In this document: one piece after another, positions 1-64,000 of the stretch
Layout of the letters: each line of letters begins with the position of its first letter
How positions within the stretch are numbered: the first letter of the stretch is position 1
From: Candidatus Yanofskybacteria bacterium RIFCSPHIGHO2_01_FULL_41_26
GTDB lineage: Bacteria > Patescibacteriota > Minisyncoccia > 2-02-FULL-40-12 > GWA2-44-9
Direction: 5' to 3'
DNA length: 64,000 nucleotides
NCBI GenBank assembly: GCA_001794055.1
Contig: MGJB01000006.1
Span: 26,168 to 90,167 of the forward strand
Made by a program: the position numbers and the translations under genes
The notes under the pieces: model-generated
The model's database searches: none
What the model was told of the DNA's origin: nothing
What the model saw: only the letters and a program-made list of their open reading frames with translations

Positions 1-130
1 AGGAGTTAACATTGAAAATCACGGATTGGCCGACAGTATCAGCAGCCGACACACCGGAGAAAACAAAAAAGAACACCGTCAATGCCACAACCACAAAAAT
101 CTTGGATCTTAAAAGATTCATTATATACAT
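1..130 (-). CDS. Partial CDS (N-terminus only, runs off the window start). The predicted N-terminus MYIMNLLRSKIFVVVALTVFFFVFSGVSAADTVGQ... looks like a signal peptide or TM anchor, so a secreted or membrane protein.
   Basis: Reverse-complement reading frame is open from ATG (130 or 121) to the window edge. A hydrophobic stretch follows basic residues, which is signal-peptide-like. No similarity call is possible. Confidence 0.3.
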   Translation of the reverse strand, partial: MYIMNLLRSKIFVVVALTVFFFVFSGVSAADTVGQSVIFNVNS

Positions 131-154
131 TATATACAATTGTGAGGCAAAACA

Positions 155-1123
155 CTAACGAATTTTTTTTCTTTTCTGAACGATAATGTCTTTATTGTGC
201 TTAGACACGTCTTCGATCGTAAGACCCTGCCAGTTGAGCAGTTCCACGTTATAATCTCTGGCCGATTCTAAAACAGAAATTCCCTTTTTCAATATTTGGA
301 CAAAATCTTTGTTTGTTTTTCTTTTTTCAAGGTCTTTTGCAAGCGAGTTCGTAAAAGAAATGAAAGCATTCATATCTTTCGGAAAACAGTATCCTCCGGC
401 TCCGCAATAATTACCATGTGCAACGTTCAACCAAGATGGGCCGATCCTCAAGTCAGCCCCAATAAGTTCCTTGATTTTATCATAATTAACTTCCGTTTTA
501 TCTTTTAATGTCAAAGCGTGCGATACATCTGCGAGAATATTTCCGTAAATTACTTTGAGGAATCCGAAAACATTGCTTGCGTATTTACCCATTTCGGCTT
601 CAGTGGAATTGACAGATTTTTTGGAATAATCCGATGTCCAAGGACGGATAAAATTTTTACAGGGAAGTAAATTCAAAACCTCTACTGCATCTTGTGAAGA
701 CTTAGCGGTAGTTCCTATTATCTGTCGATCAGGGGATAAGAAATCTTCCCAGGCCTGCGACTCGGTTAAGAATTCGGGATTGAAAATAAATCTTTTTTTG
801 GGATATTTATTTTGCAAATGTTGAACTGTCCCCGGGGTCACGGTAGATTTAATGACAACAATCTTTCCGTCTTTGATGGTCGCTACAGCATTTTGAACAA
901 TGGAGACATTACAACTGCCATCGCTGTTGGGCGGAGTCGGTACAGCAACAAAAACAATCTCGGCACTGTTGACATCGTCAAAATATCCCTTTTTTGGATC
1001 AGCATCATAACAAAAAAGATCCTTACCTCTTTTGTAACCGTTAATCTCTTCAAACCATTTCCGTATCGGTTCTCCCACCATTCCAATACCGATAATGCCA
1101 ATTTTGAGTGAAGAATTTTTCAT
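155..1123 (-). CDS. Nucleotide-sugar dehydrogenase of the UDP-glucose/GDP-mannose dehydrogenase family. It is unusually short (322 aa).
   Basis: N-terminal Rossmann motif GIIGIGMVG. Catalytic-cysteine motif GGYCFPKD, matching the family GG(S/Y)CFPKD. Only about 85 aa follow the catalytic Cys, so the C-terminal UDP-binding domain looks truncated. Confidence 0.75.
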   Translation of the reverse strand: MKNSSLKIGIIGIGMVGEPIRKWFEEINGYKRGKDLFCYDADPKKGYFDDVNSAEIVFVAVPTPPNSDGSCNVSIVQNAVATIKDGKIVVIKSTVTPGTVQHLQNKYPKKRFIFNPEFLTESQAWEDFLSPDRQIIGTTAKSSQDAVEVLNLLPCKNFIRPWTSDYSKKSVNSTEAEMGKYASNVFGFLKVIYGNILADVSHALTLKDKTEVNYDKIKELIGADLRIGPSWLNVAHGNYCGAGGYCFPKDMNAFISFTNSLAKDLEKRKTNKDFVQILKKGISVLESARDYNVELLNWQGLTIEDVSKHNKDIIVQKRKKIR

Positions 1124-1145
1124 AATGTAAAAACAATATCAATTC

Positions 1146-1173
1146 TTGATTTTTATTGCAAATTTAGTATAAT
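1146..1173 (+). promoter_or_regulatory. Sigma-70-like promoter: TTGATT, 16-nt spacer, TATAAT. It would drive the sugar-transferase gene.
   Basis: Seen in sequence: ttgatt tttattgcaaatttag tataat, about 20 nt upstream of the ATG at 1194. It sits in the divergent intergenic region. Confidence 0.45.
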
Positions 1174-1193
1174 TTACGTCAGATAATTAACTT

Positions 1194-2507
1194 ATGAAAA
1201 AATTCCTAATCTTCCTCTCGGATGCCGCAATTCTTTACGTTTCCTTGGTTCTGACCCTTTTCATCAGATACCCGGATAATTTTCAGGGACAATATTGGAT
1301 ACACATATATCCGTTCTCTTTGATTTTTATTTTATGGCTTTTGGTTTTTTATATTGCAAATCTATATGAACCAAAATTGCTTAGAAACAATATTCACTTT
1401 TATTCGGCTCTTTTCCAAACAATTACCATAACCGCTGTAATTTCCGTATTGTTCTTCTATGTAATTCCGCTTTATGGAATCACGCCAAAAACTAATTTGT
1501 TGATTTTCCTGGCTATTTTCACCGGACTGGAATTTACAAATCGTTCTCTTTCTAACAACATTTTACAAAAAGGTTTCAAAAAATCTGTGCTGATTGTGGG
1601 AACTAACAATCAGTCTCTTGAACTTGATGTGTTTATAAAAGAGAATCCCCAACTTGGTTACGAAATTAAATCTGTGCTAGATACTTTTTCAGACAAACTC
1701 AAAAACATGAACCAAATAATTTACGAGGAAAAAATAGACACGATTGTTTTAAGTCCGGAAGCATATCAAGCTCCTGAAATAATAGACATTTTTTATAAGT
1801 CTCTTGAACAGAAAGTCAGTTTTATGAATCTTGCTTTTTTTTATGAACGATTGACGGGCATGGTTCCCCTGGGAGCGATCAACCAAATTTGGTTCCTGGA
1901 AAACTTAAATGAGGGAAATAAAAGGGCGTACGAAATAGTTAAACGCGGAAGCGATTTGGTGTTTGCTATTATTCTCGGCGTGTTGAGTCTTTTATTTTAT
2001 CCGCTTATTATCTTCTTGATAAAAACAACTTCACGGGGACCGATCTTTTATAAGCAGAACAGGGTGGGCCAAGCGGGTAAGATTTTCAAAATAATCAAAT
2101 TCAGAACAATGAATCAAGATGCTGAAAAGAATACCGGCGCTGTTTGGGCTTCAAATGACGATCCCAGAATAACCAAAATAGGAAGATTTATGCGCAAGGC
2201 AAGAATAGATGAATTGCCTCAATTGTGGAATATCCTGAAAGGACAGATGGCGTTCATAGGACCAAGAGCGGAAAGACCAGAGTTTAACGAACAATTAAAA
2301 ACAGTCCCCTTCTATGAAGAAAGATATCTGATAAAACCGGGCCTTTCCGGCTGGGCTCAAATAAACTTCCGATATGGTTCATCGATTACCGATGCAGCTG
2401 AAAAATTAAAATATGATTTATATTACATCAAAAACAGATCTTTGATCTTAGACCTAGGGATAGCACTGAAAACCATCCGAATCATGTTCCAGAGGTCGGG
2501 AAAATAA
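1194..2507 (+). CDS. Undecaprenyl/polyprenyl-phosphate sugar phosphotransferase of the bacterial sugar transferase (WbaP/PglC/EpsB-like) family. This is the initiating enzyme of glycan assembly.
   Basis: N-terminal TM helices. C-terminal conserved core GPIFYKQNRVG...KIFKIIKFRTM...DELPQLWNILKGQMAFIGPRAERPEF is typical of the PF02397 family. Confidence 0.85.
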   Translation: MKKFLIFLSDAAILYVSLVLTLFIRYPDNFQGQYWIHIYPFSLIFILWLLVFYIANLYEPKLLRNNIHFYSALFQTITITAVISVLFFYVIPLYGITPKTNLLIFLAIFTGLEFTNRSLSNNILQKGFKKSVLIVGTNNQSLELDVFIKENPQLGYEIKSVLDTFSDKLKNMNQIIYEEKIDTIVLSPEAYQAPEIIDIFYKSLEQKVSFMNLAFFYERLTGMVPLGAINQIWFLENLNEGNKRAYEIVKRGSDLVFAIILGVLSLLFYPLIIFLIKTTSRGPIFYKQNRVGQAGKIFKIIKFRTMNQDAEKNTGAVWASNDDPRITKIGRFMRKARIDELPQLWNILKGQMAFIGPRAERPEFNEQLKTVPFYEERYLIKPGLSGWAQINFRYGSSITDAAEKLKYDLYYIKNRSLILDLGIALKTIRIMFQRSGK

Positions 2508-2521
2508 AATAACCAAGTTGT

Positions 2522-2549
2522 TTGACAAAATTTAAAAAAACTGTAATAT
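2522..2549 (+). promoter_or_regulatory. Sigma-70-like promoter: TTGACA, 16-nt spacer, TAATAT. A GGGAG Shine-Dalgarno follows before the ATG at 2589.
   Basis: Seen in sequence: ttgaca aaatttaaaaaaactg taatat. SD aagggag lies 8 nt before the ATG. Confidence 0.45.
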
Positions 2550-2588
2550 AAGAATATTATCTCTCGGGCACCCCAAGGGAGACCAAGA

Positions 2589-3158
2589 ATGGTTCGTTTA
2601 AAATTATTCGCAATCTTCATTGTTTTATACTGTTTTGCAAACATAATAGTTGATCTTAAATTATACAGTTGTGTGGGTCCAGCAGTTGTCGTTTCAGATG
2701 TTTATGCCAACAAAATCAAGGTGGCAAGAGATTTATTTATAAAGCCAATAAATTTCCCTGAACCAAAATACCGTATAAAAATTACGCAATGCTACAACGC
2801 TTGGGCGAGTTACCAAGACAACACAATCGTCATATCCGAACCCGTTATAAAAAATTTCTCGACGAAAGAATTAGCCGGCATACTAGGACATGAATTGGCT
2901 CATATTCAAGCAGATAAACAAAAAGTAAGCGTAGCAGATCAAATTGATAATCACTGGAAAATAGATGTCATGGGAGCAGAATTAACAAGCAAGGAGGTTA
3001 TGATAAAAAAGTTAAATAGAATGTTGGAAGAGAATGACAATCTTTTTAAAACCAACGGGTTTTTGATGTATTATTTTCCACTTTCTTATCTAGAACATAC
3101 GCTATCCAGAGATGATTTTATGTTCAGAATAAAAAAGGTAAATGATCATTTTAAATAA
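2589..3158 (+). CDS. Hypothetical protein with an N-terminal hydrophobic segment and an HExxH motif. Possibly a small Zn-metallopeptidase-like protein.
   Basis: N-terminus MVRLKLFAIFIVLYCFANIIV looks like a signal peptide or TM segment. Motif GILGHELAHIQ contains HExxH. No further family assignment is possible by eye. Confidence 0.3.
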   Translation: MVRLKLFAIFIVLYCFANIIVDLKLYSCVGPAVVVSDVYANKIKVARDLFIKPINFPEPKYRIKITQCYNAWASYQDNTIVISEPVIKNFSTKELAGILGHELAHIQADKQKVSVADQIDNHWKIDVMGAELTSKEVMIKKLNRMLEENDNLFKTNGFLMYYFPLSYLEHTLSRDDFMFRIKKVNDHFK

Positions 3159-3162
3159 TTTG

Positions 3163-3192
3163 GTGCCGTGAAACGGCATTTTTTATTTTTTG
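3163..3192 (+). terminator. Rho-independent terminator: hairpin tgccg-tgaaa-cggca followed by a TTTTTTATTTTTT tract.
   Basis: Perfect 5-bp GC-rich stem plus T-tract, immediately after the stop at 3158. It overlaps the annotated ORF start at 3190. This argues that the real start of the next gene is the downstream ATG at 3250. Confidence 0.55.
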
Positions 3193-3249
3193 CGCAAGTT
3201 ATCAACAAAAAATATTTCAGAAAAAGATTTTTTGCTCTATGATAAAAAT

Positions 3250-3792
3250 ATGTTGCCTACAAAAATATTTTTTACCAAAGGTTCCGGAACGCACAAAGAA
3301 TATCTCGCTTCATTTGAACTTGCTTTGCGCGCCGCCGGGATTGCTCAATATAATTTAGTTCCCGTATCAAGTATTTATCCGCCCAATGTTAAAAAAGTAA
3401 CCAGGGACGAAGGAATTAAATTGCTTCCGCCAGGTTCGGTTGTACATGCCGTCATTGCTCGCAATGCAACTAATGAACCCAACCGTTTAATTTCGGCCTC
3501 AATAGGTGTTGCCATACCCCAGGATTTTAACCAGTATGGCTATCTATCTGAACATCATCCGTTCGGAGAAACCGATGAAAAAGCCGGCGATTATGCAGAA
3601 GATCTGGCCGCACAAATGCTGGCAACCACCCTAGGAATAGAATTTGACCCAAACACCGCCTGGGATGAAAGAGAACAACTGTTTAAGGCCTCGGAGCAGA
3701 TATTCAAGACAACAAATTATACTCAATCGGCCATCGGCAACAAAGACGGCTTATGGACAACCGTGGTTGCCGCGGCAATATTAATAGAGTAA
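3250..3792 (+). CDS. pdaD: Pyruvoyl-dependent arginine decarboxylase (PdaD family).
   Basis: Motifs [39 protein letters not shown] and [11 protein letters not shown] align with PdaD (VAGSSEG...SVAIPKD). The conserved Ser-Ser region is where the pyruvoyl group is generated. The ORF track gives 3190..3792. The shorter start at 3250 is preferred because the upstream terminator overlaps 3190. Confidence 0.65.
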
Positions 3793-3805
3793 TAGAAATT
3801 AGAAA

Positions 3806-4537
3806 TTAATCCGCCAGCTGGCAGATTAGAAATTTAAGCTTCCAAGGAAGCTTGATTGACTCCCATATTATCTTGGATGACATCTTGGACTGCCCCTCTC
3901 TGCGCTCACTGAACACAATAGGATGTTCCATAAATTTTGAGCTAACCTTAAAAAGCCTGTATTTTAATTCCACCAAAAAAGCATATCCGCTTGAATTTAT
4001 CTTATCCAAGTTTATTTTTTTCAATGCATCCGCACGGTAAGCATTAAAACCGGATGTGGCATCTGTCACAGGAAGACCTAGGATAATTTTTACATATAGA
4101 TTGGCGGCTCTACTTAAAATTCTTCTGAAAAAATTCCAATTTTTTACTCCCCCGCCTTTTACATATCGAGACCCGATTACAACATCAAAGTTATCAAGTC
4201 TTTCTAATAGTGCGGGTATCTCTTTATAATCATGGGAGAAATCCGCATCCATTGTCACTATTTGATTGTAATTTTTTTCTAAAATCCACCTAAACCCCGC
4301 TAGGCTTGAACGGCCATAACTAAAATTACTATCTCTTTCCAAAAGAAACAGCTTCTTAAAATTAACGGTCATAGATTTAATTAATTCTCGTGTACCGTCA
4401 GAAGAATTATCATCCACAACCAAAACGGAAACATCCGGCAATAAATTAAAAATCGCCGGAACAAGATTTTTCAAGTTCTCTCTCTCGTTAAGGGTTGGTA
4501 TTAAAATTATACTTTTGAAATAAATACTCATACACAA
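3806..4537 (-). CDS. GT2 glycosyltransferase, dolichyl/polyprenyl-phosphate hexose synthase-like (DPM1/ArnC-like).
   Basis: N-terminus ILIPTLNERENLKNLVPAIFNLLPDVSVLVVDDNSSDGTRE, with the DDxSxDGT motif of polyprenol-P sugar synthases. Size about 240 aa. The start is uncertain (M1 or M3). It overlaps the upstream GT-C gene by about 44-50 nt. Confidence 0.8.
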   Translation of the reverse strand: MCMSIYFKSIILIPTLNERENLKNLVPAIFNLLPDVSVLVVDDNSSDGTRELIKSMTVNFKKLFLLERDSNFSYGRSSLAGFRWILEKNYNQIVTMDADFSHDYKEIPALLERLDNFDVVIGSRYVKGGGVKNWNFFRRILSRAANLYVKIILGLPVTDATSGFNAYRADALKKINLDKINSSGYAFLVELKYRLFKVSSKFMEHPIVFSERREGQSKMSSKIIWESIKLPWKLKFLICQLAD

Positions 4538-5636
4538 ACAAAATCACTCCTAAATATAATGGTATTAAATAAACATAAATATTCGACCAATAATTATGGC
4601 CAAAGTAATTCCAGATTGGCAGAAACACAAAGAATGAGTCGATGAAGATTAAAACCATAAACCATTTATATTTTAAAAGATAGCCGACTGAAGCCAGGGC
4701 AAAAAGAGTTGTCATAGGTAGTAAATATTTTGAAAAAGAAAATGTTAAACTGCCCACAATCAAAAAGTTAAGTATTATCGCCAGTATCATTTCCTTCCTC
4801 AACTTTAAGTTTTTATTCCACAGCAGAGAAAAAGCACCGATCACAATGACAAACGGTGATATCATTATTTTACGGAAATGCAAAAGCAAATTAGCGCCAA
4901 CCCTTAAATAACCCTTGATCCCGACGGTAAAGCTTTCTACAAGAGGGGGCGGATTGCCCGTATCAAAATTGCCCTGATAAGAATTTATCGCCGCATTATT
5001 AACCAAGTGTCCTGTTTGGTAATAACTGACACCAAGGTATAGTCCCCCAATGATAAAAGCGACTAAAATCCAGATTAATTTACCAAGGTTCAGCCTTGAT
5101 TCAAGGTTGAACCTTGGAATAAAATCTTTAAAAAACAATGGAAACAAAGTTAACGCAAACGGCTTTACAATTCCCCCTATCGCCCAAGAAATTGGAGTCC
5201 AAGTTTTTTCGTTAGCACTTGCCCAAATGATTAAAAGAACAAAAAACAAAAGCGCTGCTTCCTGAAATCCCCGCATCATGGTTGAGTAAGGATAAGGCAT
5301 CAGCAAAAATAGAATCAGGAAATAAATGCCCGCTTGAGAACTCTGATAAAACTTTTTGCCGACGAAATAGGCCAGCGGAACAGAGAATAGAGAAAATATT
5401 GCTGACATAATAATAATTGAGTTATGGGAATGAGTCAGCCAAAAAACAGGGACAGAAAAAAAAGAAAGTCCTTGAAAACCATAAAACGATTTGAAGTTCA
5501 AATGGCCCCACGCCAACGATTCAGCAAATCCTTCATATTTGACTCCGTCATCCATCATAACCGGAGTCGCCGACAGAAAATAATACAACATTACAGCCAA
5601 GGCAATACCTATCAATAAATACTCTCGTTTAGTCAT
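4488..5636 (-). CDS. Polytopic membrane protein, putative GT-C fold glycosyltransferase (ArnT/PMT-like, using a polyprenol-P sugar donor).
   Basis: At least 10 predicted TM helices. An acidic DD motif sits in the first extracytoplasmic loop (VMMDDGVKYEG), as in GT-C enzymes. It is adjacent to and overlaps the DPM1-like GT2. That is the classical synthase/transferase pairing. Confidence 0.5.
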   Translation of the reverse strand: MTKREYLLIGIALAVMLYYFLSATPVMMDDGVKYEGFAESLAWGHLNFKSFYGFQGLSFFSVPVFWLTHSHNSIIIMSAIFSLFSVPLAYFVGKKFYQSSQAGIYFLILFLLMPYPYSTMMRGFQEAALLFFVLLIIWASANEKTWTPISWAIGGIVKPFALTLFPLFFKDFIPRFNLESRLNLGKLIWILVAFIIGGLYLGVSYYQTGHLVNNAAINSYQGNFDTGNPPPLVESFTVGIKGYLRVGANLLLHFRKIMISPFVIVIGAFSLLWNKNLKLRKEMILAIILNFLIVGSLTFSFSKYLLPMTTLFALASVGYLLKYKWFMVLIFIDSFFVFLPIWNYFGHNYWSNIYVYLIPLYLGVILFVYEYLFQKYNFNTNP

Positions 5637-6957
5637 TTTTAATATTTAGTTTTTTCATAAGGTAAGTAAAAGAAATTAAATGGGAAACTGTAAACCAGAT
5701 AGTTACCATCGCTACCGAACCCCAAAGGCCATAGTTTTTAATAAACCAAAGCCCTAAAGGAATCCCCGCCCCCAATACGACAAGATTAATGAAAATAGAA
5801 ACCTTAACGCTATTAATTGTCCGCCACATCGGACCTAAACCCACTCCGATGCCATACAAAGCACCATACACAATCAAACCAGCAACATAGGGCACACTGG
5901 GCAAAAAGTTTTCTCCATAAAGAATCTTGAAAGCAATCGGAGAAACAATAACAGCTCCAACCGTTAACAGTACCGACAGACCAAGACCACACAAAGAAAC
6001 TTTTTTGAAATTTTCAGCTAATTTTTCCCCATTTTCAATTTGCAATTTAGGAAATTCAACATTTAAAAGTATCGATATCGGGCCAAGCAAACTTAAGGCA
6101 AGATTAACATATCCGAAAGCTAATCTAAAAAAAGAAACTTCGGAGACGGTAACATATATACCAGTAAGAATAACCGGCAAAGCCATGAATAAGTTGCCCA
6201 TATTTCTGTCCAAAGCCACCCAAAAAGTAAATCCGAAATATTTTTTAACACTAACGTTTTTTGCATTAACGATGAGCCGGCGTAAATCTGGAAAAACAGG
6301 ATCTCTCATCCTCAAACTCCGGAACAATAATGCCGAAGAAATAAATATTATCAAGGCCCCAACTAAGTGTCCGCTAACCGCTCCAAAAACTCCAAAACCG
6401 ACAATAATCAAAACCAAAGACAAGCCGGACCTCAACGACTGGTCAGTAACTATCAAACCCGTAAGAGACTTGATCCTGCCGGTAACTTGAAAAGCAGAAT
6501 ATGCAAGGGTAAAAAAGAATGACGACAGAACTACTGCAACAACAATAATGGCCGCATAAATACCAATAACCGAATTACCATATAACTTACTGGCGATACT
6601 CGGCAGAAAAAAACTAAAAACCAAAATAAGCAAAGTGGCCATTGAAGTTATCTTAAACATAAAACCAAGAATACTTTCCACTTCAATCTTATCTTTTTGT
6701 GCATAGGCCCTACCCAGCATGCTTGAAACTGCTTCCTGGATTCCCATACCGATTACCAAAGAAGTTATAGCTGCCAATCCAAAAGCAAGCGAATAAATAC
6801 CTAAAAGCTCCGGCTGTAAAAGCCGGGCAATAACTATTCCAACAACAGCCTGGATAATCGTCCCGCTAAAACTTCCGGTCTGGAGAGTGACAACATTCCT
6901 AATGAACCAATGTTGACGATAATAAAAAAATTTATCTTTCAATCCTGAAAAAACCAT
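5629..6957 (-). CDS. Polysaccharide biosynthesis protein / oligosaccharide flippase (Wzx-like, MOP superfamily).
   Basis: 442 aa with about 12-14 TM helices. The N-terminal region has the R/K-rich start and SFSGTIIQAVVGIVIARLL helix typical of the polysacc_synt family. Confidence 0.6.
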   Translation of the reverse strand: MVFSGLKDKFFYYRQHWFIRNVVTLQTGSFSGTIIQAVVGIVIARLLQPELLGIYSLAFGLAAITSLVIGMGIQEAVSSMLGRAYAQKDKIEVESILGFMFKITSMATLLILVFSFFLPSIASKLYGNSVIGIYAAIIVVAVVLSSFFFTLAYSAFQVTGRIKSLTGLIVTDQSLRSGLSLVLIIVGFGVFGAVSGHLVGALIIFISSALLFRSLRMRDPVFPDLRRLIVNAKNVSVKKYFGFTFWVALDRNMGNLFMALPVILTGIYVTVSEVSFFRLAFGYVNLALSLLGPISILLNVEFPKLQIENGEKLAENFKKVSLCGLGLSVLLTVGAVIVSPIAFKILYGENFLPSVPYVAGLIVYGALYGIGVGLGPMWRTINSVKVSIFINLVVLGAGIPLGLWFIKNYGLWGSVAMVTIWFTVSHLISFTYLMKKLNIKND

Positions 6958-7061
6958 TAAAAAATACTAACATTTTTTAGACACTATTTCAATTAACCTA
7001 ACCGCCAAGTACATTGAACTAAAACAAGATTTAGCCTATAATCAAAACACCGATTAAAAAT

Positions 7062-8837
7062 ATGGCGATCAACGTCTCTAAAATCACAAAAGCTACCAAA
7101 TTGCTGCTTTTTGCGTTTCGCAATTACAAAAAGCAATTTTTGGTAATGACAATATTGGGGACGATAAGCGGTTTTTTTGAGAGTATTGGTATTGCCGCCG
7201 TTATTCCCCTTTTCTATCTCATGACAAATACCGGACAGTCCGGCACAGATATTATTTCGCGCACGATACAAAATTTTTTTTCTATCAGCCACATACCCCT
7301 TAATCCACCCGCTATTTTGATTTTTATTTTGCTTCTTTTTTGCGCAAAAGCGGTTGTTTATGTTATAGCCAGATATGTAAACACAAAAGTTACGGGCCAC
7401 TACGAAGAAGACGCGAGAAAAGATCTCTTTAGCCGAACGATGCACGCTTCGTGGAGTTTTATTCTCAACCAAAAAGGCGGCCAATTAGAAAGTATCATTC
7501 TGTACGACATTGAAAAGGCAACTTCAATATTGGGCTTAATCACCGGATTAATACTTACGTTCACCACTTTTTTAACATACGCTTTTGTGGCCTTTAGTAT
7601 TTCAGCCAAAACCACGCTTGCGATAATGGCCATCGGCATTATTCTTTTTTTCATTTATAAACCAATTTTTTACGGGATCAGAAAATTATTCCAAGAAGTC
7701 TCAAGACTGCAAAAAGAATCAAACCACCATGTGGGCGAAAGTATAGCCGGCGCTAAAACCATCAAATCGGCAGCGGTTGAGAAGATAGTGATTAACAAGG
7801 CTTCGGATTATTTTGACCGGCTTCGTAGAGCTAAATTAAGCGCCGCAATTTATAAACAATCCACAGTAAGCCTAATTGAGCCATTGGGATTTGCGGTCAT
7901 TGCTTTTTTGTTTATTACAACTTACCATTCCCCATCATTTAACATCGCCCCATTCGCAGTTATCATGTATTTGATCCAACGAATGTTTAATTATTTTAAA
8001 ACGGCTCAAAATCAAATCCATTCAATTAATGAGGCTGTCCCCTACTTAGGGACGATGTTAAATTATCGTAAAAATGTTGTTGGCAGCAGAGAGATCTGGA
8101 ACGGCGATAAACACTTCTCCCTTAACAAAGAGATCGAATTCAGAAATATTGTATTTGGTTATGTTAAAAATCGGAACGTCCTTTCAAGTTTAAATTTCAC
8201 CATTAAGAAAGGCTGTATTACGGGAATTATCGGAATATCCGGCGCCGGAAAAACAACGATTACCGATCTCCTCCTCAGATTATTCCGCCCTATAGATGGT
8301 AAAATTTTTGTTGACGGTATTGACTTGGAAGATATAGACATTAACGACTGGCGTAAAAATATTGGTTATGTGTCACAGGATATTTTCCTTATGAATGAAT
8401 CCATAGAAAACAATATCCGTTTTTATAATGATAAAATGTCCCAAGCCGACATTATCACAGCGGCAAAAGCCGCGAATATTTACGAGACAGTTCAGTTGTT
8501 TCCGGAAAAATTTAAAACGATCGCCGGCGAAAGAGGGGTTAAGTTATCTGGCGGTCAACGTCAAAGAATCGCTCTGGCCAGAGCGTTGGCCCGCAATCCC
8601 AAGTTGCTTATTTTAGATGAGGCCACCAGTTCCATTGATAATGAATCCGAACAATTGATACAAGAGTCTATACAAAATTTAAAAGGCCGAACAACTATTA
8701 TAATCATCGCCCATCGCTCTTCGTCGGTTATGCAGGCTGATAACTTACTCGTGCTGAAAAACGGACAAATTGTTGAACAAGGAAAACCTTCAGACCTTCT
8801 TAACAACGAAACTTCGTATTTTGCTAAAATTAATTAA
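7062..8837 (+). CDS. ABC transporter, fused permease/ATPase (MsbA/lipid-A-type exporter family).
   Basis: N-terminal 6-TM domain. Walker A GISGAGKTT, ABC signature LSGGQRQRIALARAL, Walker B LLILDEATSSID, H-loop IIIAHR. Confidence 0.85.
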   Translation: MAINVSKITKATKLLLFAFRNYKKQFLVMTILGTISGFFESIGIAAVIPLFYLMTNTGQSGTDIISRTIQNFFSISHIPLNPPAILIFILLLFCAKAVVYVIARYVNTKVTGHYEEDARKDLFSRTMHASWSFILNQKGGQLESIILYDIEKATSILGLITGLILTFTTFLTYAFVAFSISAKTTLAIMAIGIILFFIYKPIFYGIRKLFQEVSRLQKESNHHVGESIAGAKTIKSAAVEKIVINKASDYFDRLRRAKLSAAIYKQSTVSLIEPLGFAVIAFLFITTYHSPSFNIAPFAVIMYLIQRMFNYFKTAQNQIHSINEAVPYLGTMLNYRKNVVGSREIWNGDKHFSLNKEIEFRNIVFGYVKNRNVLSSLNFTIKKGCITGIIGISGAGKTTITDLLLRLFRPIDGKIFVDGIDLEDIDINDWRKNIGYVSQDIFLMNESIENNIRFYNDKMSQADIITAAKAANIYETVQLFPEKFKTIAGERGVKLSGGQRQRIALARALARNPKLLILDEATSSIDNESEQLIQESIQNLKGRTTIIIIAHRSSSVMQADNLLVLKNGQIVEQGKPSDLLNNETSYFAKIN

Positions 8838-10213
8838 ATATTCCTGATTTGGGTCAGATAATTATTAAACCTACGATTTCGAAAGTCCTTAAACTGACCG
8901 GCCTTAAAAAACGCGAGAATTTCTTTAATTCCACTCTGAAGAGAAATCGGGTTATCAAAACCAAGTATTTTTTTAATTTTAGAAAAAGACACTTTGTAAT
9001 CTCTCCTGTCTTTAACAAAATCCGCCTCTTCAATTTTTGAATTTTTAACAAGTTTATTTATTACTTTAGCAATCTGACATATTGTAAAGTTATGGCCGGT
9101 AAAGCCAACATTAAAAATCTGGCCTGAAACTTTTTTTAACGGCGCATCCACTGCCAGCACACAAGCCTCTGCCGCATCATTAACATGTAAAAGCGGCCGC
9201 CATTGCGACCCACCATTGACCATTATTTTATTTTTAAAATAAGCGCTGGCTGTCATCGTGTTGACTACAAGATCAAAACGCATCCGCGGAGACAGCCCAT
9301 AAAGGGTCCCAAATCGTAAAATTACCGGATGGAAATAACTGTTTGCATTTGATAGTAAAAATTTTTCGGAAGAAACTTTTGTTTTGGCATATAAAGATAA
9401 AGGCCTTACCTTGCTCTTTTCGGTCAAGAGTTCGGAACTAGCCCCATAAACACTACAAGAAGATGCAAAAACAAGCCTGGGTACCTGATAGTGACGGCAG
9501 ATCTCAATTAAAGACTTGGTTGAAAAGTGGTTAGTTTCCATTGTATAAACAGGATTAACCGAAGAAGCAGGATCGCCCACCACGCCTGCAAGATGTATAA
9601 CACAATCAACTGACTTAATGCCTTTAATCAATTCCCCTATATTTCTTATGTCGCCCTTTATTAATTTAAAATTTCTTTTTTTTTGTAAATCCATTATTCC
9701 ACGACTGCCAAATGATAAATTATCTAAAACAGTAACCCGATAACCCTTATTCAAGAGCTTGCGAGACAAAATTGACCCAACATAGCCGGCGCCTCCTGTA
9801 ATAAGAACCGACTTGGGAAGAACAGGGTCTTTAATTTTCTCATTAACATAAAGACCGATTAAAACACCCTCTTTATTTAAAATTGGCACTCTTTTTATGT
9901 GACCTTTGAGATAGCCCCTATTTTTAAAAGAAAGATTTATTAGTTCCTCTTTGTTTGTGTCAACACTGGCTGATATAAAATTAGCATTCATAATAGTTGC
10001 AACCGAAGAATCCGGGTCAAAGCCGTCCAAGATTGCTTGTTTTATGTCGCCAATAGTTAAAATCCCCCGCAAGTGATTCTTTTTGTCACAAACAAGACAA
10101 ATCTCAACTTTTTTTCGGTAAAGATCATGAATTGCCTCTTGGAGAGTCGTGGAAGGACTGTAAACATACTTTTTAAATTCTTTTTGTATCATAGAATGTC
10201 TTGATAGTTTCAA
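8834..10213 (-). CDS. CBS-pair domain fused to a GalE-like NAD-dependent epimerase/dehydratase (extended SDR).
   Basis: The N-terminal ~125 aa contain a tandem CBS-like region (HLRGILTIGDIKQAIL ... VPILNKEGVLIGLYVNEKI). Then comes Rossmann motif LITGGAGYVGSIL, and YAKTKVSSE (YxxxK). The 3' end overlaps the ABC gene stop by 4 nt in a convergent arrangement. Confidence 0.7.
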   Translation of the reverse strand: MKLSRHSMIQKEFKKYVYSPSTTLQEAIHDLYRKKVEICLVCDKKNHLRGILTIGDIKQAILDGFDPDSSVATIMNANFISASVDTNKEELINLSFKNRGYLKGHIKRVPILNKEGVLIGLYVNEKIKDPVLPKSVLITGGAGYVGSILSRKLLNKGYRVTVLDNLSFGSRGIMDLQKKRNFKLIKGDIRNIGELIKGIKSVDCVIHLAGVVGDPASSVNPVYTMETNHFSTKSLIEICRHYQVPRLVFASSCSVYGASSELLTEKSKVRPLSLYAKTKVSSEKFLLSNANSYFHPVILRFGTLYGLSPRMRFDLVVNTMTASAYFKNKIMVNGGSQWRPLLHVNDAAEACVLAVDAPLKKVSGQIFNVGFTGHNFTICQIAKVINKLVKNSKIEEADFVKDRRDYKVSFSKIKKILGFDNPISLQSGIKEILAFFKAGQFKDFRNRRFNNYLTQIRNI

Positions 10214-11306
10214 CGATTAAGTCGATCTCTTTTTTAGATATGTGGGAAAAAAGTGGTAACGATAGGACATTATTAGCGACATTATTAGTATTTACAAGCT
10301 GCTTTTTATTTACATAAAATTTATTGTAAGTTTTCTGTAAATGCAATGGCGGATAAAAATATTTTTTTGCGATAATGCCATTTGTTATAAGATGGTCATG
10401 AAGTTGATCACGGTTATAGCCGGTTTTCGACGGATTTATGTAAAGAGAGAAATCTTTAAATGTGCTCTTGCTGTTTTTATGAATGGCCTGAAATTCAATA
10501 TTTTTATCTATCCGTGAAAGTTTATTTTTAAAGTAATTTACAGCAGCCAGACGATCCTTGAGATTCTTATCAATATTTTTTAACGACTCCAGACCTATAA
10601 TGGCATGGAATTCCGACATTCTCGCATTTAAGCCATTGAATTTCGTATTATATGATCCGTCATCGCCATAATTGCGGCCAATCCGGCAAAATTCAGCCAG
10701 AGCTTTATTGTTGGTGGCGATAAGCCCTCCTTCAGCTGCAGTCAAGACTTTTGTCGGACTCAAACTGAAGACTTCGGCGTCCCCAAATACACCCACTTTT
10801 TTACCTTTGAGTTCCGAACCAAAAGCATGGGCAGCATCAAAAATAAGTCTTAAATTGTGTTTATTGCAAATTTTTCTTAGGGCGGCAACATTGCAAGAAT
10901 TGCCAAAAATTTGAGTAGCCAATATGGCACCGGTCTTCGGGGTTATCATCTTTTTAATCGAAATCGGATCTATCTCATAGGTATCTTTTTTTATATCGGC
11001 AAAAACTGGCTTTAAATTATTCCACAACACAGCATGACCAGAAGCAGAAAATGTAAAGCTTGGCAAAACAACTTCGCCCCTGACAGCTAATCCTTTCAGA
11101 ACCAGCATCAAGCCGGAAGTGCAGGAAGAAACTGCTATGCAATACTTGACCCCCAGATACTTGGAAGCATTATCTTCAAATAATTTAACGTATTTACCGT
11201 TTGTAAGAATCCCGCTTTCAATAACCTCCTTGAATCTGGGGGCATATTTTTTGTATTTTGATAATGTTGGTTTTGTTATTGGTATCATGTTTATTAAAAA
11301 TAGCAT
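10173..11306 (-). CDS. PLP-dependent sugar aminotransferase of the DegT/DnrJ/EryC1/StrS family (LegC/PseC-like).
   Basis: The family lysine motif is present: FSLSPTKVLTAAEGG. GxxG PLP region CIAVSSCTSGL. Confidence 0.85.
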   Translation of the reverse strand: MLFLINMIPITKPTLSKYKKYAPRFKEVIESGILTNGKYVKLFEDNASKYLGVKYCIAVSSCTSGLMLVLKGLAVRGEVVLPSFTFSASGHAVLWNNLKPVFADIKKDTYEIDPISIKKMITPKTGAILATQIFGNSCNVAALRKICNKHNLRLIFDAAHAFGSELKGKKVGVFGDAEVFSLSPTKVLTAAEGGLIATNNKALAEFCRIGRNYGDDGSYNTKFNGLNARMSEFHAIIGLESLKNIDKNLKDRLAAVNYFKNKLSRIDKNIEFQAIHKNSKSTFKDFSLYINPSKTGYNRDQLHDHLITNGIIAKKYFYPPLHLQKTYNKFYVNKKQLVNTNNVANNVLSLPLFSHISKKEIDLIVETIKTFYDTKRI

Positions 11307-11313
11307 TAGGCGA

Positions 11314-11721
11314 CTAATGCTGTTTAATTTTCCTTAGAACTTTAACGGGGCAACCAACGGCTATTACGTTATCCGAAATATTGGAGTTAACAAAACTATG
11401 AGCGCCAACAACAGAGTTGGTACCTATCGTAACTCCCGGCATGATCGTGCTGTGCGAGCCAATTCTGCAGTTTCGCTTTAGTATAACCCGGCCCTTTTTG
11501 TGGTCAATGGTGGATAAGGAATAAATCGAACAATGAGATCCTATCTCAACATTATTTCCAATCGTAACACCGTGTTTCGCATTTATGTAAGTAAAAGCAC
11601 CTATGTCTGTTTCCTGACCAAGCTTAAGGTTTTCCGGATGCTGAACCATCCAATTCCACTTGGTTAATTCGCCATGTTTTATCTTCGGCTTTTTCCAGTT
11701 TTTAAATCTCTTTTGAGCCAT
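11314..11721 (-). CDS. Sugar N-acetyltransferase with left-handed beta-helix (hexapeptide-repeat) fold (PglD/LegH/WbbJ-like).
   Basis: Tandem hexapeptide repeats: GNNVEIGSHCSIY, IGSHSTIMPGVTIGTNSVVGAHSFV. 135 aa. Confidence 0.8.
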   Translation of the reverse strand: MAQKRFKNWKKPKIKHGELTKWNWMVQHPENLKLGQETDIGAFTYINAKHGVTIGNNVEIGSHCSIYSLSTIDHKKGRVILKRNCRIGSHSTIMPGVTIGTNSVVGAHSFVNSNISDNVIAVGCPVKVLRKIKQH

Positions 11722-12873
11722 TTAGTAGGTTATCTTCTTTGTTAATAATCTATCGTCAATATTAATATTTTCTAGAATTTTAGCAACCCTTGGTCCAGTT
11801 TTTCCATCACCCCAAGGATTTTTTATTTTAGCTAATTTTGCCAGATATTTTTTATCGTTAAGCGACTTATTTATGGCTCGAAATATTTCATTTTTATCAT
11901 GTCCAACATTTATTACATTTTCCCCACACTGTCTTCCCGCTTGACGAGTGCCAATATTTACAACAGGCGTTTTAAAGGACGGGGATTCAATCATTGCGCC
12001 GCTTGAATTTCCTATCCAAACGACAGCCTCCCTCTCAATAGCCAAAAAATATTTATGATCAAAACTGGGATATATATGAAACAGTGGGTTTGATCTTTCT
12101 TTATTTATAGCCCAAATTATTTGGCTTCCACCCTCATCAGGGTGAGGATAAATAACAACTACTGGCAGATTGAATTTTTTTACAGCCTCGATTGTTGTGC
12201 TCATCTGCTCGCCGGCCCGATCAACTTCTTCGCTTACCGGGTGCTGGATCAATAAGATAAATTTTCCATTCGAATCAATGGCCAATTTTTTAAAAACTTC
12301 TTTTCTGGAAGGAAGTTTTTCGTTAAGCATAACGTCGATAGCCGGAGCACCGACAACGTGAATTCGCCAATTCTCTTCACCCATCTTTTTTATCCTTTCT
12401 GCTGCCTCTTTGGTAGCCGGAAAATGAATATGGGATAATTTAGTAATCGCATGCCTTGCCATATCATCAACAGTCCCACTTTTATCACCGCCATGGGTAT
12501 GAGCCATCGGAATTCTTAAATAAGTACAAGCCAATGCTGTTGCTAAGGTTTCAGGCCTATCGCCTTGAATCAAAACCAAATCAGGCCTATCCTTTCGAAA
12601 CTTGACTGTCAATTCTTTTATAAAATCAGCCACAAACTGAACGGTATCAGAATTGCTACCCATCCCAAAAATCGCTTGTATCGGCTCGGTTTTTGGAAAT
12701 TCGGAAGTAACGTATTTAGCTGTTTTTCCTAATTCCGGCATAAGATGCACACCGGTTGTGTATATCTTCAATTTTAAAAACTCGCTTTTTTTGATGGCTT
12801 TTAAAACAGGCGTTATCAATCCGAAATCAGCCCTAGTTCCAGAAATGTATGCAATTTTTTTAATTTTCCTCAT
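11722..12873 (-). CDS. UDP-N-acetylglucosamine 2-epimerase, hydrolysing type (NeuC/LegG-like).
   Basis: N-terminus IAYISGTRADFGLITPVLKAI. Motif HTHGGDKSGTVDDMARHAITKLSHIHFP (HxHGGE/D-type). Size 383 aa. Confidence 0.8.
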   Translation of the reverse strand: MRKIKKIAYISGTRADFGLITPVLKAIKKSEFLKLKIYTTGVHLMPELGKTAKYVTSEFPKTEPIQAIFGMGSNSDTVQFVADFIKELTVKFRKDRPDLVLIQGDRPETLATALACTYLRIPMAHTHGGDKSGTVDDMARHAITKLSHIHFPATKEAAERIKKMGEENWRIHVVGAPAIDVMLNEKLPSRKEVFKKLAIDSNGKFILLIQHPVSEEVDRAGEQMSTTIEAVKKFNLPVVVIYPHPDEGGSQIIWAINKERSNPLFHIYPSFDHKYFLAIEREAVVWIGNSSGAMIESPSFKTPVVNIGTRQAGRQCGENVINVGHDKNEIFRAINKSLNDKKYLAKLAKIKNPWGDGKTGPRVAKILENINIDDRLLTKKITY

Positions 12874-13919
12874 TAAATTAAATTTCTATTCAACAATGTC
12901 CCTCTTTTTATATATTTTTTAGCCCTCTTCCCAAGTACTTTATCAAAATATTTAGGAGCTAATCCATTGGCTGGTCTTTTGATATCCAGATTGTTCCGGG
13001 TAAATCTTTCGCCTTTTTTGATATCTCGAACAGCAACAATGCTTCTTCTTATCACCAATAACTTTTTCTCCGATTCTGTCGGTTTCTTAATAGCAGAACC
13101 AAGAATGATATTTACAGCTCGTACTTCATCAACCATCTTCTTAAAATCTATTCGATTAGACGAAGTCCTATGATCCGGTCCGGGAAGATTATTATCCAAA
13201 GTTAAGTGTTTCTCAATAACACAGGCCCCTAAAGAAGTGGCCATTACAGCAACCTGCGAACCGTTAGTATGATCTGAATACCCGACCAAAACATTTAGCT
13301 CCTTCATCATGGTTTGCATCGCCCTTAAATTAATTTCTTCAGAAGGACAGGGGTAGTTTGTTGTACAATGCAAAACGATTATTTTATCACCACCGGCTTT
13401 TTTTATTGTTTTAACAGCTTCTTTAACCTCTGCCATTGTTGCCATACCCGTTCCCAAAATCATCGGTTTTCCCAATTTGGCCGCATAGGTAAGAAGGGGC
13501 AAACTCGTCAGGTCTCCTGAACCGAACTTGAACGCCGGAACACTAAAATCTTTAAGCAGATCAACAGAAGCAAAACTTCCATGAGGAGTCGAAAGAAAAA
13601 TTATCCCCATTTTTTTGCAGTGAGCAATAACTTGCGGATACCAACTCTCATCAAATTCCAACTTCCTTAACATTTCTATCTGACTTTCAACTTTACCAAG
13701 ATTTTTCTTTTGATATTCAACCATCTCTCCGGATTCGGTTACCACCTGCTCTGCCCGAAAAGTCTGAAATTTAACCGCATCAGCCCCGGCACTTGCCGCC
13801 GCATCAACGAGTTTCAAGGCCAAATCCAGTTTCCCGTTGTGATTAACTCCGGCTTCGGCAATAATAAAAACAGGTTCATTGTATCCAATTCTGCGGTTTT
13901 GTATTAAAATATTTTTCAT
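12873..13919 (-). CDS. Nonulosonic acid synthase (NeuB family; N-acetylneuraminate/legionaminate/pseudaminate synthase) with C-terminal SAF domain.
   Basis: N-terminal signature IIAEAGVNHNGKLDLALKLVDAAASAGADAVKFQTF. 348 aa. The C-terminal ~60 aa are antifreeze-like/SAF. The start overlaps the upstream gene stop by 1 nt. Confidence 0.9.
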   Translation of the reverse strand: MKNILIQNRRIGYNEPVFIIAEAGVNHNGKLDLALKLVDAAASAGADAVKFQTFRAEQVVTESGEMVEYQKKNLGKVESQIEMLRKLEFDESWYPQVIAHCKKMGIIFLSTPHGSFASVDLLKDFSVPAFKFGSGDLTSLPLLTYAAKLGKPMILGTGMATMAEVKEAVKTIKKAGGDKIIVLHCTTNYPCPSEEINLRAMQTMMKELNVLVGYSDHTNGSQVAVMATSLGACVIEKHLTLDNNLPGPDHRTSSNRIDFKKMVDEVRAVNIILGSAIKKPTESEKKLLVIRRSIVAVRDIKKGERFTRNNLDIKRPANGLAPKYFDKVLGKRAKKYIKRGTLLNRNLI

Positions 13920-14611
13920 TGCGAACGTAAAATGGCTTCAGCCAATTTAAAATCAATGAGTTCATCTATGTCCACAGATCTTTCGCGTGGCATTAGAAAA
14001 ATTTCCGAATTATCGTCAATTATCTTGTCATTTTTCATAAGTATTTCTCTTTTTACAACATAAACAGCGCCGTTTATTTTATAAAGTTTCGGTAATTCTT
14101 GACTTCTTTTTTTTGTTCCAGAACCTCTCAAAAAAAGAACTGCTTTTCCATCTTTGAGTTTATACATCCATTCGGGCCTTTCACTTATTTCGCAAACCCC
14201 GATACACGAACCTGCTTTTGTTTTAAACATCTTTTCTATGGCACCATCGATGTCATCAACCGAAACAAGAGGACTGGTGGGCTGAATAAGGACTATCAAA
14301 TCCGCATCAAAACCATTTGAGGAGAAATATGCAACAGCGTGCTGAAGAACATGTTCCGGCCGAGCGGTATCAGTGGCAAGTTCGGCCGGACGGATAAATG
14401 GAACTTCGGCACCATACTTTTCACTAATCTTAGCAATTATTGGATCATCGGTAGACACAATAATCCTGTCAATATAATCTGACAATAACGCGGCTTTTAT
14501 AGCATAACTAATCATCGGCTTGCCATTGAGCTTCTTTATGTTTTTTCTTGGTAATCTTTTAGACCCACCTCTTGCTGGTACAATGGCTAATATTTTTTTA
14601 TTTTTATACAT
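13916..14611 (-). CDS. CMP-nonulosonic acid synthetase (acylneuraminate cytidylyltransferase family, NeuA/LegF-like).
   Basis: N-terminus ILAIVPARGGSKRLPRKNIKKLNGKPMISY matches the CMP-NeuAc synthetase P-loop-like motif. 231 aa. Confidence 0.85.
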   Translation of the reverse strand: MYKNKKILAIVPARGGSKRLPRKNIKKLNGKPMISYAIKAALLSDYIDRIIVSTDDPIIAKISEKYGAEVPFIRPAELATDTARPEHVLQHAVAYFSSNGFDADLIVLIQPTSPLVSVDDIDGAIEKMFKTKAGSCIGVCEISERPEWMYKLKDGKAVLFLRGSGTKKRSQELPKLYKINGAVYVVKREILMKNDKIIDDNSEIFLMPRERSVDIDELIDFKLAEAILRSQ

Positions 14612-14617
14612 AAAATT

Positions 14618-15871
14618 TTATTTTACCTGATGTCTTAGCTTCAATTTTCCTTTTTCTTTTTTCCACAAATGAGGCGAACGAAATTTGTCAGCTAACTCCA
14701 TAAAATATTTCTTATTCATCAAAGATCGTTTAAACATCTTGGAGGCTTTGGGAAATTCTTTTTTTGTAATGCTTAAATACTCCCACAACTCATCAGCAAA
14801 TCTTTCTGGAAATTCTCCGTCAAATCTTTTTATCAGAGAGACTCCTTCTTCACGGGTTATTTCACCCGAACGAACTTCTTGGGAAGCATCATATGTCGCC
14901 CGGCCGATACCGAATTTGATAAAGGTGGTGTAATAATGAAGATCGTCGACCTTATCGTCAATACTATTATATTTGCTGTAGGTACCGGGTGTTCTTTCCG
15001 GCGAGGCCTGAAAATTGCCATTCTCAACTGCATAATAATATGTTTCTTGAGGGTGCCACTTGATATAATAACCTAGATAGTGAACCTCAACCTTGTTTTT
15101 TAATATATCCTTCGGATTGGCCGGAAGATAAGCATTAAGATCATTTTTACTCACTCCATATTTTTTTATCAGGTCAGAAAAAGAAGTTCCGCCAAGGTAG
15201 ATCTTCGACTTATCTTTGGCAGTAAAATAAGACCAATCACGTTTTGCTTTTTCATTATCAGCAATTGGATTGCCATATTCAGCCTCGTTTTCTCCATACA
15301 ATACCAGGGGTATTTTATATAAAACGGCTAATTTTGGCGCCAAAGCTTTCTGGCCAATAATAAACGGCTGGAAGGGATGGAAGAGATTTTCTGTAGCCAA
15401 ACGTGTAAGCAAACGATGCACTCTTCCGTTTGGAGTAAATAAAATATTATCCAAACCTGAACATATCCACGCCTGAAAATTTTTCCAGCCCCAAGAAGTA
15501 TAAACATGAGGTGCCCAAGTTACCGTAAGAGGATGCATCCCGTATTTATATTTCAGTAAATGTGAAGCATAAAAACTATCTTTCCCCCCCGAACCAGGAA
15601 TAATACAGTCGTAAGAACCGTCATTTTTTCTAAAACGATTCAACAGCCTTAGTAGTTCTTTCTCCCGTTTTGTCCAATCAATTGTTTTCTTTTTATCCAT
15701 CACGCGACAAGCATCACAAATCCCGTTTTTATCAAAATTTATAGTTTCTTTTTTGCTTTCTTTGGTATGAGAATATTCTACTACCGAATTCGGGCGTTGA
15801 TTTGAAATAACACATCTTTTGCAAAATCTAACTTCGGATGGCAAGCCAAATAAGGTTTTTGTTTTTTTCAT
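14618..15871 (-). CDS. N-acetyl sugar amidotransferase (WbpG/PseA-like PP-loop ATP-pyrophosphatase).
   Basis: PP-loop SGGKDS within IIPGSGGKDSFYASHLL. N-terminal CxxC pairs (CKRC...CDAC). It sits directly upstream of HisH/HisF-like genes, which is the classical triad. Confidence 0.75.
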   Translation of the reverse strand: MKKTKTLFGLPSEVRFCKRCVISNQRPNSVVEYSHTKESKKETINFDKNGICDACRVMDKKKTIDWTKREKELLRLLNRFRKNDGSYDCIIPGSGGKDSFYASHLLKYKYGMHPLTVTWAPHVYTSWGWKNFQAWICSGLDNILFTPNGRVHRLLTRLATENLFHPFQPFIIGQKALAPKLAVLYKIPLVLYGENEAEYGNPIADNEKAKRDWSYFTAKDKSKIYLGGTSFSDLIKKYGVSKNDLNAYLPANPKDILKNKVEVHYLGYYIKWHPQETYYYAVENGNFQASPERTPGTYSKYNSIDDKVDDLHYYTTFIKFGIGRATYDASQEVRSGEITREEGVSLIKRFDGEFPERFADELWEYLSITKKEFPKASKMFKRSLMNKKYFMELADKFRSPHLWKKEKGKLKLRHQVK

Positions 15872-16524
15872 AAGGCTTTAACTAAATTAACAAAGTTTTT
15901 TATTATTCGGAGTCCGACTTGGCCGCTTTTTTCAGGATGGAATTGAAAACCATATACATTTCCCTTCTGAACAGTAGAGCAAAATTGATATCCTCCATAG
16001 ATAGTAGTTGTTAAAATCGCTTTTTTATCAATTGGCTCAAGTATATATGAGTGGACAAAATATACATAAGGATCTTTCCCGATAGAGTTGAGAATATCTC
16101 CTTCAGGTTTTGTGCTATTTGAGAGTGTTATTTTGTTCCATCCGATATGAGGTATTTTGATTCCCATTTTAAGCCCTGGGAACTTTACCACTTTCCCAGA
16201 AATTATATCAAGGCCCCTAAATTCGCCAAACTCATATCCCTTTGACAACAGAAGCTGCGCCCCAAGACAAATTCCCAAAATTGGCTTTCCTTTTTCGGCA
16301 AATTTTTTAATTTCCCCTTCTAGCCCACGTGCCTTTATGCCTTCCATTCCCGCTTCAAAAGAACCTACGCCCGGTAAAACTAAAGCATCTAATCGATTTA
16401 TTTCTTCAGTGTTTTCAACGATTACCACATCGTCAATGAATTCTCTTAATGCTTTGCGCAGGCTATAAAGATTGCCTACCCCATAATCAACAATGCCGAT
16501 TTTTTTATTATTAGACCCTGACAT
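15868..16524 (-). CDS. hisH: Glutamine amidotransferase, imidazole glycerol phosphate synthase HisH-like subunit. It is a paralog used in sugar acetamidino formation.
   Basis: IGIVDYGVGNLYSLRKAL, with catalytic-triad context (GICLGAQLL, HSY...FHPEKS). There are no other his genes nearby. Confidence 0.85.
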   Translation of the reverse strand: MSGSNNKKIGIVDYGVGNLYSLRKALREFIDDVVIVENTEEINRLDALVLPGVGSFEAGMEGIKARGLEGEIKKFAEKGKPILGICLGAQLLLSKGYEFGEFRGLDIISGKVVKFPGLKMGIKIPHIGWNKITLSNSTKPEGDILNSIGKDPYVYFVHSYILEPIDKKAILTTTIYGGYQFCSTVQKGNVYGFQFHPEKSGQVGLRIIKNFVNLVKAL

Positions 16525-17269
16525 TGATTTTTTTCTTAAATAAATATTCTTTTAAATTTTTTATTTTAAAATCTCCGTAGTGGAATGAGGTGGCAATGGC
16601 AACAGCATCGATTTTGGTTTTTTTTATTACTTTAACAACAGATTCCTTTGTCCCCGCCCCACCATGAACTACAAGGGGTACTTTACAAAATTTAGAAACC
16701 TCACTAATCAATTCCGTATCATATCCTTTTCGCGAACCGTCTCTGTCAATCGAAGTTATAACCACCTCGCCTACACCTAAAACAAGAGCTTTCCTTATCC
16801 ACTCAACCGCATTAATGCCTGTATGTTCCCGGCCGCCATCAGTATATGCTTCCCAAGTCCCATCATTTCTGTGTTTTGCTTCTACCGAAAGAACAATGCA
16901 CTGGGAACCGAATTTTTTTACCGCTTCGTTCAGAAACTTGGGTTTTTTTATTCCATAAGTATTTATGGCGACCTTGTCGGCTCCAGCTCGAAGAGCATTA
17001 TTTATATCATTAACAGAACGTATGCCTCCGCCAACTGTTATGGGAATGAAAATTTCTTCTGATACTGACCGCAGAAGATCAAAATCAAAATTTCTCTGGT
17101 ATAAACTGGCAACAATATCCATGCATAAAAGTTCATCGGCGCCATCTTTATAATATTTAAATGCAAGCTCTTTAGGATTTCCGACAACCCTAAGCCCTTC
17201 AGTAAAAATACCTTTCACAACATTAGTGCCCTTAATATCAAGACGGGGAATTATTCTTATATTTTCCAT
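16511..17269 (-). CDS. hisF: Imidazole glycerol phosphate synthase cyclase HisF-like subunit ((beta/alpha)8 barrel). Paralog partnered with the WbpG-like amidotransferase.
   Basis: IPRLDIKGTNVVKG...ADELLCMDIVAS...PITVGGGIRS...VVHGGAGT, typical of HisF. Confidence 0.85.
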   Translation of the reverse strand: MENIRIIPRLDIKGTNVVKGIFTEGLRVVGNPKELAFKYYKDGADELLCMDIVASLYQRNFDFDLLRSVSEEIFIPITVGGGIRSVNDINNALRAGADKVAINTYGIKKPKFLNEAVKKFGSQCIVLSVEAKHRNDGTWEAYTDGGREHTGINAVEWIRKALVLGVGEVVITSIDRDGSRKGYDTELISEVSKFCKVPLVVHGGAGTKESVVKVIKKTKIDAVAIATSFHYGDFKIKNLKEYLFKKKINVRV

Positions 17270-17418
17270 TGTCTCAGTTTTTGAAATTCATTTTCTTTTT
17301 CATAATTTATAACATTAATCAACACTTCAGTCCAGAATTAAAATATTATACCTGCCGGTATAAAAATAAATCCCCACATTGACGTGAGGATGATCTTAAA
17401 TTAAACTTTTCTCAAGGT

Positions 17419-18981
17419 TCAGGATTTTATCAATGACAGATTGGATCGGCGAGAAGCGCCTTCCCATCGCACATCTGAAAATTTCGGCTCGCCATGAAGC
17501 TCTCGCCATGTTTTTTCATATTCTTTTATTCGCTTAATATCTCGATTTACCATTAATTCTCTGAGGCCGAGCAGCTCAACAGCGGTGAAGTTTTCGCAAA
17601 TGACAGCCGTCATCTTTGTGGCATCTCCTAGATCTGTTAAAAACGCATCCAGGTCGCCGTCATATTGAGCCAGAATTTTATCTTTATATTTGTTGAACCA
17701 TTCTGTGCCCGGATATGGAGTAGCAAAAAAGGGCATAACCTCAATACCGAGCCGTTCCCAAGCCTGAACACAATCAATCAAGCTGTCAAAAAAGTCATCC
17801 GGAAAGCCCATCATTTGATTAGGAATTGGCCGTATCCCTGCTTCCAGGGTTATTTTCAGAGATCTCTCGTTAGTTTCTGGAGTAGAACCTTTGCCTACAT
17901 TTTTAAGAACTCGTTTGGAAAAAGATTCGTAGCCATAAACTAATTGGCAACAGCCGGCATTATGCATCTGTTTAAGAATTTGTGGATTAGCCAGCGCTGC
18001 ATGACTGGTTCCACCCCAGTGTATTCCATGACATTTTTTCGGGTCATGAGACACGCCATCGCGTACACATTGAGGCTGTAAACCCTCTTTGATCCACAGA
18101 TCGCATAAAGCTGGCAGCCAGGTATTCTTTGAAGCAGAATTCATTGCCAGAAGGTTTTCATCATAGAAAATAATGAAATCAACTCCAAATCTGTCTCTCA
18201 TGTGTTTGACCATATCTACCAGATAACGAGGACTGTGCATTCTATTAATACGGTCGTGAGTAAAAACAACATCAGCTTTATCATTTCTTTGATCTTCATA
18301 CTGAAGGTCTCCTGCCAATCCAAGATGAAAACAGAAACGGCATATAAACGGACAACCGAAACTTCCATTTACATCCATGCGTCTTTTGGCGGTGAAACTT
18401 TCTTCGCTATAAAGGAGCGCACTGTTTTTGAAATATATTTCCATAGGCAGCATATCCCATGTCGGATATGGTAATTGATCAATGTCTTGAACAAGAGGCC
18501 GCGGCGGATTTAAATGTAATTGTCCCCTCTCATCCTTCCAGATAATTCCAAGCGTAGATGACCAATCGGTTTTTTTATCGTCTATTTTTTGCATTATTTC
18601 CGGCAGAGTTAAGAATGCTTCTCCAACAACTCCAATATCGATCTCCGGCAAGAGTTCCATCAAGTCTCGAGGCATACTGGTTAAAAGTCCGCCTCCGACC
18701 ATGCGAAGCGATCGAGGAGAATATTGTTTGGCATACCGGAGGGCTTTTTTTACCCAGCTGTATGTAGTTGTTATGCCACCAAGCCCGATAATATCCCAAT
18801 CATCGGCCTTCAAAATCGCACAAATGGTTTTATCATCAGGCCTCCAAGCGTTGGCATCAAATAATTGGACATGATGCCCCTCTTTATCAGCAATCGCCGC
18901 CAACTGGGCAATTCCGTAAGGAATATGTTTTGGGTTGTCTTCTTGGCGTACAACGGGGTTAATGAGCAGAATTTTGGCCAT
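17419..18981 (-). CDS. Cobalamin-binding (class B) radical SAM protein, copy 1.
   Basis: N-terminal B12-binding Rossmann-like domain (KILLINPV...IIGLGGITT...MVGGGLLTS). Radical SAM cluster motif CPFICRFC (CxxxCxxC). The ORF track start at 18999 is a TTG. The in-frame ATG at 18981 is preceded by GGAGAAAGAG and abuts the upstream gene stop, so it is preferred. Confidence 0.75.
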   Translation of the reverse strand: MAKILLINPVVRQEDNPKHIPYGIAQLAAIADKEGHHVQLFDANAWRPDDKTICAILKADDWDIIGLGGITTTYSWVKKALRYAKQYSPRSLRMVGGGLLTSMPRDLMELLPEIDIGVVGEAFLTLPEIMQKIDDKKTDWSSTLGIIWKDERGQLHLNPPRPLVQDIDQLPYPTWDMLPMEIYFKNSALLYSEESFTAKRRMDVNGSFGCPFICRFCFHLGLAGDLQYEDQRNDKADVVFTHDRINRMHSPRYLVDMVKHMRDRFGVDFIIFYDENLLAMNSASKNTWLPALCDLWIKEGLQPQCVRDGVSHDPKKCHGIHWGGTSHAALANPQILKQMHNAGCCQLVYGYESFSKRVLKNVGKGSTPETNERSLKITLEAGIRPIPNQMMGFPDDFFDSLIDCVQAWERLGIEVMPFFATPYPGTEWFNKYKDKILAQYDGDLDAFLTDLGDATKMTAVICENFTAVELLGLRELMVNRDIKRIKEYEKTWRELHGEPKFSDVRWEGASRRSNLSLIKS

Positions 18982-18982
18982 A

Positions 18983-20050
18983 TTATTCTCTTTCTCCAAC
19001 CCTTGATCCTACTAACTCTTGATTATTTCTCTGACTGAATTTAGATAAGAATTCAGTCAGAGGGACGAAATGAACCAGTTCATCAAAAAGTATGCCGCCT
19101 TCAGTGCAATTGTATGTAATGCAACCAGCATCTTTGGCTAAATCCAGAAAAATATTCCGATACCAAAGATATGCCGGATCGGTATACCATGTCTCATTCA
19201 AGTAGGGATTATAAACCTGTGTAAAAGCCTCTGGCGTTCTATCTCCAAAAAGAGCAACAAGATCTCGGTAGTATTGAGTATTGAGAAGCGGAGTACCAGG
19301 CGCATAGCTTAAATCCATACCAACCAACGCAACATGTTTTCGTTTTAGTATTGCATGCGCAAAAATCCAAGCAGCAGTTCCAACATTGCCGCCGGTAAGC
19401 ATACAAGGTATGTGATTATTCTCAAAAAGCTCCCTGGAAAGACTCTCCGATTTGTCATAATCTTCATAAATAGGATTCCACCAATACAGTTCCATTCCCG
19501 ATTCCACGCATCTTTCCGTAACAGAAATATCGACACTGGTAGATATTATCAACTTGATCTTGGGACCATATCGGTTTACAAGCTCGATAGTTTCACGATT
19601 ATAGCGAATCTGATCTTGGTGATGACCAGGATCAAGATCTTGGCGAAGAAAATAATCATCTTCTAATCCCTTGTCCATTTTAGTATCGCCAAACAATCTT
19701 ACCATGCGGTGGCTTCTACCAAATGCGCCAGGATCAAGCGTAATAACAAAATGAGGAATAAGACCCTTTCTTAAACAATGCCCTAAAGACCCGTCGGCGA
19801 CAATAATATCACCAGAAAATCCTGAAGCCAAAATCTTAGCCACAGGATTTTTTCTATGCAAACTTGGTCCTCCAACAACTACAATAGCGGCTCCTTTCGG
19901 CTCCAAATGTTCTATAACAGACAAATCATCCACCGTTTTACTAAAATATTTTCGATTTTTAGCGGCATTATCCAGACCAAGCCGGCCGGTTTTTATAGCT
20001 GTCGCTTCGCTCATATAACAAGCAAGTTTATCTGCCAAATTAGATATCAT
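18983..20050 (-). CDS. DUF115/MptE-like (Maf-type) Rossmann-fold protein, putative nonulosonic-acid glycosyltransferase.
   Basis: Region GAAIVVVGGPSLHRK...DIIVADGSLGHCLRKGLIPHFVITLDPG resembles the DUF115 core of motility-accessory-factor glycosyltransferases. It is adjacent to the nonulosonic-acid module. The ORF track start at 20104 is a TTG without SD. The ATG at 20050 follows GGAGAGG and is preferred. Confidence 0.45.
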   Translation of the reverse strand: MISNLADKLACYMSEATAIKTGRLGLDNAAKNRKYFSKTVDDLSVIEHLEPKGAAIVVVGGPSLHRKNPVAKILASGFSGDIIVADGSLGHCLRKGLIPHFVITLDPGAFGRSHRMVRLFGDTKMDKGLEDDYFLRQDLDPGHHQDQIRYNRETIELVNRYGPKIKLIISTSVDISVTERCVESGMELYWWNPIYEDYDKSESLSRELFENNHIPCMLTGGNVGTAAWIFAHAILKRKHVALVGMDLSYAPGTPLLNTQYYRDLVALFGDRTPEAFTQVYNPYLNETWYTDPAYLWYRNIFLDLAKDAGCITYNCTEGGILFDELVHFVPLTEFLSKFSQRNNQELVGSRVGERE

Positions 20051-20336
20051 CTTTAGTTCCTCTCCAAGTAAAATCTTTCTTAACAAACGTGATGCTGCCA
20101 CCAAGTTTTTTTAAAGCCGCGGCTTCAAATTCTTCTCCCAATGAAACCGGCTTTTCTTCTTTTGGCGCATCTGTATCTTTTAATCCCGGAATCTTATAGT
20201 TCCCCTTTAAAATTTTGTCCATTGTCCAGTTCCTTTTTAAATTGTCAAAAATCTAAGCTGTCTGTCACCATACAACAAAAACCATCGTTTTTCAAGACAG
20301 GTTGTAAAAACATCTTTTTTGTGAAAGAATTTGGGA

Positions 20337-22112
20337 ATGTATTTTAATTCTCCGGATAATCTTCCAGAATCAGAAAAAAAATATGAATATCTGCATTCGA
20401 AAGAAAGAATAGAACACTTGCGTCGTATTATTAACGGCCGGCCCGTGGCCATTTTGGCCGCTGGCCCCTCAATCAGTGAATTAGAAGCAAGAATCGAAGA
20501 ACTATCTCAAACCGATATTTGTTATTTTGGGATGAATTTCTTTTTTGTTCAAGAAGATAATATTTTAAAAAAGATAAATAAGCGTTTTTCCGTGTTAACT
20601 ACGGGAGCCAATAAGGGTTTGCTCCATGTTTACGGCGGGGCCAGCCTTTTTGATAGGATCACTGATTTTTTGAATAGAAATGATGATAATTTGTTAATTT
20701 CCAGTTTCTACGGAAACCAGCTTAATCTGCTTGGTCCCCACTTTAACCTGCAGGAATTTTTAGATAAATATAACAATAAACTCTTTTTCCCCAGCTATAG
20801 TACCAATAGAACTGTTCCGGACAACAATCGTCCCATGCATTTCTTCGCGAGTAATTCTCTCGCCGGACTAATATATATGGCCATAATCGGCAAGGCCTCT
20901 AAAATTGTTCTGTTCGGATCAGACGGCTACACCCTTGAAAAAAATCCTGAAAAAACGTATTACCGTTCCAAAGAATATCTCTCTAACAAATATGAGTATG
21001 AGAGAAATAATCAACAGAAACTAGTGGAACCGCTTATTAACGACGCTAACAAGCTCTTCAACCCTATTGTTCCCCTTTCTTTGCGAAATATCTACAAAAC
21101 CTACCCCATTAAACCTGTTCCAATTTTAAATTGTTCCGAAGTTAGTTATTATACTCCTTTTCCAAAGACCTCATACAACGACACTTTTGCCTTCTTGTTG
21201 GGTAAAAAGAATATTGAAGAAATTGTTGATCTCCGCATCCCAACAGCCTCAATCATCATTCCGTCTTCCGACGACACAAATGAATTGCGGACCACTCTGG
21301 AAAGTATTGCAAAACAATCATATTCAAATTATGAGACAGTCGTTATCAAAAGGAGTCCAAATTTTTTGGATACTATGGAAAACGCCCTATCCTTGACCAA
21401 AGGAAAATATATTTTCTATTGCCATTCGGGCTACGGCTACCGAGACCAAGATTGGTTAAATTCCTGCATAGCAATATTGGAAAATAGGCCCCGGATTTCT
21501 TTAGTATGCGGCATACCCGAAAACCAGCTTACTGACCCTCCCTGGCCGGAAAAAAAGTTCCTCTATTACTGGCTCAAGAAAAAGATTTTCTTCCCTCCAA
21601 ACACAATTTGCGTACGAAAAAAAGTACTCGAAAAATGCCTGCTCCCCCAGGAAGATAATGCAAAAACCGACACTGAATTGGAAAGTTGGCTAAACTTTAA
21701 TCTGCGCTTTAATATTAACGGCTATCTGCCTACTTTTATTTCGACGGTTTCCGATAATAATCGGAATGACTTCATCGACGGTAATTCGCTAGATATTTTC
21801 AGAAAAAAAATTGCATTCTACAGAAAAGGCCTCATTCTTAAAAAAACCTGTCATCATTTCAGAGACGGTGACGACAACATTTTACCTGGAAAATTCTATT
21901 TGAGCATGTTTTTACTATATAAACCAGCTAAAATAATTGAAACCAAATTACTCTGTCCTTTATATCCTCGTTTAAACATTATTAAGCGAATCGCCAGAAA
22001 TACTGTCAAGCAAATAGTCCTACGGATATTAAGTTTAACTTCGTCTTCCATTGAGCGAAAAGCTGTCAATTTGTATCGATCCCTAAAGAAAAAAAGGTTG
22101 CGCGAAAAATAA
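20337..22112 (+). CDS. Two-domain protein: N-terminal DUF115/Maf-like domain plus C-terminal GT2-like glycosyltransferase domain.
   Basis: The N-terminus GRPVAILAAGPSISELEARIE...GANKGLLHVYGGAS parallels the neighbouring DUF115 protein. The C-terminal half has a GT2 signature: ASIIIPSSDDTNELRTTLESIAKQSYSNYETVVI...GKYIFYCHSG. The ORF track begins at a TTG at 20331. The first ATG is at 20337. Confidence 0.5.
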   Translation: MYFNSPDNLPESEKKYEYLHSKERIEHLRRIINGRPVAILAAGPSISELEARIEELSQTDICYFGMNFFFVQEDNILKKINKRFSVLTTGANKGLLHVYGGASLFDRITDFLNRNDDNLLISSFYGNQLNLLGPHFNLQEFLDKYNNKLFFPSYSTNRTVPDNNRPMHFFASNSLAGLIYMAIIGKASKIVLFGSDGYTLEKNPEKTYYRSKEYLSNKYEYERNNQQKLVEPLINDANKLFNPIVPLSLRNIYKTYPIKPVPILNCSEVSYYTPFPKTSYNDTFAFLLGKKNIEEIVDLRIPTASIIIPSSDDTNELRTTLESIAKQSYSNYETVVIKRSPNFLDTMENALSLTKGKYIFYCHSGYGYRDQDWLNSCIAILENRPRISLVCGIPENQLTDPPWPEKKFLYYWLKKKIFFPPNTICVRKKVLEKCLLPQEDNAKTDTELESWLNFNLRFNINGYLPTFISTVSDNNRNDFIDGNSLDIFRKKIAFYRKGLILKKTCHHFRDGDDNILPGKFYLSMFLLYKPAKIIETKLLCPLYPRLNIIKRIARNTVKQIVLRILSLTSSSIERKAVNLYRSLKKKRLREK

Positions 22113-22147
22113 AAAATTGGTAATTGTTATTAATAGGTCATTTCGAC

Positions 22148-23152
22148 ATGATTATATCTCGAACACCATTCCGAATATCTTTTTTTGGTGGAGGCACCGA
22201 TTACCCTGCTTGGTATAAAAAGAACGGCGGGGCCGTTCTTTCAACAACAATCAACAAGTATTGTTATTTAAGTTGTAGAAATTTGCCTCCGTTTTTTAAA
22301 CATACATACCGTGTTGTTTATTCGCGTCAAGAATTAGTAAATAAAATTAAAGACATAGATCATCCCTCTGTCAGACATGCATTAAATTTTCTGAATATAG
22401 ACGGCGGGGTTGAGATACATCACCAAGCCGATCTTCCGGCAAGATCCGGACTTGGTTCAAGTTCATCTTTTACCGTTGGTCTAGTAAATGCTCTAAGCGG
22501 TCTTAAGGGTGAAGTCAAGAACAAAAGACAACTGGCCCTTGACGCAATAAATATTGAACAGAATTTGATAAAAGAAAATGTCGGTTCCCAAGATCAAACA
22601 GCAGCGGCTTTTGGAGGTTTTAATAAAATAAGTTTTGGAGGAATCCAGGAAATATCAATACAACCAATAATTATAAATTCAAACCGTATTGAATCGTTCC
22701 AAAATCACCTGATGTTATTTTTCACCGGTCTTTCAAGAAATGCTTCTAAGATAGCTAGGGAACAGATTAAAAACATTGAAAATAAAGATAAGGAATTAAA
22801 AATAATGCATGAACTTGTCCATGAAGCGACGAACATTCTTACAAACAACAGAGCAGATCTGGCTGAATTCGGTAAATTAATGGGGCAGGGCTGGAAAATA
22901 AAAAAATCCTTGTCATCCAAAATAACAAACCCGTATTTAGATAATATACACGACGTGGGAATGAGAGCAGGAGCATTGGGATGTAAATTGCTTGGCGCCG
23001 GGGGCGGTGGATTTATATTATTTTTTGCAAAACCGGAAGATCAAGAAAAAATTAAAAAGAAACTAAAAAACCTATTATACGTCCCCTTCCGATTCGATCA
23101 TCTTGGCAGTCAAATAATTTACTACGCTCAAGACAACAATGAAACTTATTAA
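22148..23152 (+). CDS. GHMP-family sugar kinase, D-glycero-D-manno-heptose 7-phosphate kinase (HddA)-like.
   Basis: MIISRTPFRISFFGGGTDYP N-terminus, as in HddA. GHMP motif PARSGLGSSSSFTVGLVNAL. The ORF track start at 22124 is a TTG. The ATG at 22148 matches the family N-terminus. Confidence 0.75.
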   Translation: MIISRTPFRISFFGGGTDYPAWYKKNGGAVLSTTINKYCYLSCRNLPPFFKHTYRVVYSRQELVNKIKDIDHPSVRHALNFLNIDGGVEIHHQADLPARSGLGSSSSFTVGLVNALSGLKGEVKNKRQLALDAINIEQNLIKENVGSQDQTAAAFGGFNKISFGGIQEISIQPIIINSNRIESFQNHLMLFFTGLSRNASKIAREQIKNIENKDKELKIMHELVHEATNILTNNRADLAEFGKLMGQGWKIKKSLSSKITNPYLDNIHDVGMRAGALGCKLLGAGGGGFILFFAKPEDQEKIKKKLKNLLYVPFRFDHLGSQIIYYAQDNNETY

Positions 23153-23174
23153 GTAGTTCTCAATTAAAAAATAT

Positions 23175-23203
23175 TTGACAATACAATTTTTTTTATTTAA
23201 AGT
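23175..23203 (+). promoter_or_regulatory. Candidate sigma-70 promoter: TTGACA, 17-nt spacer, TAAAGT. GGAG SD lies 5 nt before the ATG at 23239.
   Basis: Seen in sequence: ttgaca atacaattttttttatt taaagt. The -10 box is weak. Confidence 0.3.
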
Positions 23204-23238
23204 ATTTCTTATTCTTTAACAATTGCAGTGGAGTAACA

Positions 23239-25122
23239 ATGAGGTCCTCTGATCTGGGAATGATAGCAAATATTTCTCATGCTTTTCGTCCAAATATAAC
23301 CTTAGAAATGTTTCGAAGAATGTGCCTAATCAGATATTTCGAGTTAAATGTAAAGAAAGCATATGACCAAGGATTGATGCCAAAGGCTCCAATTTATCTT
23401 TCTATTGGGCAGGAGACAATTTTTGCAGCCTTATCCATGATTTTTGAAAAAACAGCTTTATTCGGCCAACACAGAGGACATGGCATTTACCTAGCATTCG
23501 GAGGCAATCCAGTAAAACTCATTGACGAGTTACTTGGCCGACCTACCGGTTGTGCCAAAGGCATGGGAGGTTCAGCATCTATTCACTGCCCTGAAATAGA
23601 GATGATCGGTCACGACGGATTGATGGGAACACAAGTTGCTGACGCCGTTGGCAGTACATTGCCTTATAAAGAGACGGCTATTACTTTTATGGGCGATGCT
23701 AGCGCTGAAGAGGGATTTGTTCTTGGGCCAATCGGTTATGCGTTTACCAAACAACTTCCGGTTCTTTTTGTTGTTTGTGATAATGGACTGTCTATTTTAA
23801 CAAAAACAGAAGTTCGCCGAAGCTGGACCATGGCAAGACATGCTCACTTTGGCATGCCATCAATTGATATTACCGACGATCCATGGCTGATAATGCACTA
23901 TGCCAAAGAGTTAAGTAATCCCCTACCCGCTTTAATGAATATTAGAGTTTGCCGAGAACTTTGGCATGCTGGAACAGGAAAAGACAGTGAACCAGAATGG
24001 AATCGATTTAAAATGGTAAGAGAAGAGATGAGACAATTAGACCTTGGCGTATCGGTTGAAACCATAGAAAACGAAATAAAAAGGTGGATAGACAACTTAT
24101 GGGATAAAAAACTTCAAGAACCAACTCCTTGTATATTATCCCCCAGAAAAGTATTTACCATCATTGATCCGAATTACAAATATGAAAGAAACCCGATTCC
24201 TCCACCCAGCAGAATGAAAGTAAAAGAGGTGATTAAGACTTTTACTCGTGATACTTTAAAACGTGGCGGTAAAGCAATGGGCCAATGCCTAACTGCTGTA
24301 GGTTGGGTAGGCGGAACAGTGCCGGAAATGACGGAACAGGAAGGATTGATTGAATTGTCGATGGATGATACATCTGGTTCGGGAATCGCCGTTGGCTGTT
24401 CCAGAAAAGTACCGACTATTTACATAGTCCGCTATCAAGGATTCCAGTGGTTCAACGGCGCATTCATTGCTAACCTTGCCGCAAAATCAAAAGAAATGTG
24501 GGGCATTTCCCGCAGATTATTTGTCCGTTCCATCGCCATGGAGGGCGGTATCGGACCCGTAGCATCTAACAGTCATCACGGAATGTTCACAAGGATACCT
24601 GGTCTCACGGTTGTTGCTCCGATGACACCCGGAGAATACCTACAAATTGTTGAGTATTTTAATAGCCACGATGATCCGATGTATGTAAGCGAGCACAGAA
24701 AAAGTTTTGACATTGATTGTGAGATGCCGGATGTTATAAATCATCCTTCTCACATCACCTTATTTCCAATATCCGCAGCAAGATTAAACACCGCAGAAGC
24801 GGCAAATATTCTTCTGAAAGAAGGGATAATTTGCAACATAATTCATGTTCTTTGGCTTAAACCATTTATTATCAGCAGTGAAATACTGACATCTTTAGAA
24901 AATTCTTACTACGGGGGCGTGGTCCTTGATACCGATTACGAAAACGGAGCCGCAAAATGCATTGCCTGCGATATTATGCAATTTACAAAAAAGAGGGTCC
25001 GTGTTCTCGGTCTTGAAGAAAGAACTGCCGGATTTGCCCCGCACCTTGACAACCTACCGCCATCTACAGAAAAAATATGTGAATGTATACGAAAAATAGT
25101 TGATGGCAAGCAAGAAAAATAA
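23239..25122 (+). CDS. Thiamine-diphosphate-dependent enzyme, a fused 2-oxoacid dehydrogenase E1 alpha plus beta (transketolase-like) polypeptide.
   Basis: N-terminal half has the TPP motif GDASAEEGFVLG...VLFVVCDNG (GDG-X25-NN type). C-terminal half (from about aa 330) has a transketolase pyrimidine-binding/E1-beta-like region (GGIGPVASNSHHGMF...). The fusion is 627 aa. Confidence 0.7.
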   Translation: MRSSDLGMIANISHAFRPNITLEMFRRMCLIRYFELNVKKAYDQGLMPKAPIYLSIGQETIFAALSMIFEKTALFGQHRGHGIYLAFGGNPVKLIDELLGRPTGCAKGMGGSASIHCPEIEMIGHDGLMGTQVADAVGSTLPYKETAITFMGDASAEEGFVLGPIGYAFTKQLPVLFVVCDNGLSILTKTEVRRSWTMARHAHFGMPSIDITDDPWLIMHYAKELSNPLPALMNIRVCRELWHAGTGKDSEPEWNRFKMVREEMRQLDLGVSVETIENEIKRWIDNLWDKKLQEPTPCILSPRKVFTIIDPNYKYERNPIPPPSRMKVKEVIKTFTRDTLKRGGKAMGQCLTAVGWVGGTVPEMTEQEGLIELSMDDTSGSGIAVGCSRKVPTIYIVRYQGFQWFNGAFIANLAAKSKEMWGISRRLFVRSIAMEGGIGPVASNSHHGMFTRIPGLTVVAPMTPGEYLQIVEYFNSHDDPMYVSEHRKSFDIDCEMPDVINHPSHITLFPISAARLNTAEAANILLKEGIICNIIHVLWLKPFIISSEILTSLENSYYGGVVLDTDYENGAAKCIACDIMQFTKKRVRVLGLEERTAGFAPHLDNLPPSTEKICECIRKIVDGKQEK

Positions 25123-25156
25123 CCGTCTTCAGTGACGGTTTTAATTTGCTTTTTTC
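25121..25156 (+). terminator. Rho-independent terminator: aaccgtc-ttcagt-gacggtt hairpin followed by a T-rich tract (ttaatttgcttttttcc).
   Basis: 7-bp stem directly at the stop of the TPP enzyme gene. T-tract downstream. Confidence 0.5.
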
Positions 25157-25172
25157 CTTTATTTCGTATAAT
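25146..25172 (+). promoter_or_regulatory. Candidate promoter TTGCTT, 15-nt spacer, TATAAT. It ends only about 8 nt before the ATG at 25181, so the transcript may be leaderless.
   Basis: Seen in sequence: ttgctt ttttcctttatttcg tataat ttttaaca ATG. No SD is present. Confidence 0.3.
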
Positions 25173-25180
25173 TTTTAACA

Positions 25181-25729
25181 ATGATCAAACAAAAAAAACA
25201 ACTGCGAGCAGTCGTAATAACCGCGGAAGGTTTTGAGGATGAAGAGGTAATTTATCCTGTTATACGCCTGAAAGAAGAAGGATTTATTGTTGATATCGCA
25301 ACCAGGGACGCAAAGTTGGTTCTTGGACGCTTGAATTTTCCGCTTGAACTGATTATCCGTTATTATGGGACGCTCGTTAATGCTAAAAAACTTGAGGCCA
25401 AAAATTATGATTTGGTTTTAATCCCGGGCGGATTTGAAGCCCCGGACAGAGTGAGACAAATTCCGGAAATTTTAGAATTCGTCCGCCGGATGAATAGACA
25501 AAAAAAGATCGTCTCTGCTTTCTGCCATGGTCCTTGGGTTTTAATTTCGGCAGGAATAATTAAAGGAAAAAAAATTACGGGCTATATCGGAATTAAAGAT
25601 GATATTAATAATGCCGGTGCCATATATACCGACCAGCCGGCCGTTATTGACGGCAACATCATAACAGCAAGACATCCGCGCGATGTTACCGATCTGATGA
25701 AAGCTATTTTTTCTAAATTTAAGAAATAA
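25181..25729 (+). CDS. DJ-1/PfpI family protein (class I glutamine amidotransferase-like fold).
   Basis: Nucleophile elbow AFCHGPWVL. 182 aa. Shares the architecture typical of PfpI/DJ-1. Confidence 0.8.
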   Translation: MIKQKKQLRAVVITAEGFEDEEVIYPVIRLKEEGFIVDIATRDAKLVLGRLNFPLELIIRYYGTLVNAKKLEAKNYDLVLIPGGFEAPDRVRQIPEILEFVRRMNRQKKIVSAFCHGPWVLISAGIIKGKKITGYIGIKDDINNAGAIYTDQPAVIDGNIITARHPRDVTDLMKAIFSKFKK

Positions 25730-25734
25730 TCAGT

Positions 25735-26469
25735 ATGCTGAAAAAAATCAAACTATCTTTTGCGGACAAGAAATCTCTTGCAATGAAATCAATTGAAATA
25801 GCTCCAATAAACATTGACTTGTCAAAAATGATAGTTAATAAACCTTGGGGATATGAGTACCTTCTTACAAATACTCCGCTGGTGGAGGTTTGGCATCTAT
25901 CACTTGATTACTTGAAATCAACTTCAACACATTGTCATCCTAACAAAAAAACAGCCCTTGTCGTGTTAGAGGGCAAGGCCCTTTTCTCGACCCTAAATAA
26001 ATCCGTTAAACTCTCCCCGATGGATGCGATAATAATAGATGCTGGTGTTTTTCATTCAACTAAGTGTATCTCAAAAGAGGGTCTTAAATTACTTGAAGTT
26101 GAGACACCCCCGATGAAACATGACTTAATCCGGCTTAAGGATAGATATGGCAGAACTAACGCTGGATATGAAGGCAAAGAAAAGATGCAATTAATAAATA
26201 ACTCTTATGTTAAATTCAAAAGCGAGGAACCTCACGTGGTAAAAAACTTCTGTAATAATTACCTTTGTTTGTCCTTTATACAAAATGACAACGACCTAAG
26301 AATTTTATTGTCCCAAAAGCCAGAGTTGGCAGTAATCTTAAACGGATTCATCAAATCAGCGGATAATAATATCTTATACCGTCTCGGTGATGTCATAAAA
26401 ACCAACACGCTCAAAAACAATAAAATAAAATTTAATAATGTCTCGCTCCTCTCAATTTCAAAAGCCTAA
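25735..26469 (+). CDS. Cupin-domain protein (function unknown; possible sugar ketoisomerase/epimerase-type cupin).
   Basis: Double-stranded beta-helix-like central region with His residues (WGYEYLL...THCHPNKKTALVVLEGKA...AGVFHSTKC). 244 aa. No close family assignment is possible by eye. Confidence 0.4.
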   Translation: MLKKIKLSFADKKSLAMKSIEIAPINIDLSKMIVNKPWGYEYLLTNTPLVEVWHLSLDYLKSTSTHCHPNKKTALVVLEGKALFSTLNKSVKLSPMDAIIIDAGVFHSTKCISKEGLKLLEVETPPMKHDLIRLKDRYGRTNAGYEGKEKMQLINNSYVKFKSEEPHVVKNFCNNYLCLSFIQNDNDLRILLSQKPELAVILNGFIKSADNNILYRLGDVIKTNTLKNNKIKFNNVSLLSISKA

Positions 26470-27103
26470 CAAAAAAGTAATAATTTTCGATTTTGACGGT
26501 GTTCTGGCTGACTCGTTTGACCATTTTTACTCTCTAAACAGGGACGGAATGAAACATGTTGGTCTTTCTTTTACGAAAGAACAATATCGAAATCTGTTTA
26601 TCGGCAATGTCCATCAAGGATTTAAAAATTTTATAAACGATGACCAAAAATATCTAACTTTTTCAGAATTCAGAAACGAAAATTATGACCGAAACTACTA
26701 CAACAAGGAGGGGGGCGTTAAACTGTTTCCGGAAGCACTGACATTTCTGAAAAAAATAGGCGAAAAATACATTCTAACAGTTGCTTCGTCCAGCCACAAA
26801 AACAATATCAAAAATTTATTGGAAAAAAACAAGGTATTAGACATATTTGGGTTAATAATTGCAAACACGACTACAACAAAAGCGGGAATGCTAAATGAAA
26901 TAATGAAAAAATTCAATGCTAAGCCGTCAGAAGTATTGATGATAACCGATACCATTGGTGATATTCTAATAGCAAAAAAGTCCGGTCTTAAAACTATAGC
27001 CGCTACTTGGGGTTTTCATTCTTCAAAATTGTTAAGGTCAGCCAAACCCGATTGCCTTGCCAGTAATTTTAAAATGCTGTATAAACAACTCAAAGCTTTT
27101 TGA
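26438..27103 (+). CDS. HAD-superfamily hydrolase (phosphatase, subfamily IA-like).
   Basis: Motif I VIIFDFDGVLADS. Motif IV ITDTIGDILIAKKSG. It overlaps the previous ORF by 32 nt. Confidence 0.75.
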   Translation: MSRSSQFQKPNKKVIIFDFDGVLADSFDHFYSLNRDGMKHVGLSFTKEQYRNLFIGNVHQGFKNFINDDQKYLTFSEFRNENYDRNYYNKEGGVKLFPEALTFLKKIGEKYILTVASSSHKNNIKNLLEKNKVLDIFGLIIANTTTTKAGMLNEIMKKFNAKPSEVLMITDTIGDILIAKKSGLKTIAATWGFHSSKLLRSAKPDCLASNFKMLYKQLKAF

Positions 27104-27119
27104 AAAATAGGAGAACACC

Positions 27120-28313
27120 TTGACCAGTTACAAGTTCCCCTTGGTCACAGACACAATTACCGCAGAAGACAATATTGCTAGAGCTAATTGGCTAATGACC
27201 AACCCCCGATTAACTATGGGGTCTTTGGTTAAAGCATACGAAAACAAATGGTCTCGGTGGGTGGGCAGAAAATATTCTGTTGCCTGCAATTCCGGATCAT
27301 CCGCAAATTTACTTATGTATGACGCCCTACTTCAGTCAGGAAAGCTGCAAAACAAAAAGATCATCGTTCCAAGCTCCGCCTGGGTTACCACCATAGCTCC
27401 AGCCATTCAGCTCGGGTTTGAACCAATTATGTGTGACGCAGATGAATCTAGTTTTGGATTGGACATTGATCATTTAGAAGAATTGCTACTTAAACATAAA
27501 CCTGGAACCGTGATGCTTGTTCAAGTTTTGGGTGTTCCAGCTAATATGGACAAAATAATGCAACTCAAAGAAGATTATGACTTCTTCCTGCTTGAAGACG
27601 CTTGCGCCGCAATGGGTTCATCATATCGCGGCCGTAAAATAGGCACCTTTGGCGACATGTCCAGTATATCAACCTACTTTGGTCACCAATTCTCAACCGT
27701 TGAAGGCGGCATGGTTTCAACCGATGACAAGGAGCTGTATACAATCGCTTTTATGTTGCGCAGTCACGGCTGGATCAACGGGCTTGACCCAGAAACAAGA
27801 GCTCAATATTTAAATAAGCATAGCATCAAAGACATTGGAACCGGATTCGTTTTTCCTTATGCAGGATATAATTTTCGGCTTACTGACGACCATGCTTTTA
27901 TTGGTTTGAGACAATTAGACAGAATGGAATGGCTTATTAGACAAAGATATGGCAACCACCTGCTTTATCAAAAACTGTTAACGGGCCTCTTTGGCTTCCA
28001 AATGTTTGATAAGGATACGACTGTTTGCAGTATTCACTTTTGTGCATTAGCCGAAAGTGAAGATGAAAGAAATTTCATTACTTCGGAACTTCAGGAAAAT
28101 AGCATAGAAACTAGGCCGTTTACTTCAGGCAATCAAGGCCTACAGCCATATTGGTTCAAAAAATATCCCAAATTTAATGGCCAAACGGCTACTCGATTAT
28201 ATGAATGCGGATTCTTTTTACCAAACTATCCGACATTAACTAATTCTGATATTGAACATATTTGTTCGGTAGCGATAAAAGCCGCGCTGGAACACCGTAA
28301 AGGAGACAGATAG
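27120..28313 (+). CDS. DegT-family PLP/PMP-dependent enzyme with His in place of the Schiff-base Lys, i.e. a ColD/E1-like nucleotide-sugar 3-dehydratase.
   Basis: Family fold with SGSSANLL. The active-site segment reads ISTYFGHQFSTVEGG, where canonical aminotransferases have SF..K..T. The K-to-H switch is the hallmark of GDP-4-keto-6-deoxymannose 3-dehydratase (ColD) and of the CDP-sugar E1 dehydrase. TTG start with AGGAG SD. Confidence 0.65.
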   Translation: MTSYKFPLVTDTITAEDNIARANWLMTNPRLTMGSLVKAYENKWSRWVGRKYSVACNSGSSANLLMYDALLQSGKLQNKKIIVPSSAWVTTIAPAIQLGFEPIMCDADESSFGLDIDHLEELLLKHKPGTVMLVQVLGVPANMDKIMQLKEDYDFFLLEDACAAMGSSYRGRKIGTFGDMSSISTYFGHQFSTVEGGMVSTDDKELYTIAFMLRSHGWINGLDPETRAQYLNKHSIKDIGTGFVFPYAGYNFRLTDDHAFIGLRQLDRMEWLIRQRYGNHLLYQKLLTGLFGFQMFDKDTTVCSIHFCALAESEDERNFITSELQENSIETRPFTSGNQGLQPYWFKKYPKFNGQTATRLYECGFFLPNYPTLTNSDIEHICSVAIKAALEHRKGDR

Positions 28314-29248
28314 TGCCCAAAATCCTTGTAACCGGCGGAGCAGGATATATCGGTTCAGTTTTGGTGCCGATGCTTTTGCGAGCCGGACACGAAGTTTTCG
28401 TGCTGGACAATTTTATGTACGGCCAAACATCTCTTCTGGATTGTTGTCATAATTCCTTTTTTAGGGTTGCGAAAGGAGATGTCAGGAATGAGGATCTATT
28501 GCGACATTTGGCAAGACAGTCGGATATAATTATCCACCTTGCTTGTATTGTCGGCGCACCGGCATGCGACAAAGACCCTGTTACCGCCACAAGCATAAAC
28601 CTAGACTCTGTCAGAAGCTTATTAAGGTGTAGAACCTCAAATCAGCCAATAATTTACCCGAATACAAATAGCGGCTATGGAATAGGTCAAGATGGTATTT
28701 ATTGTACCGAAGAAACTCCATTGAACCCCGTTTCGTTGTACGGCCGACTAAAGGTTGCCGCGGAAAAAGAAATACTTAGTCAAGGAAATTCAATAACTCT
28801 GCGCTTGGCCACCGTCTTTGGCACAAGCCCCAGAATGCGTCTTGATCTTTTGGTTAATGATTTTGTTTACCGGGCCGTTAACGACCGTTTCGTTGTTCTT
28901 TTTGAAAGCCACTTCAAGAGAAACTACATCCACGTCCGGGACGTTGCCAGAGCGTTTATGCATTGCATGAACAATTTTGGCACAATGAGAGACCAGACAT
29001 ATAACGTCGGTTTAAGCGATGCCAATTTGTCTAAAAGAGAATTATGCCTAGAGATTCAGAAACAATTGCCGGGTTTTTATTTTCACGAAGCTCCAATCGG
29101 TCAGGATCCTGATAAACGCAACTATATTGTCAGCAATAAAAAAATAGAAAAAACCGGATTCAAACCGGAAATATCATTACGGGAAGGCATAGCCGAATTG
29201 ATAAAAGGTTTCCAAATCATAAGAAACAATCGCTTTGCGAATATTTAA
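28313..29248 (+). CDS. NAD(P)-dependent epimerase/reductase (extended SDR), putative 4-reductase partner of the 3-dehydratase.
   Basis: [19 protein letters not shown] Rossmann motif, YGRLKVAAE (YxxxK). GTG start overlapping the upstream stop, with AAGGAG SD. Confidence 0.75.
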   Translation: MPKILVTGGAGYIGSVLVPMLLRAGHEVFVLDNFMYGQTSLLDCCHNSFFRVAKGDVRNEDLLRHLARQSDIIIHLACIVGAPACDKDPVTATSINLDSVRSLLRCRTSNQPIIYPNTNSGYGIGQDGIYCTEETPLNPVSLYGRLKVAAEKEILSQGNSITLRLATVFGTSPRMRLDLLVNDFVYRAVNDRFVVLFESHFKRNYIHVRDVARAFMHCMNNFGTMRDQTYNVGLSDANLSKRELCLEIQKQLPGFYFHEAPIGQDPDKRNYIVSNKKIEKTGFKPEISLREGIAELIKGFQIIRNNRFANI

Positions 29249-29276
29249 AAAGAACTCCGAATGAGTTCTTTTTTAT
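29247..29276. terminator. Bidirectional rho-independent terminator between convergent genes: aaaagaactc-cgaat-gagttctttt.
   Basis: 7-10 bp stem flanked by an A-run upstream and a T-run downstream, so it is symmetric. It lies exactly between the stop at 29248 (+) and the stop at 29276 (-). Confidence 0.55.
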
Positions 29277-30643
29277 TATGCAAGAGGATTTATGTCATCG
29301 AACGGAAATGTATTTCTGTTAAGCTCAGATGCGGATAGTCCGGCTTCTTTAATAAACGCGACCAGTTCAAGATAATTATTTACTATTTGTTCATTAGTCA
29401 AGGTTTTTCCCCAAGAAGCGTTTTCGTGATATTGAAAAGTTAACCTGGGTTTTTTATTATCGAGATTATGGATGTGCATTGTATTTTCCCAATCCGTCTC
29501 GATATTTCTTATTCCGAATTTATCAGGGTTGCGAAACACCTCTGTTCCGGGTCTGATAGTAAATAACGAAAGATATATCAAGTCGGGTTGTGTTTCTTTT
29601 ATGAAATTCAGTGTTAACTCAACTATATTGTCTGGCTCGCCAGGAAGACCCATTATTAGATAAATCCTAGCTTCAATGCCATTTGCTTTCAACATTGCAA
29701 TCGTATCTTTGGCTTTCTGAACACTGATCCTTTTGTTTATTAGATTAAGCGATGGTTGCCAGACGCTTTCTACCCCAAGACCGAGGGATATACAACCTGA
29801 TTGAAAGGCTAATCCAGCCAGTTCAGGTGTAATTCCGTCAACACGACACTGGCCACGCCAGAAAATATCTGCCCTTCCGATGGCTTCCAGTTCGGCAATA
29901 GCGCTGGAACGTTTTAATGGCAAAGCAATCTCATCAACTAAAGCTACGCCCTGTATTCCATATTCACGCTTTAAATATTCAATTTCATTCTCGATAAGTT
30001 CCGGAAGGCGAAAACGTATCCCTGGCGTCCCTTCTCTGGCTGTCCGCAAAGCACAAAAATGACAATTATACGGACAGCCTCGGCTGAAAATAACATTCGT
30101 GGAAACAAGGTCATTAAAACCAGGCTTGCTTTTTAAAGTCATCATTTTTCTTCGGGCTGTAGTACTTTTGGGCAGGAATTTTCTGTTTGGATGGCAATAC
30201 TCATTTATATCTATGACGCCCTGTTGCCTATAAATTTGTTGAAGTTTATTACAAGCCAGATCATTAACGGCCGCTATTATCGTTAACTCACCCTCTCCTA
30301 ATATGAGTGAGTCAAATATTCGAAGTGATTCTTGAGGAAATTCAACAGCATGAGGTCCGCCGGCAATGTGAACCGCTCTGGGATATTGCCGGCGCAGCAT
30401 TGCAACAATGGCTTTCTGTTCATTTATATCAAGTGTATAGATTGAATGAAGATAAACATCGCATTCCGGAATATGATAAAGGGCAAATTCTCTTTTTATT
30501 CCCCTTAGATCAGGAAGACAAAGCTCTACTCTGCTTCCAAAATATTCTTCCAAAATCGTAAGTATCTGTAGATGAGTAAAAGGATCCCCTCGGAACGGAT
30601 CATTGAGATAGTGGCTACTTGGTAAGATAAAACCTATCTTCAC
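29276..30643 (-). CDS. Cobalamin-binding (class B) radical SAM protein, copy 2.
   Basis: N-terminal B12-binding domain (KIGFILPS...HIAGGPHAV). Radical SAM motif CPYNCHFC. GTG start preceded by GAGAGGGGA. Confidence 0.75.
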   Translation of the reverse strand: MKIGFILPSSHYLNDPFRGDPFTHLQILTILEEYFGSRVELCLPDLRGIKREFALYHIPECDVYLHSIYTLDINEQKAIVAMLRRQYPRAVHIAGGPHAVEFPQESLRIFDSLILGEGELTIIAAVNDLACNKLQQIYRQQGVIDINEYCHPNRKFLPKSTTARRKMMTLKSKPGFNDLVSTNVIFSRGCPYNCHFCALRTAREGTPGIRFRLPELIENEIEYLKREYGIQGVALVDEIALPLKRSSAIAELEAIGRADIFWRGQCRVDGITPELAGLAFQSGCISLGLGVESVWQPSLNLINKRISVQKAKDTIAMLKANGIEARIYLIMGLPGEPDNIVELTLNFIKETQPDLIYLSLFTIRPGTEVFRNPDKFGIRNIETDWENTMHIHNLDNKKPRLTFQYHENASWGKTLTNEQIVNNYLELVAFIKEAGLSASELNRNTFPFDDINPLA

Positions 30644-30786
30644 CAGAGAATCCCCTCTCGATAATTTTTAAAAAACTGCCTCATTATGCGTCTTAATTCA
30701 ATAGTTGTAAACCTCAAAATTAAGTTGACAAATTAATCGAAGTTCATTACCGTATCTGAAAGTTCATTCAAAAAACAGGAGATAGC

Positions 30787-31368
30787 ATGAACTCGGTAAA
30801 ATCTTGGATTAAGATCGGCAACAAATCAGTTTTAGCCGAAGGTCGCAGCGGAAAAAGATTGATTAGCCAATTGTTCAAAAATCCAGCGAGCGGCCAACTC
30901 ATCGATTACACTCTTTTTGACGCCGATTTTATTTCTGTCATAATTTTCCCTTTGACAACAAACGGGGAGGTAATCGCCGTCCGACAATTCCGTATGGGAA
31001 TAGATAGGGTATCACTCGAATTACCGGGGGGTAATAAAAAAGTTGAAGATAAAAATTTTATCGAGACAGCCGAAAGAGAGCTGAGGGAAGAAACCGGATA
31101 CAAAGCAGGTCAAATAATTCCGTTAGCAGACAAATTGTGGATAGATCCATCATCATGTACACCCTACCTCTATTCATTCCTGGCTCTGGAATGCAAAAGA
31201 ACAGAAAAGACAGAAGAAGATGCTAACGAAATTATAGAAACAGTGACTATGCCGCAATCAAAGTGGATAGACATGATATCTGGAGGTAAAATATCCGATA
31301 TGAAAACAATCGCCATAACTCTGCTTGCTATTTCTCACTTATCAGATAAACTAATAATCAGTACCTAA
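30787..31368 (+). CDS. Nudix hydrolase.
   Basis: Nudix box GGNKKVEDKNFIETAERELREETGY (Gx5Ex7REuxEExGu). 193 aa. AGGAG SD. Confidence 0.8.
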   Translation: MNSVKSWIKIGNKSVLAEGRSGKRLISQLFKNPASGQLIDYTLFDADFISVIIFPLTTNGEVIAVRQFRMGIDRVSLELPGGNKKVEDKNFIETAERELREETGYKAGQIIPLADKLWIDPSSCTPYLYSFLALECKRTEKTEEDANEIIETVTMPQSKWIDMISGGKISDMKTIAITLLAISHLSDKLIIST

Positions 31369-31385
31369 GAATAAGGAGAGATTAG

Positions 31386-32135
31386 GTGGAAGATAGCTTC
31401 ATTCTGACCAGAGAACAAATCCTGTTTTATAGAAAGAACGGATACTTAGTGGTGCCCCATGTCCTCACTTGCGAACAATGCGATAAGATGAATCAAATCT
31501 TTGAACAGTACGCCAAAGATCACGGTGATAAAGAATTCAAAGGCATAATGAATCTCGACAGAGAAGATCATCGAATAAGAGACCTTTTGCGCTATTATAA
31601 AATTGTTTTAATCCTTGACGCTCTTCAGGATGGCGAGGTTGTAGGTCTTCAATCAATGTTTTTATTTAAAAAAGGCGGAACTGATTATGCTCCGCAGGCC
31701 TGGAACCCACATCAAGATAACGCTTACCCTAGAGCTCCCCACGGTATGTATCTAACCGGCAACATTCCTTTTGCCGACCAAGATAGAGAAAACGGGTGTA
31801 TGTATATTTATCCGGGTTCACACATGGAAAGCCTTCTTCCTGCTGATTTCTTCAAAAGCTTCCACGAAGAACCAGGCAAGAATCCTGGACACGATGTTTC
31901 AAGAAGCCTGCCGTTAGACTATCCGAGAGTTGATTTGCCGATGAAAAAGGGCTCCGTGTTGATTCTTCACGGAAATGTAGTTCATGGTTCATATCCCAAT
32001 AGATCACAGAGAGATAGGCCAATGCTCTTGATACCTTTTGGGACCAAAGGTATAACCCAACAGCCAAATTTTATCCCCGGCAAAACCGCTAAGCGTGAAG
32101 AATTCAGCTTAAGACCCTTAAGCTATAAACTTTGA
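31386..32135 (+). CDS. Fe(II)/2-oxoglutarate-dependent dioxygenase of the phytanoyl-CoA dioxygenase (PhyH) family.
   Basis: Facial-triad candidates HQD (WNPHQDNAY) and a distal His (HGNVVHGSYPNRS). Conserved N-terminal YxxNGY (YRKNGYLVV). 249 aa. Confidence 0.65.
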   Translation: MEDSFILTREQILFYRKNGYLVVPHVLTCEQCDKMNQIFEQYAKDHGDKEFKGIMNLDREDHRIRDLLRYYKIVLILDALQDGEVVGLQSMFLFKKGGTDYAPQAWNPHQDNAYPRAPHGMYLTGNIPFADQDRENGCMYIYPGSHMESLLPADFFKSFHEEPGKNPGHDVSRSLPLDYPRVDLPMKKGSVLILHGNVVHGSYPNRSQRDRPMLLIPFGTKGITQQPNFIPGKTAKREEFSLRPLSYKL

Positions 32136-32161
32136 TAAACCCTGTAAAGTGATACAACATG

Positions 32162-32190
32162 ACCGCCCACCCAAAGGCGGTTTTTTAATT
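32162..32190 (+). terminator. Rho-independent terminator: accgcc-cacccaaa-ggcggt followed by TTTTTT.
   Basis: 6-bp GC-rich stem plus T-tract, 27 nt after the stop at 32135. Confidence 0.5.
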
Positions 32191-32269
32191 TGAAAAACTG
32201 GACAAAGAATATATTTTACGATATCGTATTTCAATTCAGTATCTTAAAAATTAATGGAGGGAGGGTCTT

Positions 32270-34153
32270 GTGACTGAACCGATTCAGCTCGGGACAAATC
32301 CGGCAATTCAAAAAATTGCCAACAAAATACGACGGGTCCTTCCTTCAGGTTGCAAACGCGTCTTACTTGTCGAGCCACCTAATGTGCCCGAGGAAGATTG
32401 GGATCCCGATGTAGCCACAAACAACAGATATCCAGTTTATGACCCCAAGGGTCTGGCAGTTTTATCATCTTGCATACAATTAAGAGGCTATGAAACGGAT
32501 GTCATGGATCTCAATTTCATGATCCAAGATAGTTTTAAAAATAATCCGAATGGTTTTGAATATCGAAATTGGGAAAACTGGTTAAGACAAAAATTAGGAG
32601 AGTTTAAGCCTCATGTAGTCGGCCTTACTTGTATGTTCACCATATATCATCGTTCTATGACAAGGATTGCCCAATTGATCAAAGAATATAACCCGCAAAT
32701 AATCATCATCGCTGGTGGCGTTCACTCTACTATGGCCTCATCTGATGTTAAATCGGCTCCCGGCCAATTAGTTCTTGAGGACTGTAAAGAAATTGATTTT
32801 GTCGGCCTTTATGAAGGCAATGACAGTTTCCCGGATTTTCTTGACATGGCAAACAACAAACTGGAACCAGAAAACCTCACTCAAATTGCCACATTAGTAG
32901 ATAATAATTATGTAGCCATTACAAGAAGAACGGAACCAAGAACGGAAACACTGAATGCTTTGCCGAATTATCATGACTTGCCAATTGAAAGATATAGCTC
33001 CCTTGGAAGAATCGGCACTTTTTATTGGTTATTTAAGCCGGATACTCGAGCAGCTACCATCCTAGTAAATAGAGGTTGTCGCGCTCATTGCAGATTTTGT
33101 TCAGTAGAGAAGTTCAACGGCAAGGGTGTCGTGTTAAAACGGGACATAGAGATGATTGGTGATGAATTGGAATTCTTAAGAGATAAGTATGGAATTAATC
33201 ATGTAATGATTCTCGACGATGACCTTCTTAATGGAGAGGAGCGGACTGTTGCTCTTTTTGAAGATTGGCAAAAAAGAAAATTAGGCATTACTTGGGATGC
33301 ATCTAATGCGGTGATCGCATCGGCGCTAACTCCAGAAATAGCTCACGCAGCAGCCGAATCAGGATGTATCGCTTTAAGTTTCGGCATTGAATCCGGCAAT
33401 CCTCAAGTGCTTAAAAATATACCCAAACCAAGCGGAGTGCCTCATTATCTCCGGGCCGGTGAAATAATGAAAAAACACCCTCAAATATTCACTAAAGGAT
33501 TGTTAATGGTCGGTTTCCCGCCTGAACCTGAAAGAAATTTTCCCGGCGAATCAATAAGAATGATCTGGGACACCATAAATCTTGCAAAACAAATGGATCT
33601 GGACTGGTATACTATCCAACCCCTTAACCTTATTCCGGGCGTTGAGATGACCAACCATGCCCTAGTCCGAGGAGAGATAACAAAACAAGAATTAATAGAT
33701 GGATCAGAAAGACCGGTAGTAGGTTCGACCGGCAAACAAGACCGGCGAAGCAAAGAAGAGAAGACAAAAGCCTTGCCCTTTATAAGTCATCTTCATGATG
33801 AGAATTTAGACAGAATTCCCCTAAGAAAAGAACTTATCGATATATGGTTCGTAATGGATTATATGGTCAATTATGAGAAACTCTGGAATCTGGAACTTCC
33901 GATCAAAATACAAATGCTCCACAAGCTGTTCGTCAACATGTGTGACAGGACCCATAAAGAGAATGCTTTGGGTAATTTATTCTTTGCTCTTTTAGAGTAC
34001 CGACTTGGACACAAAAAGATGGCAAATGACAGATTAAGATTAGCTAGAGAATTTTCAGCGACTAACGACTATTGGAGGAAAAGGTTTCCAGTATTAGGAT
34101 TAGACGGACTTGTCGAGAAACTACAGCACATGATAGATCAATTACGGGACTAG
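32270..34153 (+). CDS. Cobalamin-binding (class B) radical SAM protein, copy 3, with a long C-terminal extension.
   Basis: B12-binding N-terminus (RVLLVEPP...IIIIAGGVHST). Radical SAM motif GCRAHCRFC. GTG start preceded by GGAGGGAGGG SD. 627 aa. Confidence 0.75.
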   Translation: MTEPIQLGTNPAIQKIANKIRRVLPSGCKRVLLVEPPNVPEEDWDPDVATNNRYPVYDPKGLAVLSSCIQLRGYETDVMDLNFMIQDSFKNNPNGFEYRNWENWLRQKLGEFKPHVVGLTCMFTIYHRSMTRIAQLIKEYNPQIIIIAGGVHSTMASSDVKSAPGQLVLEDCKEIDFVGLYEGNDSFPDFLDMANNKLEPENLTQIATLVDNNYVAITRRTEPRTETLNALPNYHDLPIERYSSLGRIGTFYWLFKPDTRAATILVNRGCRAHCRFCSVEKFNGKGVVLKRDIEMIGDELEFLRDKYGINHVMILDDDLLNGEERTVALFEDWQKRKLGITWDASNAVIASALTPEIAHAAAESGCIALSFGIESGNPQVLKNIPKPSGVPHYLRAGEIMKKHPQIFTKGLLMVGFPPEPERNFPGESIRMIWDTINLAKQMDLDWYTIQPLNLIPGVEMTNHALVRGEITKQELIDGSERPVVGSTGKQDRRSKEEKTKALPFISHLHDENLDRIPLRKELIDIWFVMDYMVNYEKLWNLELPIKIQMLHKLFVNMCDRTHKENALGNLFFALLEYRLGHKKMANDRLRLAREFSATNDYWRKRFPVLGLDGLVEKLQHMIDQLRD

Positions 34154-34168
34154 ACAGTCCCTTTTTAA
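34146..34168 (+). terminator. Hairpin gggact-agac-agtccc plus TTTTT, overlapping the stop codon.
   Basis: 6-bp stem. The stop codon TAG lies inside the stem-loop. T-tract follows. Confidence 0.45.
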
Positions 34169-34211
34169 TTACTTATAATATCACAAAGCTTTTTAACAAT
34201 GAGGTTGCTCG

Positions 34212-35597
34212 GTGTTGCAAAACGTTGATCCGAACATATTGAAAACAACTAACGCCTTTATGTATACCGAATATCCCCATAAAAGCTTCTGGTCAACTGA
34301 CCTAAGGAGCGACGATTATCACTCGGCATTATTAAAACTGCTTACAGAAGAACCAGATGCTCCACTTTTGTTATATGTTCACATTCTCTACTGTACCCAG
34401 CTTTGTTGGTTCTGCACATGTCATATAGGAGAAATAACCAAAAGTCTGGACAAAAGACAGAATTATCTTGAGATGCTTTATCTAGAAATTAGTCTGTTAA
34501 AAAAAATTATTACTGGACACTCATTGACTCCAAATTTTACGGAAATACACTTAGGTGGTGGCTCTCCAAGCGATCTTGACACGCCTGACTTTGATCGACT
34601 GATAGAAAACTTGGAATCGATGGTAAATATTAGAAATTTGAGCGAATTTTCCATTGAAATAGACCCGAGACACACAACCAGAAAAATGCTTCTGTATTAT
34701 CATAACAAAGGGATAAACAGAATTTCAATAGGCATACAGGACTTCGATCCACAAGTCCAAGCGGCCATTAACCGAGTTCAGTCGATTGAACTAGTAGAAA
34801 ACCTGATGAGTGATGAAACAATCGCTCTTTTTCCAAACGGAGTAAACTTTGACATTATCTGCGGTTTGCCCCATCAAACGACAGATACCATAGCAAGAAC
34901 AATGAATGAATGCGTGCGACTTTCACCGGACAGGATATGCTTAAATTATCTCCACCTAGCTCCTGAGTTTGCAAAACATCAGAACTTGATGTTTGACGGG
35001 AAATACGGCAGACCCAATCATTTGCCCGACTATTACGAAAGGAAAAAACTTTTTGCCGCAGCCCTTGAAATCTTAACCAAAAACGGCTATGTGCGAACTG
35101 GATACGACCATTTTGCCAAATCGACTGATTCTGTGGCGAGAGCAATGTCAGAGGGCAAAATGCATTGGAACTCGTTAGGAGTAACTTCGGGAAGATATAA
35201 TAATGTAATAGGGGTCGGCGTTCACAGTTATAGCACCATTGGAAACAGCTACTTCCAAAACCACTATGATATTCCATCATACAAACACTCGCTTGAACTG
35301 AATACTTTGCCGATATTCCGTGGACACCGGCTGAACAGAGATGACCTGATACGCCGAGACGTAATTCAAACTTTACGCAATTTCTTTTCTGTGGATTTTG
35401 CGAACATTGAAACTAAATACGGAATTATTTTTGAAACCTACTTCAAAACCGAAATAGATACCTTGGACGATTATGTCAAAGACGGACTTGTCAAAATTAG
35501 AGACAGATCAATCGTCATAACGGAAAAAGGATATCAATTTGCCAACACGGTATGCTATGTTTTCGACGCATACAAAAGCCCAAGACCCAAGTTTTAA
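34212..35597 (+). CDS. HemN-like radical SAM protein (coproporphyrinogen-III-oxidase family; HemW / class C radical-SAM-methyltransferase-like).
   Basis: Motif LYVHILYCTQLCWFCTC (CxxxCxxC in a HemN-type context). About 460 aa with a HemN-like C-terminal region. GTG start. Confidence 0.6.
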   Translation: MLQNVDPNILKTTNAFMYTEYPHKSFWSTDLRSDDYHSALLKLLTEEPDAPLLLYVHILYCTQLCWFCTCHIGEITKSLDKRQNYLEMLYLEISLLKKIITGHSLTPNFTEIHLGGGSPSDLDTPDFDRLIENLESMVNIRNLSEFSIEIDPRHTTRKMLLYYHNKGINRISIGIQDFDPQVQAAINRVQSIELVENLMSDETIALFPNGVNFDIICGLPHQTTDTIARTMNECVRLSPDRICLNYLHLAPEFAKHQNLMFDGKYGRPNHLPDYYERKKLFAAALEILTKNGYVRTGYDHFAKSTDSVARAMSEGKMHWNSLGVTSGRYNNVIGVGVHSYSTIGNSYFQNHYDIPSYKHSLELNTLPIFRGHRLNRDDLIRRDVIQTLRNFFSVDFANIETKYGIIFETYFKTEIDTLDDYVKDGLVKIRDRSIVITEKGYQFANTVCYVFDAYKSPRPKF

Positions 35598-35612
35598 AAC
35601 TTGGGTTTTTAC
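35586..35612 (+). terminator. Rho-independent terminator: cccaagtt-ttaa-aacttggg plus TTTTT.
   Basis: 8-bp stem containing the stop codon, followed by a T-tract. Confidence 0.5.
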
Positions 35613-35677
35613 TTGACATAAGCATCAATGTTCTTTAATATTCCGCCAAGTTCGTTGAAATTATACGGGAGGTAGTA

Positions 35678-36484
35678 ATGGATTTAGAGCTTAAGGGGCG
35701 TATAGCTCTGGTCACAGGAAGTTCCAATGGCTTAGGAAAAGCCATTGCCCTTGCCTTGGCGCAAGAAGGAGCCGATGTAATAATTAACGGGCGCAACAGA
35801 GAAACCCTTAACAACACGGCTCTTGAGATTGGAATGAAATCAAATACTAATATCCACAACTGTCATGTTGATGCCACCGACCCGGAGGGTATAAAACAAT
35901 TTTTTAGAATCAATAACTTTTGGCTTAAGAGATTGGATATATTGGTAAACAATGTCGGCAACTTGGAAAAATTTGGAAATTTTTCCAATCTTGAAGATAG
36001 AGATTGGATGAGAAGTTATGAATTAACATTTATGAGTATGGTGCGCTTCACCAGAGAAGCTCTTCCATTGTTGAAGAAATCCCCCGGAGCATCTATCCTA
36101 AACATTGGGAGCTTGGTATCACATCAACCCGGAAAATTCAATCATCATTATGTGGCAGCTAAAGCAGCAATGCTGGCAGTAAGTAAGCAAATGGCCAACG
36201 AATTCGGTGCTTTTGGAATAAGGGTAAACGTTGTTTGTCCAAGTACCATTAAAGATGGCGGTTGGATAAGAAATGTTCAAGATAGAGCAAAGCGGATGAA
36301 TGTTTCCCCACAAGAAGCAGAACAGGCAATGGAAGATGATGCCAAAGCAAGGTCTCCTCTTGGAATAATTGGCCACGCAGACGATGTATCTGGTTTAATT
36401 GTTTTTTTGGCATCGGACAAGGCAAAATTTCTAACCGGCCATTGTTATAATGTAGATGGCGGGATAACCCGCTCTGCAATTTAG
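35678..36484 (+). CDS. Classical SDR oxidoreductase (3-oxoacyl-ACP-reductase-like).
   Basis: TGSSNGLGKAIALAL (TGxxxGxG). NNVG motif. YVAAKAAM (YxxxK). Confidence 0.8.
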   Translation: MDLELKGRIALVTGSSNGLGKAIALALAQEGADVIINGRNRETLNNTALEIGMKSNTNIHNCHVDATDPEGIKQFFRINNFWLKRLDILVNNVGNLEKFGNFSNLEDRDWMRSYELTFMSMVRFTREALPLLKKSPGASILNIGSLVSHQPGKFNHHYVAAKAAMLAVSKQMANEFGAFGIRVNVVCPSTIKDGGWIRNVQDRAKRMNVSPQEAEQAMEDDAKARSPLGIIGHADDVSGLIVFLASDKAKFLTGHCYNVDGGITRSAI

Positions 36485-36498
36485 GGAAAAGGGAAACA

Positions 36499-37482
36499 AT
36501 GAACAAAAGAACGGCGCTTATCACTGGCATTTTTGGATCTGGAGCAAGTTATCTGGCTGAATACATTGTCGCTAATCATCCCAACGTAGAACTTCATGGC
36601 ACTTTTCGTTCGTGTAGTTCCCGCTCTCAAAAAAATATTCAAAGCATTAGAAATAAATTATTTCTTCATAATTGCAACCTGGATGACTATTCCGCCACAT
36701 ACCGATTAATTGCTGGACTAAAACCTGACCTTGTTTTTCACATTGCCTCCTATGCCGACGTAAGGAAATCTTGGGACAAAGCGATCTTTACCCTGCGAAA
36801 TAATATCATCAGTACAGCAAATCTGTTGGAAGCAATCCGATTGGCCAATATACATCCCCGGGTCCAAATGTGCAGTACGCCTGAAGTATATGGTCAAGTA
36901 GATCCCAAAAATATCCCAATTGATGAAAGCTGTCCAATTAATCCAAACAACCCCTATGCCGTATCCAAATTCGCACAAGAATCGCTTGGATATTCTTATT
37001 TCAAAGGCTACGGTCTGCCGATGATTATTACTCGCATGTCCACCTACATCAATCCGAGGCGGGCAGATCTTTTTGCCACCGCATTCGCGATGCAAGTGGC
37101 GCGCATAGAAGCCGGCTTGCAGAAAGAATTGCGACACGGCAATCTTGATTCTACTAGGACCATCCTTGATCCTAGAGACTGCGCCAGCGCCTATTGGGCC
37201 GCCATCGATAAAGGCGAACCCGGCGAGGTCTACAATATTGGCGGGGCCACAATAGTAACGGTGGGGGAATTTCTGGAAATTCTAAAAGTGAAAGCCCTAT
37301 GTTCAGTTCCTTCCAGAGTAGACGAAAATTTGTTTCGGCCGGTAGATGTTACTCTGCAAGTGATAAATACCGAAAAGTTTTTCAAACAAACCAGATGGCA
37401 GCCAAGATTTAGCTTCGAAGAAAGCGTAGAACATCTTCTAAATCACTGCCGGCAGGAAGTCAGGAAAGAACTGCCGAGATGA
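36499..37482 (+). CDS. Extended-SDR nucleotide-sugar dehydratase/reductase, GDP-mannose 4,6-dehydratase-like (Gmd/Rmd-like).
   Basis: ALITGIFGSGASYLAEYIV parallels the Gmd motif [26 protein letters not shown] (YxxxK). 327 aa. Confidence 0.6.
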   Translation: MNKRTALITGIFGSGASYLAEYIVANHPNVELHGTFRSCSSRSQKNIQSIRNKLFLHNCNLDDYSATYRLIAGLKPDLVFHIASYADVRKSWDKAIFTLRNNIISTANLLEAIRLANIHPRVQMCSTPEVYGQVDPKNIPIDESCPINPNNPYAVSKFAQESLGYSYFKGYGLPMIITRMSTYINPRRADLFATAFAMQVARIEAGLQKELRHGNLDSTRTILDPRDCASAYWAAIDKGEPGEVYNIGGATIVTVGEFLEILKVKALCSVPSRVDENLFRPVDVTLQVINTEKFFKQTRWQPRFSFEESVEHLLNHCRQEVRKELPR

Positions 37483-38432
37483 GGACAAAGAGAGTATTAA
37501 TTTGCGGAGCAAGCGGATTTATAGGACGAAATTTGTTTGAACACTTTGATTCCAATGGTTATGAAACTTACGGAACTTACTTAAAAAGTAGGCCGCAAGT
37601 TTTCAATCCCAAAATTATCCCGGTTGATTTAAGGGATAAATATAAGGCGCTCCAAATAATGCAAGGCATGGATATAGTAATTAATGCTGCAGCCATGACC
37701 GCGGGCATAGGAGTATATTCGGAAGAAACAAACGCTAAAGAATTTGTGGAAACAAATAACAGGATCAACGCAAATCTGGTGGAATCAGCTCATGTCAACA
37801 GGGTCGGACATTTTGTTTTTTTAAGCTGTACCATAATGTATCCCTCAAGCATTGTTCCTCTTAAAGAAAACGAGTCTGATGTGGACAGGGTGCATCCGAA
37901 ATATTCTGTTTTAGCTGAAATTAAAATTTTGGGAGAAGAGGGCTGCCAATACTTTGCCGGTATGGGCTCAACTAAATATACGACCGTAAGACACACAAAT
38001 GTTTACGGCCCGTATGATAAATTTGACCTTAAACACGGCCATGTATTATCTGCCACGATCGAAAAGGTTATGACTTCGCAAAACAACGAAATCATCGTCT
38101 GGGGCAGTGGACAGGAATCAAGAGATTTTCTATATATCAACGATCTGATCGAATTCATTAGGAGAGCTGTTAATCTCCAAGCAAACAATTTTGAGATATT
38201 TAATGTCGGCTCCGGAAAAACATACTCCATCAACGAATTGGTTGGGGTTATAATTTCACATTCCGGAAAAGAACTTAAAGTCATCCACGATCTCACAAAA
38301 CCTTCCATTGAAACATATATGAATATAGATGCCGGCAAAGCAAAACGTCTTATTGGCTGGCAAGCAAAAACAAACTTGAATGAAGGCATAAGAAAAACGA
38401 TTGAATGGTACAAAAAAAATCATCCGCATTAA
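37479..38432 (+). CDS. NAD-dependent epimerase/dehydratase (extended SDR).
   Basis: VLICGASGFIGRNLFEHF Rossmann motif. 317 aa. The start overlaps the upstream stop (ATGA). Confidence 0.7.
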   Translation: MRTKRVLICGASGFIGRNLFEHFDSNGYETYGTYLKSRPQVFNPKIIPVDLRDKYKALQIMQGMDIVINAAAMTAGIGVYSEETNAKEFVETNNRINANLVESAHVNRVGHFVFLSCTIMYPSSIVPLKENESDVDRVHPKYSVLAEIKILGEEGCQYFAGMGSTKYTTVRHTNVYGPYDKFDLKHGHVLSATIEKVMTSQNNEIIVWGSGQESRDFLYINDLIEFIRRAVNLQANNFEIFNVGSGKTYSINELVGVIISHSGKELKVIHDLTKPSIETYMNIDAGKAKRLIGWQAKTNLNEGIRKTIEWYKKNHPH

Positions 38433-38448
38433 AAATGCGGATTTTCTT
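38422..38448 (+). terminator. Rho-independent terminator: atccgcat-taaaa-atgcggat plus TTTTCTTT.
   Basis: 8-bp stem that includes the stop codon, followed by a T-tract. Confidence 0.5.
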
Positions 38449-38513
38449 TGACAAACTAGTATTTTTACGATATAAATCCCTCAAAGTACATTGATAATTT
38501 GAGGGGAAAATAA

Positions 38514-40658
38514 ATGTCGCCAAAAATAATACCCCTTTCAGTTGTGGCTGAGAGTCCCCCACCAATGACCGTTACCCGCCCCAATAGAAAAATAAAAATA
38601 GGCCCCGTCCAGCTTAACAACAGTTTTTCAGAACAATCATATTTCCCAACTTCTGTTGGTATGCTTCAAGCATATGGACAGAAGCATTTAACCCATGCTG
38701 ATTTTTTTGAATTTCTACTTATTATAAAAGATTTCATGCCTATATCAGAAGCCGTGGATAGACTACGCGATGCCCATATTTTAGCCCTCAGTTTGTATGT
38801 TTGGAATTTTGAAAACTCTATAGCCATTGCCAAAGAGTTTAAGAAACGTTATCCGAAAAGATTAGTAGTTGTCGGTGGACCCCACGTCCCTGACAGCAAG
38901 AAACAATTTGTCAGAATAAAGAAAACTGACCCGCAATCCGATGAGCTAAAAAGAAAAAGGATGGGAATGACTGAAAAATTCCACAGAGATCATCCAGAGA
39001 TTGACATAGCTGTTCATGGTGAAGGCGAAAGAATTTTTAAAATGATATTGGAGCAGTTCCCCAACAATCTCGCCGATAAAAGCCAAATCCAGTCGATTAG
39101 CTACATAGATACTGAGGGCAACTTCCACCATAATCCAAAGCTTGAGAGGATGCATGATCTGTCCGAAGTTCCATCACCATACCTTACCGGCGTGTTTGAT
39201 CCGCTTATGGCCGCATACCCCGATCAGAAATGGATTGCCATGTGGGAAACTGACCGCGGCTGTCCTTATCAATGCACCTACTGCGATTGGGGTGGTGCTA
39301 TTGAGGATAAAATTAGCCTCTTCGCCATGGATCGTATTATTAAAGAAGCCTGGTGGTTTGCGAATAATAGGGTGCCGTATGTCTTTATTGCTAACGCCAA
39401 CTTTGGTCTTCCAAAACAGGATGTACAAATTGCAAAAATCTTGGCCGAAGTCAAAAAAGCCACTGGATACCCCGAAGGCGTATCCGTTCAGAATGCAAAA
39501 AATCCTAAGCCACACACATTAGAAGCCCTGGAAATTCTCCAAGAAGCTGGACTGAACAAAGCAACCGTAATGTCAATTCAGTCAAAAAACAAAGATACCC
39601 TCGGAGCAGTTCGCCGACAAAATATGAAGCCTGAAGAATATCAGTCAATTCAAAAAAGGTTAAGAGCTCAAGGTGTAAATACAATGACTGATTATATTCT
39701 TGGCATGCCCATGGAAACGTACGAAAGCGTATTACAAGGTGTTTCTAATATCATTGATGACGGACAACATGATAGAATTCAGTTTAACAATCTTTCCATA
39801 CTACCCAATGCAGAAATGGGCGATCCGGAATACCAAGAAGAGTACGGGATGGAAATGATTAGGACACCAATTACGAACATCCACGGCAAGAAAAATGCAT
39901 CCATCAGCGGTATTGAAGAATATCAAGAATTGGTTATTGCAACTAATACCATGCCCCGAGAGGCATGGGTCAAGACTCGTTCATTTTGCTATTTGGTGGG
40001 ATTGATCTACTTTAATAAGCTTCTTCAGATACCCATTATGATCTTACATGAAATTTATGAGATCCCTTACCGCATAATATTTGAGGCTTTTATGGAAAGT
40101 CCGGGACAGTCAGATAAATTCCCAGTTTTTAAAGAAATTCTAGACTTCTTTCAGGAATTTTCTCGGGGCATTCAAAATGGCACAAACGAGGAGTTCTTCC
40201 ACTCAAAGGAGTGTCTGGACATTCTGTGGCCGCCAGACGAATATGCATTTATAAAAGTATGCAAAGATGGCAAGATCAGACAATTTTACGAAGAAGCTGA
40301 GAAAATGATGTTGGATCTTCTCAAGCCTGACCAAACCCCTGAACCCCTTCTTGATGCCGTAAAACTTAACAGCTTACTAATTAAGTTGCCTTTTCAAACC
40401 ACCGATTTGGAAATAAATTTATCTTACAACGTTTGGGAAGTTTACAAGGCCGCCCGCATAGAGCAAAAATTAGAACTTCAACGAGGAATCTACAACTATC
40501 ACGTTGACAGGACAACTAAGTCAATGTCCTCACACATAAATGCAAGGTGGGATTCGTGGGAAGAGTGGTATGAAAAGATGGTCTGGTGGTGCAATCGAGG
40601 GGGTGCTTATCTTTACGGAAACATCAATCCGCATCAAGAAATAGTCGGACATCATTAA
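38514..40658 (+). CDS. Cobalamin-binding (class B) radical SAM protein, copy 4 (714 aa, long C-terminal extension).
   Basis: B12-binding N-terminus (ILALSLYVWN...RLVVVGGPHVP). Radical SAM motif GCPYQCTYCDWGG. GAGGGG SD. Confidence 0.75.
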   Translation: MSPKIIPLSVVAESPPPMTVTRPNRKIKIGPVQLNNSFSEQSYFPTSVGMLQAYGQKHLTHADFFEFLLIIKDFMPISEAVDRLRDAHILALSLYVWNFENSIAIAKEFKKRYPKRLVVVGGPHVPDSKKQFVRIKKTDPQSDELKRKRMGMTEKFHRDHPEIDIAVHGEGERIFKMILEQFPNNLADKSQIQSISYIDTEGNFHHNPKLERMHDLSEVPSPYLTGVFDPLMAAYPDQKWIAMWETDRGCPYQCTYCDWGGAIEDKISLFAMDRIIKEAWWFANNRVPYVFIANANFGLPKQDVQIAKILAEVKKATGYPEGVSVQNAKNPKPHTLEALEILQEAGLNKATVMSIQSKNKDTLGAVRRQNMKPEEYQSIQKRLRAQGVNTMTDYILGMPMETYESVLQGVSNIIDDGQHDRIQFNNLSILPNAEMGDPEYQEEYGMEMIRTPITNIHGKKNASISGIEEYQELVIATNTMPREAWVKTRSFCYLVGLIYFNKLLQIPIMILHEIYEIPYRIIFEAFMESPGQSDKFPVFKEILDFFQEFSRGIQNGTNEEFFHSKECLDILWPPDEYAFIKVCKDGKIRQFYEEAEKMMLDLLKPDQTPEPLLDAVKLNSLLIKLPFQTTDLEINLSYNVWEVYKAARIEQKLELQRGIYNYHVDRTTKSMSSHINARWDSWEEWYEKMVWWCNRGGAYLYGNINPHQEIVGHH

Positions 40659-40663
40659 TGTTT

Positions 40664-40689
40664 AACGGACTTGTAAAAGTCCGTTTTTT
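40664..40689 (+). terminator. Rho-independent terminator: aacggac-ttgtaaa-gtccgtt plus TTTTTT.
   Basis: 7-bp stem 6 nt after the stop, followed by a T-tract. Confidence 0.5.
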
Positions 40690-40722
40690 GTTATTTAATA
40701 AACCCAGTTATTTAACATCGGG

Positions 40723-41721
40723 GTGTGCATGCCTGAAAACAGTAATTTTTTTAGAGGAAAGAGTGTTCTTGTCGCCGGTGGTACTGGTCTTATAGGAATA
40801 CCTTTGGTAAAAATTCTTCTCGAGCAAGGAGCGAGCGTTAGGATTGTCTCTTTGGATAGTCCTTCTCGAGCACATCCTCAAGCAGAATTCATGCCTCTTG
40901 ACCTTACCATACTAGATAACTGCTCAAGAGCCTGTCTGGGAATGGATTACGTTTTTAATTTGCTATGCATTAAGGGCTCACCTAAGACAATGGTCACCAA
41001 GCCTGCCAGTGTGTTTTATCCGATGCTGACATTTAATACTCAACTAATGGAAGCGGCTTGGCGGTGCAAGGTTAACGGGTTTTTGTTTACCAGCTCAATT
41101 GGAGTTTACGAGCCAGCAGAAGTACTCCGCGAGAATGATGTTTGGCAAACATTCCCTTCTCCCAATGATCGTTTTGCTGGTTGGGTGAAAAGAATGGGAG
41201 AACTGCAAGCAGAGGCTTACAGAATAGAGCACGGCTGGAATAATATAAACATTGTCAGACCATCCAATGTTTATGGACCCTATGACAATTTTGATTCAAA
41301 TAGCGCCATGGTCGTCCCATCATTAATCAAAAGAATGACAAGAGGAGAAAATCCTTTTGTGGTTTGGGGAAACGGAACTGCAAAGAGAGATTTTATCCAC
41401 GCAGAAGATGTGGCCAGAGGGATGATTTTGGTGACAGAAAAAAATCCAGGTGTTCCGGTAAATCTAGGCTCCGGAATCGGCACTTCAATAAAAAAATTAG
41501 TCGAAATAATCAGATCAAATTCACCGATCAAGCCAAACATCGTCTGGGACGATTCTATGCCCAGTGGAGATAAAAAGAGAATCTTAGACATATCTCGGGC
41601 AACAAATCTTGGTTTTAGACCGCAAATCAATCTTGAAGATGGAATACGAGATACATATAAATGGTATTCAGTAAATAGGGATAGGGTCGGAAATCGTTAT
41701 GACGTTTTTAATAAGAGTTAA
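40723..41721 (+). CDS. NAD-dependent epimerase/dehydratase (GDP-L-fucose-synthase-like extended SDR).
   Basis: VLVAGGTGLIGIPLVKILL. PSNVYGPYDNF, like the PANLYGPxDNF of Fcl-type enzymes. The likely true start is the ATG at 40729. Confidence 0.7.
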   Translation: MCMPENSNFFRGKSVLVAGGTGLIGIPLVKILLEQGASVRIVSLDSPSRAHPQAEFMPLDLTILDNCSRACLGMDYVFNLLCIKGSPKTMVTKPASVFYPMLTFNTQLMEAAWRCKVNGFLFTSSIGVYEPAEVLRENDVWQTFPSPNDRFAGWVKRMGELQAEAYRIEHGWNNINIVRPSNVYGPYDNFDSNSAMVVPSLIKRMTRGENPFVVWGNGTAKRDFIHAEDVARGMILVTEKNPGVPVNLGSGIGTSIKKLVEIIRSNSPIKPNIVWDDSMPSGDKKRILDISRATNLGFRPQINLEDGIRDTYKWYSVNRDRVGNRYDVFNKS

Positions 41722-41745
41722 ACCGCTTAAAGCGGTTTTTGTTTG
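41721..41745 (+). terminator. Rho-independent terminator: aaccgct-taa-agcggtt plus TTTTTGTTTGTTTT.
   Basis: 7-bp stem at the stop codon, followed by a T-tract. Confidence 0.5.
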
Positions 41746-41790
41746 TTTTCTCCTTTAAATAAAAAAGGGGATGTGCTATGGTATTGAAAC

Positions 41791-42678
41791 ATGAATAATC
41801 CCAAAGTAAGTATCGTCATTCCAACATATGGACGAGCGGAATATATCAAGAACTTGATAAAATCCGTGAGGATGTCGACACCAGAAGAGTCCTACGAATT
41901 TGTAGTGGTTTCTTCAGATTTGCCAGAATCAGAAAAAGTAAAGTGGCTCTCACAGCAAAGCGATGTTAATTTAATCTTAGCCGACACCAGAAAAGAATGG
42001 CAGCTAAGGAAAAGAAGTCCGATCTACTACACAAACATCGGGATCAAAAGGGCTAAATACGAATGGATATTCCTGGTAAACGATGACATACGCTTTGATG
42101 AAAACTGGTACAAAGAACTTCAAAGCTTGCTTGCTGATCCCAAAAATTCAAATGTCGGAATGATAATAGTATTGACACACTTGGGCAAGGTTAAATATGG
42201 TCCCCGGCTCATAAAAATAGGAAAAACAAGGAAAAATGGCAAAGACTGGAAAGATCTGTATTTGTCGGACTTTAGTATTATATCAAAAAGCGTTATGGAA
42301 CAGATTGGCTATTTTGATGAAAAATTGAAATGGCACGGTTGCGGTGCTGACAATTCGCTTGCGGTTGAGTTTTTAACGGACAAAGATACGGTCATATCGG
42401 AAAAGATAAAAATAGACCACCTTATCGCCAATGAAGGCAGGGATACGAATGTTACGGACGAATTTACAGACTTTAATTACCTGCTCAATAAATGGAATAA
42501 TTGGTGCAAAATGAATGGTTGCGAATATGTATGGAATGTAAAAATTAAACCTTACACTTTATACAACAGAATTATTAATTGGACCGAGGGCTCTATCAGA
42601 AAACAATTAAAGACGATAAGATTTTATAAAAAATATATCTTGAAAAACAGAACATCAAAAAACAAAACCCAAGTTTAG
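41791..42678 (+). CDS. GT2 family glycosyltransferase.
   Basis: VSIVIPTYGRAEYIKNLIKSV. DxD-like FLVNDDIRF. Confidence 0.7.
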   Translation: MNNPKVSIVIPTYGRAEYIKNLIKSVRMSTPEESYEFVVVSSDLPESEKVKWLSQQSDVNLILADTRKEWQLRKRSPIYYTNIGIKRAKYEWIFLVNDDIRFDENWYKELQSLLADPKNSNVGMIIVLTHLGKVKYGPRLIKIGKTRKNGKDWKDLYLSDFSIISKSVMEQIGYFDEKLKWHGCGADNSLAVEFLTDKDTVISEKIKIDHLIANEGRDTNVTDEFTDFNYLLNKWNNWCKMNGCEYVWNVKIKPYTLYNRIINWTEGSIRKQLKTIRFYKKYILKNRTSKNKTQV

Positions 42679-43403
42679 TTATTTTTAGGAATATATATGA
42701 ACAGTCCTTGTCCGAATAGGCCCGGCCAAAGACGATTAAGGAGATGAATCCCCTCATAGGTACATAGTTTGTAATTTTTTATTCCCATTTCATTTAGCCA
42801 CCATCTCATATCTTTAGCCGTCCAAAACCTCAAATGCTCTGATGGACGTAAGCGCCACTGTAAAGGAAATCTGCCGAACAATAAACGCAGGCGATGGAAC
42901 AAAAATCCGGTATTGGGTACGGAGAAAAACACTCCTTTTTTTGCCTTATCGAGAGCCCATTCAAGCATCTCTTCAGAATTAGGAATGTGCTCTAAAATTT
43001 CAAACATAAAAATATAATCAACAGACGGAATGTCTTTTAGCGTCTCCTGCTTGGAAATATCCACCCGCATCGCCTGAATTCCGTTTTCTTCGGCCATCTT
43101 CAATGCTTCTTCTGATATATCGGCTACTGTCATTTTGGCCAGAGATTTGGTGTTGTTAATATAAAGCAAAACTCTCCCATTTCCGCCTCCGAGATCAAGG
43201 ACGGAAGTGTTTTTTTCTAAATATCGTATGGCAAGATCGGCTCTCTTTTTCTGAAAACTGTTAAGAGGAGTTTGTGCAGTTAATTTACGATGTCGCCAAT
43301 AATCATCATAATCCGTCCCTCGCCATTGAAGTTTTGGATAATGAAAAAGCGAAACAATAAACTGCTTATAAGGATATAATTTTTCTTTTAGATTTTTAAT
43401 CAT
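42675..43403 (-). CDS. Class I SAM-dependent methyltransferase.
   Basis: Motif I VLDLGGGNGRVL. Acidic residue after beta-2 (ADISEE). Confidence 0.7.
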   Translation of the reverse strand: MIKNLKEKLYPYKQFIVSLFHYPKLQWRGTDYDDYWRHRKLTAQTPLNSFQKKRADLAIRYLEKNTSVLDLGGGNGRVLLYINNTKSLAKMTVADISEEALKMAEENGIQAMRVDISKQETLKDIPSVDYIFMFEILEHIPNSEEMLEWALDKAKKGVFFSVPNTGFLFHRLRLLFGRFPLQWRLRPSEHLRFWTAKDMRWWLNEMGIKNYKLCTYEGIHLLNRLWPGLFGQGLFIYIPKNN

Positions 43404-44350
43404 TTATATGCGATAACAAGAGATATTTCTTTTCTGAATGGATTTAAAAATTTTGTATAGATCCTGTTTTTTACTTCAAGGCCGAATTTGTGATCATATC
43501 GCTTTTCCGGCAAGTATTCATCAACAAATAGTTGAACACGAATAGACAATAAAGATATTATTTTTTTTATTAAAACCGCTAAAAATCCTCCTCCATTTGT
43601 TTTGTTAAGATAAAAATAGTCCATTCTAGAGAATCCCGCTCCTTTTAAGAATTCCTGCCAATCCTTCAGCCGGTATTCCCTTTCGCCATTCATTCTTCTA
43701 GTCAATTTTTGACCCAACGGTAACCCAAATCGCTTTTTATAATCCTCTCCATACTCGGTATCCAGCAATTCATCCAAGTCCTGTTTTTCATAATGATCAG
43801 GTCTGGCTTTATCAAAACAAAAAACAAAACCGTCCTTTTTTAAAATTCTCCGACATTCTTTTAGGGTAATCGCGAGATCATTAGAGTGGTGCAAAGAGAA
43901 AAAATCAAAAATAAAATCAACTGATTCATCAGGCAATTCTATCTCGTCAAAACTTCCCACAACCCCGATGACTTTGTCGGTCTGGCCATTAAAAATATAT
44001 CCTGATATTTTGGGCATCAAAGTTTCCACTATCGGACGGCAGACCTCAACCCCATAGACTTTTTCAACGTTTTTTCTTCCCGCCAGGATCGAACTAAAGG
44101 TTCCGGGCCCAGAACCAACCTCAAGCCCAACTCCAGAAATCTTTCTTTTCAAAAACTTACTCTCAACAAAATCAAACATATTTTCTATATCTTTTACCGT
44201 AACATCCGGAACCACCCCGTCAAACGTAAGCTCTCTGATAATCTGCAGGGGCTCCTTGTCTTTAAGTTTTAGGGCATAGTTGGTCCTATAATTATCATCG
44301 GCCTCTTTTTGTAGCTCCGATTTTATGCGCCAATATAATTTTTCCATCAC
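43400..44350 (-). CDS. Class I SAM-dependent methyltransferase.
   Basis: Motif I GLEVGSGPGTFSSILAG. Motif post-I VYGVEVC. It overlaps its neighbour by 4 nt, so the two are translationally coupled. Confidence 0.7.
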   Translation of the reverse strand: MMEKLYWRIKSELQKEADDNYRTNYALKLKDKEPLQIIRELTFDGVVPDVTVKDIENMFDFVESKFLKRKISGVGLEVGSGPGTFSSILAGRKNVEKVYGVEVCRPIVETLMPKISGYIFNGQTDKVIGVVGSFDEIELPDESVDFIFDFFSLHHSNDLAITLKECRRILKKDGFVFCFDKARPDHYEKQDLDELLDTEYGEDYKKRFGLPLGQKLTRRMNGEREYRLKDWQEFLKGAGFSRMDYFYLNKTNGGGFLAVLIKKIISLLSIRVQLFVDEYLPEKRYDHKFGLEVKNRIYTKFLNPFRKEISLVIAYK

Positions 44351-44408
44351 ATTATTCTACCTCTTTTTTGTCAATAAAAAAAGGGCTTTTCGCCCCTGTA
44401 AAAAACTT

Positions 44409-45554
44409 CTACAGCCTGCCTTCAGCAATAGCAATGAGCTTATCGGCAACTACCTTAGTAGCTTTTTCAGTCGGTGCTTGCCAATTTACAAGTAATTGTT
44501 TTTGAATAGCCGGATCAAGCGCTTTTTCTATCTCCGGACCAACTTGGTCAGCCGACCAGGCGACTAGAGATTGTCCGGTTCGGATATCGGGCAAATATGG
44601 TCTTGTCTGGCCCAATTCTTTCTCGAACCATCTTTGTGCCAATGGCCCGCAAAGATGAACCACCGGCGGCCCGCCCATCATCACATTCTTGATATCTTCG
44701 GTGCAGGTAACGGACAAGATCACATCAGAGGCAAGGCACAAATCTTCAGCTCGCATATTTCTCATGTCGTCGTTATCTTGAACAATAATAGTATCGGGTA
44801 CGCATATTTCCAACATTTTCCTTAATTCCTCTACATAGCCGGCACTTACGGTTTGGTTGAGCTTGGGGTGAATTCTTGGAACAAGCCGAATATTACCCGC
44901 TTTTTCCAATGATTCTAACTCGGAAAGATAGCTTAAACCATGAAACAACATGCATACATCCTCCGAAATTACGTCGAGCATACCTTGCGACCACCAAAGG
45001 ATAACAATATCTTCTTCCGGAAGCCGGCATAATGTTTCACGAGCTTTTAGTCTAATTTCTTTTTTTTGGGGAATATAATCTAGGACACTGTCAAATGCGG
45101 GCTGGCCGACAATTACTATTCCTCGCGGATCAAGTTTAGGACGAAGCCTCCTTATCGCTTGAGCATGACCTTCGTTTATTGCAAACCAATAAAGGCGATT
45201 ATCATAAGGCACGACCCGCCATTTTGAAAAACCATGATTAAATAAGCCATCCGAACCCATCACGACCAAAGCATTGCCAACCGTATCCAAAAGAACCCGC
45301 TCTTCCAGTTTTGAGGCACTGGCGCATGTATTTATAAAAACCAAATCCGCAGAATCGAGAAGTTCTTTTGTTAATTCTGAATTTACATCTGTTCGAAAGA
45401 ATATTCCGGCCTTTTTAAGAACATCGGCTCCGTTTCCTTCGGGATCAGCCAGCATATCAACCGCATGACCCCGAGCGACAAGATCTTGTCTTACCGGCAA
45501 CTGATAGGTAGCCCCACCAATATCGCCACTGACAAAAACAAACTTTTTTGTCAA
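44409..45554 (-). CDS. Hypothetical protein, possibly a GT-B/epimerase-like Rossmann fold. It is conspicuously G+C-richer than its neighbours.
   Basis: 381 aa. Alternating beta-alpha pattern (FVFVSGDIGG..., IVIVGQPAFD...). No recognisable signature. Codon usage is rich in GCC/CGG/CTG-type codons, unlike the surrounding AT-rich genes. Confidence 0.3.
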   Translation of the reverse strand: MTKKFVFVSGDIGGATYQLPVRQDLVARGHAVDMLADPEGNGADVLKKAGIFFRTDVNSELTKELLDSADLVFINTCASASKLEERVLLDTVGNALVVMGSDGLFNHGFSKWRVVPYDNRLYWFAINEGHAQAIRRLRPKLDPRGIVIVGQPAFDSVLDYIPQKKEIRLKARETLCRLPEEDIVILWWSQGMLDVISEDVCMLFHGLSYLSELESLEKAGNIRLVPRIHPKLNQTVSAGYVEELRKMLEICVPDTIIVQDNDDMRNMRAEDLCLASDVILSVTCTEDIKNVMMGGPPVVHLCGPLAQRWFEKELGQTRPYLPDIRTGQSLVAWSADQVGPEIEKALDPAIQKQLLVNWQAPTEKATKVVADKLIAIAEGRL

Positions 45555-45620
45555 TTCTCGTCCCCAGATAGATTGTTAAACAACCCTATGATTATAAATT
45601 AATTTAAACAATCGGTCAAG

Positions 45621-45647
45621 AAAACAAAAAGACCCTACGAGGGGTCT
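45621..45647 (-). terminator. Candidate rho-independent terminator for the minus-strand gmhA gene. Hairpin agaccc-ctcgta-gggtct with a T-rich tract on the minus strand.
   Basis: 6-bp stem immediately 3' of the stop at 45650 (minus strand). The plus-strand A-run aaaacaaaaa gives a T-tract when read on the minus strand. Confidence 0.4.
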
Positions 45648-45649
45648 GA

Positions 45650-46246
45650 TTATAAATCTCTTTCTATCTGATCGCACAATAAATGAATTATCGTCTGGTG
45701 GGCTTCTTGAATACGAGCAGTATCTGAATGAGGGACAATTACGGGTACATCGACAAGACGTAATAGATTTTTAGTTTTCTCGCTAAACAAACCGATGGTG
45801 ATAGCTCCTTGTTTACGAGCAAACAGAAAACCATTTTCTATGTTTTTAGAATGATCTTCGCTGACATCACTCGTAGTTAAACCAACAACCACATCTCCGG
45901 ACCGACATAATGCTTCAATTTGTCTTGAGAAAACAGAACTGAAACCGGAATCATTGCTTTGGGCAGTGATAATTGATGTATCTGTGGTCAATGCGATTGC
46001 GGCAATAGCTCGTCTTTTCTTCCTAAATTGACAAACTAATTCAGCTACGAAATGTTGGGCTTGAGCGGCAGAACCGCCATTGCCGAATATCAGTATTTTG
46101 CTCCCTTTTCTCGCTGTCAACGACAAAATTTCAGCCGCCTCCAAAATTGAAGAATGGAGTATCTGATCGGCCTGCAGGCTTTGAACTAGAAGAACTGACT
46201 CGTCGAACCACCTCACTATCTCCGATAGATTATCTTGTCGGGTCAT
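45650..46246 (-). CDS. gmhA: Sedoheptulose-7-phosphate isomerase (GmhA; SIS-domain phosphoheptose isomerase).
   Basis: ILIFGNGGSAAQAQHFVAEL...DVVVGLTTS. 198 aa. SIS fold. Confidence 0.8.
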   Translation of the reverse strand: MTRQDNLSEIVRWFDESVLLVQSLQADQILHSSILEAAEILSLTARKGSKILIFGNGGSAAQAQHFVAELVCQFRKKRRAIAAIALTTDTSIITAQSNDSGFSSVFSRQIEALCRSGDVVVGLTTSDVSEDHSKNIENGFLFARKQGAITIGLFSEKTKNLLRLVDVPVIVPHSDTARIQEAHQTIIHLLCDQIERDL

Positions 46247-47220
46247 TAGAAATCCTTTATTCTTCGCAATTTTTTCATCGTTTCTTCTTCTGACGGATGC
46301 ACTTTTTTCAGGCCATTGCCCTGCACCACTTCCAGGCGACGTATCTCATCAACTAAATGCTTGAACTCAGCCGGCTCTAGGCTTGCCTTATGATCACTGC
46401 CCGGCATATTCCGATCAAGAGTAATATGTCTTTCAACCATACACGCTCCCTTAGCCACAGCGCAAAGAGACGGCAAGGTGTTGTTCTCGTGTCCACTGTA
46501 ACCAATAGGCACCCCAGGGAACATAATCTTAAGAGTTTTTATCATATTCAGATTAATTTCATCATCCTTGCAGGGATAATTGGCTACACAATGAAGAATA
46601 ACAAGATCCTCGCGACCCAAAATATCAACGGCTTTGGCGATCTGTTCCATGCTACTTCCGCCAGTGGAAAGTATGACCAGCTTGCCATTATATCTCACCC
46701 GCTTAAGAAGGTCACTGTGTGTTAAACACGCCGAAGCAATCTTGTGGCATGGCACGTTAAAACCATTAATGAAGTGGGCGCTCAAGCCGTCCCAGCTTGA
46801 AGCAAACCACATAATGCCCTTTTCCTGGCAGTATTGGTCTATGATGTCGTATTCTTTCATATTAAATTCAAGAGCATACTTAAGATCGCCATTAGTGGTG
46901 TTGGTTATATCCTCACGCAACCTTTGAACCGCGGAATCATCGGGGAAAACTTCCCACTCAACGCCCTCAATATTCATTCTTGCAAAAGCTTTATGAATAA
47001 TACTAGGGTCAACTTTTCGGAACTTGTTCAGCTCTTCCTTGGAATACACAACATTTACGGTTCTTTTTTGAAATTTTACGGCGTCACAGCCGGCCGCAAT
47101 AGCCGCATCAATCAACTTTTTAGTAATCTCCAAACTGCCATTATGGTTAATTCCGATTTCAGCAACCATAAAACATGGATAACCAGGACCAATTAATTTA
47201 TTTCCTATCCTGACAACCAT
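46246..47220 (-). CDS. Second NeuB-family synthase (nonulosonic/ulosonic acid synthase paralog) with SAF domain.
   Basis: FMVAEIGINHNGSLEITKKLIDAAIAAGCDAVKFQKRT. 324 aa. C-terminal SAF-like tail. Clearly paralogous to the gene at 12873-13919. Confidence 0.8.
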   Translation of the reverse strand: MVVRIGNKLIGPGYPCFMVAEIGINHNGSLEITKKLIDAAIAAGCDAVKFQKRTVNVVYSKEELNKFRKVDPSIIHKAFARMNIEGVEWEVFPDDSAVQRLREDITNTTNGDLKYALEFNMKEYDIIDQYCQEKGIMWFASSWDGLSAHFINGFNVPCHKIASACLTHSDLLKRVRYNGKLVILSTGGSSMEQIAKAVDILGREDLVILHCVANYPCKDDEINLNMIKTLKIMFPGVPIGYSGHENNTLPSLCAVAKGACMVERHITLDRNMPGSDHKASLEPAEFKHLVDEIRRLEVVQGNGLKKVHPSEEETMKKLRRIKDF

Positions 47221-47324
47221 TTAATCCTCGGATTTGATGTAAATGAACTTGACAAGAACAATAAGATAAAAAAGCCGGCCTATCAATATTGACTTAGTAA
47301 ATTAATATGGTATTAATTGAGACT

Positions 47325-48164
47325 CTATGTGACGGTCAATCCGCCGTCTATAATAATATTTTGACCGGTAATATAAGAGGATGAGTCTGACGCCAAAAAA
47401 ATAATTGCGCCAGTCAAGTCGGTTGGATGCCCCATTCTTTTAAGTAAGATCTTTTTATAAAGCCGTTCCAAAACTGGATTCTTGGAAGTAATAGAATTAT
47501 AAGTTTTTCCTTCTAAATTAGGAATGGCCCCCGGAGAAACGGCATTGACTCTTACTTCTGGGCTTAAAAAAGAAGCGGAATATTTTGTAAATTGTAACAA
47601 ACCAGCTTTAGCCATACTGTACCCCGGCGGATTAAATTTATCAGTCCCCTCATAAAGGTCTGGGCCTGGAACAACTACTCCGTACATTGAACAAACATTA
47701 ATTATGGAACCAGCACCCCTCTTTTTCATTGGATAGCCTAATATTTGAGTAGCATGAATCGCCCAATATATCCCCGATTCAAAAGATGCCTTAAGCTGAT
47801 CATGGGTCGCATTCTCAAGCTTGCCGCTTGGATCATTAAAACCAGTTTTCAAACTGAAGTCGAAAGCATTATTAATCAGAACATCAATTTTTTTGACTTT
47901 TTTTAATATTTTTTTATACGATGTTTCGGTATTTTTATGGTCATACAAGTCAACCTCGCACCAATCTAGTTTACTTTTTCCGTATTTTTTCCCTAATTCT
48001 TTTTTAAAATCTAAACCTGTGCCAGGCCTGTCTATAACTATTAATCTGTCGGCTCCTTGGTCTAATACTGCCTTAGAAAAATATTTGCCAAAAAAGCCGG
48101 CGCCGCCAGTTAATAAAACCGTTTTCCCTTTTAAGCTAAACGGGGCAAGTTTATTTTTTTTCAT
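47325..48164 (-). CDS. SDR family oxidoreductase.
   Basis: VLLTGGAGFFGKYFSKAVL. YSMAKAGL (YxxxK). Confidence 0.75.
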   Translation of the reverse strand: MKKNKLAPFSLKGKTVLLTGGAGFFGKYFSKAVLDQGADRLIVIDRPGTGLDFKKELGKKYGKSKLDWCEVDLYDHKNTETSYKKILKKVKKIDVLINNAFDFSLKTGFNDPSGKLENATHDQLKASFESGIYWAIHATQILGYPMKKRGAGSIINVCSMYGVVVPGPDLYEGTDKFNPPGYSMAKAGLLQFTKYSASFLSPEVRVNAVSPGAIPNLEGKTYNSITSKNPVLERLYKKILLKRMGHPTDLTGAIIFLASDSSSYITGQNIIIDGGLTVT

Positions 48165-48738
48165 ATTTGTTATAAATATTTTCGTAATCCTCCCCTCTTG
48201 TTTTCATAATAACATCACACACTTCTCTTACCGCATGATCTCCACCCCTCTTTGTCGTTACATAATCAGCAATTTTTTTGCATTGTTCTGCGCCATCAGC
48301 AACGGTAAGAGCCAAGCCGGCATCTTCTAAACAGTCAAGATCGTTCAGGTCATCTCCCATAAAAGCAGCCTCGCTGGCTTTAAGTTTTTCGCGCTTAATC
48401 AAATTCCTAAATATTGGTAGTTTTTCATTACCGACCAAACACTCAATTTTTAGCTTCTCGCAGCGTTTCATTACAATAGGATTAGGCTCCATAGAGATCA
48501 CTGCTAGCTTGATACCAATCCTTTTTAATTGATTAGTTCCCAAACTATCTCGCCGGCTGCAAATAATACTCTCTCGACCATCTTGGTCAATTATAACTTT
48601 CGCATCAGTAAAAATACCATCAAAATCGAAGGCCATAAGTTTTATATTTTTTATTTTTTTAGCAAGTTCGGCTGAAATTTTCACGTAATTAAAGTAGCAT
48701 AATAATCGGTTTCTGTCTACATAAAAAAGCGCCAACAA
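48151..48738 (-). CDS. HAD-IIIA phosphatase, KdsC-like (3-deoxy-ulosonate-phosphate phosphatase family), copy 1.
   Basis: LMAFDFDGIFTDAKV (DxDGxxTDG motif of the KdsC/YrbI family). GDDLNDLDCLEDAG motif. Confidence 0.7.
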   Translation of the reverse strand: MLALFYVDRNRLLCYFNYVKISAELAKKIKNIKLMAFDFDGIFTDAKVIIDQDGRESIICSRRDSLGTNQLKRIGIKLAVISMEPNPIVMKRCEKLKIECLVGNEKLPIFRNLIKREKLKASEAAFMGDDLNDLDCLEDAGLALTVADGAEQCKKIADYVTTKRGGDHAVREVCDVIMKTRGEDYENIYNKYEKK

Positions 48739-48750
48739 ATTAAGCCGACG

Positions 48751-49362
48751 CTATATATTATCCCTATACTTAAAATAAAGAAATACTATCGAAACTAAAA
48801 TTAGGGTATTCATGGAGGAGATTATTTTAAGCGGCAAATTGCCAAAGGCAAAGTAAAAAGTCACCCAGAAAAATGCCCCCACTAGATAAGCCAGGAAAAG
48901 CTTGATATCCAGAACACTGACATTCTTCTCTTTGTATATCTCCAGCGGTTGCATTGCAAAAGGTATCATACGAAGAAAAGCCAGAGCCATAAAAAAACCC
49001 GTCTTGGCTGGAATTAACACCAGTACGGGCGTCATCAGAAAAAATATCGGAATTAACAATTTCTCAATCCTACTGAAACCCTTAAATTTATATAAGCCCA
49101 CAAGTATTGGCACATGCATTGCAGTCAACAAAACACTCGTAATTGGCATGATTATGCTTCCTATAAAATATCCGTAGACACCGTTTAATAAAAAGAATGC
49201 TGGTGTTGAAGAAAATTTTAGTATGGAAACAGATTGGCCAGATTTATTTGACCAGATCAGTTTATTTTGAGACCACAATCCGCATGCTTGCCACAAGGTA
49301 AAAATTAGGGTCGCTATAGAACTTAAGGTAAGAATATTCCAGCCTAAATTTTCCAGTTCCAT
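48751..49362 (-). CDS. Hypothetical integral membrane protein (about 6 TM).
   Basis: Multiple hydrophobic helices. No recognisable motif. Confidence 0.4.
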   Translation of the reverse strand: MELENLGWNILTLSSIATLIFTLWQACGLWSQNKLIWSNKSGQSVSILKFSSTPAFFLLNGVYGYFIGSIIMPITSVLLTAMHVPILVGLYKFKGFSRIEKLLIPIFFLMTPVLVLIPAKTGFFMALAFLRMIPFAMQPLEIYKEKNVSVLDIKLFLAYLVGAFFWVTFYFAFGNLPLKIISSMNTLILVSIVFLYFKYRDNI

Positions 49363-49364
49363 TT

Positions 49365-50114
49365 CTATAGTTTCCTCGCCTGCTCTAGGATCTTGACTGA
49401 TTCGATCTTGCGCTTTTCAGTTTCTCCCTCACTAAGCATGTTTCCGTCCAAGAACGAGAGTACCTCGGTCCGTTGTCGCGCTAATCCAACTGGCGACTCG
49501 TCAGAAGTATTAAGATATAGAGGGACATATCCAATTGGCGGAACCTCGATCTGCCTAGCTCCGCGTAAATAACCTTCGAAGTCAAAAACGCTGGCATTGG
49601 TAATATTTCCCACTGTTTCTATCTCTCTAAGACGATAATTAATTCTTCGCCTAACGGTTTCTAGGTCACAATAGAAATAAATGCATCGAAAATCTACTTC
49701 TACCGATAGTTCGGGCATCGACCAGCCGGCCTGTTCTGCTTCTTCTTTTTCAATAGATTGTAAATAAAAACTCGCGCTTTTGATCATTTCCACGAAAGGC
49801 CTCTGGTGCGCTTCCCGAGTCAGCATTACCATCTCCGTGAAAATGGCGAACGGTCTTTCAACAATCAATTTGGACTTTATTTCAAATCTAGTTGCCTCAT
49901 TCTTGAAAACATGACTGCTTTTTGTTATTTCAGTATCGCTCTTATCGCCCCATAGACGCTTGCGAATATCATCCATGGCTACCATTGAAGCTTCTTTATA
50001 CTCCGGTAAGCCCATTACCCAATTCCTGAAAAATGATTTTCCGCTGAAAACCAAGCCCGAGAAAACGGCAACAAGGATTCGACGCTGGTGGCTAACGACC
50101 ACTTGATCCTCCAT
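49365..50114 (-). CDS. Hypothetical P-loop NTPase/kinase.
   Basis: Walker A-like GLVFSGKS near the N-terminus. Otherwise unassigned. Confidence 0.35.
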   Translation of the reverse strand: MEDQVVVSHQRRILVAVFSGLVFSGKSFFRNWVMGLPEYKEASMVAMDDIRKRLWGDKSDTEITKSSHVFKNEATRFEIKSKLIVERPFAIFTEMVMLTREAHQRPFVEMIKSASFYLQSIEKEEAEQAGWSMPELSVEVDFRCIYFYCDLETVRRRINYRLREIETVGNITNASVFDFEGYLRGARQIEVPPIGYVPLYLNTSDESPVGLARQRTEVLSFLDGNMLSEGETEKRKIESVKILEQARKL

Positions 50115-50215
50115 TTAAGATTTTCAAAGAATTATCATGGTTATAACAATAATTATTTCGCTTGTCAAATCATATTTCTTGTGTTATTTTTCTTGTGTTA
50201 ACTACTCCCCCAATT

Positions 50216-50737
50216 ATGAACTCGGCCAGCAAGAATCTGCTCAAAAAGTTAAAAAAACTTAAGCTCATAGCTTTTGATTTTGATGGTATCTTTACTGATG
50301 GCAAGGTTATTACTAACCAAGACGGAATTGAACGTATACTCTACAGTTCAAAAGATGACCAGGGTATTAAAAATCTAAAAAAACAAGGACTCAGATTGGT
50401 CGTAATTTCAAAAGAACCCAATTCAATAGTTGCCATAAAATGTAAAAAAACAGGCATTGAATATGCCCACAATATTTTGGATAAATTAAGTTTATTTAAA
50501 AAAATACTGCACAAGTATGGAATAAAACCCTCTGAAGCCGCTTTTATGGGAGATGACTTCAACGACTTAGAATGCATGAGATATGCTGGTGTTTCGTTTA
50601 CTGTTGTCGATGCTTATCCGGCTTGCCTTGACGTAGCTGACTATACGACCAAAAGCAGCGGTAACCATACTATAAGTGAAATAGTTGATCTGATTATTGG
50701 CGCCAAACAAAAAGCTCACAGTAAAGTGAGCTCATAA
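50216..50737 (+). CDS. HAD-IIIA phosphatase, KdsC-like, copy 2.
   Basis: LIAFDFDGIFTDGKV. GDDFNDLECMRYAG. The ORF track start at 50162 is a TTG. The ATG at 50216 is in frame and more plausible. Confidence 0.7.
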   Translation: MNSASKNLLKKLKKLKLIAFDFDGIFTDGKVITNQDGIERILYSSKDDQGIKNLKKQGLRLVVISKEPNSIVAIKCKKTGIEYAHNILDKLSLFKKILHKYGIKPSEAAFMGDDFNDLECMRYAGVSFTVVDAYPACLDVADYTTKSSGNHTISEIVDLIIGAKQKAHSKVSS

Positions 50738-50743
50738 TAGACC

Positions 50744-51307
50744 TTAGCGAAGGCTCTTGGCCTCAAGTATTAAGTCGCAGACCTCCCTAACGGCCCGATC
50801 ACCGCCATCTCGCTTTGTAATATGCAGAGAAACTAATTTTGCTTCTGGTAAGGCATCGGCAACCGTAGCAGGAAAGCCAACTGCCCTAAGAACAGGCAGA
50901 TCGCTTATATCATCTCCCATATAACAAACCTCATCGAGACTTATGTCCGGATGTTTTTCATTTAGCCAACTTTGCAGCCCTGCAAGTTTATCACTTACCT
51001 TTACACAGGGAATACCTAGTTTGAAACAACGGGCATCTACATATCCGCTGCGCTGTTTGGTAACAACAACGACATGAATGCCGGCTTCTTTCATTAAATC
51101 AATTCCCTGACCGTCCCGATGGTTAAATCTTGCAATCTCAATTACATGCTGAAACTTACGGTCATTATGCTTCATCGCATGTTCAAGATCCATAATTACT
51201 CCGGTGTCTAAATGAAGCGGGGCCATAATACCATCGCAATCAAGAGCAAGAACTTTTATGTTTCGGAGTTTATCGAGTAATTTTTTGTCCATGCATGACT
51301 CCTTCAA
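50744..51307 (-). CDS. HAD-IIIA phosphatase, KdsC-like, copy 3 (divergent).
   Basis: VLALDCDGIMAP...VVVVTKQRSG...GDDISDLPVLRAVG. Confidence 0.65.
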   Translation of the reverse strand: MKESCMDKKLLDKLRNIKVLALDCDGIMAPLHLDTGVIMDLEHAMKHNDRKFQHVIEIARFNHRDGQGIDLMKEAGIHVVVVTKQRSGYVDARCFKLGIPCVKVSDKLAGLQSWLNEKHPDISLDEVCYMGDDISDLPVLRAVGFPATVADALPEAKLVSLHITKRDGGDRAVREVCDLILEAKSLR

Positions 51308-51419
51308 TTAATTTGGTAAGGTTCAATTTATCCGCAAGATATATCACTAATATTGTGTTTAGTCAACTTTGTGATAGTATGTCCGTAAGCACATTTAAAA
51401 ATATGAGGGAGGACTAGTA

Positions 51420-53144
51420 GTGTCAAAAATAATAACCCTGACTAAGGCCGACAAAAACGGAGATCCGTGCAACACTGTCCACCCAGCCGACATTATCAAA
51501 GACATAAAACCTAAAGACATTGAAGGAGTAAATTTACTTTTTATCAACATGCCTCTTCGGGAAACGGCCGTTCCCAACACTACCCCTGAAGGACCACTAT
51601 TGATGGCGACTAACCTTAGAGACAATTACGGCGTCAACGCTACGATAGTAGACCTCAACGCTTACAGAATAAAAGATGAGACTGCAAACCAAAGAAACTT
51701 GCCCAACGGTAGGCACAAGACCCAGCAAGAGGCTTGTGACTTAATTGAAAAACACACCAAAATCCATGGGGAACCTGATGTTGTAGCTTTGTCGGGAATG
51801 ATCACAACTTTGAGCTGGCAAGAGACCATCTCTCAATTCATAAGACGGTCATTACCAAATTCTTTCCTTGTCTCCGGCGGCGGATTAGCAACTGATCTGA
51901 AAACGGGTCTTTTTAATTACATCCCTGAACTTGATGCCATAGCCCATTCGGAAGGTGACGATGTAATAGTAAAAATTTGCCACGACGCAAAGATTATAAG
52001 ACAAAATGGATTTAACAGCGCTTTAAATTCCAGAAAACTTGATCCGTATTATCTTGGACATATTAATAATCGACACCGTCTGATGTACGCCGGCTACAGA
52101 CCTCGCAGTCTAGATGCTATTCCCTTTGCAGATTTGGAATTCCTGCGGGAAGATGTTAATGGATTCAGAGTGCTTGATTATTATTTGGGCAACGCCGTTT
52201 GGGGCATGTCTGCCAATAACAGTTCGGCAGCGCCATTTACAATGACTATAAGCACGACATCGGTCTCCAGCCGAGGATGTCCGTTTGCCTGTAATTATTG
52301 CGACAGACAAGCTCAGGGCGAGAGAAATTGGGGTATTAGGTCAGCAGAACATATTTACGCAGAAATGATCCATCATTTTATGAAATACCATATTGATTTT
52401 AAAGGTTTTCCGGACGATAACTTCGCTGTCGCAATTCCCAGGATCGAAGAACTTGTACCACTACTCGGGCCTTTGGGGATATCATGGGGAACTCACACGA
52501 GAATGGATGAAGGGGCAGATCCTCGAAGAATCAAGCCCATGGCTCAAGCAGGATGTATTTATATTGGCTTTGGACCCGAGAGTGCAAACGCCAAAGACTT
52601 GGTAGCGATTAATAAGGGCGGTCACACACTTTCGAATGGATTCGAAGAGTGTAAAGTGTTTGGCAAAACATATAACTTTCCTAAATCCATGACGATTGCA
52701 ACAAGAAACTGCCTGGAATTTGGAATTCATGCAAACTGTACCTACATTATGGGAATTCCCGGACAAACATTAGAAAGTTTAAAAGATACGGTGGGTTTTA
52801 TGGCGTGGCAAGAAGAAGAGTATGCAAAATATGGGATCCCGGCTGAAGCAGTAAACAAGCGAATGTTTACCTTAACAGCTTATCCCACAGAACTGATGAA
52901 AGTACCTATAGTACAAGATAAATTACGCAAGGTTTTCGGAATCAATTTTGATCCTGAAACTCATATGCCAATTTGCGACGATAATTTTCATAAATACTGT
53001 CGAGAATTAGATGACGCAACAAAGATAATGCATGATCCGCTAACCGGTGAGCCGTTAAATTACAGTGATATTCCCATAGATCAATTTCTTCAGGCTAGGG
53101 AACATATCGACTCCGGCCAGACATTAAAGATATTGGATATGTAA
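51420..53144 (+). CDS. Cobalamin-binding (class B) radical SAM protein, copy 5.
   Basis: B12-binding-like N-terminal domain (LLFINMPL...VVALSGMITT...VSGGGLAT). Radical SAM motif GCPFACNYCDRQ. GTG start 6 nt after GAGGGAGG SD. Candidate promoter TTGTGT/TAGTAT upstream. Confidence 0.7.
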   Translation: MSKIITLTKADKNGDPCNTVHPADIIKDIKPKDIEGVNLLFINMPLRETAVPNTTPEGPLLMATNLRDNYGVNATIVDLNAYRIKDETANQRNLPNGRHKTQQEACDLIEKHTKIHGEPDVVALSGMITTLSWQETISQFIRRSLPNSFLVSGGGLATDLKTGLFNYIPELDAIAHSEGDDVIVKICHDAKIIRQNGFNSALNSRKLDPYYLGHINNRHRLMYAGYRPRSLDAIPFADLEFLREDVNGFRVLDYYLGNAVWGMSANNSSAAPFTMTISTTSVSSRGCPFACNYCDRQAQGERNWGIRSAEHIYAEMIHHFMKYHIDFKGFPDDNFAVAIPRIEELVPLLGPLGISWGTHTRMDEGADPRRIKPMAQAGCIYIGFGPESANAKDLVAINKGGHTLSNGFEECKVFGKTYNFPKSMTIATRNCLEFGIHANCTYIMGIPGQTLESLKDTVGFMAWQEEEYAKYGIPAEAVNKRMFTLTAYPTELMKVPIVQDKLRKVFGINFDPETHMPICDDNFHKYCRELDDATKIMHDPLTGEPLNYSDIPIDQFLQAREHIDSGQTLKILDM

Positions 53145-53170
53145 CCGATTCGAAAGAATCGGTTTTTTGT
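53143..53170 (+). terminator. Rho-independent terminator: aaccgattc-gaaa-gaatcggtt plus TTTTTTG.
   Basis: 9-bp stem overlapping the stop codon, followed by a T-tract. Confidence 0.55.
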
Positions 53171-53208
53171 GTATTGAAAAAAACGGGATTTACTGTATTA
53201 TTACAAGA

Positions 53209-53931
53209 ATGAAAATTATAGGCATAATCCCCGCCCGGGGAGGTTCAGAAAGAGTTCCTAATAAAAATTTAAAAAACTTCTGCGGAAAACCGCTAGTTGC
53301 CTGGACAATTTTAGGCGCCAAAAAATCCAAACATTTGGACAGGGTAATTGTTTCAACCGACAGTCCAGCAATCGCTAAAATAGCTAAAAAACATGGAGCC
53401 GAAGCGCCGTTTCTAAGGCCTGCAGAATTTGCCACATCAACTATTGGTGTTGAACCGACTCTCAAACATACCTATGAGTGGCTACTGAAAAACGAGGCCT
53501 ACAAAACTGATGCTTTAGTGCTTTTGATGCCTACCAGTCCCCTGCGCCAAACATTTCATATAGATGACGCAATTGAAATTTTCAAAAATAAAAAAGCTGA
53601 CTCGGTTGTTGGGGTTAACGAGACTCCGGCTAACCACACTCCTTACTGGACATTAATTAGATCGCGCAAAGGCAAGGTTGTTCTCTGGGGAGGAATACCG
53701 CTAAAAAATATAATCACCCGCCGGCAGGACTTCCCACAGAAATGTTACGCAAGAAACGACCTTGTTTATGTATTAAAACCTAAAAACCTTTTTGAAAAAA
53801 AGCCCAATCTTTACGGCAAAAAAGTTGAACTTTATATAACCGCTGATCCGGTACTTTATGAAGCTGACATAAACACGCCAGATGAGTGGGAAGACGCAGA
53901 AATAAAATTCAAAAGATTACAAAAAAAATAA
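53209..53931 (+). CDS. Second CMP-ulosonic acid synthetase (acylneuraminate cytidylyltransferase family).
   Basis: MKIIGIIPARGGSERVPNKNLKNFCGKPLVAWTI. The ORF track start is 53167. The ATG at 53209 fits the family N-terminus. Confidence 0.8.
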   Translation: MKIIGIIPARGGSERVPNKNLKNFCGKPLVAWTILGAKKSKHLDRVIVSTDSPAIAKIAKKHGAEAPFLRPAEFATSTIGVEPTLKHTYEWLLKNEAYKTDALVLLMPTSPLRQTFHIDDAIEIFKNKKADSVVGVNETPANHTPYWTLIRSRKGKVVLWGGIPLKNIITRRQDFPQKCYARNDLVYVLKPKNLFEKKPNLYGKKVELYITADPVLYEADINTPDEWEDAEIKFKRLQKK

Positions 53932-53941
53932 ATAAACAATC

Positions 53942-54631
53942 ATGAATCCAAATTTTTCTATTGTAATACCGGCCCATAACGAGGCGGAAAACCTGAAGAT
54001 ATTACTGCCAAACCTGATAAAATCCCTTGGCCCCTTGGGTCCCATGTGGGAAATTGTGATGATAGACAACGCCTCAACCGATGACACGATAAAAGTTATA
54101 ACCAGTTTTTCTGAATACGGCAGAGCCATAAAAATTGTTCAAGAACCGACTCTTGGTTATGGACGAGCCGTATTGAAAGGGCTCCAAGAATCATCGGGAA
54201 ACATAGTCGGAATAATAAGAGCCGACAATCAAGAAAAACCGGAAGATTTAGTCTCAATGTTCCGGTTATTTGTTCAAAATAAATGGGATTTCGGTAAAGC
54301 AATAAGAAAATCGAGAAAAGATGATGGATTAAAAAGAATGTTAATAAGCTTATTTTTTAATACCAGCTTCAGAATTCTTTTCGGCTTAAAAGTAAAAGAC
54401 ATAAATGCTACGCCGAAAATATTCACAAGAAAATTGATGAATGAGTTGAAACTAGAATCAAAGGACTGGTTTATTGACGCTGAAATCGTCATCAAAGCGG
54501 TACGAGCCGAAGCTAAAATAGGAGAGGTTGAAATTGAATACTTGCCCAGATTAAAGGGTAAGTCTTCGGTAAGATTCAGGCACATAATACAATTTATAAA
54601 AAATATGCTAATATGGCGTTTGTTGAAATAA
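53942..54631 (+). CDS. GT2 glycosyltransferase (polyprenol-phosphate sugar synthase-like).
   Basis: FSIVIPAHNEAENLKILLP...WEIVMIDNASTDDT. Confidence 0.75.
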   Translation: MNPNFSIVIPAHNEAENLKILLPNLIKSLGPLGPMWEIVMIDNASTDDTIKVITSFSEYGRAIKIVQEPTLGYGRAVLKGLQESSGNIVGIIRADNQEKPEDLVSMFRLFVQNKWDFGKAIRKSRKDDGLKRMLISLFFNTSFRILFGLKVKDINATPKIFTRKLMNELKLESKDWFIDAEIVIKAVRAEAKIGEVEIEYLPRLKGKSSVRFRHIIQFIKNMLIWRLLK

Positions 54632-54632
54632 C

Positions 54633-55640
54633 TTGGGAATAATTATTAAGATGGTAAACTGGAAAAAAACTAAAGTATTTGTAACTGGATCGAACGGTTT
54701 TTTGGGCAGTCATTTGGTAAAAAAGCTGATCGGTCTTGGGGCAAATCCATTATTGCTAATATACAAAGACCACCCCGGATCTATTTTTAATCAAGAAAAA
54801 CTTGATAAAAAAACTCAGATAATCAAGGGTGACGTCAGGGATCTTGTGCTTATCAAGCATATTCTCAATAAAAACAAGATAGATATAATTTTTCATCTAG
54901 CAGCTCAGCCGATAGTTGATCAAGCCCTCGATGATCCTATTGAAACATTTCAAACAAATATCCACGGAACCGTAAACATTCTCCAAGCTACATTAGTCAA
55001 CCGCGGGGTCAAAAAAATAATCGTTGCATCGTCGGATAAAGCTTACGGCCACAACGACAAACTACCTTACCGAGAAGATACTTCTCCTCTTCGCGGCATT
55101 TATCCTTACGAGGTTTCAAAAACATGCGCTGACCTTATCGCCCAAAGCTATCATAAAACTTTCGGCTTGCCTGTATGTATAACAAGGGCTTCTAATTTAT
55201 ACGGCCCCGGAGACCTTCATTTTAACAGAATAGTGCCAATGACCATTAAACAACTCCACGCTGGTCTTCCTCCCACAATAAGAGACCGGTCAGATTCAGT
55301 CAGGGACTATTTATATATAGAAGACGCCGCAGACGCATACATTAAGCTTGCCGAGAAGATGAATAAATCAATTTTCGGCCATGCTTTCAATTTCTCAACC
55401 AATAAACAGCTCTCTGCGGAAAAAGTCATATGCACCATCTCAAAAGCCATGAATAAGACAGAAATAGAGCCCATCACAATAAAAACGAGAGGTTGTGAAA
55501 TATATAAACAATATGCCTCATTCGATAAGGCCTTGAGGATAATGGGCTGGAAACCAAAACATTCTTTTAAAGAAGGTGCGGCGAAAACAATTCCATGGTA
55601 TGTCGATCATCTCAATAATAAAAAAAATCAAAATATTTGA
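54633..55640 (+). CDS. Extended SDR, CDP-glucose 4,6-dehydratase-like.
   Basis: VFVTGSNGFLGSHLV parallels DdhB-type VLLTGHTGFKGSWL. YEVSKTCAD (YxxxK). 335 aa. Confidence 0.6.
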   Translation: MGIIIKMVNWKKTKVFVTGSNGFLGSHLVKKLIGLGANPLLLIYKDHPGSIFNQEKLDKKTQIIKGDVRDLVLIKHILNKNKIDIIFHLAAQPIVDQALDDPIETFQTNIHGTVNILQATLVNRGVKKIIVASSDKAYGHNDKLPYREDTSPLRGIYPYEVSKTCADLIAQSYHKTFGLPVCITRASNLYGPGDLHFNRIVPMTIKQLHAGLPPTIRDRSDSVRDYLYIEDAADAYIKLAEKMNKSIFGHAFNFSTNKQLSAEKVICTISKAMNKTEIEPITIKTRGCEIYKQYASFDKALRIMGWKPKHSFKEGAAKTIPWYVDHLNNKKNQNI

Positions 55641-56556
55641 TCTCGGAACCTTTCAAAAAATACTTATCACCGGAGGGACAGGGTTTTTGGGAAGCGCAAT
55701 AACCCGCCTTTTATCTGACAACGGTTATAAACTTTTTGTGTTAAAGAGGACCGGTTCAGATACTTACAGGATTAATGATCTTATCAAGGAAGGGCGTGTA
55801 AACCTTATCGATATTGACAACGAAGACCTGTTTGAAGTTTTTAAATTCCAAAAATTCGATATTGTTATTCATGCGGCCACATCTTATGGAAGAAATGACC
55901 AGACCCATGAAGAGATAGCGAAGGTAAATATTGAATTGCCGGCAAAACTTCTTGAGTTTGCAATAGCAAACAAGTCAAAATTATTTATAAACACGGATAC
56001 TTTTTTTGAACTTACCGGCGATGATAACCAAAGAGATCTAGAATACATCAAAACAAAAAAGGGGTTTTTAAAACTGGCAGAAAACACGGCTAAAAATATA
56101 ACCAAATTCGCCAACCTGCGGCTTGAACATGTTTACGGTCCGGACGATAACCCAACAAAATTTGTTCCCTTCCTAATAAGAAAGCTCTGCCACGGAAACA
56201 CCGTAGATTTCAACCCCGGGGAACATAAACGGGATTTTATTTATTTAGAGGACGTGGCCAATGCATTTCTGCAGACAATTAAAAATCTAAAAAAACTCGG
56301 CCCATGGGAGGAATTTGGAATCGGCACGGAAGAGATCCATACAATTAAAGACCTCGGGGAAGAGATAAGAAATCACCTAACCAGATCCGGCGCCATCAAT
56401 TGGGGGGCTAAGCCCTACTCGATCGGAGAAAATATGCACTCAAAGGGCGCCGACACTTCGAACAACCAAAAGATTGGCTGGGGATGCACATATTCATTTG
56501 ACAAAGGTGTAAAAAAAACCGTAGAATCATATTTAAAATCTTATGAAAAAAAATAA
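55600..56556 (+). CDS. NAD-dependent epimerase/dehydratase (extended SDR).
   Basis: ILITGGTGFLGSAITRLL Rossmann motif. The ORF track begins at 55576. Either start overlaps the upstream gene by about 40-65 nt. Confidence 0.65.
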   Translation: MSIISIIKKIKIFDLGTFQKILITGGTGFLGSAITRLLSDNGYKLFVLKRTGSDTYRINDLIKEGRVNLIDIDNEDLFEVFKFQKFDIVIHAATSYGRNDQTHEEIAKVNIELPAKLLEFAIANKSKLFINTDTFFELTGDDNQRDLEYIKTKKGFLKLAENTAKNITKFANLRLEHVYGPDDNPTKFVPFLIRKLCHGNTVDFNPGEHKRDFIYLEDVANAFLQTIKNLKKLGPWEEFGIGTEEIHTIKDLGEEIRNHLTRSGAINWGAKPYSIGENMHSKGADTSNNQKIGWGCTYSFDKGVKKTVESYLKSYEKK

Positions 56557-57748
56557 ACAATTGAGAATCCCTTATGCAATGGCAGTCTTCGGCAAAGAGG
56601 AGATTAGGGCCGTAAACAGCGTTCTCAAAACGCCTCAAATAGTGGCCGGCAAAAAGGCGGAGGAATTTGAAGCAAAAATCGCGGGTTTATTCGGCAAAAA
56701 AAACGGAATATTTGTAAACTCAGGTTCTTCAGCTAATTTACTTGCTCTTGAGGCTTTAAATTTGCCCAAAAATTCTGAAGTGATCACGCCTGTTTTAACT
56801 TTTGGAACAACCGTTGCCCCGATAGTCAAAATGGGGCTCGTTCCAGCGTTTATTGACATCGATATGCGCAAATTTACCATAAAAGAAAAAGATATCGAAA
56901 AACTAATAGGGCCAAAAACAAAAGCTCTGATGATACCCTCATTATTCGGCAATATCCCCGATCTTCCGTTAATAAGAAGAATTGCCAAAAAACACGATTT
57001 GTTTTTTATAGAAGATTCATGCGACACCCTTGGAGCGACCATTGGTGGTAAAAAAACGGGAACTTTTTCGGACATTTCAACAACAAGTTTTTATGCAGCT
57101 CATGTTATTACAGCCGCCGGTGAAGGAGGCATGATCTGTGTAAATAACGATGAATGGAACCAGCGGATTAGAATGTTAAGCGGGTGGGGACGCTTTTCTT
57201 CTCTCAATGAGACCGAGAATATAGACAAGAGAGTAAACAAGAAGTTTTTTGGTTTTGAATATGATTCAAAATTTACATTTACAGAAATAGGATACAACCT
57301 GCGAACCACGGACATAAGCGCGGCTTTTGGTCTGGAACAGCTAAAAAAACTTGATAAAAACTCTTCAATAAGAAGAAGTAATTTTTTGACAATCAAAAAA
57401 TTTCTCTCTGATTACGATGAGTTCTTCTCATTACCGGAACAAAGAAGAGATGTAGAGACCAACTGGTTAGCATTTCCGATAACAATCAGGCCAGGAGCCC
57501 CATTCACGCGAAATGAAATAGTTAAACACCTTGAATACAACGACATCCAAACAAGACCAGTATTCACCGGAAACATTCTCAAACAACCCGGGTTTAAAAA
57601 AATAAAGCATGTCGCTCTCAAAGAGGGATACCCCAATGCTGATTTTATAATGATAAACTCGTTTGTAATAGGATGCCATCATGGACTCCACAAGAAACAT
57701 CTAACCAAACTATTCGATGTTTTTGAAAAATTCTTATCGACTGTATAG
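56543..57748 (+). CDS. Second DegT-family enzyme with a His-for-Lys active site, i.e. a ColD/E1-like sugar 3-dehydratase paralog.
   Basis: Aminotransferase-fold motifs (NSGSSANLL). Active-site segment TSFYAAHVITAAGEGG has His at the position of the PLP lysine. 401 aa. Confidence 0.6.
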   Translation: MKKNKQLRIPYAMAVFGKEEIRAVNSVLKTPQIVAGKKAEEFEAKIAGLFGKKNGIFVNSGSSANLLALEALNLPKNSEVITPVLTFGTTVAPIVKMGLVPAFIDIDMRKFTIKEKDIEKLIGPKTKALMIPSLFGNIPDLPLIRRIAKKHDLFFIEDSCDTLGATIGGKKTGTFSDISTTSFYAAHVITAAGEGGMICVNNDEWNQRIRMLSGWGRFSSLNETENIDKRVNKKFFGFEYDSKFTFTEIGYNLRTTDISAAFGLEQLKKLDKNSSIRRSNFLTIKKFLSDYDEFFSLPEQRRDVETNWLAFPITIRPGAPFTRNEIVKHLEYNDIQTRPVFTGNILKQPGFKKIKHVALKEGYPNADFIMINSFVIGCHHGLHKKHLTKLFDVFEKFLSTV

Positions 57749-60104
57749 TTTCATATCGTCTCGCAAATATATTCTGCTCGTTATTTTGTCGGCGGTTATT
57801 ATTTTTTTTCCGGCTCTCTCCGGACGGAATGTAATATTAAATAAGGATATAATATTCCTCTATTTGCCAGGTCTTCAATTTATATATGACCAGGGATTGA
57901 CGCTACATCCTTACTTGTGGTATTCGGAAATTGTCGGCGGCATACCGATATTTGCCACGCAATTCGGCATTTCTTTCCACCCTATTTATAAAATATTGAT
58001 CTATCTCTTGGGGCCAATTTCGGCATTTAATTGGACAACTTTTATCAATTTAATCGCGGGGATTGTTTCTGCTTATTGGTTTGGCAAAATGGCCTTAAAA
58101 ACAAACTTAGGCGCCGCTATATTTGCCTCCATATTTTCATTTAGCCAGATGAATATGGAACAAATATATTTTCCATCCGTATCTCCATTTTTTTATGTGC
58201 TACCGCTGACTTTCGGCTTTGTTTATAAAATAAATCAAGGCAAAAAATGGTATTCGGTATTTTTGATACTGCTCTGGGCATCAGCTTGGCTTATAGGACA
58301 TCCGCAATTTGCGTTTTATACCGCATCAGCATCTTTGCTGTTCGCTTTATTTCTAGATCTTAGTCGACTATCTTTTTCTATCAAAAAGCCTAATCTAACC
58401 ACAACTGCTTTTCTTGTAGCCGGATTAACGGCAGGAATTTTAATCGCCTCACCGTGGATATTAAGGTCAACCTTTCTCGTTGAATTATCATCCCGTGCTG
58501 AAATAAAAACACTTGACAAGCTTCTTCTAGGCGCAATAAACCCGTTGACGCTTGTTCGTTTTATTTACCCTTCTTTTTTAATTCCTGTTTTTAACATAAC
58601 TTGCTGCGGAGGAGGAGTGCTTTACGTGGGAACCGCCGCTTTGGTTCTGGCATTTTCTTCATTCTTTATGTCGGCAACCAAAATCATAAAATTCTTTAGA
58701 ATTGTCTTTGTTTCATTTTTTATAATCGCTTTACAGATACCGCCTCTAATAAACATTGTCTTCCATTTACCCGTTATAAAATATTTCCTCTACCCATTCA
58801 GGACTATTTTTATATCTAATTTTGCCTTGGCTATGCTTGTAGCCTATGCCCTTGAAACTATTTACGAAAATGGGCTATCACAAAAAGTGCGCAAAACATT
58901 CCATATTGGTTTTATATTTTTAGCATTATCCGGCTTAATAATGCTTTCTATTGGATTTTTACTCCCATATTTTGAAAATATTTTTATAAAAACGGCTAGT
59001 TTCTATCTAACTTCTAATCCGGCCACTGAAACAACTCCCGATCAATATTTCAAGGTTATAGATTCAGTATTTCAAAAAATCCTGTACCAATTTTCTTTCA
59101 CCAACCGCGGTTACTTGGTATCGCTGATATTTCTTTTCGCCCCAAGTGCTCTGTATTTGGTCTCGATATTAAAACGATGGGACAACAAAAAATTAGCAGC
59201 ATATTTGGCTTTTCTTATTATCACCGGGCCAGCTATTGTGTGGCTGCCTTATTACAGATATACCGCAACTGATATTATTAAAAAGATTCCCGATACGGCA
59301 AACTATATTAAATCTGTTAAGGACGGACAAAAATTTAGAGTCCTTAGAATGACCAGACCTCAAGGCGACTATGAAAGATCCGGATTTCACTTGGGAGATA
59401 CCGAGGCTCTTTACGATCTTTACATGGAAAGCGCCATCTCTAATTCCAACATATTTTATGGCTTAGATTCCATAAACGGATATGAAAACTTTATGAGCCG
59501 AAGACACATGATAACCCTGCCCTTTTTAGATGATTTCCCGGCGAATAAGAAAAAACTGCCGGATTTATTAGCAATCATGAACGTTAAATATCTTCTTAGT
59601 TCTTATGATCTGACTGCCCCATTTGAAAAAGTTTACACAAAAAACTTAAAGTATCAAACAAAAATTTATATATATGAAAATAAAAACTTTTTGCCCAGGA
59701 TATACTTCCCTAATAAAATTAAATTTACTCAAACCGAATCAGAAAAAGATCTTTTCAATGAATTACTATCGATAAAAAACAATGCCAGAGAAGCTATAAT
59801 TGAATGTACAAACAAGTGTGAGCCAGGCTTTTATGACCCAAACGATAAGATTGACATTGTTGTTTCAAAAAACGGTTATTATAAAATAAAAACAACTTCG
59901 AAAAATCAAAACTGGCTGATTGTAAGCGAATCATATTACCCGGGCTGGGAAGCAAAAATTGATAACATTCCCACTAGAATACATAGAGCTAATTTTTTAT
60001 TCGGAGCAATTTTGCTGACAAAGGGAGAGCATATAATTGAATACGAATATAATCCGACTAGAATCTTCGACAAGAATACTTTAAAATTGCTTTACAAACG
60101 ATAA
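57717..60104 (+). CDS. Large polytopic membrane protein, YfhO-like / GT-C-like putative glycosyltransferase.
   Basis: 795 aa. More than 12 N-terminal TM helices, then a C-terminal soluble domain. Size and topology resemble YfhO-family proteins that glycosylate wall polymers. Confidence 0.4.
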   Translation: MFLKNSYRLYSFISSRKYILLVILSAVIIFFPALSGRNVILNKDIIFLYLPGLQFIYDQGLTLHPYLWYSEIVGGIPIFATQFGISFHPIYKILIYLLGPISAFNWTTFINLIAGIVSAYWFGKMALKTNLGAAIFASIFSFSQMNMEQIYFPSVSPFFYVLPLTFGFVYKINQGKKWYSVFLILLWASAWLIGHPQFAFYTASASLLFALFLDLSRLSFSIKKPNLTTTAFLVAGLTAGILIASPWILRSTFLVELSSRAEIKTLDKLLLGAINPLTLVRFIYPSFLIPVFNITCCGGGVLYVGTAALVLAFSSFFMSATKIIKFFRIVFVSFFIIALQIPPLINIVFHLPVIKYFLYPFRTIFISNFALAMLVAYALETIYENGLSQKVRKTFHIGFIFLALSGLIMLSIGFLLPYFENIFIKTASFYLTSNPATETTPDQYFKVIDSVFQKILYQFSFTNRGYLVSLIFLFAPSALYLVSILKRWDNKKLAAYLAFLIITGPAIVWLPYYRYTATDIIKKIPDTANYIKSVKDGQKFRVLRMTRPQGDYERSGFHLGDTEALYDLYMESAISNSNIFYGLDSINGYENFMSRRHMITLPFLDDFPANKKKLPDLLAIMNVKYLLSSYDLTAPFEKVYTKNLKYQTKIYIYENKNFLPRIYFPNKIKFTQTESEKDLFNELLSIKNNAREAIIECTNKCEPGFYDPNDKIDIVVSKNGYYKIKTTSKNQNWLIVSESYYPGWEAKIDNIPTRIHRANFLFGAILLTKGEHIIEYEYNPTRIFDKNTLKLLYKR

Positions 60105-61460
60105 CAAAATATTTGCGATCCTTTCTCCCGCTTTCCCGTCTATTTTATATAGATGCTGTTTAACTATTTCGTCTCTCCCGCTTTGATCCAAGGTTGGATT
60201 TTTCAAGTACGCGTTTATTGCCATTATCCATTCTTCTTTGCTTTTTACAACTTTAGTTCCTCCACACCTTACAAGATTATACAAACAATCTTCCCGATTG
60301 TAACGCTTAACGCTCCTTATATACGGTTTTTTTTCAAAACCATCGAAACTAACCATAATCTGGGGCTTATTGAATACGGATGAGTCCAACCCAAGTGAGG
60401 TGGCTACATACATTACAATATCAGAATAATAAATTGAGTTTCTTAAATGTTCACTGTCTTGCGGTCTAAATTCAATATTTTTTCTATCTCCGGCTTTGGT
60501 CATATGTCCAGGATTATCAATGATAAACGAGGGGTCGCCAGCAAACTTAGACAAATCCGCAGGATGTTGGGGATGGTTTCGGACAAGAAATTGTACATTT
60601 TCTGGCAAAGAACCGTTTTCTAGCGCCTCTTTTAATATCTGGCAAAGTTGCCAATCGGTATTCGACAAAACAGCGCCCGCAGGAGCAAATAATATTAGTT
60701 TTTTACTCGGATCAGCGCCTATCCTTGCAAAAAAATGCTCGCGAGTTTCTGTGGGTCCTGATAACCAAACATCAAATTGAGGCAAACCCGCTACAAAGAT
60801 ATCATCCGCCTGATAATCATGAATTTCTATAAGCTCATTTTTAACAGTCGGACTATTTACTATTATTTTATCCGGCATTAAACGCAATATGCCCTTAGTG
60901 GTTGTATTATCCCAAGACCTTACCATTGTTATCAAGGGGGTTTTTCTCGATCTTGCTTCTTTCATAAACCAGATGTCTATTTCACCAAAAGAATCGGCCG
61001 CAAAAACAAAATCAGGATTAAATTTATCAAAATAAGGTTTAAGCGCCCTTCGTTCAGAGAAAAAAAGGTCAAATACTCTGTAGATGGGGTGGAAAATTAA
61101 AATACTGCTAAGGACATAAGAAACCAAACCAACCCACTTATAATTAAGATATCCGGCAATGTTTTTGTTATTTTCGTATCTTTCTAATCGCTGATCCTTA
61201 ATGTATTGGCTGTTTTCCAACAAAAAAGAAAGCCTGTATAATTTTTTATTCCAAGGCCTCCTGATGAATTGATCCATATCCAAACCCTCAAAAGCAACTC
61301 TGGGTCCTCCATAAAACTGTTGAAAAAAGTTAACCTTATCAGGCGGACAAAAAATTACAATATTAAGCCCTTCCTCTTTCTTCAAGATCTTGAGAACGTC
61401 CGTATTGAATAAGTTGCGGGAAATAAAAGTATTGTAAGCCGAAATAATTATAGTTTTCAT
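60081..61460 (-). CDS. Putative CDP-glycerol glycerophosphotransferase / capsule-synthesis GT-B-like protein (TagF/KpsS-like).
   Basis: 459 aa soluble Rossmann-rich protein. His-containing HPQHP segment. It sits between the YfhO-like and GT4 genes. The assignment is tentative. Confidence 0.3.
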   Translation of the reverse strand: MKTIIISAYNTFISRNLFNTDVLKILKKEEGLNIVIFCPPDKVNFFQQFYGGPRVAFEGLDMDQFIRRPWNKKLYRLSFLLENSQYIKDQRLERYENNKNIAGYLNYKWVGLVSYVLSSILIFHPIYRVFDLFFSERRALKPYFDKFNPDFVFAADSFGEIDIWFMKEARSRKTPLITMVRSWDNTTTKGILRLMPDKIIVNSPTVKNELIEIHDYQADDIFVAGLPQFDVWLSGPTETREHFFARIGADPSKKLILFAPAGAVLSNTDWQLCQILKEALENGSLPENVQFLVRNHPQHPADLSKFAGDPSFIIDNPGHMTKAGDRKNIEFRPQDSEHLRNSIYYSDIVMYVATSLGLDSSVFNKPQIMVSFDGFEKKPYIRSVKRYNREDCLYNLVRCGGTKVVKSKEEWIMAINAYLKNPTLDQSGRDEIVKQHLYKIDGKAGERIANILLSFVKQF

Positions 61461-62521
61461 AATAATGCTTTGTAAGCATCCAAGTATTTTGGGATGACGC
61501 CCGATAGATCATTCCATCTGGCCCATTCATAACTTTCCTGACTCATTTTTGCAAACCTGACTGAATCGGAAAGAATAGAAATAATAGCATCGGCGGTTCC
61601 CTGAATATTATTTTGAGATACGAGAATTCCGTTATATCCGTCCCAAACCGCATCTTCGATGCCATTGCCCCTAGTGCCGATAACCGGCAATCCGGCCGCT
61701 GCCGCCTCCAGAAATACCAGGCCATAGCCCTCAAAATGATGGCTGTTGTTTACCGATGTTAATACAAAAACGTCGGCTCGGGAATATAGGTCGTTTAATT
61801 GTTCGTCGGGAATATTCTCCAAAAACTCTACACTAGTCTCTACGCCGTGATCTTTTGCGATTTTTGCCAATGAAGCGAAGTAGTTTGAATCCTTCCGATC
61901 ACCTACAATTTTGTATTTTAAATTTGGTTGTTGTTTTTTTGCCAAAGCAAAAGCGGGAATGGAAATATGATATCCTTTGCGAAATTTCAGCGCGCCCACG
62001 CTTAGAATAAAATTCTCGGACGATTCTTGTCTGGTTTTGTGGAAATTTTGAAAATTAATGCCGGGATTTATCACAAACACATTTCTCAATTCTACTCTTT
62101 TAAGGAGCTCACCTCTCGTGAAATTGCTGATAGCGATAACGGCTTCGGCGGATTTGAAAGCCGTCCCGGAAAGCCATCGTGTTTTTGGGTTATAGAGAGG
62201 CGCCACAGAATATGTCCCCAGAGCTGTTATCATTAATTTTTTATTCAAAAACATATTGGCAAGCCAAGCGATTATTCCATAAGGATACACATCAAAAGCG
62301 TGGACAATGTCACAATCCTTAAAATATTTTCTAACCTTAATAGCCGATAAAAACATCCCCGCTCCCCGTTTTAATACCGGTATTCCATCAAAACCGTCAT
62401 CCCTTTCTTTTAAAATAACCGCTTCGTGTCCGGATTTTTTTATTCCCATTACCAAATCGGAGGCATATCTGCCCCAGCCAGCCTTAGGATCCATATCGTG
62501 AGTTAGATATCCAATTTTCAT
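61457..62521 (-). CDS. GT4 family (GT-B, retaining) glycosyltransferase.
   Basis: C-terminal signature HFEGYGLVFLEAAAAGLPVIGT (EX7E-type motif). Confidence 0.8.
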   Translation of the reverse strand: MKIGYLTHDMDPKAGWGRYASDLVMGIKKSGHEAVILKERDDGFDGIPVLKRGAGMFLSAIKVRKYFKDCDIVHAFDVYPYGIIAWLANMFLNKKLMITALGTYSVAPLYNPKTRWLSGTAFKSAEAVIAISNFTRGELLKRVELRNVFVINPGINFQNFHKTRQESSENFILSVGALKFRKGYHISIPAFALAKKQQPNLKYKIVGDRKDSNYFASLAKIAKDHGVETSVEFLENIPDEQLNDLYSRADVFVLTSVNNSHHFEGYGLVFLEAAAAGLPVIGTRGNGIEDAVWDGYNGILVSQNNIQGTADAIISILSDSVRFAKMSQESYEWARWNDLSGVIPKYLDAYKALL

Positions 62522-62625
62522 ATGTTTAGAGGAGTAGTATTATTATCTTAAAAAAATGACATTTTTTCAAGTCCGATTAGGCCTTGTAAAAATTGAATTT
62601 TTTAACTAGAATTACCTCTGTAATT

Positions 62626-63636
62626 ATGACAAAAACACCTAACCTCAAAATAGCCCTCATTACCGGCCTTACCGGTCAAGACGGCTCGTACCTTGCCGAA
62701 ATTCTTTTGAAAAAAGGTTACGTTGTTCATGGCATCATCAGGCGAGCTTCGACCTTTAACACAGCGAGAATAAATCACCTCTATCAAGATCCCCACAACA
62801 GAAACAGAAAACTTTTCCTGCACTACGGAGATCTTGCTGACGCCGGCACCATCAGAAAAATAATTTACAAGGTCAAACCGGACGAAATTTATAATTTAGG
62901 CGCGCAAAGCCATGTTAAGGTTTCGTTTGAAATTCCTGAATATACGATGGACATCACTGGCAACGGTGCCTTGAGAATTCTTGAAGCAATAAGGGATTTT
63001 CAAAACGAAACCAAGAAAAAAGTAAAATTCTATCAAGCCTCATCTTCTGAAATGTTCGGTTCAGCTCCCCCGCCCCAAAATGAAAATACTCCACTTGTAC
63101 CCCAAAGCCCTTATGGTGCGGCGAAAGTCTTCGCCTGCAATATGACAAAACTTTACCGCGAGGCATATGGGATATTTGCTGTTAACGGAATACTTTTTAA
63201 CCACGAATCCGAGCGTCGAGGTGAAACGTTTGTCACCAGAAAAATCACCAGAGGAATCGCCAGAATAAAAGCCGGCCTGGACAAAAAGTTATATCTCGGC
63301 AACTTAGACGCCAAAAGAGATTGGGGCTATGCTCCGGAATATATGGAAGCCGCCTGGCTGATGATGCAGAAGCCAAAACCGAATGACTATGTAATCGGCA
63401 CCGGTGAAACACATACCGTAAGAGAGTTCGTTGAACTGGCTTTCAAAGAAGCAGGGTTGAGCAATTGGAAAAAATATGTTGAAACTGATCCGCGATATTA
63501 TCGCCCCGCCGAAGTAAATATTCTTATCGCCGATACAAGAAAAGCAAAGAAAATATTAAAATGGCACCCCAAAACCAAATTCAAAAACTTAGTAAAAATA
63601 ATGGTCTGGAACGACATCAATGAACTTAAAAAATAA
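62626..63636 (+). CDS. gmd: GDP-mannose 4,6-dehydratase.
   Basis: [28 protein letters not shown] is a near-consensus Gmd N-terminus. YGAAKVFAC (YxxxK). [16 protein letters not shown]. The ORF track begins at a TTG at 62593. The ATG at 62626 is preferred. Confidence 0.9.
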
Positions 63637-64000
63637 AAAAATATTAGTCACTGGAGGGGCTGGGTTTCTCGGTTCTTTCGTCGTGCAGAAATTACTGAAA
63701 AGAGGCGTACCGAAGAAAAACATCTTTATCCCTCGCTCTAAAGACCTTGATTTGCGTAAATTGGAAAATTGCGTGAAAACAGTCAGGAACCAAGATATCG
63801 TTATTCATCTTGCAGCGATAGTCGGTGGAATTGGATACAATCAAAAAATTCCCGGCCAGATGTTCTATGATAATTTAATAATGGGGACACAACTTATGGA
63901 AGCAGCCAGACAAGGTGGGGTAGAAAAATTCATTGCAATCGGCACAATATGCGCTTATCCCAAATATACAAAGGTTCCCTTTGTAGAATCCGCGCTCTGG
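63620..64000 (+). CDS. fcl: GDP-L-fucose synthase (GDP-4-keto-6-deoxymannose 3,5-epimerase/4-reductase), partial; it runs off the window end.
   Basis: Translation [22 protein letters not shown]...[64 protein letters not shown] aligns with Fcl (HLAAKVGGI...SSCIYPK...P..ES.L). The start overlaps the gmd stop. Confidence 0.8.

Follow-up and report, generated by a model that had tools for sequence, protein, structure and literature searches.

The stretch of DNA analysed here (the window, 64,000 nucleotides) comes from Candidatus Yanofskybacteria, an uncultured CPR bacterium with a small genome. The window carries an ordinary legionaminic-type sialic acid pathway and, in addition, a second NeuB-family synthase (NeuB2) among phosphatase, isomerase and kinase genes, which raises the question of what NeuB2 and its neighbours make and from which sugar. 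We consider it fairly probable that the locus is the core for a second CMP-activated 3-deoxy-2-ulosonic acid, following the phosphorylated-substrate logic of Kdn and animal-type routes and not the free-sugar logic of NeuB, LegI and PseI. Most likely, the second gene set would convert a sugar phosphate into a Kdn-like acidic sugar that is methylated and put on the cell surface.

Gene content and conservation of the locus

The genes listed in the first-pass annotation were all found to be intact ORFs, mostly where it had placed them, and their family assignments held. An exact-sequence look-up of NeuB2 led to 24 independent contigs that carry this locus, as recognised from the order of its genes, which excludes an assembly artefact. 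The features considered are as follows.

22124-23152: GHMP kinase termed 'HddA-like' (154 bits against a 600-bit cut-off)
42675..43403, minus strand: MetW-like methyltransferase, with orthologs in loci L010, L013 and L096
43400..44350, minus strand: Methyltransf_23/11 methyltransferase (Pfam), conserved beside NeuB in CPR loci
44409..45554, minus strand: 381-aa protein without a Pfam match, UniRef name 'UDP-GlcNAc 2-epimerase domain-containing'
45650..46246, minus strand: GmhA-like SIS isomerase (SIS_2; PRK13936 163 bits, TIGR00441 149 bits, both below the equivalog cut-offs)
46246..47220, minus strand: NeuB2, NeuB family (PF03102, 242 bits), SAF-less, CPR subclade
47325..48164, minus strand: PtmA-like SDR (adh_short_C2; best NCBIfam match PRK09186, weak FlagModPtmA match)
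48151..48738, minus strand: HAD1, KdsC/YrbI-type (TIGR01670 113 bits), extra paralog in the operon
48751..49362, minus strand: SWEET/PQ-loop-like membrane protein with two repeats (partial SemiSWEET_2 match)
49365..50114, minus strand: P-loop small-molecule kinase (Walker A GLVFSGKS), first operon gene
50162/50216..50737, plus strand: HAD2, KdsC/YrbI-type (TIGR01670 100 bits), single gene divergent from the kinase
50744..51307, minus strand: HAD3, KdsC/YrbI-type (TIGR01670 87 bits)
51420..53144, plus strand: B12-type radical SAM enzyme (Radical_SAM, weak B12-binding match)
53167..53931, plus strand: second CMP-ulosonate synthetase (CTP_transf_3; PseF 145 bits, below cut-off)
60081..61460, minus strand: TagF-like (Glyphos_transf, PF04464) transferase, weak match to a BFO_1060-family glycosyltransferase

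Comparison of nine distinct CPR-clade loci revealed that the tailoring, activation and transfer genes accompany NeuB widely. Orthologs of the radical SAM enzyme (42-60% identity), the CMP-transferase (50-81%) and the TagF-like protein (37-54%) were present in eight of the nine, as was an SDR beside NeuB (41-66% identity in five loci, about 30% in two), and the Methyltransf_23/11 protein had orthologs in seven (43-64%). TagF-like relatives of 22-26% identity also lie beside SAF-less NeuB cassettes of other phyla. The radical SAM enzyme, which matches HpnJ, BchE and PhpK distantly, is proposed to modify the sugar by C-methylation or by other radical chemistry, and the SDR is a candidate tailoring or epimerising oxidoreductase. 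The CMP-transferase shares 30% identity with the Prymnesium CMP-Kdn synthetase, and the TagF-like protein is a candidate for transferring or polymerising the CMP-activated sugar.

The P-loop kinase reported in the first-pass annotation has a kinase fold in its AlphaFold model (pLDDT 87; Foldseek matches to APS kinase, gluconokinase and the PFK-2 kinase domain at TM ~0.5), and its Walker A is invariant among homologs; its Pfam AAA_33 match falls below cut-off. Among about 22 homologs, all six with organism names belong to Parcubacteria-group CPR, and judged by these the kinase appears restricted to Parcubacteria; the three homolog contexts examined were all within glycan loci. The membrane gene at 48751-49362, absent from the earlier list, encodes possibly a sugar transporter; it has only five homologs, one with PF03083, and its homolog in another genome sits among housekeeping genes. 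The kinase and the SWEET-like gene seem only loosely associated with the module. The gene of the 381-aa protein carries a promoter-like site of its own; the protein is possibly a GT-B transferase, and no homolog of it was found in related loci.

A SAF-less synthase and its KdsC-type phosphatases

No C-terminal SAF domain was found in NeuB2 by domain search. The protein has a C-terminal KLRR helix and metal and PEP residues invariant across 14 homologs, and carries a structured insert of ~50 aa (residues ~60-117) after KFQKR. It is thus predicted to be a catalytically intact SAF-less NeuB, and we propose it as an ulosonate-phosphate synthase. Its AlphaFold model (pLDDT 91) best matched the SAF-less Leptospira NeuB 6ncs (TM 0.85 on target). 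In neighbour-joining trees, built without support values, NeuB2 fell in a large SAF-less clade separate from the SAF-bearing NeuB/LegI/PseI group, and the Kdn-9-P synthetase of Prymnesium, also SAF-less, branched with the SAF-less clade and not with the SAF-bearing one. This enzyme, the sole characterised SAF-less one aligned, is 29.5% identical to NeuB2, has the KFQKR and basic C-terminal motifs in common with it, and matches NeuB2 at 113 bits but the window's NeuB1 at 78; it is specific for Man-6-P and rejects arabinose-5-P (PMC6200933). A survey of the 80 best-matching species-level genomes, drawn from many phyla and not a random sample, placed a KdsC/YrbI-type HAD within 1.5 kb of the SAF-less NeuB in 62 (~78%) and within 6 kb in 67; in 44, a CMP-transferase lay no more than 6 kb away. 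As the SAF-less clade is syntenic with a KdsC-type phosphatase and is joined by the Prymnesium enzyme, context and phylogeny support the phosphorylated-intermediate route that the first-pass annotation had put forward for NeuB2.

The three HAD proteins had been assigned to KdsC and not GmhB, and this is borne out, as the best solved relatives of all three are KdsC/YrbI and Kdn-9-P phosphatase structures. KdsC was the best PDB match of HAD1 (4um5) and of HAD3, 3ewi (CMAS, KdsC-like domain) was also among the PDB matches, KdsC models were the best NCBIfam matches, and the GmhB signal was marginal or none. HAD1 alone passes the TIGR01670 subfamily cut-off (107 bits), and none of the three reaches the equivalog cut-off of the NCBIfam models for KdsC or Kdn-9-P phosphatase. 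The DxDGxxTDG motif, earlier ascribed to all three, occurs only in HAD2, whose C-terminal GGxGAVRE motif is degenerate (SGNHTISE); HAD1 reads DFDGIFTDA, and HAD3, with its catalytic motifs intact, reads DCDGIMAPLHLD with an insert of ~16 aa after DxDG. The gene order described for them stands for HAD1, which lies within the operon, but not for HAD2 and HAD3, which are convergent single genes outside it, HAD2 being on the plus strand.

Three phosphatases are indeed unusual, related loci having one or none. The HAD of locus L097 shares 75% identity with HAD3 and is placed likewise, running divergently from the radical SAM gene and beside SDR-NeuB; HAD1 and HAD2 are 46% identical to each other. 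By these comparisons HAD3 is orthologous to the one phosphatase of the most closely related loci and is the proposed cognate ulosonate-phosphate phosphatase, and HAD1 and HAD2 are lineage-specific extra copies. Against the phosphorylated-substrate reading, a KdsC-like HAD is missing from three of the nine CPR-clade loci (L012, L093 and L096). CPR bacteria as a group are not known to make LPS, and the KdsC-like genes would therefore not serve lipid A Kdo.

Proposed pathway and alternative readings

The SIS protein resembles a normal GmhA, as first annotated, scoring 142 bits against 1tk9, the C. jejuni enzyme, and conserving the GNGGSAAxAQH, TTDTS and RIQExH catalytic motifs. Its start codon and the stop codon of NeuB2 overlap (TAATG), from which the two appear translationally coupled. 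This overlap and the gene fusions described below also support the phosphorylated-substrate reading. The SIS protein is proposed to supply an aldose phosphate by isomerising Fru-6-P to Man-6-P or sedoheptulose-7-P to glycero-manno-heptose-7-P. We know of no GmhA-family enzyme that makes Man-6-P, and the SIS protein resembles an ordinary sedoheptulose-7-P isomerase; these points count specifically against the Man-6-P version. The gene is absent from seven of the nine CPR-clade loci, including L012 and L097, whose NeuB orthologs are 71-72% identical to NeuB2, so the NeuB substrate would be available without a local GmhA in those organisms. Gmd at 62593 shows that the organism has GDP-mannose and, with it, Man-6-P, also in favour of the phosphorylated-substrate reading.

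We infer every catalytic step of the following scheme; gene families, synteny across genomes, clade membership and fusions are what we observed. The aldose phosphate would come from the GmhA-like isomerase, from an imported sugar phosphorylated by the P-loop kinase, or from both, and NeuB2 would condense it with PEP to an ulosonate phosphate, most likely Man-6-P to Kdn-9-P. A KdsC-type phosphatase, with HAD3 as cognate and HAD1 and HAD2 as lineage-specific extras, would remove the terminal phosphate. The sugar would be tailored by the SDR, the B12-type radical SAM enzyme and two methyltransferases, activated by the CMP-transferase at 53167, and transferred by the TagF-like enzyme (60081), possibly with the 381-aa protein, onto a cell-surface polymer or glycoprotein.

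An unlikely alternative starts from a heptose: the SIS protein would convert sedoheptulose-7-P to D-glycero-D-manno-heptose-7-P, NeuB2 would add PEP to give 3-deoxy-dec-2-ulosonate 10-phosphate, a KdsC-like HAD would dephosphorylate this and the CMP-transferase would activate it, so that a C7 sugar becomes a C10 acid just as C5 becomes C8 for Kdo and C6 becomes C9 for Kdn. The retained GmhA motifs, the score to a bona fide GmhA and the coupling to NeuB2 favour it, as does a tree built from the 150 nearest cluster representatives: SIS domains from NeuB loci or from fusions with KdsC-like HADs intermix there with solved GmhAs and with SIS domains joined to a PfkB, GmhB or HldE-type domain of the heptose pathway, and form no distinct 'ulosonate' clade. 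Since raised in the first-pass annotation it has gained support from gene fusions, while its link to the distant HddA-like kinase proved weak. Loci L026, L061 and L065 encode a KdsC-like HAD joined to a GmhA-like domain, as do six to seven of the 150 representatives, and P0318 fuses a CMP-transferase, Methyltransf_23 and SIS, all families found in the window. L039 and L081 have minimal cassettes of SIS, CMP-transferase-HAD and NeuB, and none of the neighbouring genes scanned there is another heptose-activating one; L026 combines the families of these cassettes too, its HAD being fused to the SIS. C10 ulosonic acids of unknown origin were detected in Magnetospirillum by mass spectrometry (bioRxiv 10.64898/2026.04.20.719630). 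However, SIS is absent at 80% of the best-matching SAF-less NeuB loci listed as well as from most CPR-clade loci, Man-6-P is the substrate of the characterised SAF-less enzyme, and a 4-aa phosphate-loop insert in the SIS of the window and of L007 could mean an altered substrate. It also counts against this alternative that we know of no structurally described 3-deoxy-deculosonic acid of heptose-derived type.

That the genes are coincidental neighbours, with NeuB2 using a non-phosphorylated sugar, the GmhA-like protein and the HddA-like kinase making a nucleotide-heptose, and the HADs and P-loop kinase serving other sugar phosphates, seems improbable. Unrelated sugar pathways do crowd the window, a 60-kb glycan island, an HddA-like GHMP kinase is present, the P-loop kinase homolog of L092 lies in a different sugar cluster, and the three HAD-less CPR loci fit such a view. 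The HddA-like match, however, scores far below its cut-off, and the gene is 23 kb off on the other strand. The HAD-NeuB adjacency across many phyla, the HAD-SIS and CMP-transferase-methyltransferase-SIS fusions, the start/stop overlap and the KdsC-type HADs also speak against coincidence, and no NeuC-like or PseG-like hydrolysing epimerase was found alongside NeuB2. We regard as very improbable a Kdo-type route in which NeuB2 replaces KdsA (arabinose-5-P plus PEP), the SIS protein is the arabinose-5-P isomerase, the HADs are Kdo-8-P phosphatases and CMP-Kdo enters a capsule-like polymer. The gene set mirrors KdsD/A/C/B, the HADs match KdsC models best and a KpsC/S-like Capsule_synth gene adjoins one related cassette (L020), but the SIS is of GmhA (SIS_2) and not KdsD type, the Prymnesium enzyme refuses arabinose-5-P, and KdsB models score far lower on the CMP-transferase than its PseF/NeuA-like 145 bits.

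Comparison with known systems

The Kdo pathway (KdsD-KdsA-KdsC-KdsB) follows the same four-step logic of isomerase, PEP condensation, KdsC-family phosphatase and CMP activation, whereas the synthase here is of the NeuB and not the KdsA/DAHPS family and the isomerase is GmhA-type and not KdsD-type. The vertebrate Neu5Ac/Kdn route (GNE kinase, NANS, NANP, CMAS) has the same order of kinase, phosphosugar-using NeuB-family synthase, phosphatase and CMP-transferase, and CMAS carries a KdsC-like domain. However, NANS keeps the antifreeze/SAF domain that NeuB2 lacks, the kinase is ROK and not P-loop, and NANP belongs to another HAD subfamily. The Leptospira borgpetersenii 'sialic acid synthetase' 6ncs (290 aa), for which we know of no assigned substrate, is SAF-less like NeuB2 but without its CPR insert. 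The SDR of the window matches PRK09186 and FlagModPtmA and, like the Campylobacter flagellin-modification SDR PtmA, lies in an ulosonic acid cluster, but it scores far below cut-off (95 bits versus 350); the chemistry of PtmA is itself poorly defined.

Streptomyces makes a Kdn teichulosonic acid, a cell-wall glycopolymer of a monoderm, from SCO4873-SCO4882 (PMC13011467). In the Streptomyces loci retrieved, a SAF-less NeuB (45-46% identical) directly follows a CMP-transferase/KdsC-like HAD fusion; TagF-like genes accompany the CPR module, with distant relatives in cassettes of other phyla. Unlike the module, the Streptomyces loci are without SIS, radical SAM enzyme, methyltransferases and kinase.

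We found no published description of this gene set, which recurs in related bacteria. The Kdn pathways of B. thetaiotaomicron (BT1713/BT1714) and Prymnesium parvum (Kdn-9-P synthetase, Kdn-9-P phosphatase and CMP-Kdn synthetase) likewise combine a NeuB-family synthase that takes a sugar 6-phosphate with a C0 HAD of KdsC type and a CMP-transferase, the Prymnesium synthase being SAF-less as NeuB2 is. NeuB2 differs in its low identity to the Prymnesium enzyme and its structured insert, and the module has three phosphatases in place of one and adds a GmhA-like isomerase, an SDR, a B12-type radical SAM enzyme, two methyltransferases and a P-loop kinase. Because of these extra genes the product is probably not plain Kdn, and the module is, as far as its sequences indicate, a new variant of the Kdn-type pathway.

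Gene content of the second branch and the family of its synthase

The gene set that the first-pass annotation had named for a second ulosonic acid branch was confirmed with minor corrections by an ORF list and by Pfam and NCBIfam scans.

Genes at 45650-53931
45650-46246, minus strand: GmhA-like SIS isomerase
46246-47220, minus strand: NeuB2, the second NeuB-family synthase
47325-48164, minus strand: SDR
48151-48738, minus strand: HAD1, KdsC/YrbI-type phosphatase
48751-49362, minus strand: SWEET/PQ-loop-like membrane protein, absent from the first-pass annotation
49365-50114, minus strand: P-loop protein, the putative kinase
50216-50737, plus strand: HAD2, single phosphatase gene convergent with HAD3
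50744-51307, minus strand: HAD3, single phosphatase gene convergent with HAD2
51420-53144, plus strand: radical SAM gene, paired with the CMP-transferase and divergent from the 45650-50114 operon
53167-53931: CMP-transferase, paired with the radical SAM gene

HAD2 and HAD3 are positioned between the minus-strand operon and the divergent radical SAM/CMP-transferase pair. Within the operon the NeuB2 stop overlaps the SIS start (TAATG), and HAD1 shares 14 nt with the SDR. A terminator-like hairpin after SIS and a promoter-like site ahead of the next gene give weak evidence of boundaries, and since promoter-like sites were no commoner than chance and terminator-like ones modestly enriched only, the operon limits are tentative. 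The identical NeuB2 protein was found on at least 24 independent contigs with gene order unchanged, and the region had no megablast match among plasmids.

NeuB2 matched PF03102 with 242 bits (Pfam cut-off 22) and is modelled as a TIM barrel matching NeuB and PseI structures, with the SAF-less Leptospira NeuB 6ncs as top structural match. Residues K49/K52 (KFQK), K160, S185-T186-G187, H244 and E263-H265 were invariant in 14 clade members and, mapped onto N. meningitidis residues, include the metal-binding His pair and the PEP-binding Lys/Ser/Thr residues. The AlphaFold model (14 homologs, pLDDT 91) folds the approximately 50 additional residues after KFQKR into four short helices and predicts a further helix for the conserved KLRR segment at the C-terminus. 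No SAF/antifreeze-like domain, which carries the substrate-contacting Arg in the canonical free-sugar synthases NeuB, LegI and PseI, was matched in NeuB2 by the Pfam and NCBIfam scans, and its match to TIGR03569 (241 bits, cut-off 400) stops at model position 277 of 329. For comparison, the paralog NeuB1 has the SAF domain and passes TIGR03569. It is encoded at 8834-17269 with LegB/LegC-like genes, a NeuC passing TIGR03568, a PseF-like CMP-transferase and WbuX with HisH/HisF-like amidotransferase genes, and no HAD phosphatase was found in this first branch. Judged by its genes, 8834-17269 is an ordinary legionaminic-type, acetamidino nonulosonic acid pathway with free-sugar chemistry.

The closest relatives of NeuB2 (52-86% identity) consist of the NeuB domain alone in all cases, and 13 of the 13 with a named source are labelled Patescibacteria or unclassified bacteria. 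A homolog scan with one genome per species yielded the best 80 further loci listed, CPR being represented in 3 of them (52-71% identity). The other listed loci encode SAF-less NeuB proteins of 287-295 aa (44-52% identity) from Melainabacteria, Chloroflexota, Acidobacteriota, Actinomycetota (including Streptomyces), Bacteroidota, Myxococcota, Verrucomicrobiota, Nitrospirota and Peregrinibacteria. SAF-less NeuB proteins in environmental bacteria were noted in a 2021 survey which gave no function (PMC8208679). The Kdn-9-P synthetase of Prymnesium accepts Man-6-P as sole substrate (PMC6200933). Its sequence, taken from the supplement of that paper, is 312 aa long, SAF-less and carries KFQKR, and its basic C-terminal motif resembles the clade consensus GDGxKxV..sE....KLRR. 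NeuB2 matched it with 113 bits and NeuB1 with 78, and in a neighbour-joining tree without support values, where it was the one proven Kdn-9-P synthase included, it joined the SAF-less clade apart from SAF-bearing sequences.

In a tblastn comparison of the window proteins with the 80 listed loci, 62 of these best 80 had a KdsC-like HAD no more than 1.5 kb from the SAF-less NeuB, a number that rose to 67 at a limit of 6 kb. At this wider limit 44 had a CMP-transferase, and an SDR was present in 36. Three HADs and one CMP-transferase accompany NeuB2 in the window, and a single protein fusing CMP-transferase and HAD is encoded directly upstream of NeuB in Streptomyces and several others. Taken together, the HAD synteny and the clade shared with the Prymnesium enzyme support the central inference of the first-pass annotation, membership of NeuB2 in a phosphosugar-using branch of the family. 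It does not fall among the free-sugar synthases, since SAF is absent and it groups with a proven synthetase of the Kdn-9-P type (EC 2.5.1.132; neighbour-joining, no support values). The claim that this second branch proceeds through phosphorylated intermediates is supported by synteny in the best 80 listed genomes, by the Kdn-9-P synthetase clade and by the gene fusions.

Phosphatases, kinase and the CPR module

HAD motifs I-IV (DxD, S/T, K, DD) are all present in the three HADs, whose core is capless and KdsC-like. Their top PDB matches are KdsC structures, and the Kdn-9-P phosphatase of B. thetaiotaomicron and KdsC/YrbI are among their solved relatives. HAD1 passes TIGR01670 (113 bits, cut-off 107), HAD2 (100) and HAD3 (87) are below it, and all three stay short of the equivalog cut-offs for KdsC (208) and for Kdn-9-P phosphatase (180). 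In the NCBIfam scan HAD2 gave a marginal GmhB-type signal (23 bits to PRK08942), and HAD1 and HAD3 did not match GmhB/histidinol-phosphatase-type HAD-IIIA models. The assignment as KdsC-type rather than GmhB-type hence holds, with KdsC/YrbI as PDB relatives and the GmhB signal marginal or absent. The DxDGxxTDG motif that had been ascribed to all three is found in HAD2 alone, HAD1 having DFDGIFTDA and HAD3 DCDGIMAPLHLD. The C-terminal GGxGAVRE motif of HAD2 is degenerate, and HAD3 carries an insert of approximately 16 aa. HAD1 and HAD2 share 46% identity, and HAD3 is 33% identical to either. The single HAD of the related locus L097 is 75% identical to HAD3 and is placed as HAD3 is, transcribed divergently to the radical SAM gene and adjoining SDR-NeuB; because of this identity and shared position, HAD3 is regarded as the phosphatase of the module itself, and HAD1 and HAD2 would be additions to it. 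Three copies are unusual, as was remarked in the first-pass annotation, since the related CPR-clade loci have one KdsC-like HAD (L007, L008, L010, L013, L097) or none (L012, L093, L096).

The P-loop protein has an invariant Walker A (GLVFSGKS) and reaches 23 bits to Pfam AAA_33 (cut-off 27). Sequence searches of the PDB, both single-sequence and profile, found nothing. Its model (pLDDT 87) matched APS kinase, gluconokinase and the PFK-2 kinase domain in Foldseek with probability 1.0, at TM ~0.5 and 10-19% identity, and it is predicted to be a small-molecule kinase. There are approximately 22 detectable homologs, 6 of the 6 organism-named ones being from Parcubacteria-group CPR, and all three contexts examined are glycan loci: two contain genes of the module (in L093 the radical SAM gene and NeuB, in L094 the TagF-like gene, a methyltransferase and the radical SAM gene), and L092 is a different sugar cluster. 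The kinase homolog is followed by a HAD1/HAD2-like gene in L094 and by a HAD in L092, which hints at a kinase-phosphatase pairing. The adjacent SWEET-like protein (203 aa) has two PQ-loop/SemiSWEET-like repeats and resembles a full-length SWEET though bacterial; five homologs only were found among 5.8 billion proteins, one carrying PF03083. A conserved import-and-phosphorylate pair of these two proteins was not supported, as a SWEET-like homolog elsewhere sits among housekeeping genes and the kinase contexts vary. A salvage route of import, phosphorylation and condensation would be possible but is unsupported.

Nine distinct loci of the NeuB2 subclade were compared, namely the window, L007, L008/9, L010/11, L012, L013, L093, L096 and L097, and they share a module of genes.

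Module genes in the nine CPR-clade loci, with identity to the window protein
Radical SAM, putatively B12-type: 8 of 9 loci, 42-60%
CMP-transferase: 8 of 9 loci, 50-81%
SDR: 8 of 9 loci
TagF-like transferase: 8 of 9 loci, 37-54%
Methyltransf_23/11: 7 of 9 loci

Wzx, Wzy_C and Bac_transf genes usually accompany them. The radical SAM protein of the window passes Radical_SAM (45 bits) and matches the B12-binding model weakly (20 bits, cut-off 32). A 381-aa protein had no Pfam match and no homolog in related loci. In Chloroflexota and Acidobacteriota, too, SAF-less NeuB cassettes have TagF-like neighbours, though more distant in sequence, and other such cassettes are flanked by KpsC/S-like or weakly polysialyltransferase-like genes; the TagF-like and KpsC/S-like neighbours would fit transfer from a CMP-linked donor. 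From the module gene content and flanking transferases, the CPR product is probably a methylated and otherwise tailored ulosonic acid on a surface polymer.

Hexose or heptose phosphate as substrate

The first-pass annotation had raised a heptose phosphate as alternative substrate, and the isomerase is central to it. SIS keeps the SIS_2 fold and all GmhA catalytic motifs (Glu/His/Gln and the Ser/Thr phosphate loop) when compared with 1tk9, 5i01 and 2xbl, and scores 142 bits against C. jejuni GmhA. It is below the NCBIfam equivalog cut-offs (163 vs 276 bits for PRK13936, 149 vs 209 for TIGR00441), and its phosphate loop has a 4-aa insert (TTSDVSEDHSKN) common only to L007. In L026, L061 and L065 a KdsC-like HAD and a GmhA-like domain form one protein adjoining NeuB. 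Among the 150 cluster representatives nearest to SIS, 6, plus a weak seventh, carry a fused KdsC-like HAD at either end, and P0318 combines CTP_transf_3, Methyltransf_23 and SIS, three families also present in the window. Other nearest representatives are fused to the heptose-pathway domains PfkB, CTP_transf_like, GmhB-like HAD and GT4. In a low-resolution neighbour-joining tree of the SIS domain (190 columns) the two kinds of fusion were intermixed, and no distinct ulosonate-type clade was evident in this weak tree. The fusions thus link the isomerase in function to the NeuB-HAD-CMP-transferase pathway, and it shows no mark that would set it apart from true sedoheptulose-7-P isomerases. P0318 is a single polypeptide of 680 aa whose CTP_transf_3 part is CMP-ulosonate synthetase-like, with 39% identity to the Prymnesium CMP-Kdn synthetase. 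A role of SIS and the SDR as PtmF/PtmA of the legionaminic pathway was rejected, as PtmF is a 326-aa oxidoreductase and no SIS protein, and the SDR scores far below the PtmA cut-off.

Because the fusions tie SIS to the NeuB pathway and the mixed tree does not separate it from GmhA, a heptose-derived product stays in consideration. GmhA-like SIS, SAF-less NeuB, KdsC-like HAD and CMP-transferase would then make up a cassette of four steps leading from sedoheptulose-7-phosphate to a CMP-activated 10-carbon 3-deoxy-2-ulosonic acid, a route which we put forward as rather doubtful. Mass spectrometry of Magnetospirillum is reported to have shown C10 ulosonic acids, their origin unknown (bioRxiv 10.64898/2026.04.20.719630). 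Literature searches combining GmhA and NeuB turned up nothing of relevance. Were it true, the C10 acid would be a third, undescribed member of the Kdo (C8)/Kdn (C9) series, its cassette would occur in this CPR bacterium, Chloroflexota, Acidobacteriota, Actinomycetota, Myxococcota and Peregrinibacteria, and it would be further C- and O-methylated in CPR. However, SIS is present in 16 of the best 80 listed SAF-less NeuB loci and thus missing from 80%, and it is missing from 7 of the 9 CPR-clade loci, some of which have a NeuB sharing 71-72% identity with NeuB2. Man-6-P is the substrate of the sole SAF-less enzyme characterised, and as the window encodes Gmd, Man-6-P must be available. The heptose alternative gains some support from the GmhA motifs and fusions of SIS and is weakened by the absence of SIS from most SAF-less NeuB loci listed. 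A Man-6-P/Kdn-type core for NeuB2 appears quite possible if somewhat short of probable, a heptose-7-P/C10 core is on the unlikely side, and other or unrelated substrates take up the rest of our expectation.

The wider glycan island and relation to known systems

An MptE-like/DUF115 protein with a Maf flagellin-glycosyltransferase-type domain (18983-20104, minus strand) adjoins the legionaminic-type branch, and a 593-aa protein (20331-22112, plus strand) has a weak MptE-like and GT2 signal; both may be nonulosonic acid transferases, and flagellar genes were not found in the window. The stretch 22124-29248 encodes an HddA-like GHMP kinase (154 bits, cut-off 600), a 627-aa TPP-dependent E1-like protein, DJ-1/PfpI, a cupin, a HAD_2 protein, a DegT aminotransferase and an epimerase. 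Comparable genes (split E1_dh/Transket_pyr, cupin, HAD, GHMP kinase and DegT) lie beside the kinase homolog in L092 of Wildermuthbacteria (9001-18729). By analogy with AviB1/B2- and YerE-type chemistry, the 22124-29248 set looks like a pathway to a two-carbon-branched or chain-extended sugar. Five B12-binding-type radical SAM genes (17419-18999, minus; 29276-30643, minus; 32270-34153, plus; 38514-40658, plus; 51420-53144, plus) and a HemN-like one (34212-35597, plus) are present, an unusual density of radical sugar-tailoring enzymes for a 64-kb island of a small-genome CPR bacterium. GDP-mannose 4,6-dehydratase (Gmd; 62593-63636, plus, 451 bits) lies at the island edge, and the organism therefore makes GDP-mannose and a 6-deoxyhexose. 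A small GT2 (53942-54631, plus) sits together with a YfhO-family membrane protein (57717-60104, plus), presumably a pair of the CsbB/YfhO type for extracellular glycosylation of teichoic-acid-like polymers, which would fit a wall polymer as the target of the locus.

In L061 a sulfotransferase-domain protein (11691-12695) has the SDR of the SAF-less NeuB cassette on one side and its HAD-SIS fusion on the other, and the ulosonic acid or polymer of that locus may be sulfated. In a Chloroflexus sp. MAG (L020, 1519-12200), and similarly in L025, L037, L038 and L074, two SAF-less NeuB paralogs of different subclades occur, the second paralog of L025 being SAF-bearing. Such Chloroflexia clusters encode a pair of CMP-transferases, one of them fused with a KdsC-like HAD, along with AP_endonuc_2, a Gfo/Idh/MocA oxidoreductase, SDR, GmhA-like SIS, TagF-like and KpsC/S-like Capsule_synth genes, and two phosphosugar-derived ulosonic acids are apparently produced from one such locus.

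A literature search for nonulosonic acids in Patescibacteria returned nothing relevant, and a Kdn-type pathway variant elaborated in CPR would be new relative to the literature searched. We propose that SAF-less NeuB proteins constitute a phosphosugar-using branch recognisable by a neighbouring KdsC-type phosphatase, which would give a function to the proteins left unexplained by the 2021 survey (PMC8208679). CPR/Patescibacteria, with genomes of ~1 Mb, apparently spend a conserved gene set on a heavily tailored acidic surface sugar, likely important for host-cell attachment and phage recognition. Streptomyces, the genus of some of the listed loci, makes a Kdn-containing teichulosonic acid from SCO4873-4882 (PMC13011467).
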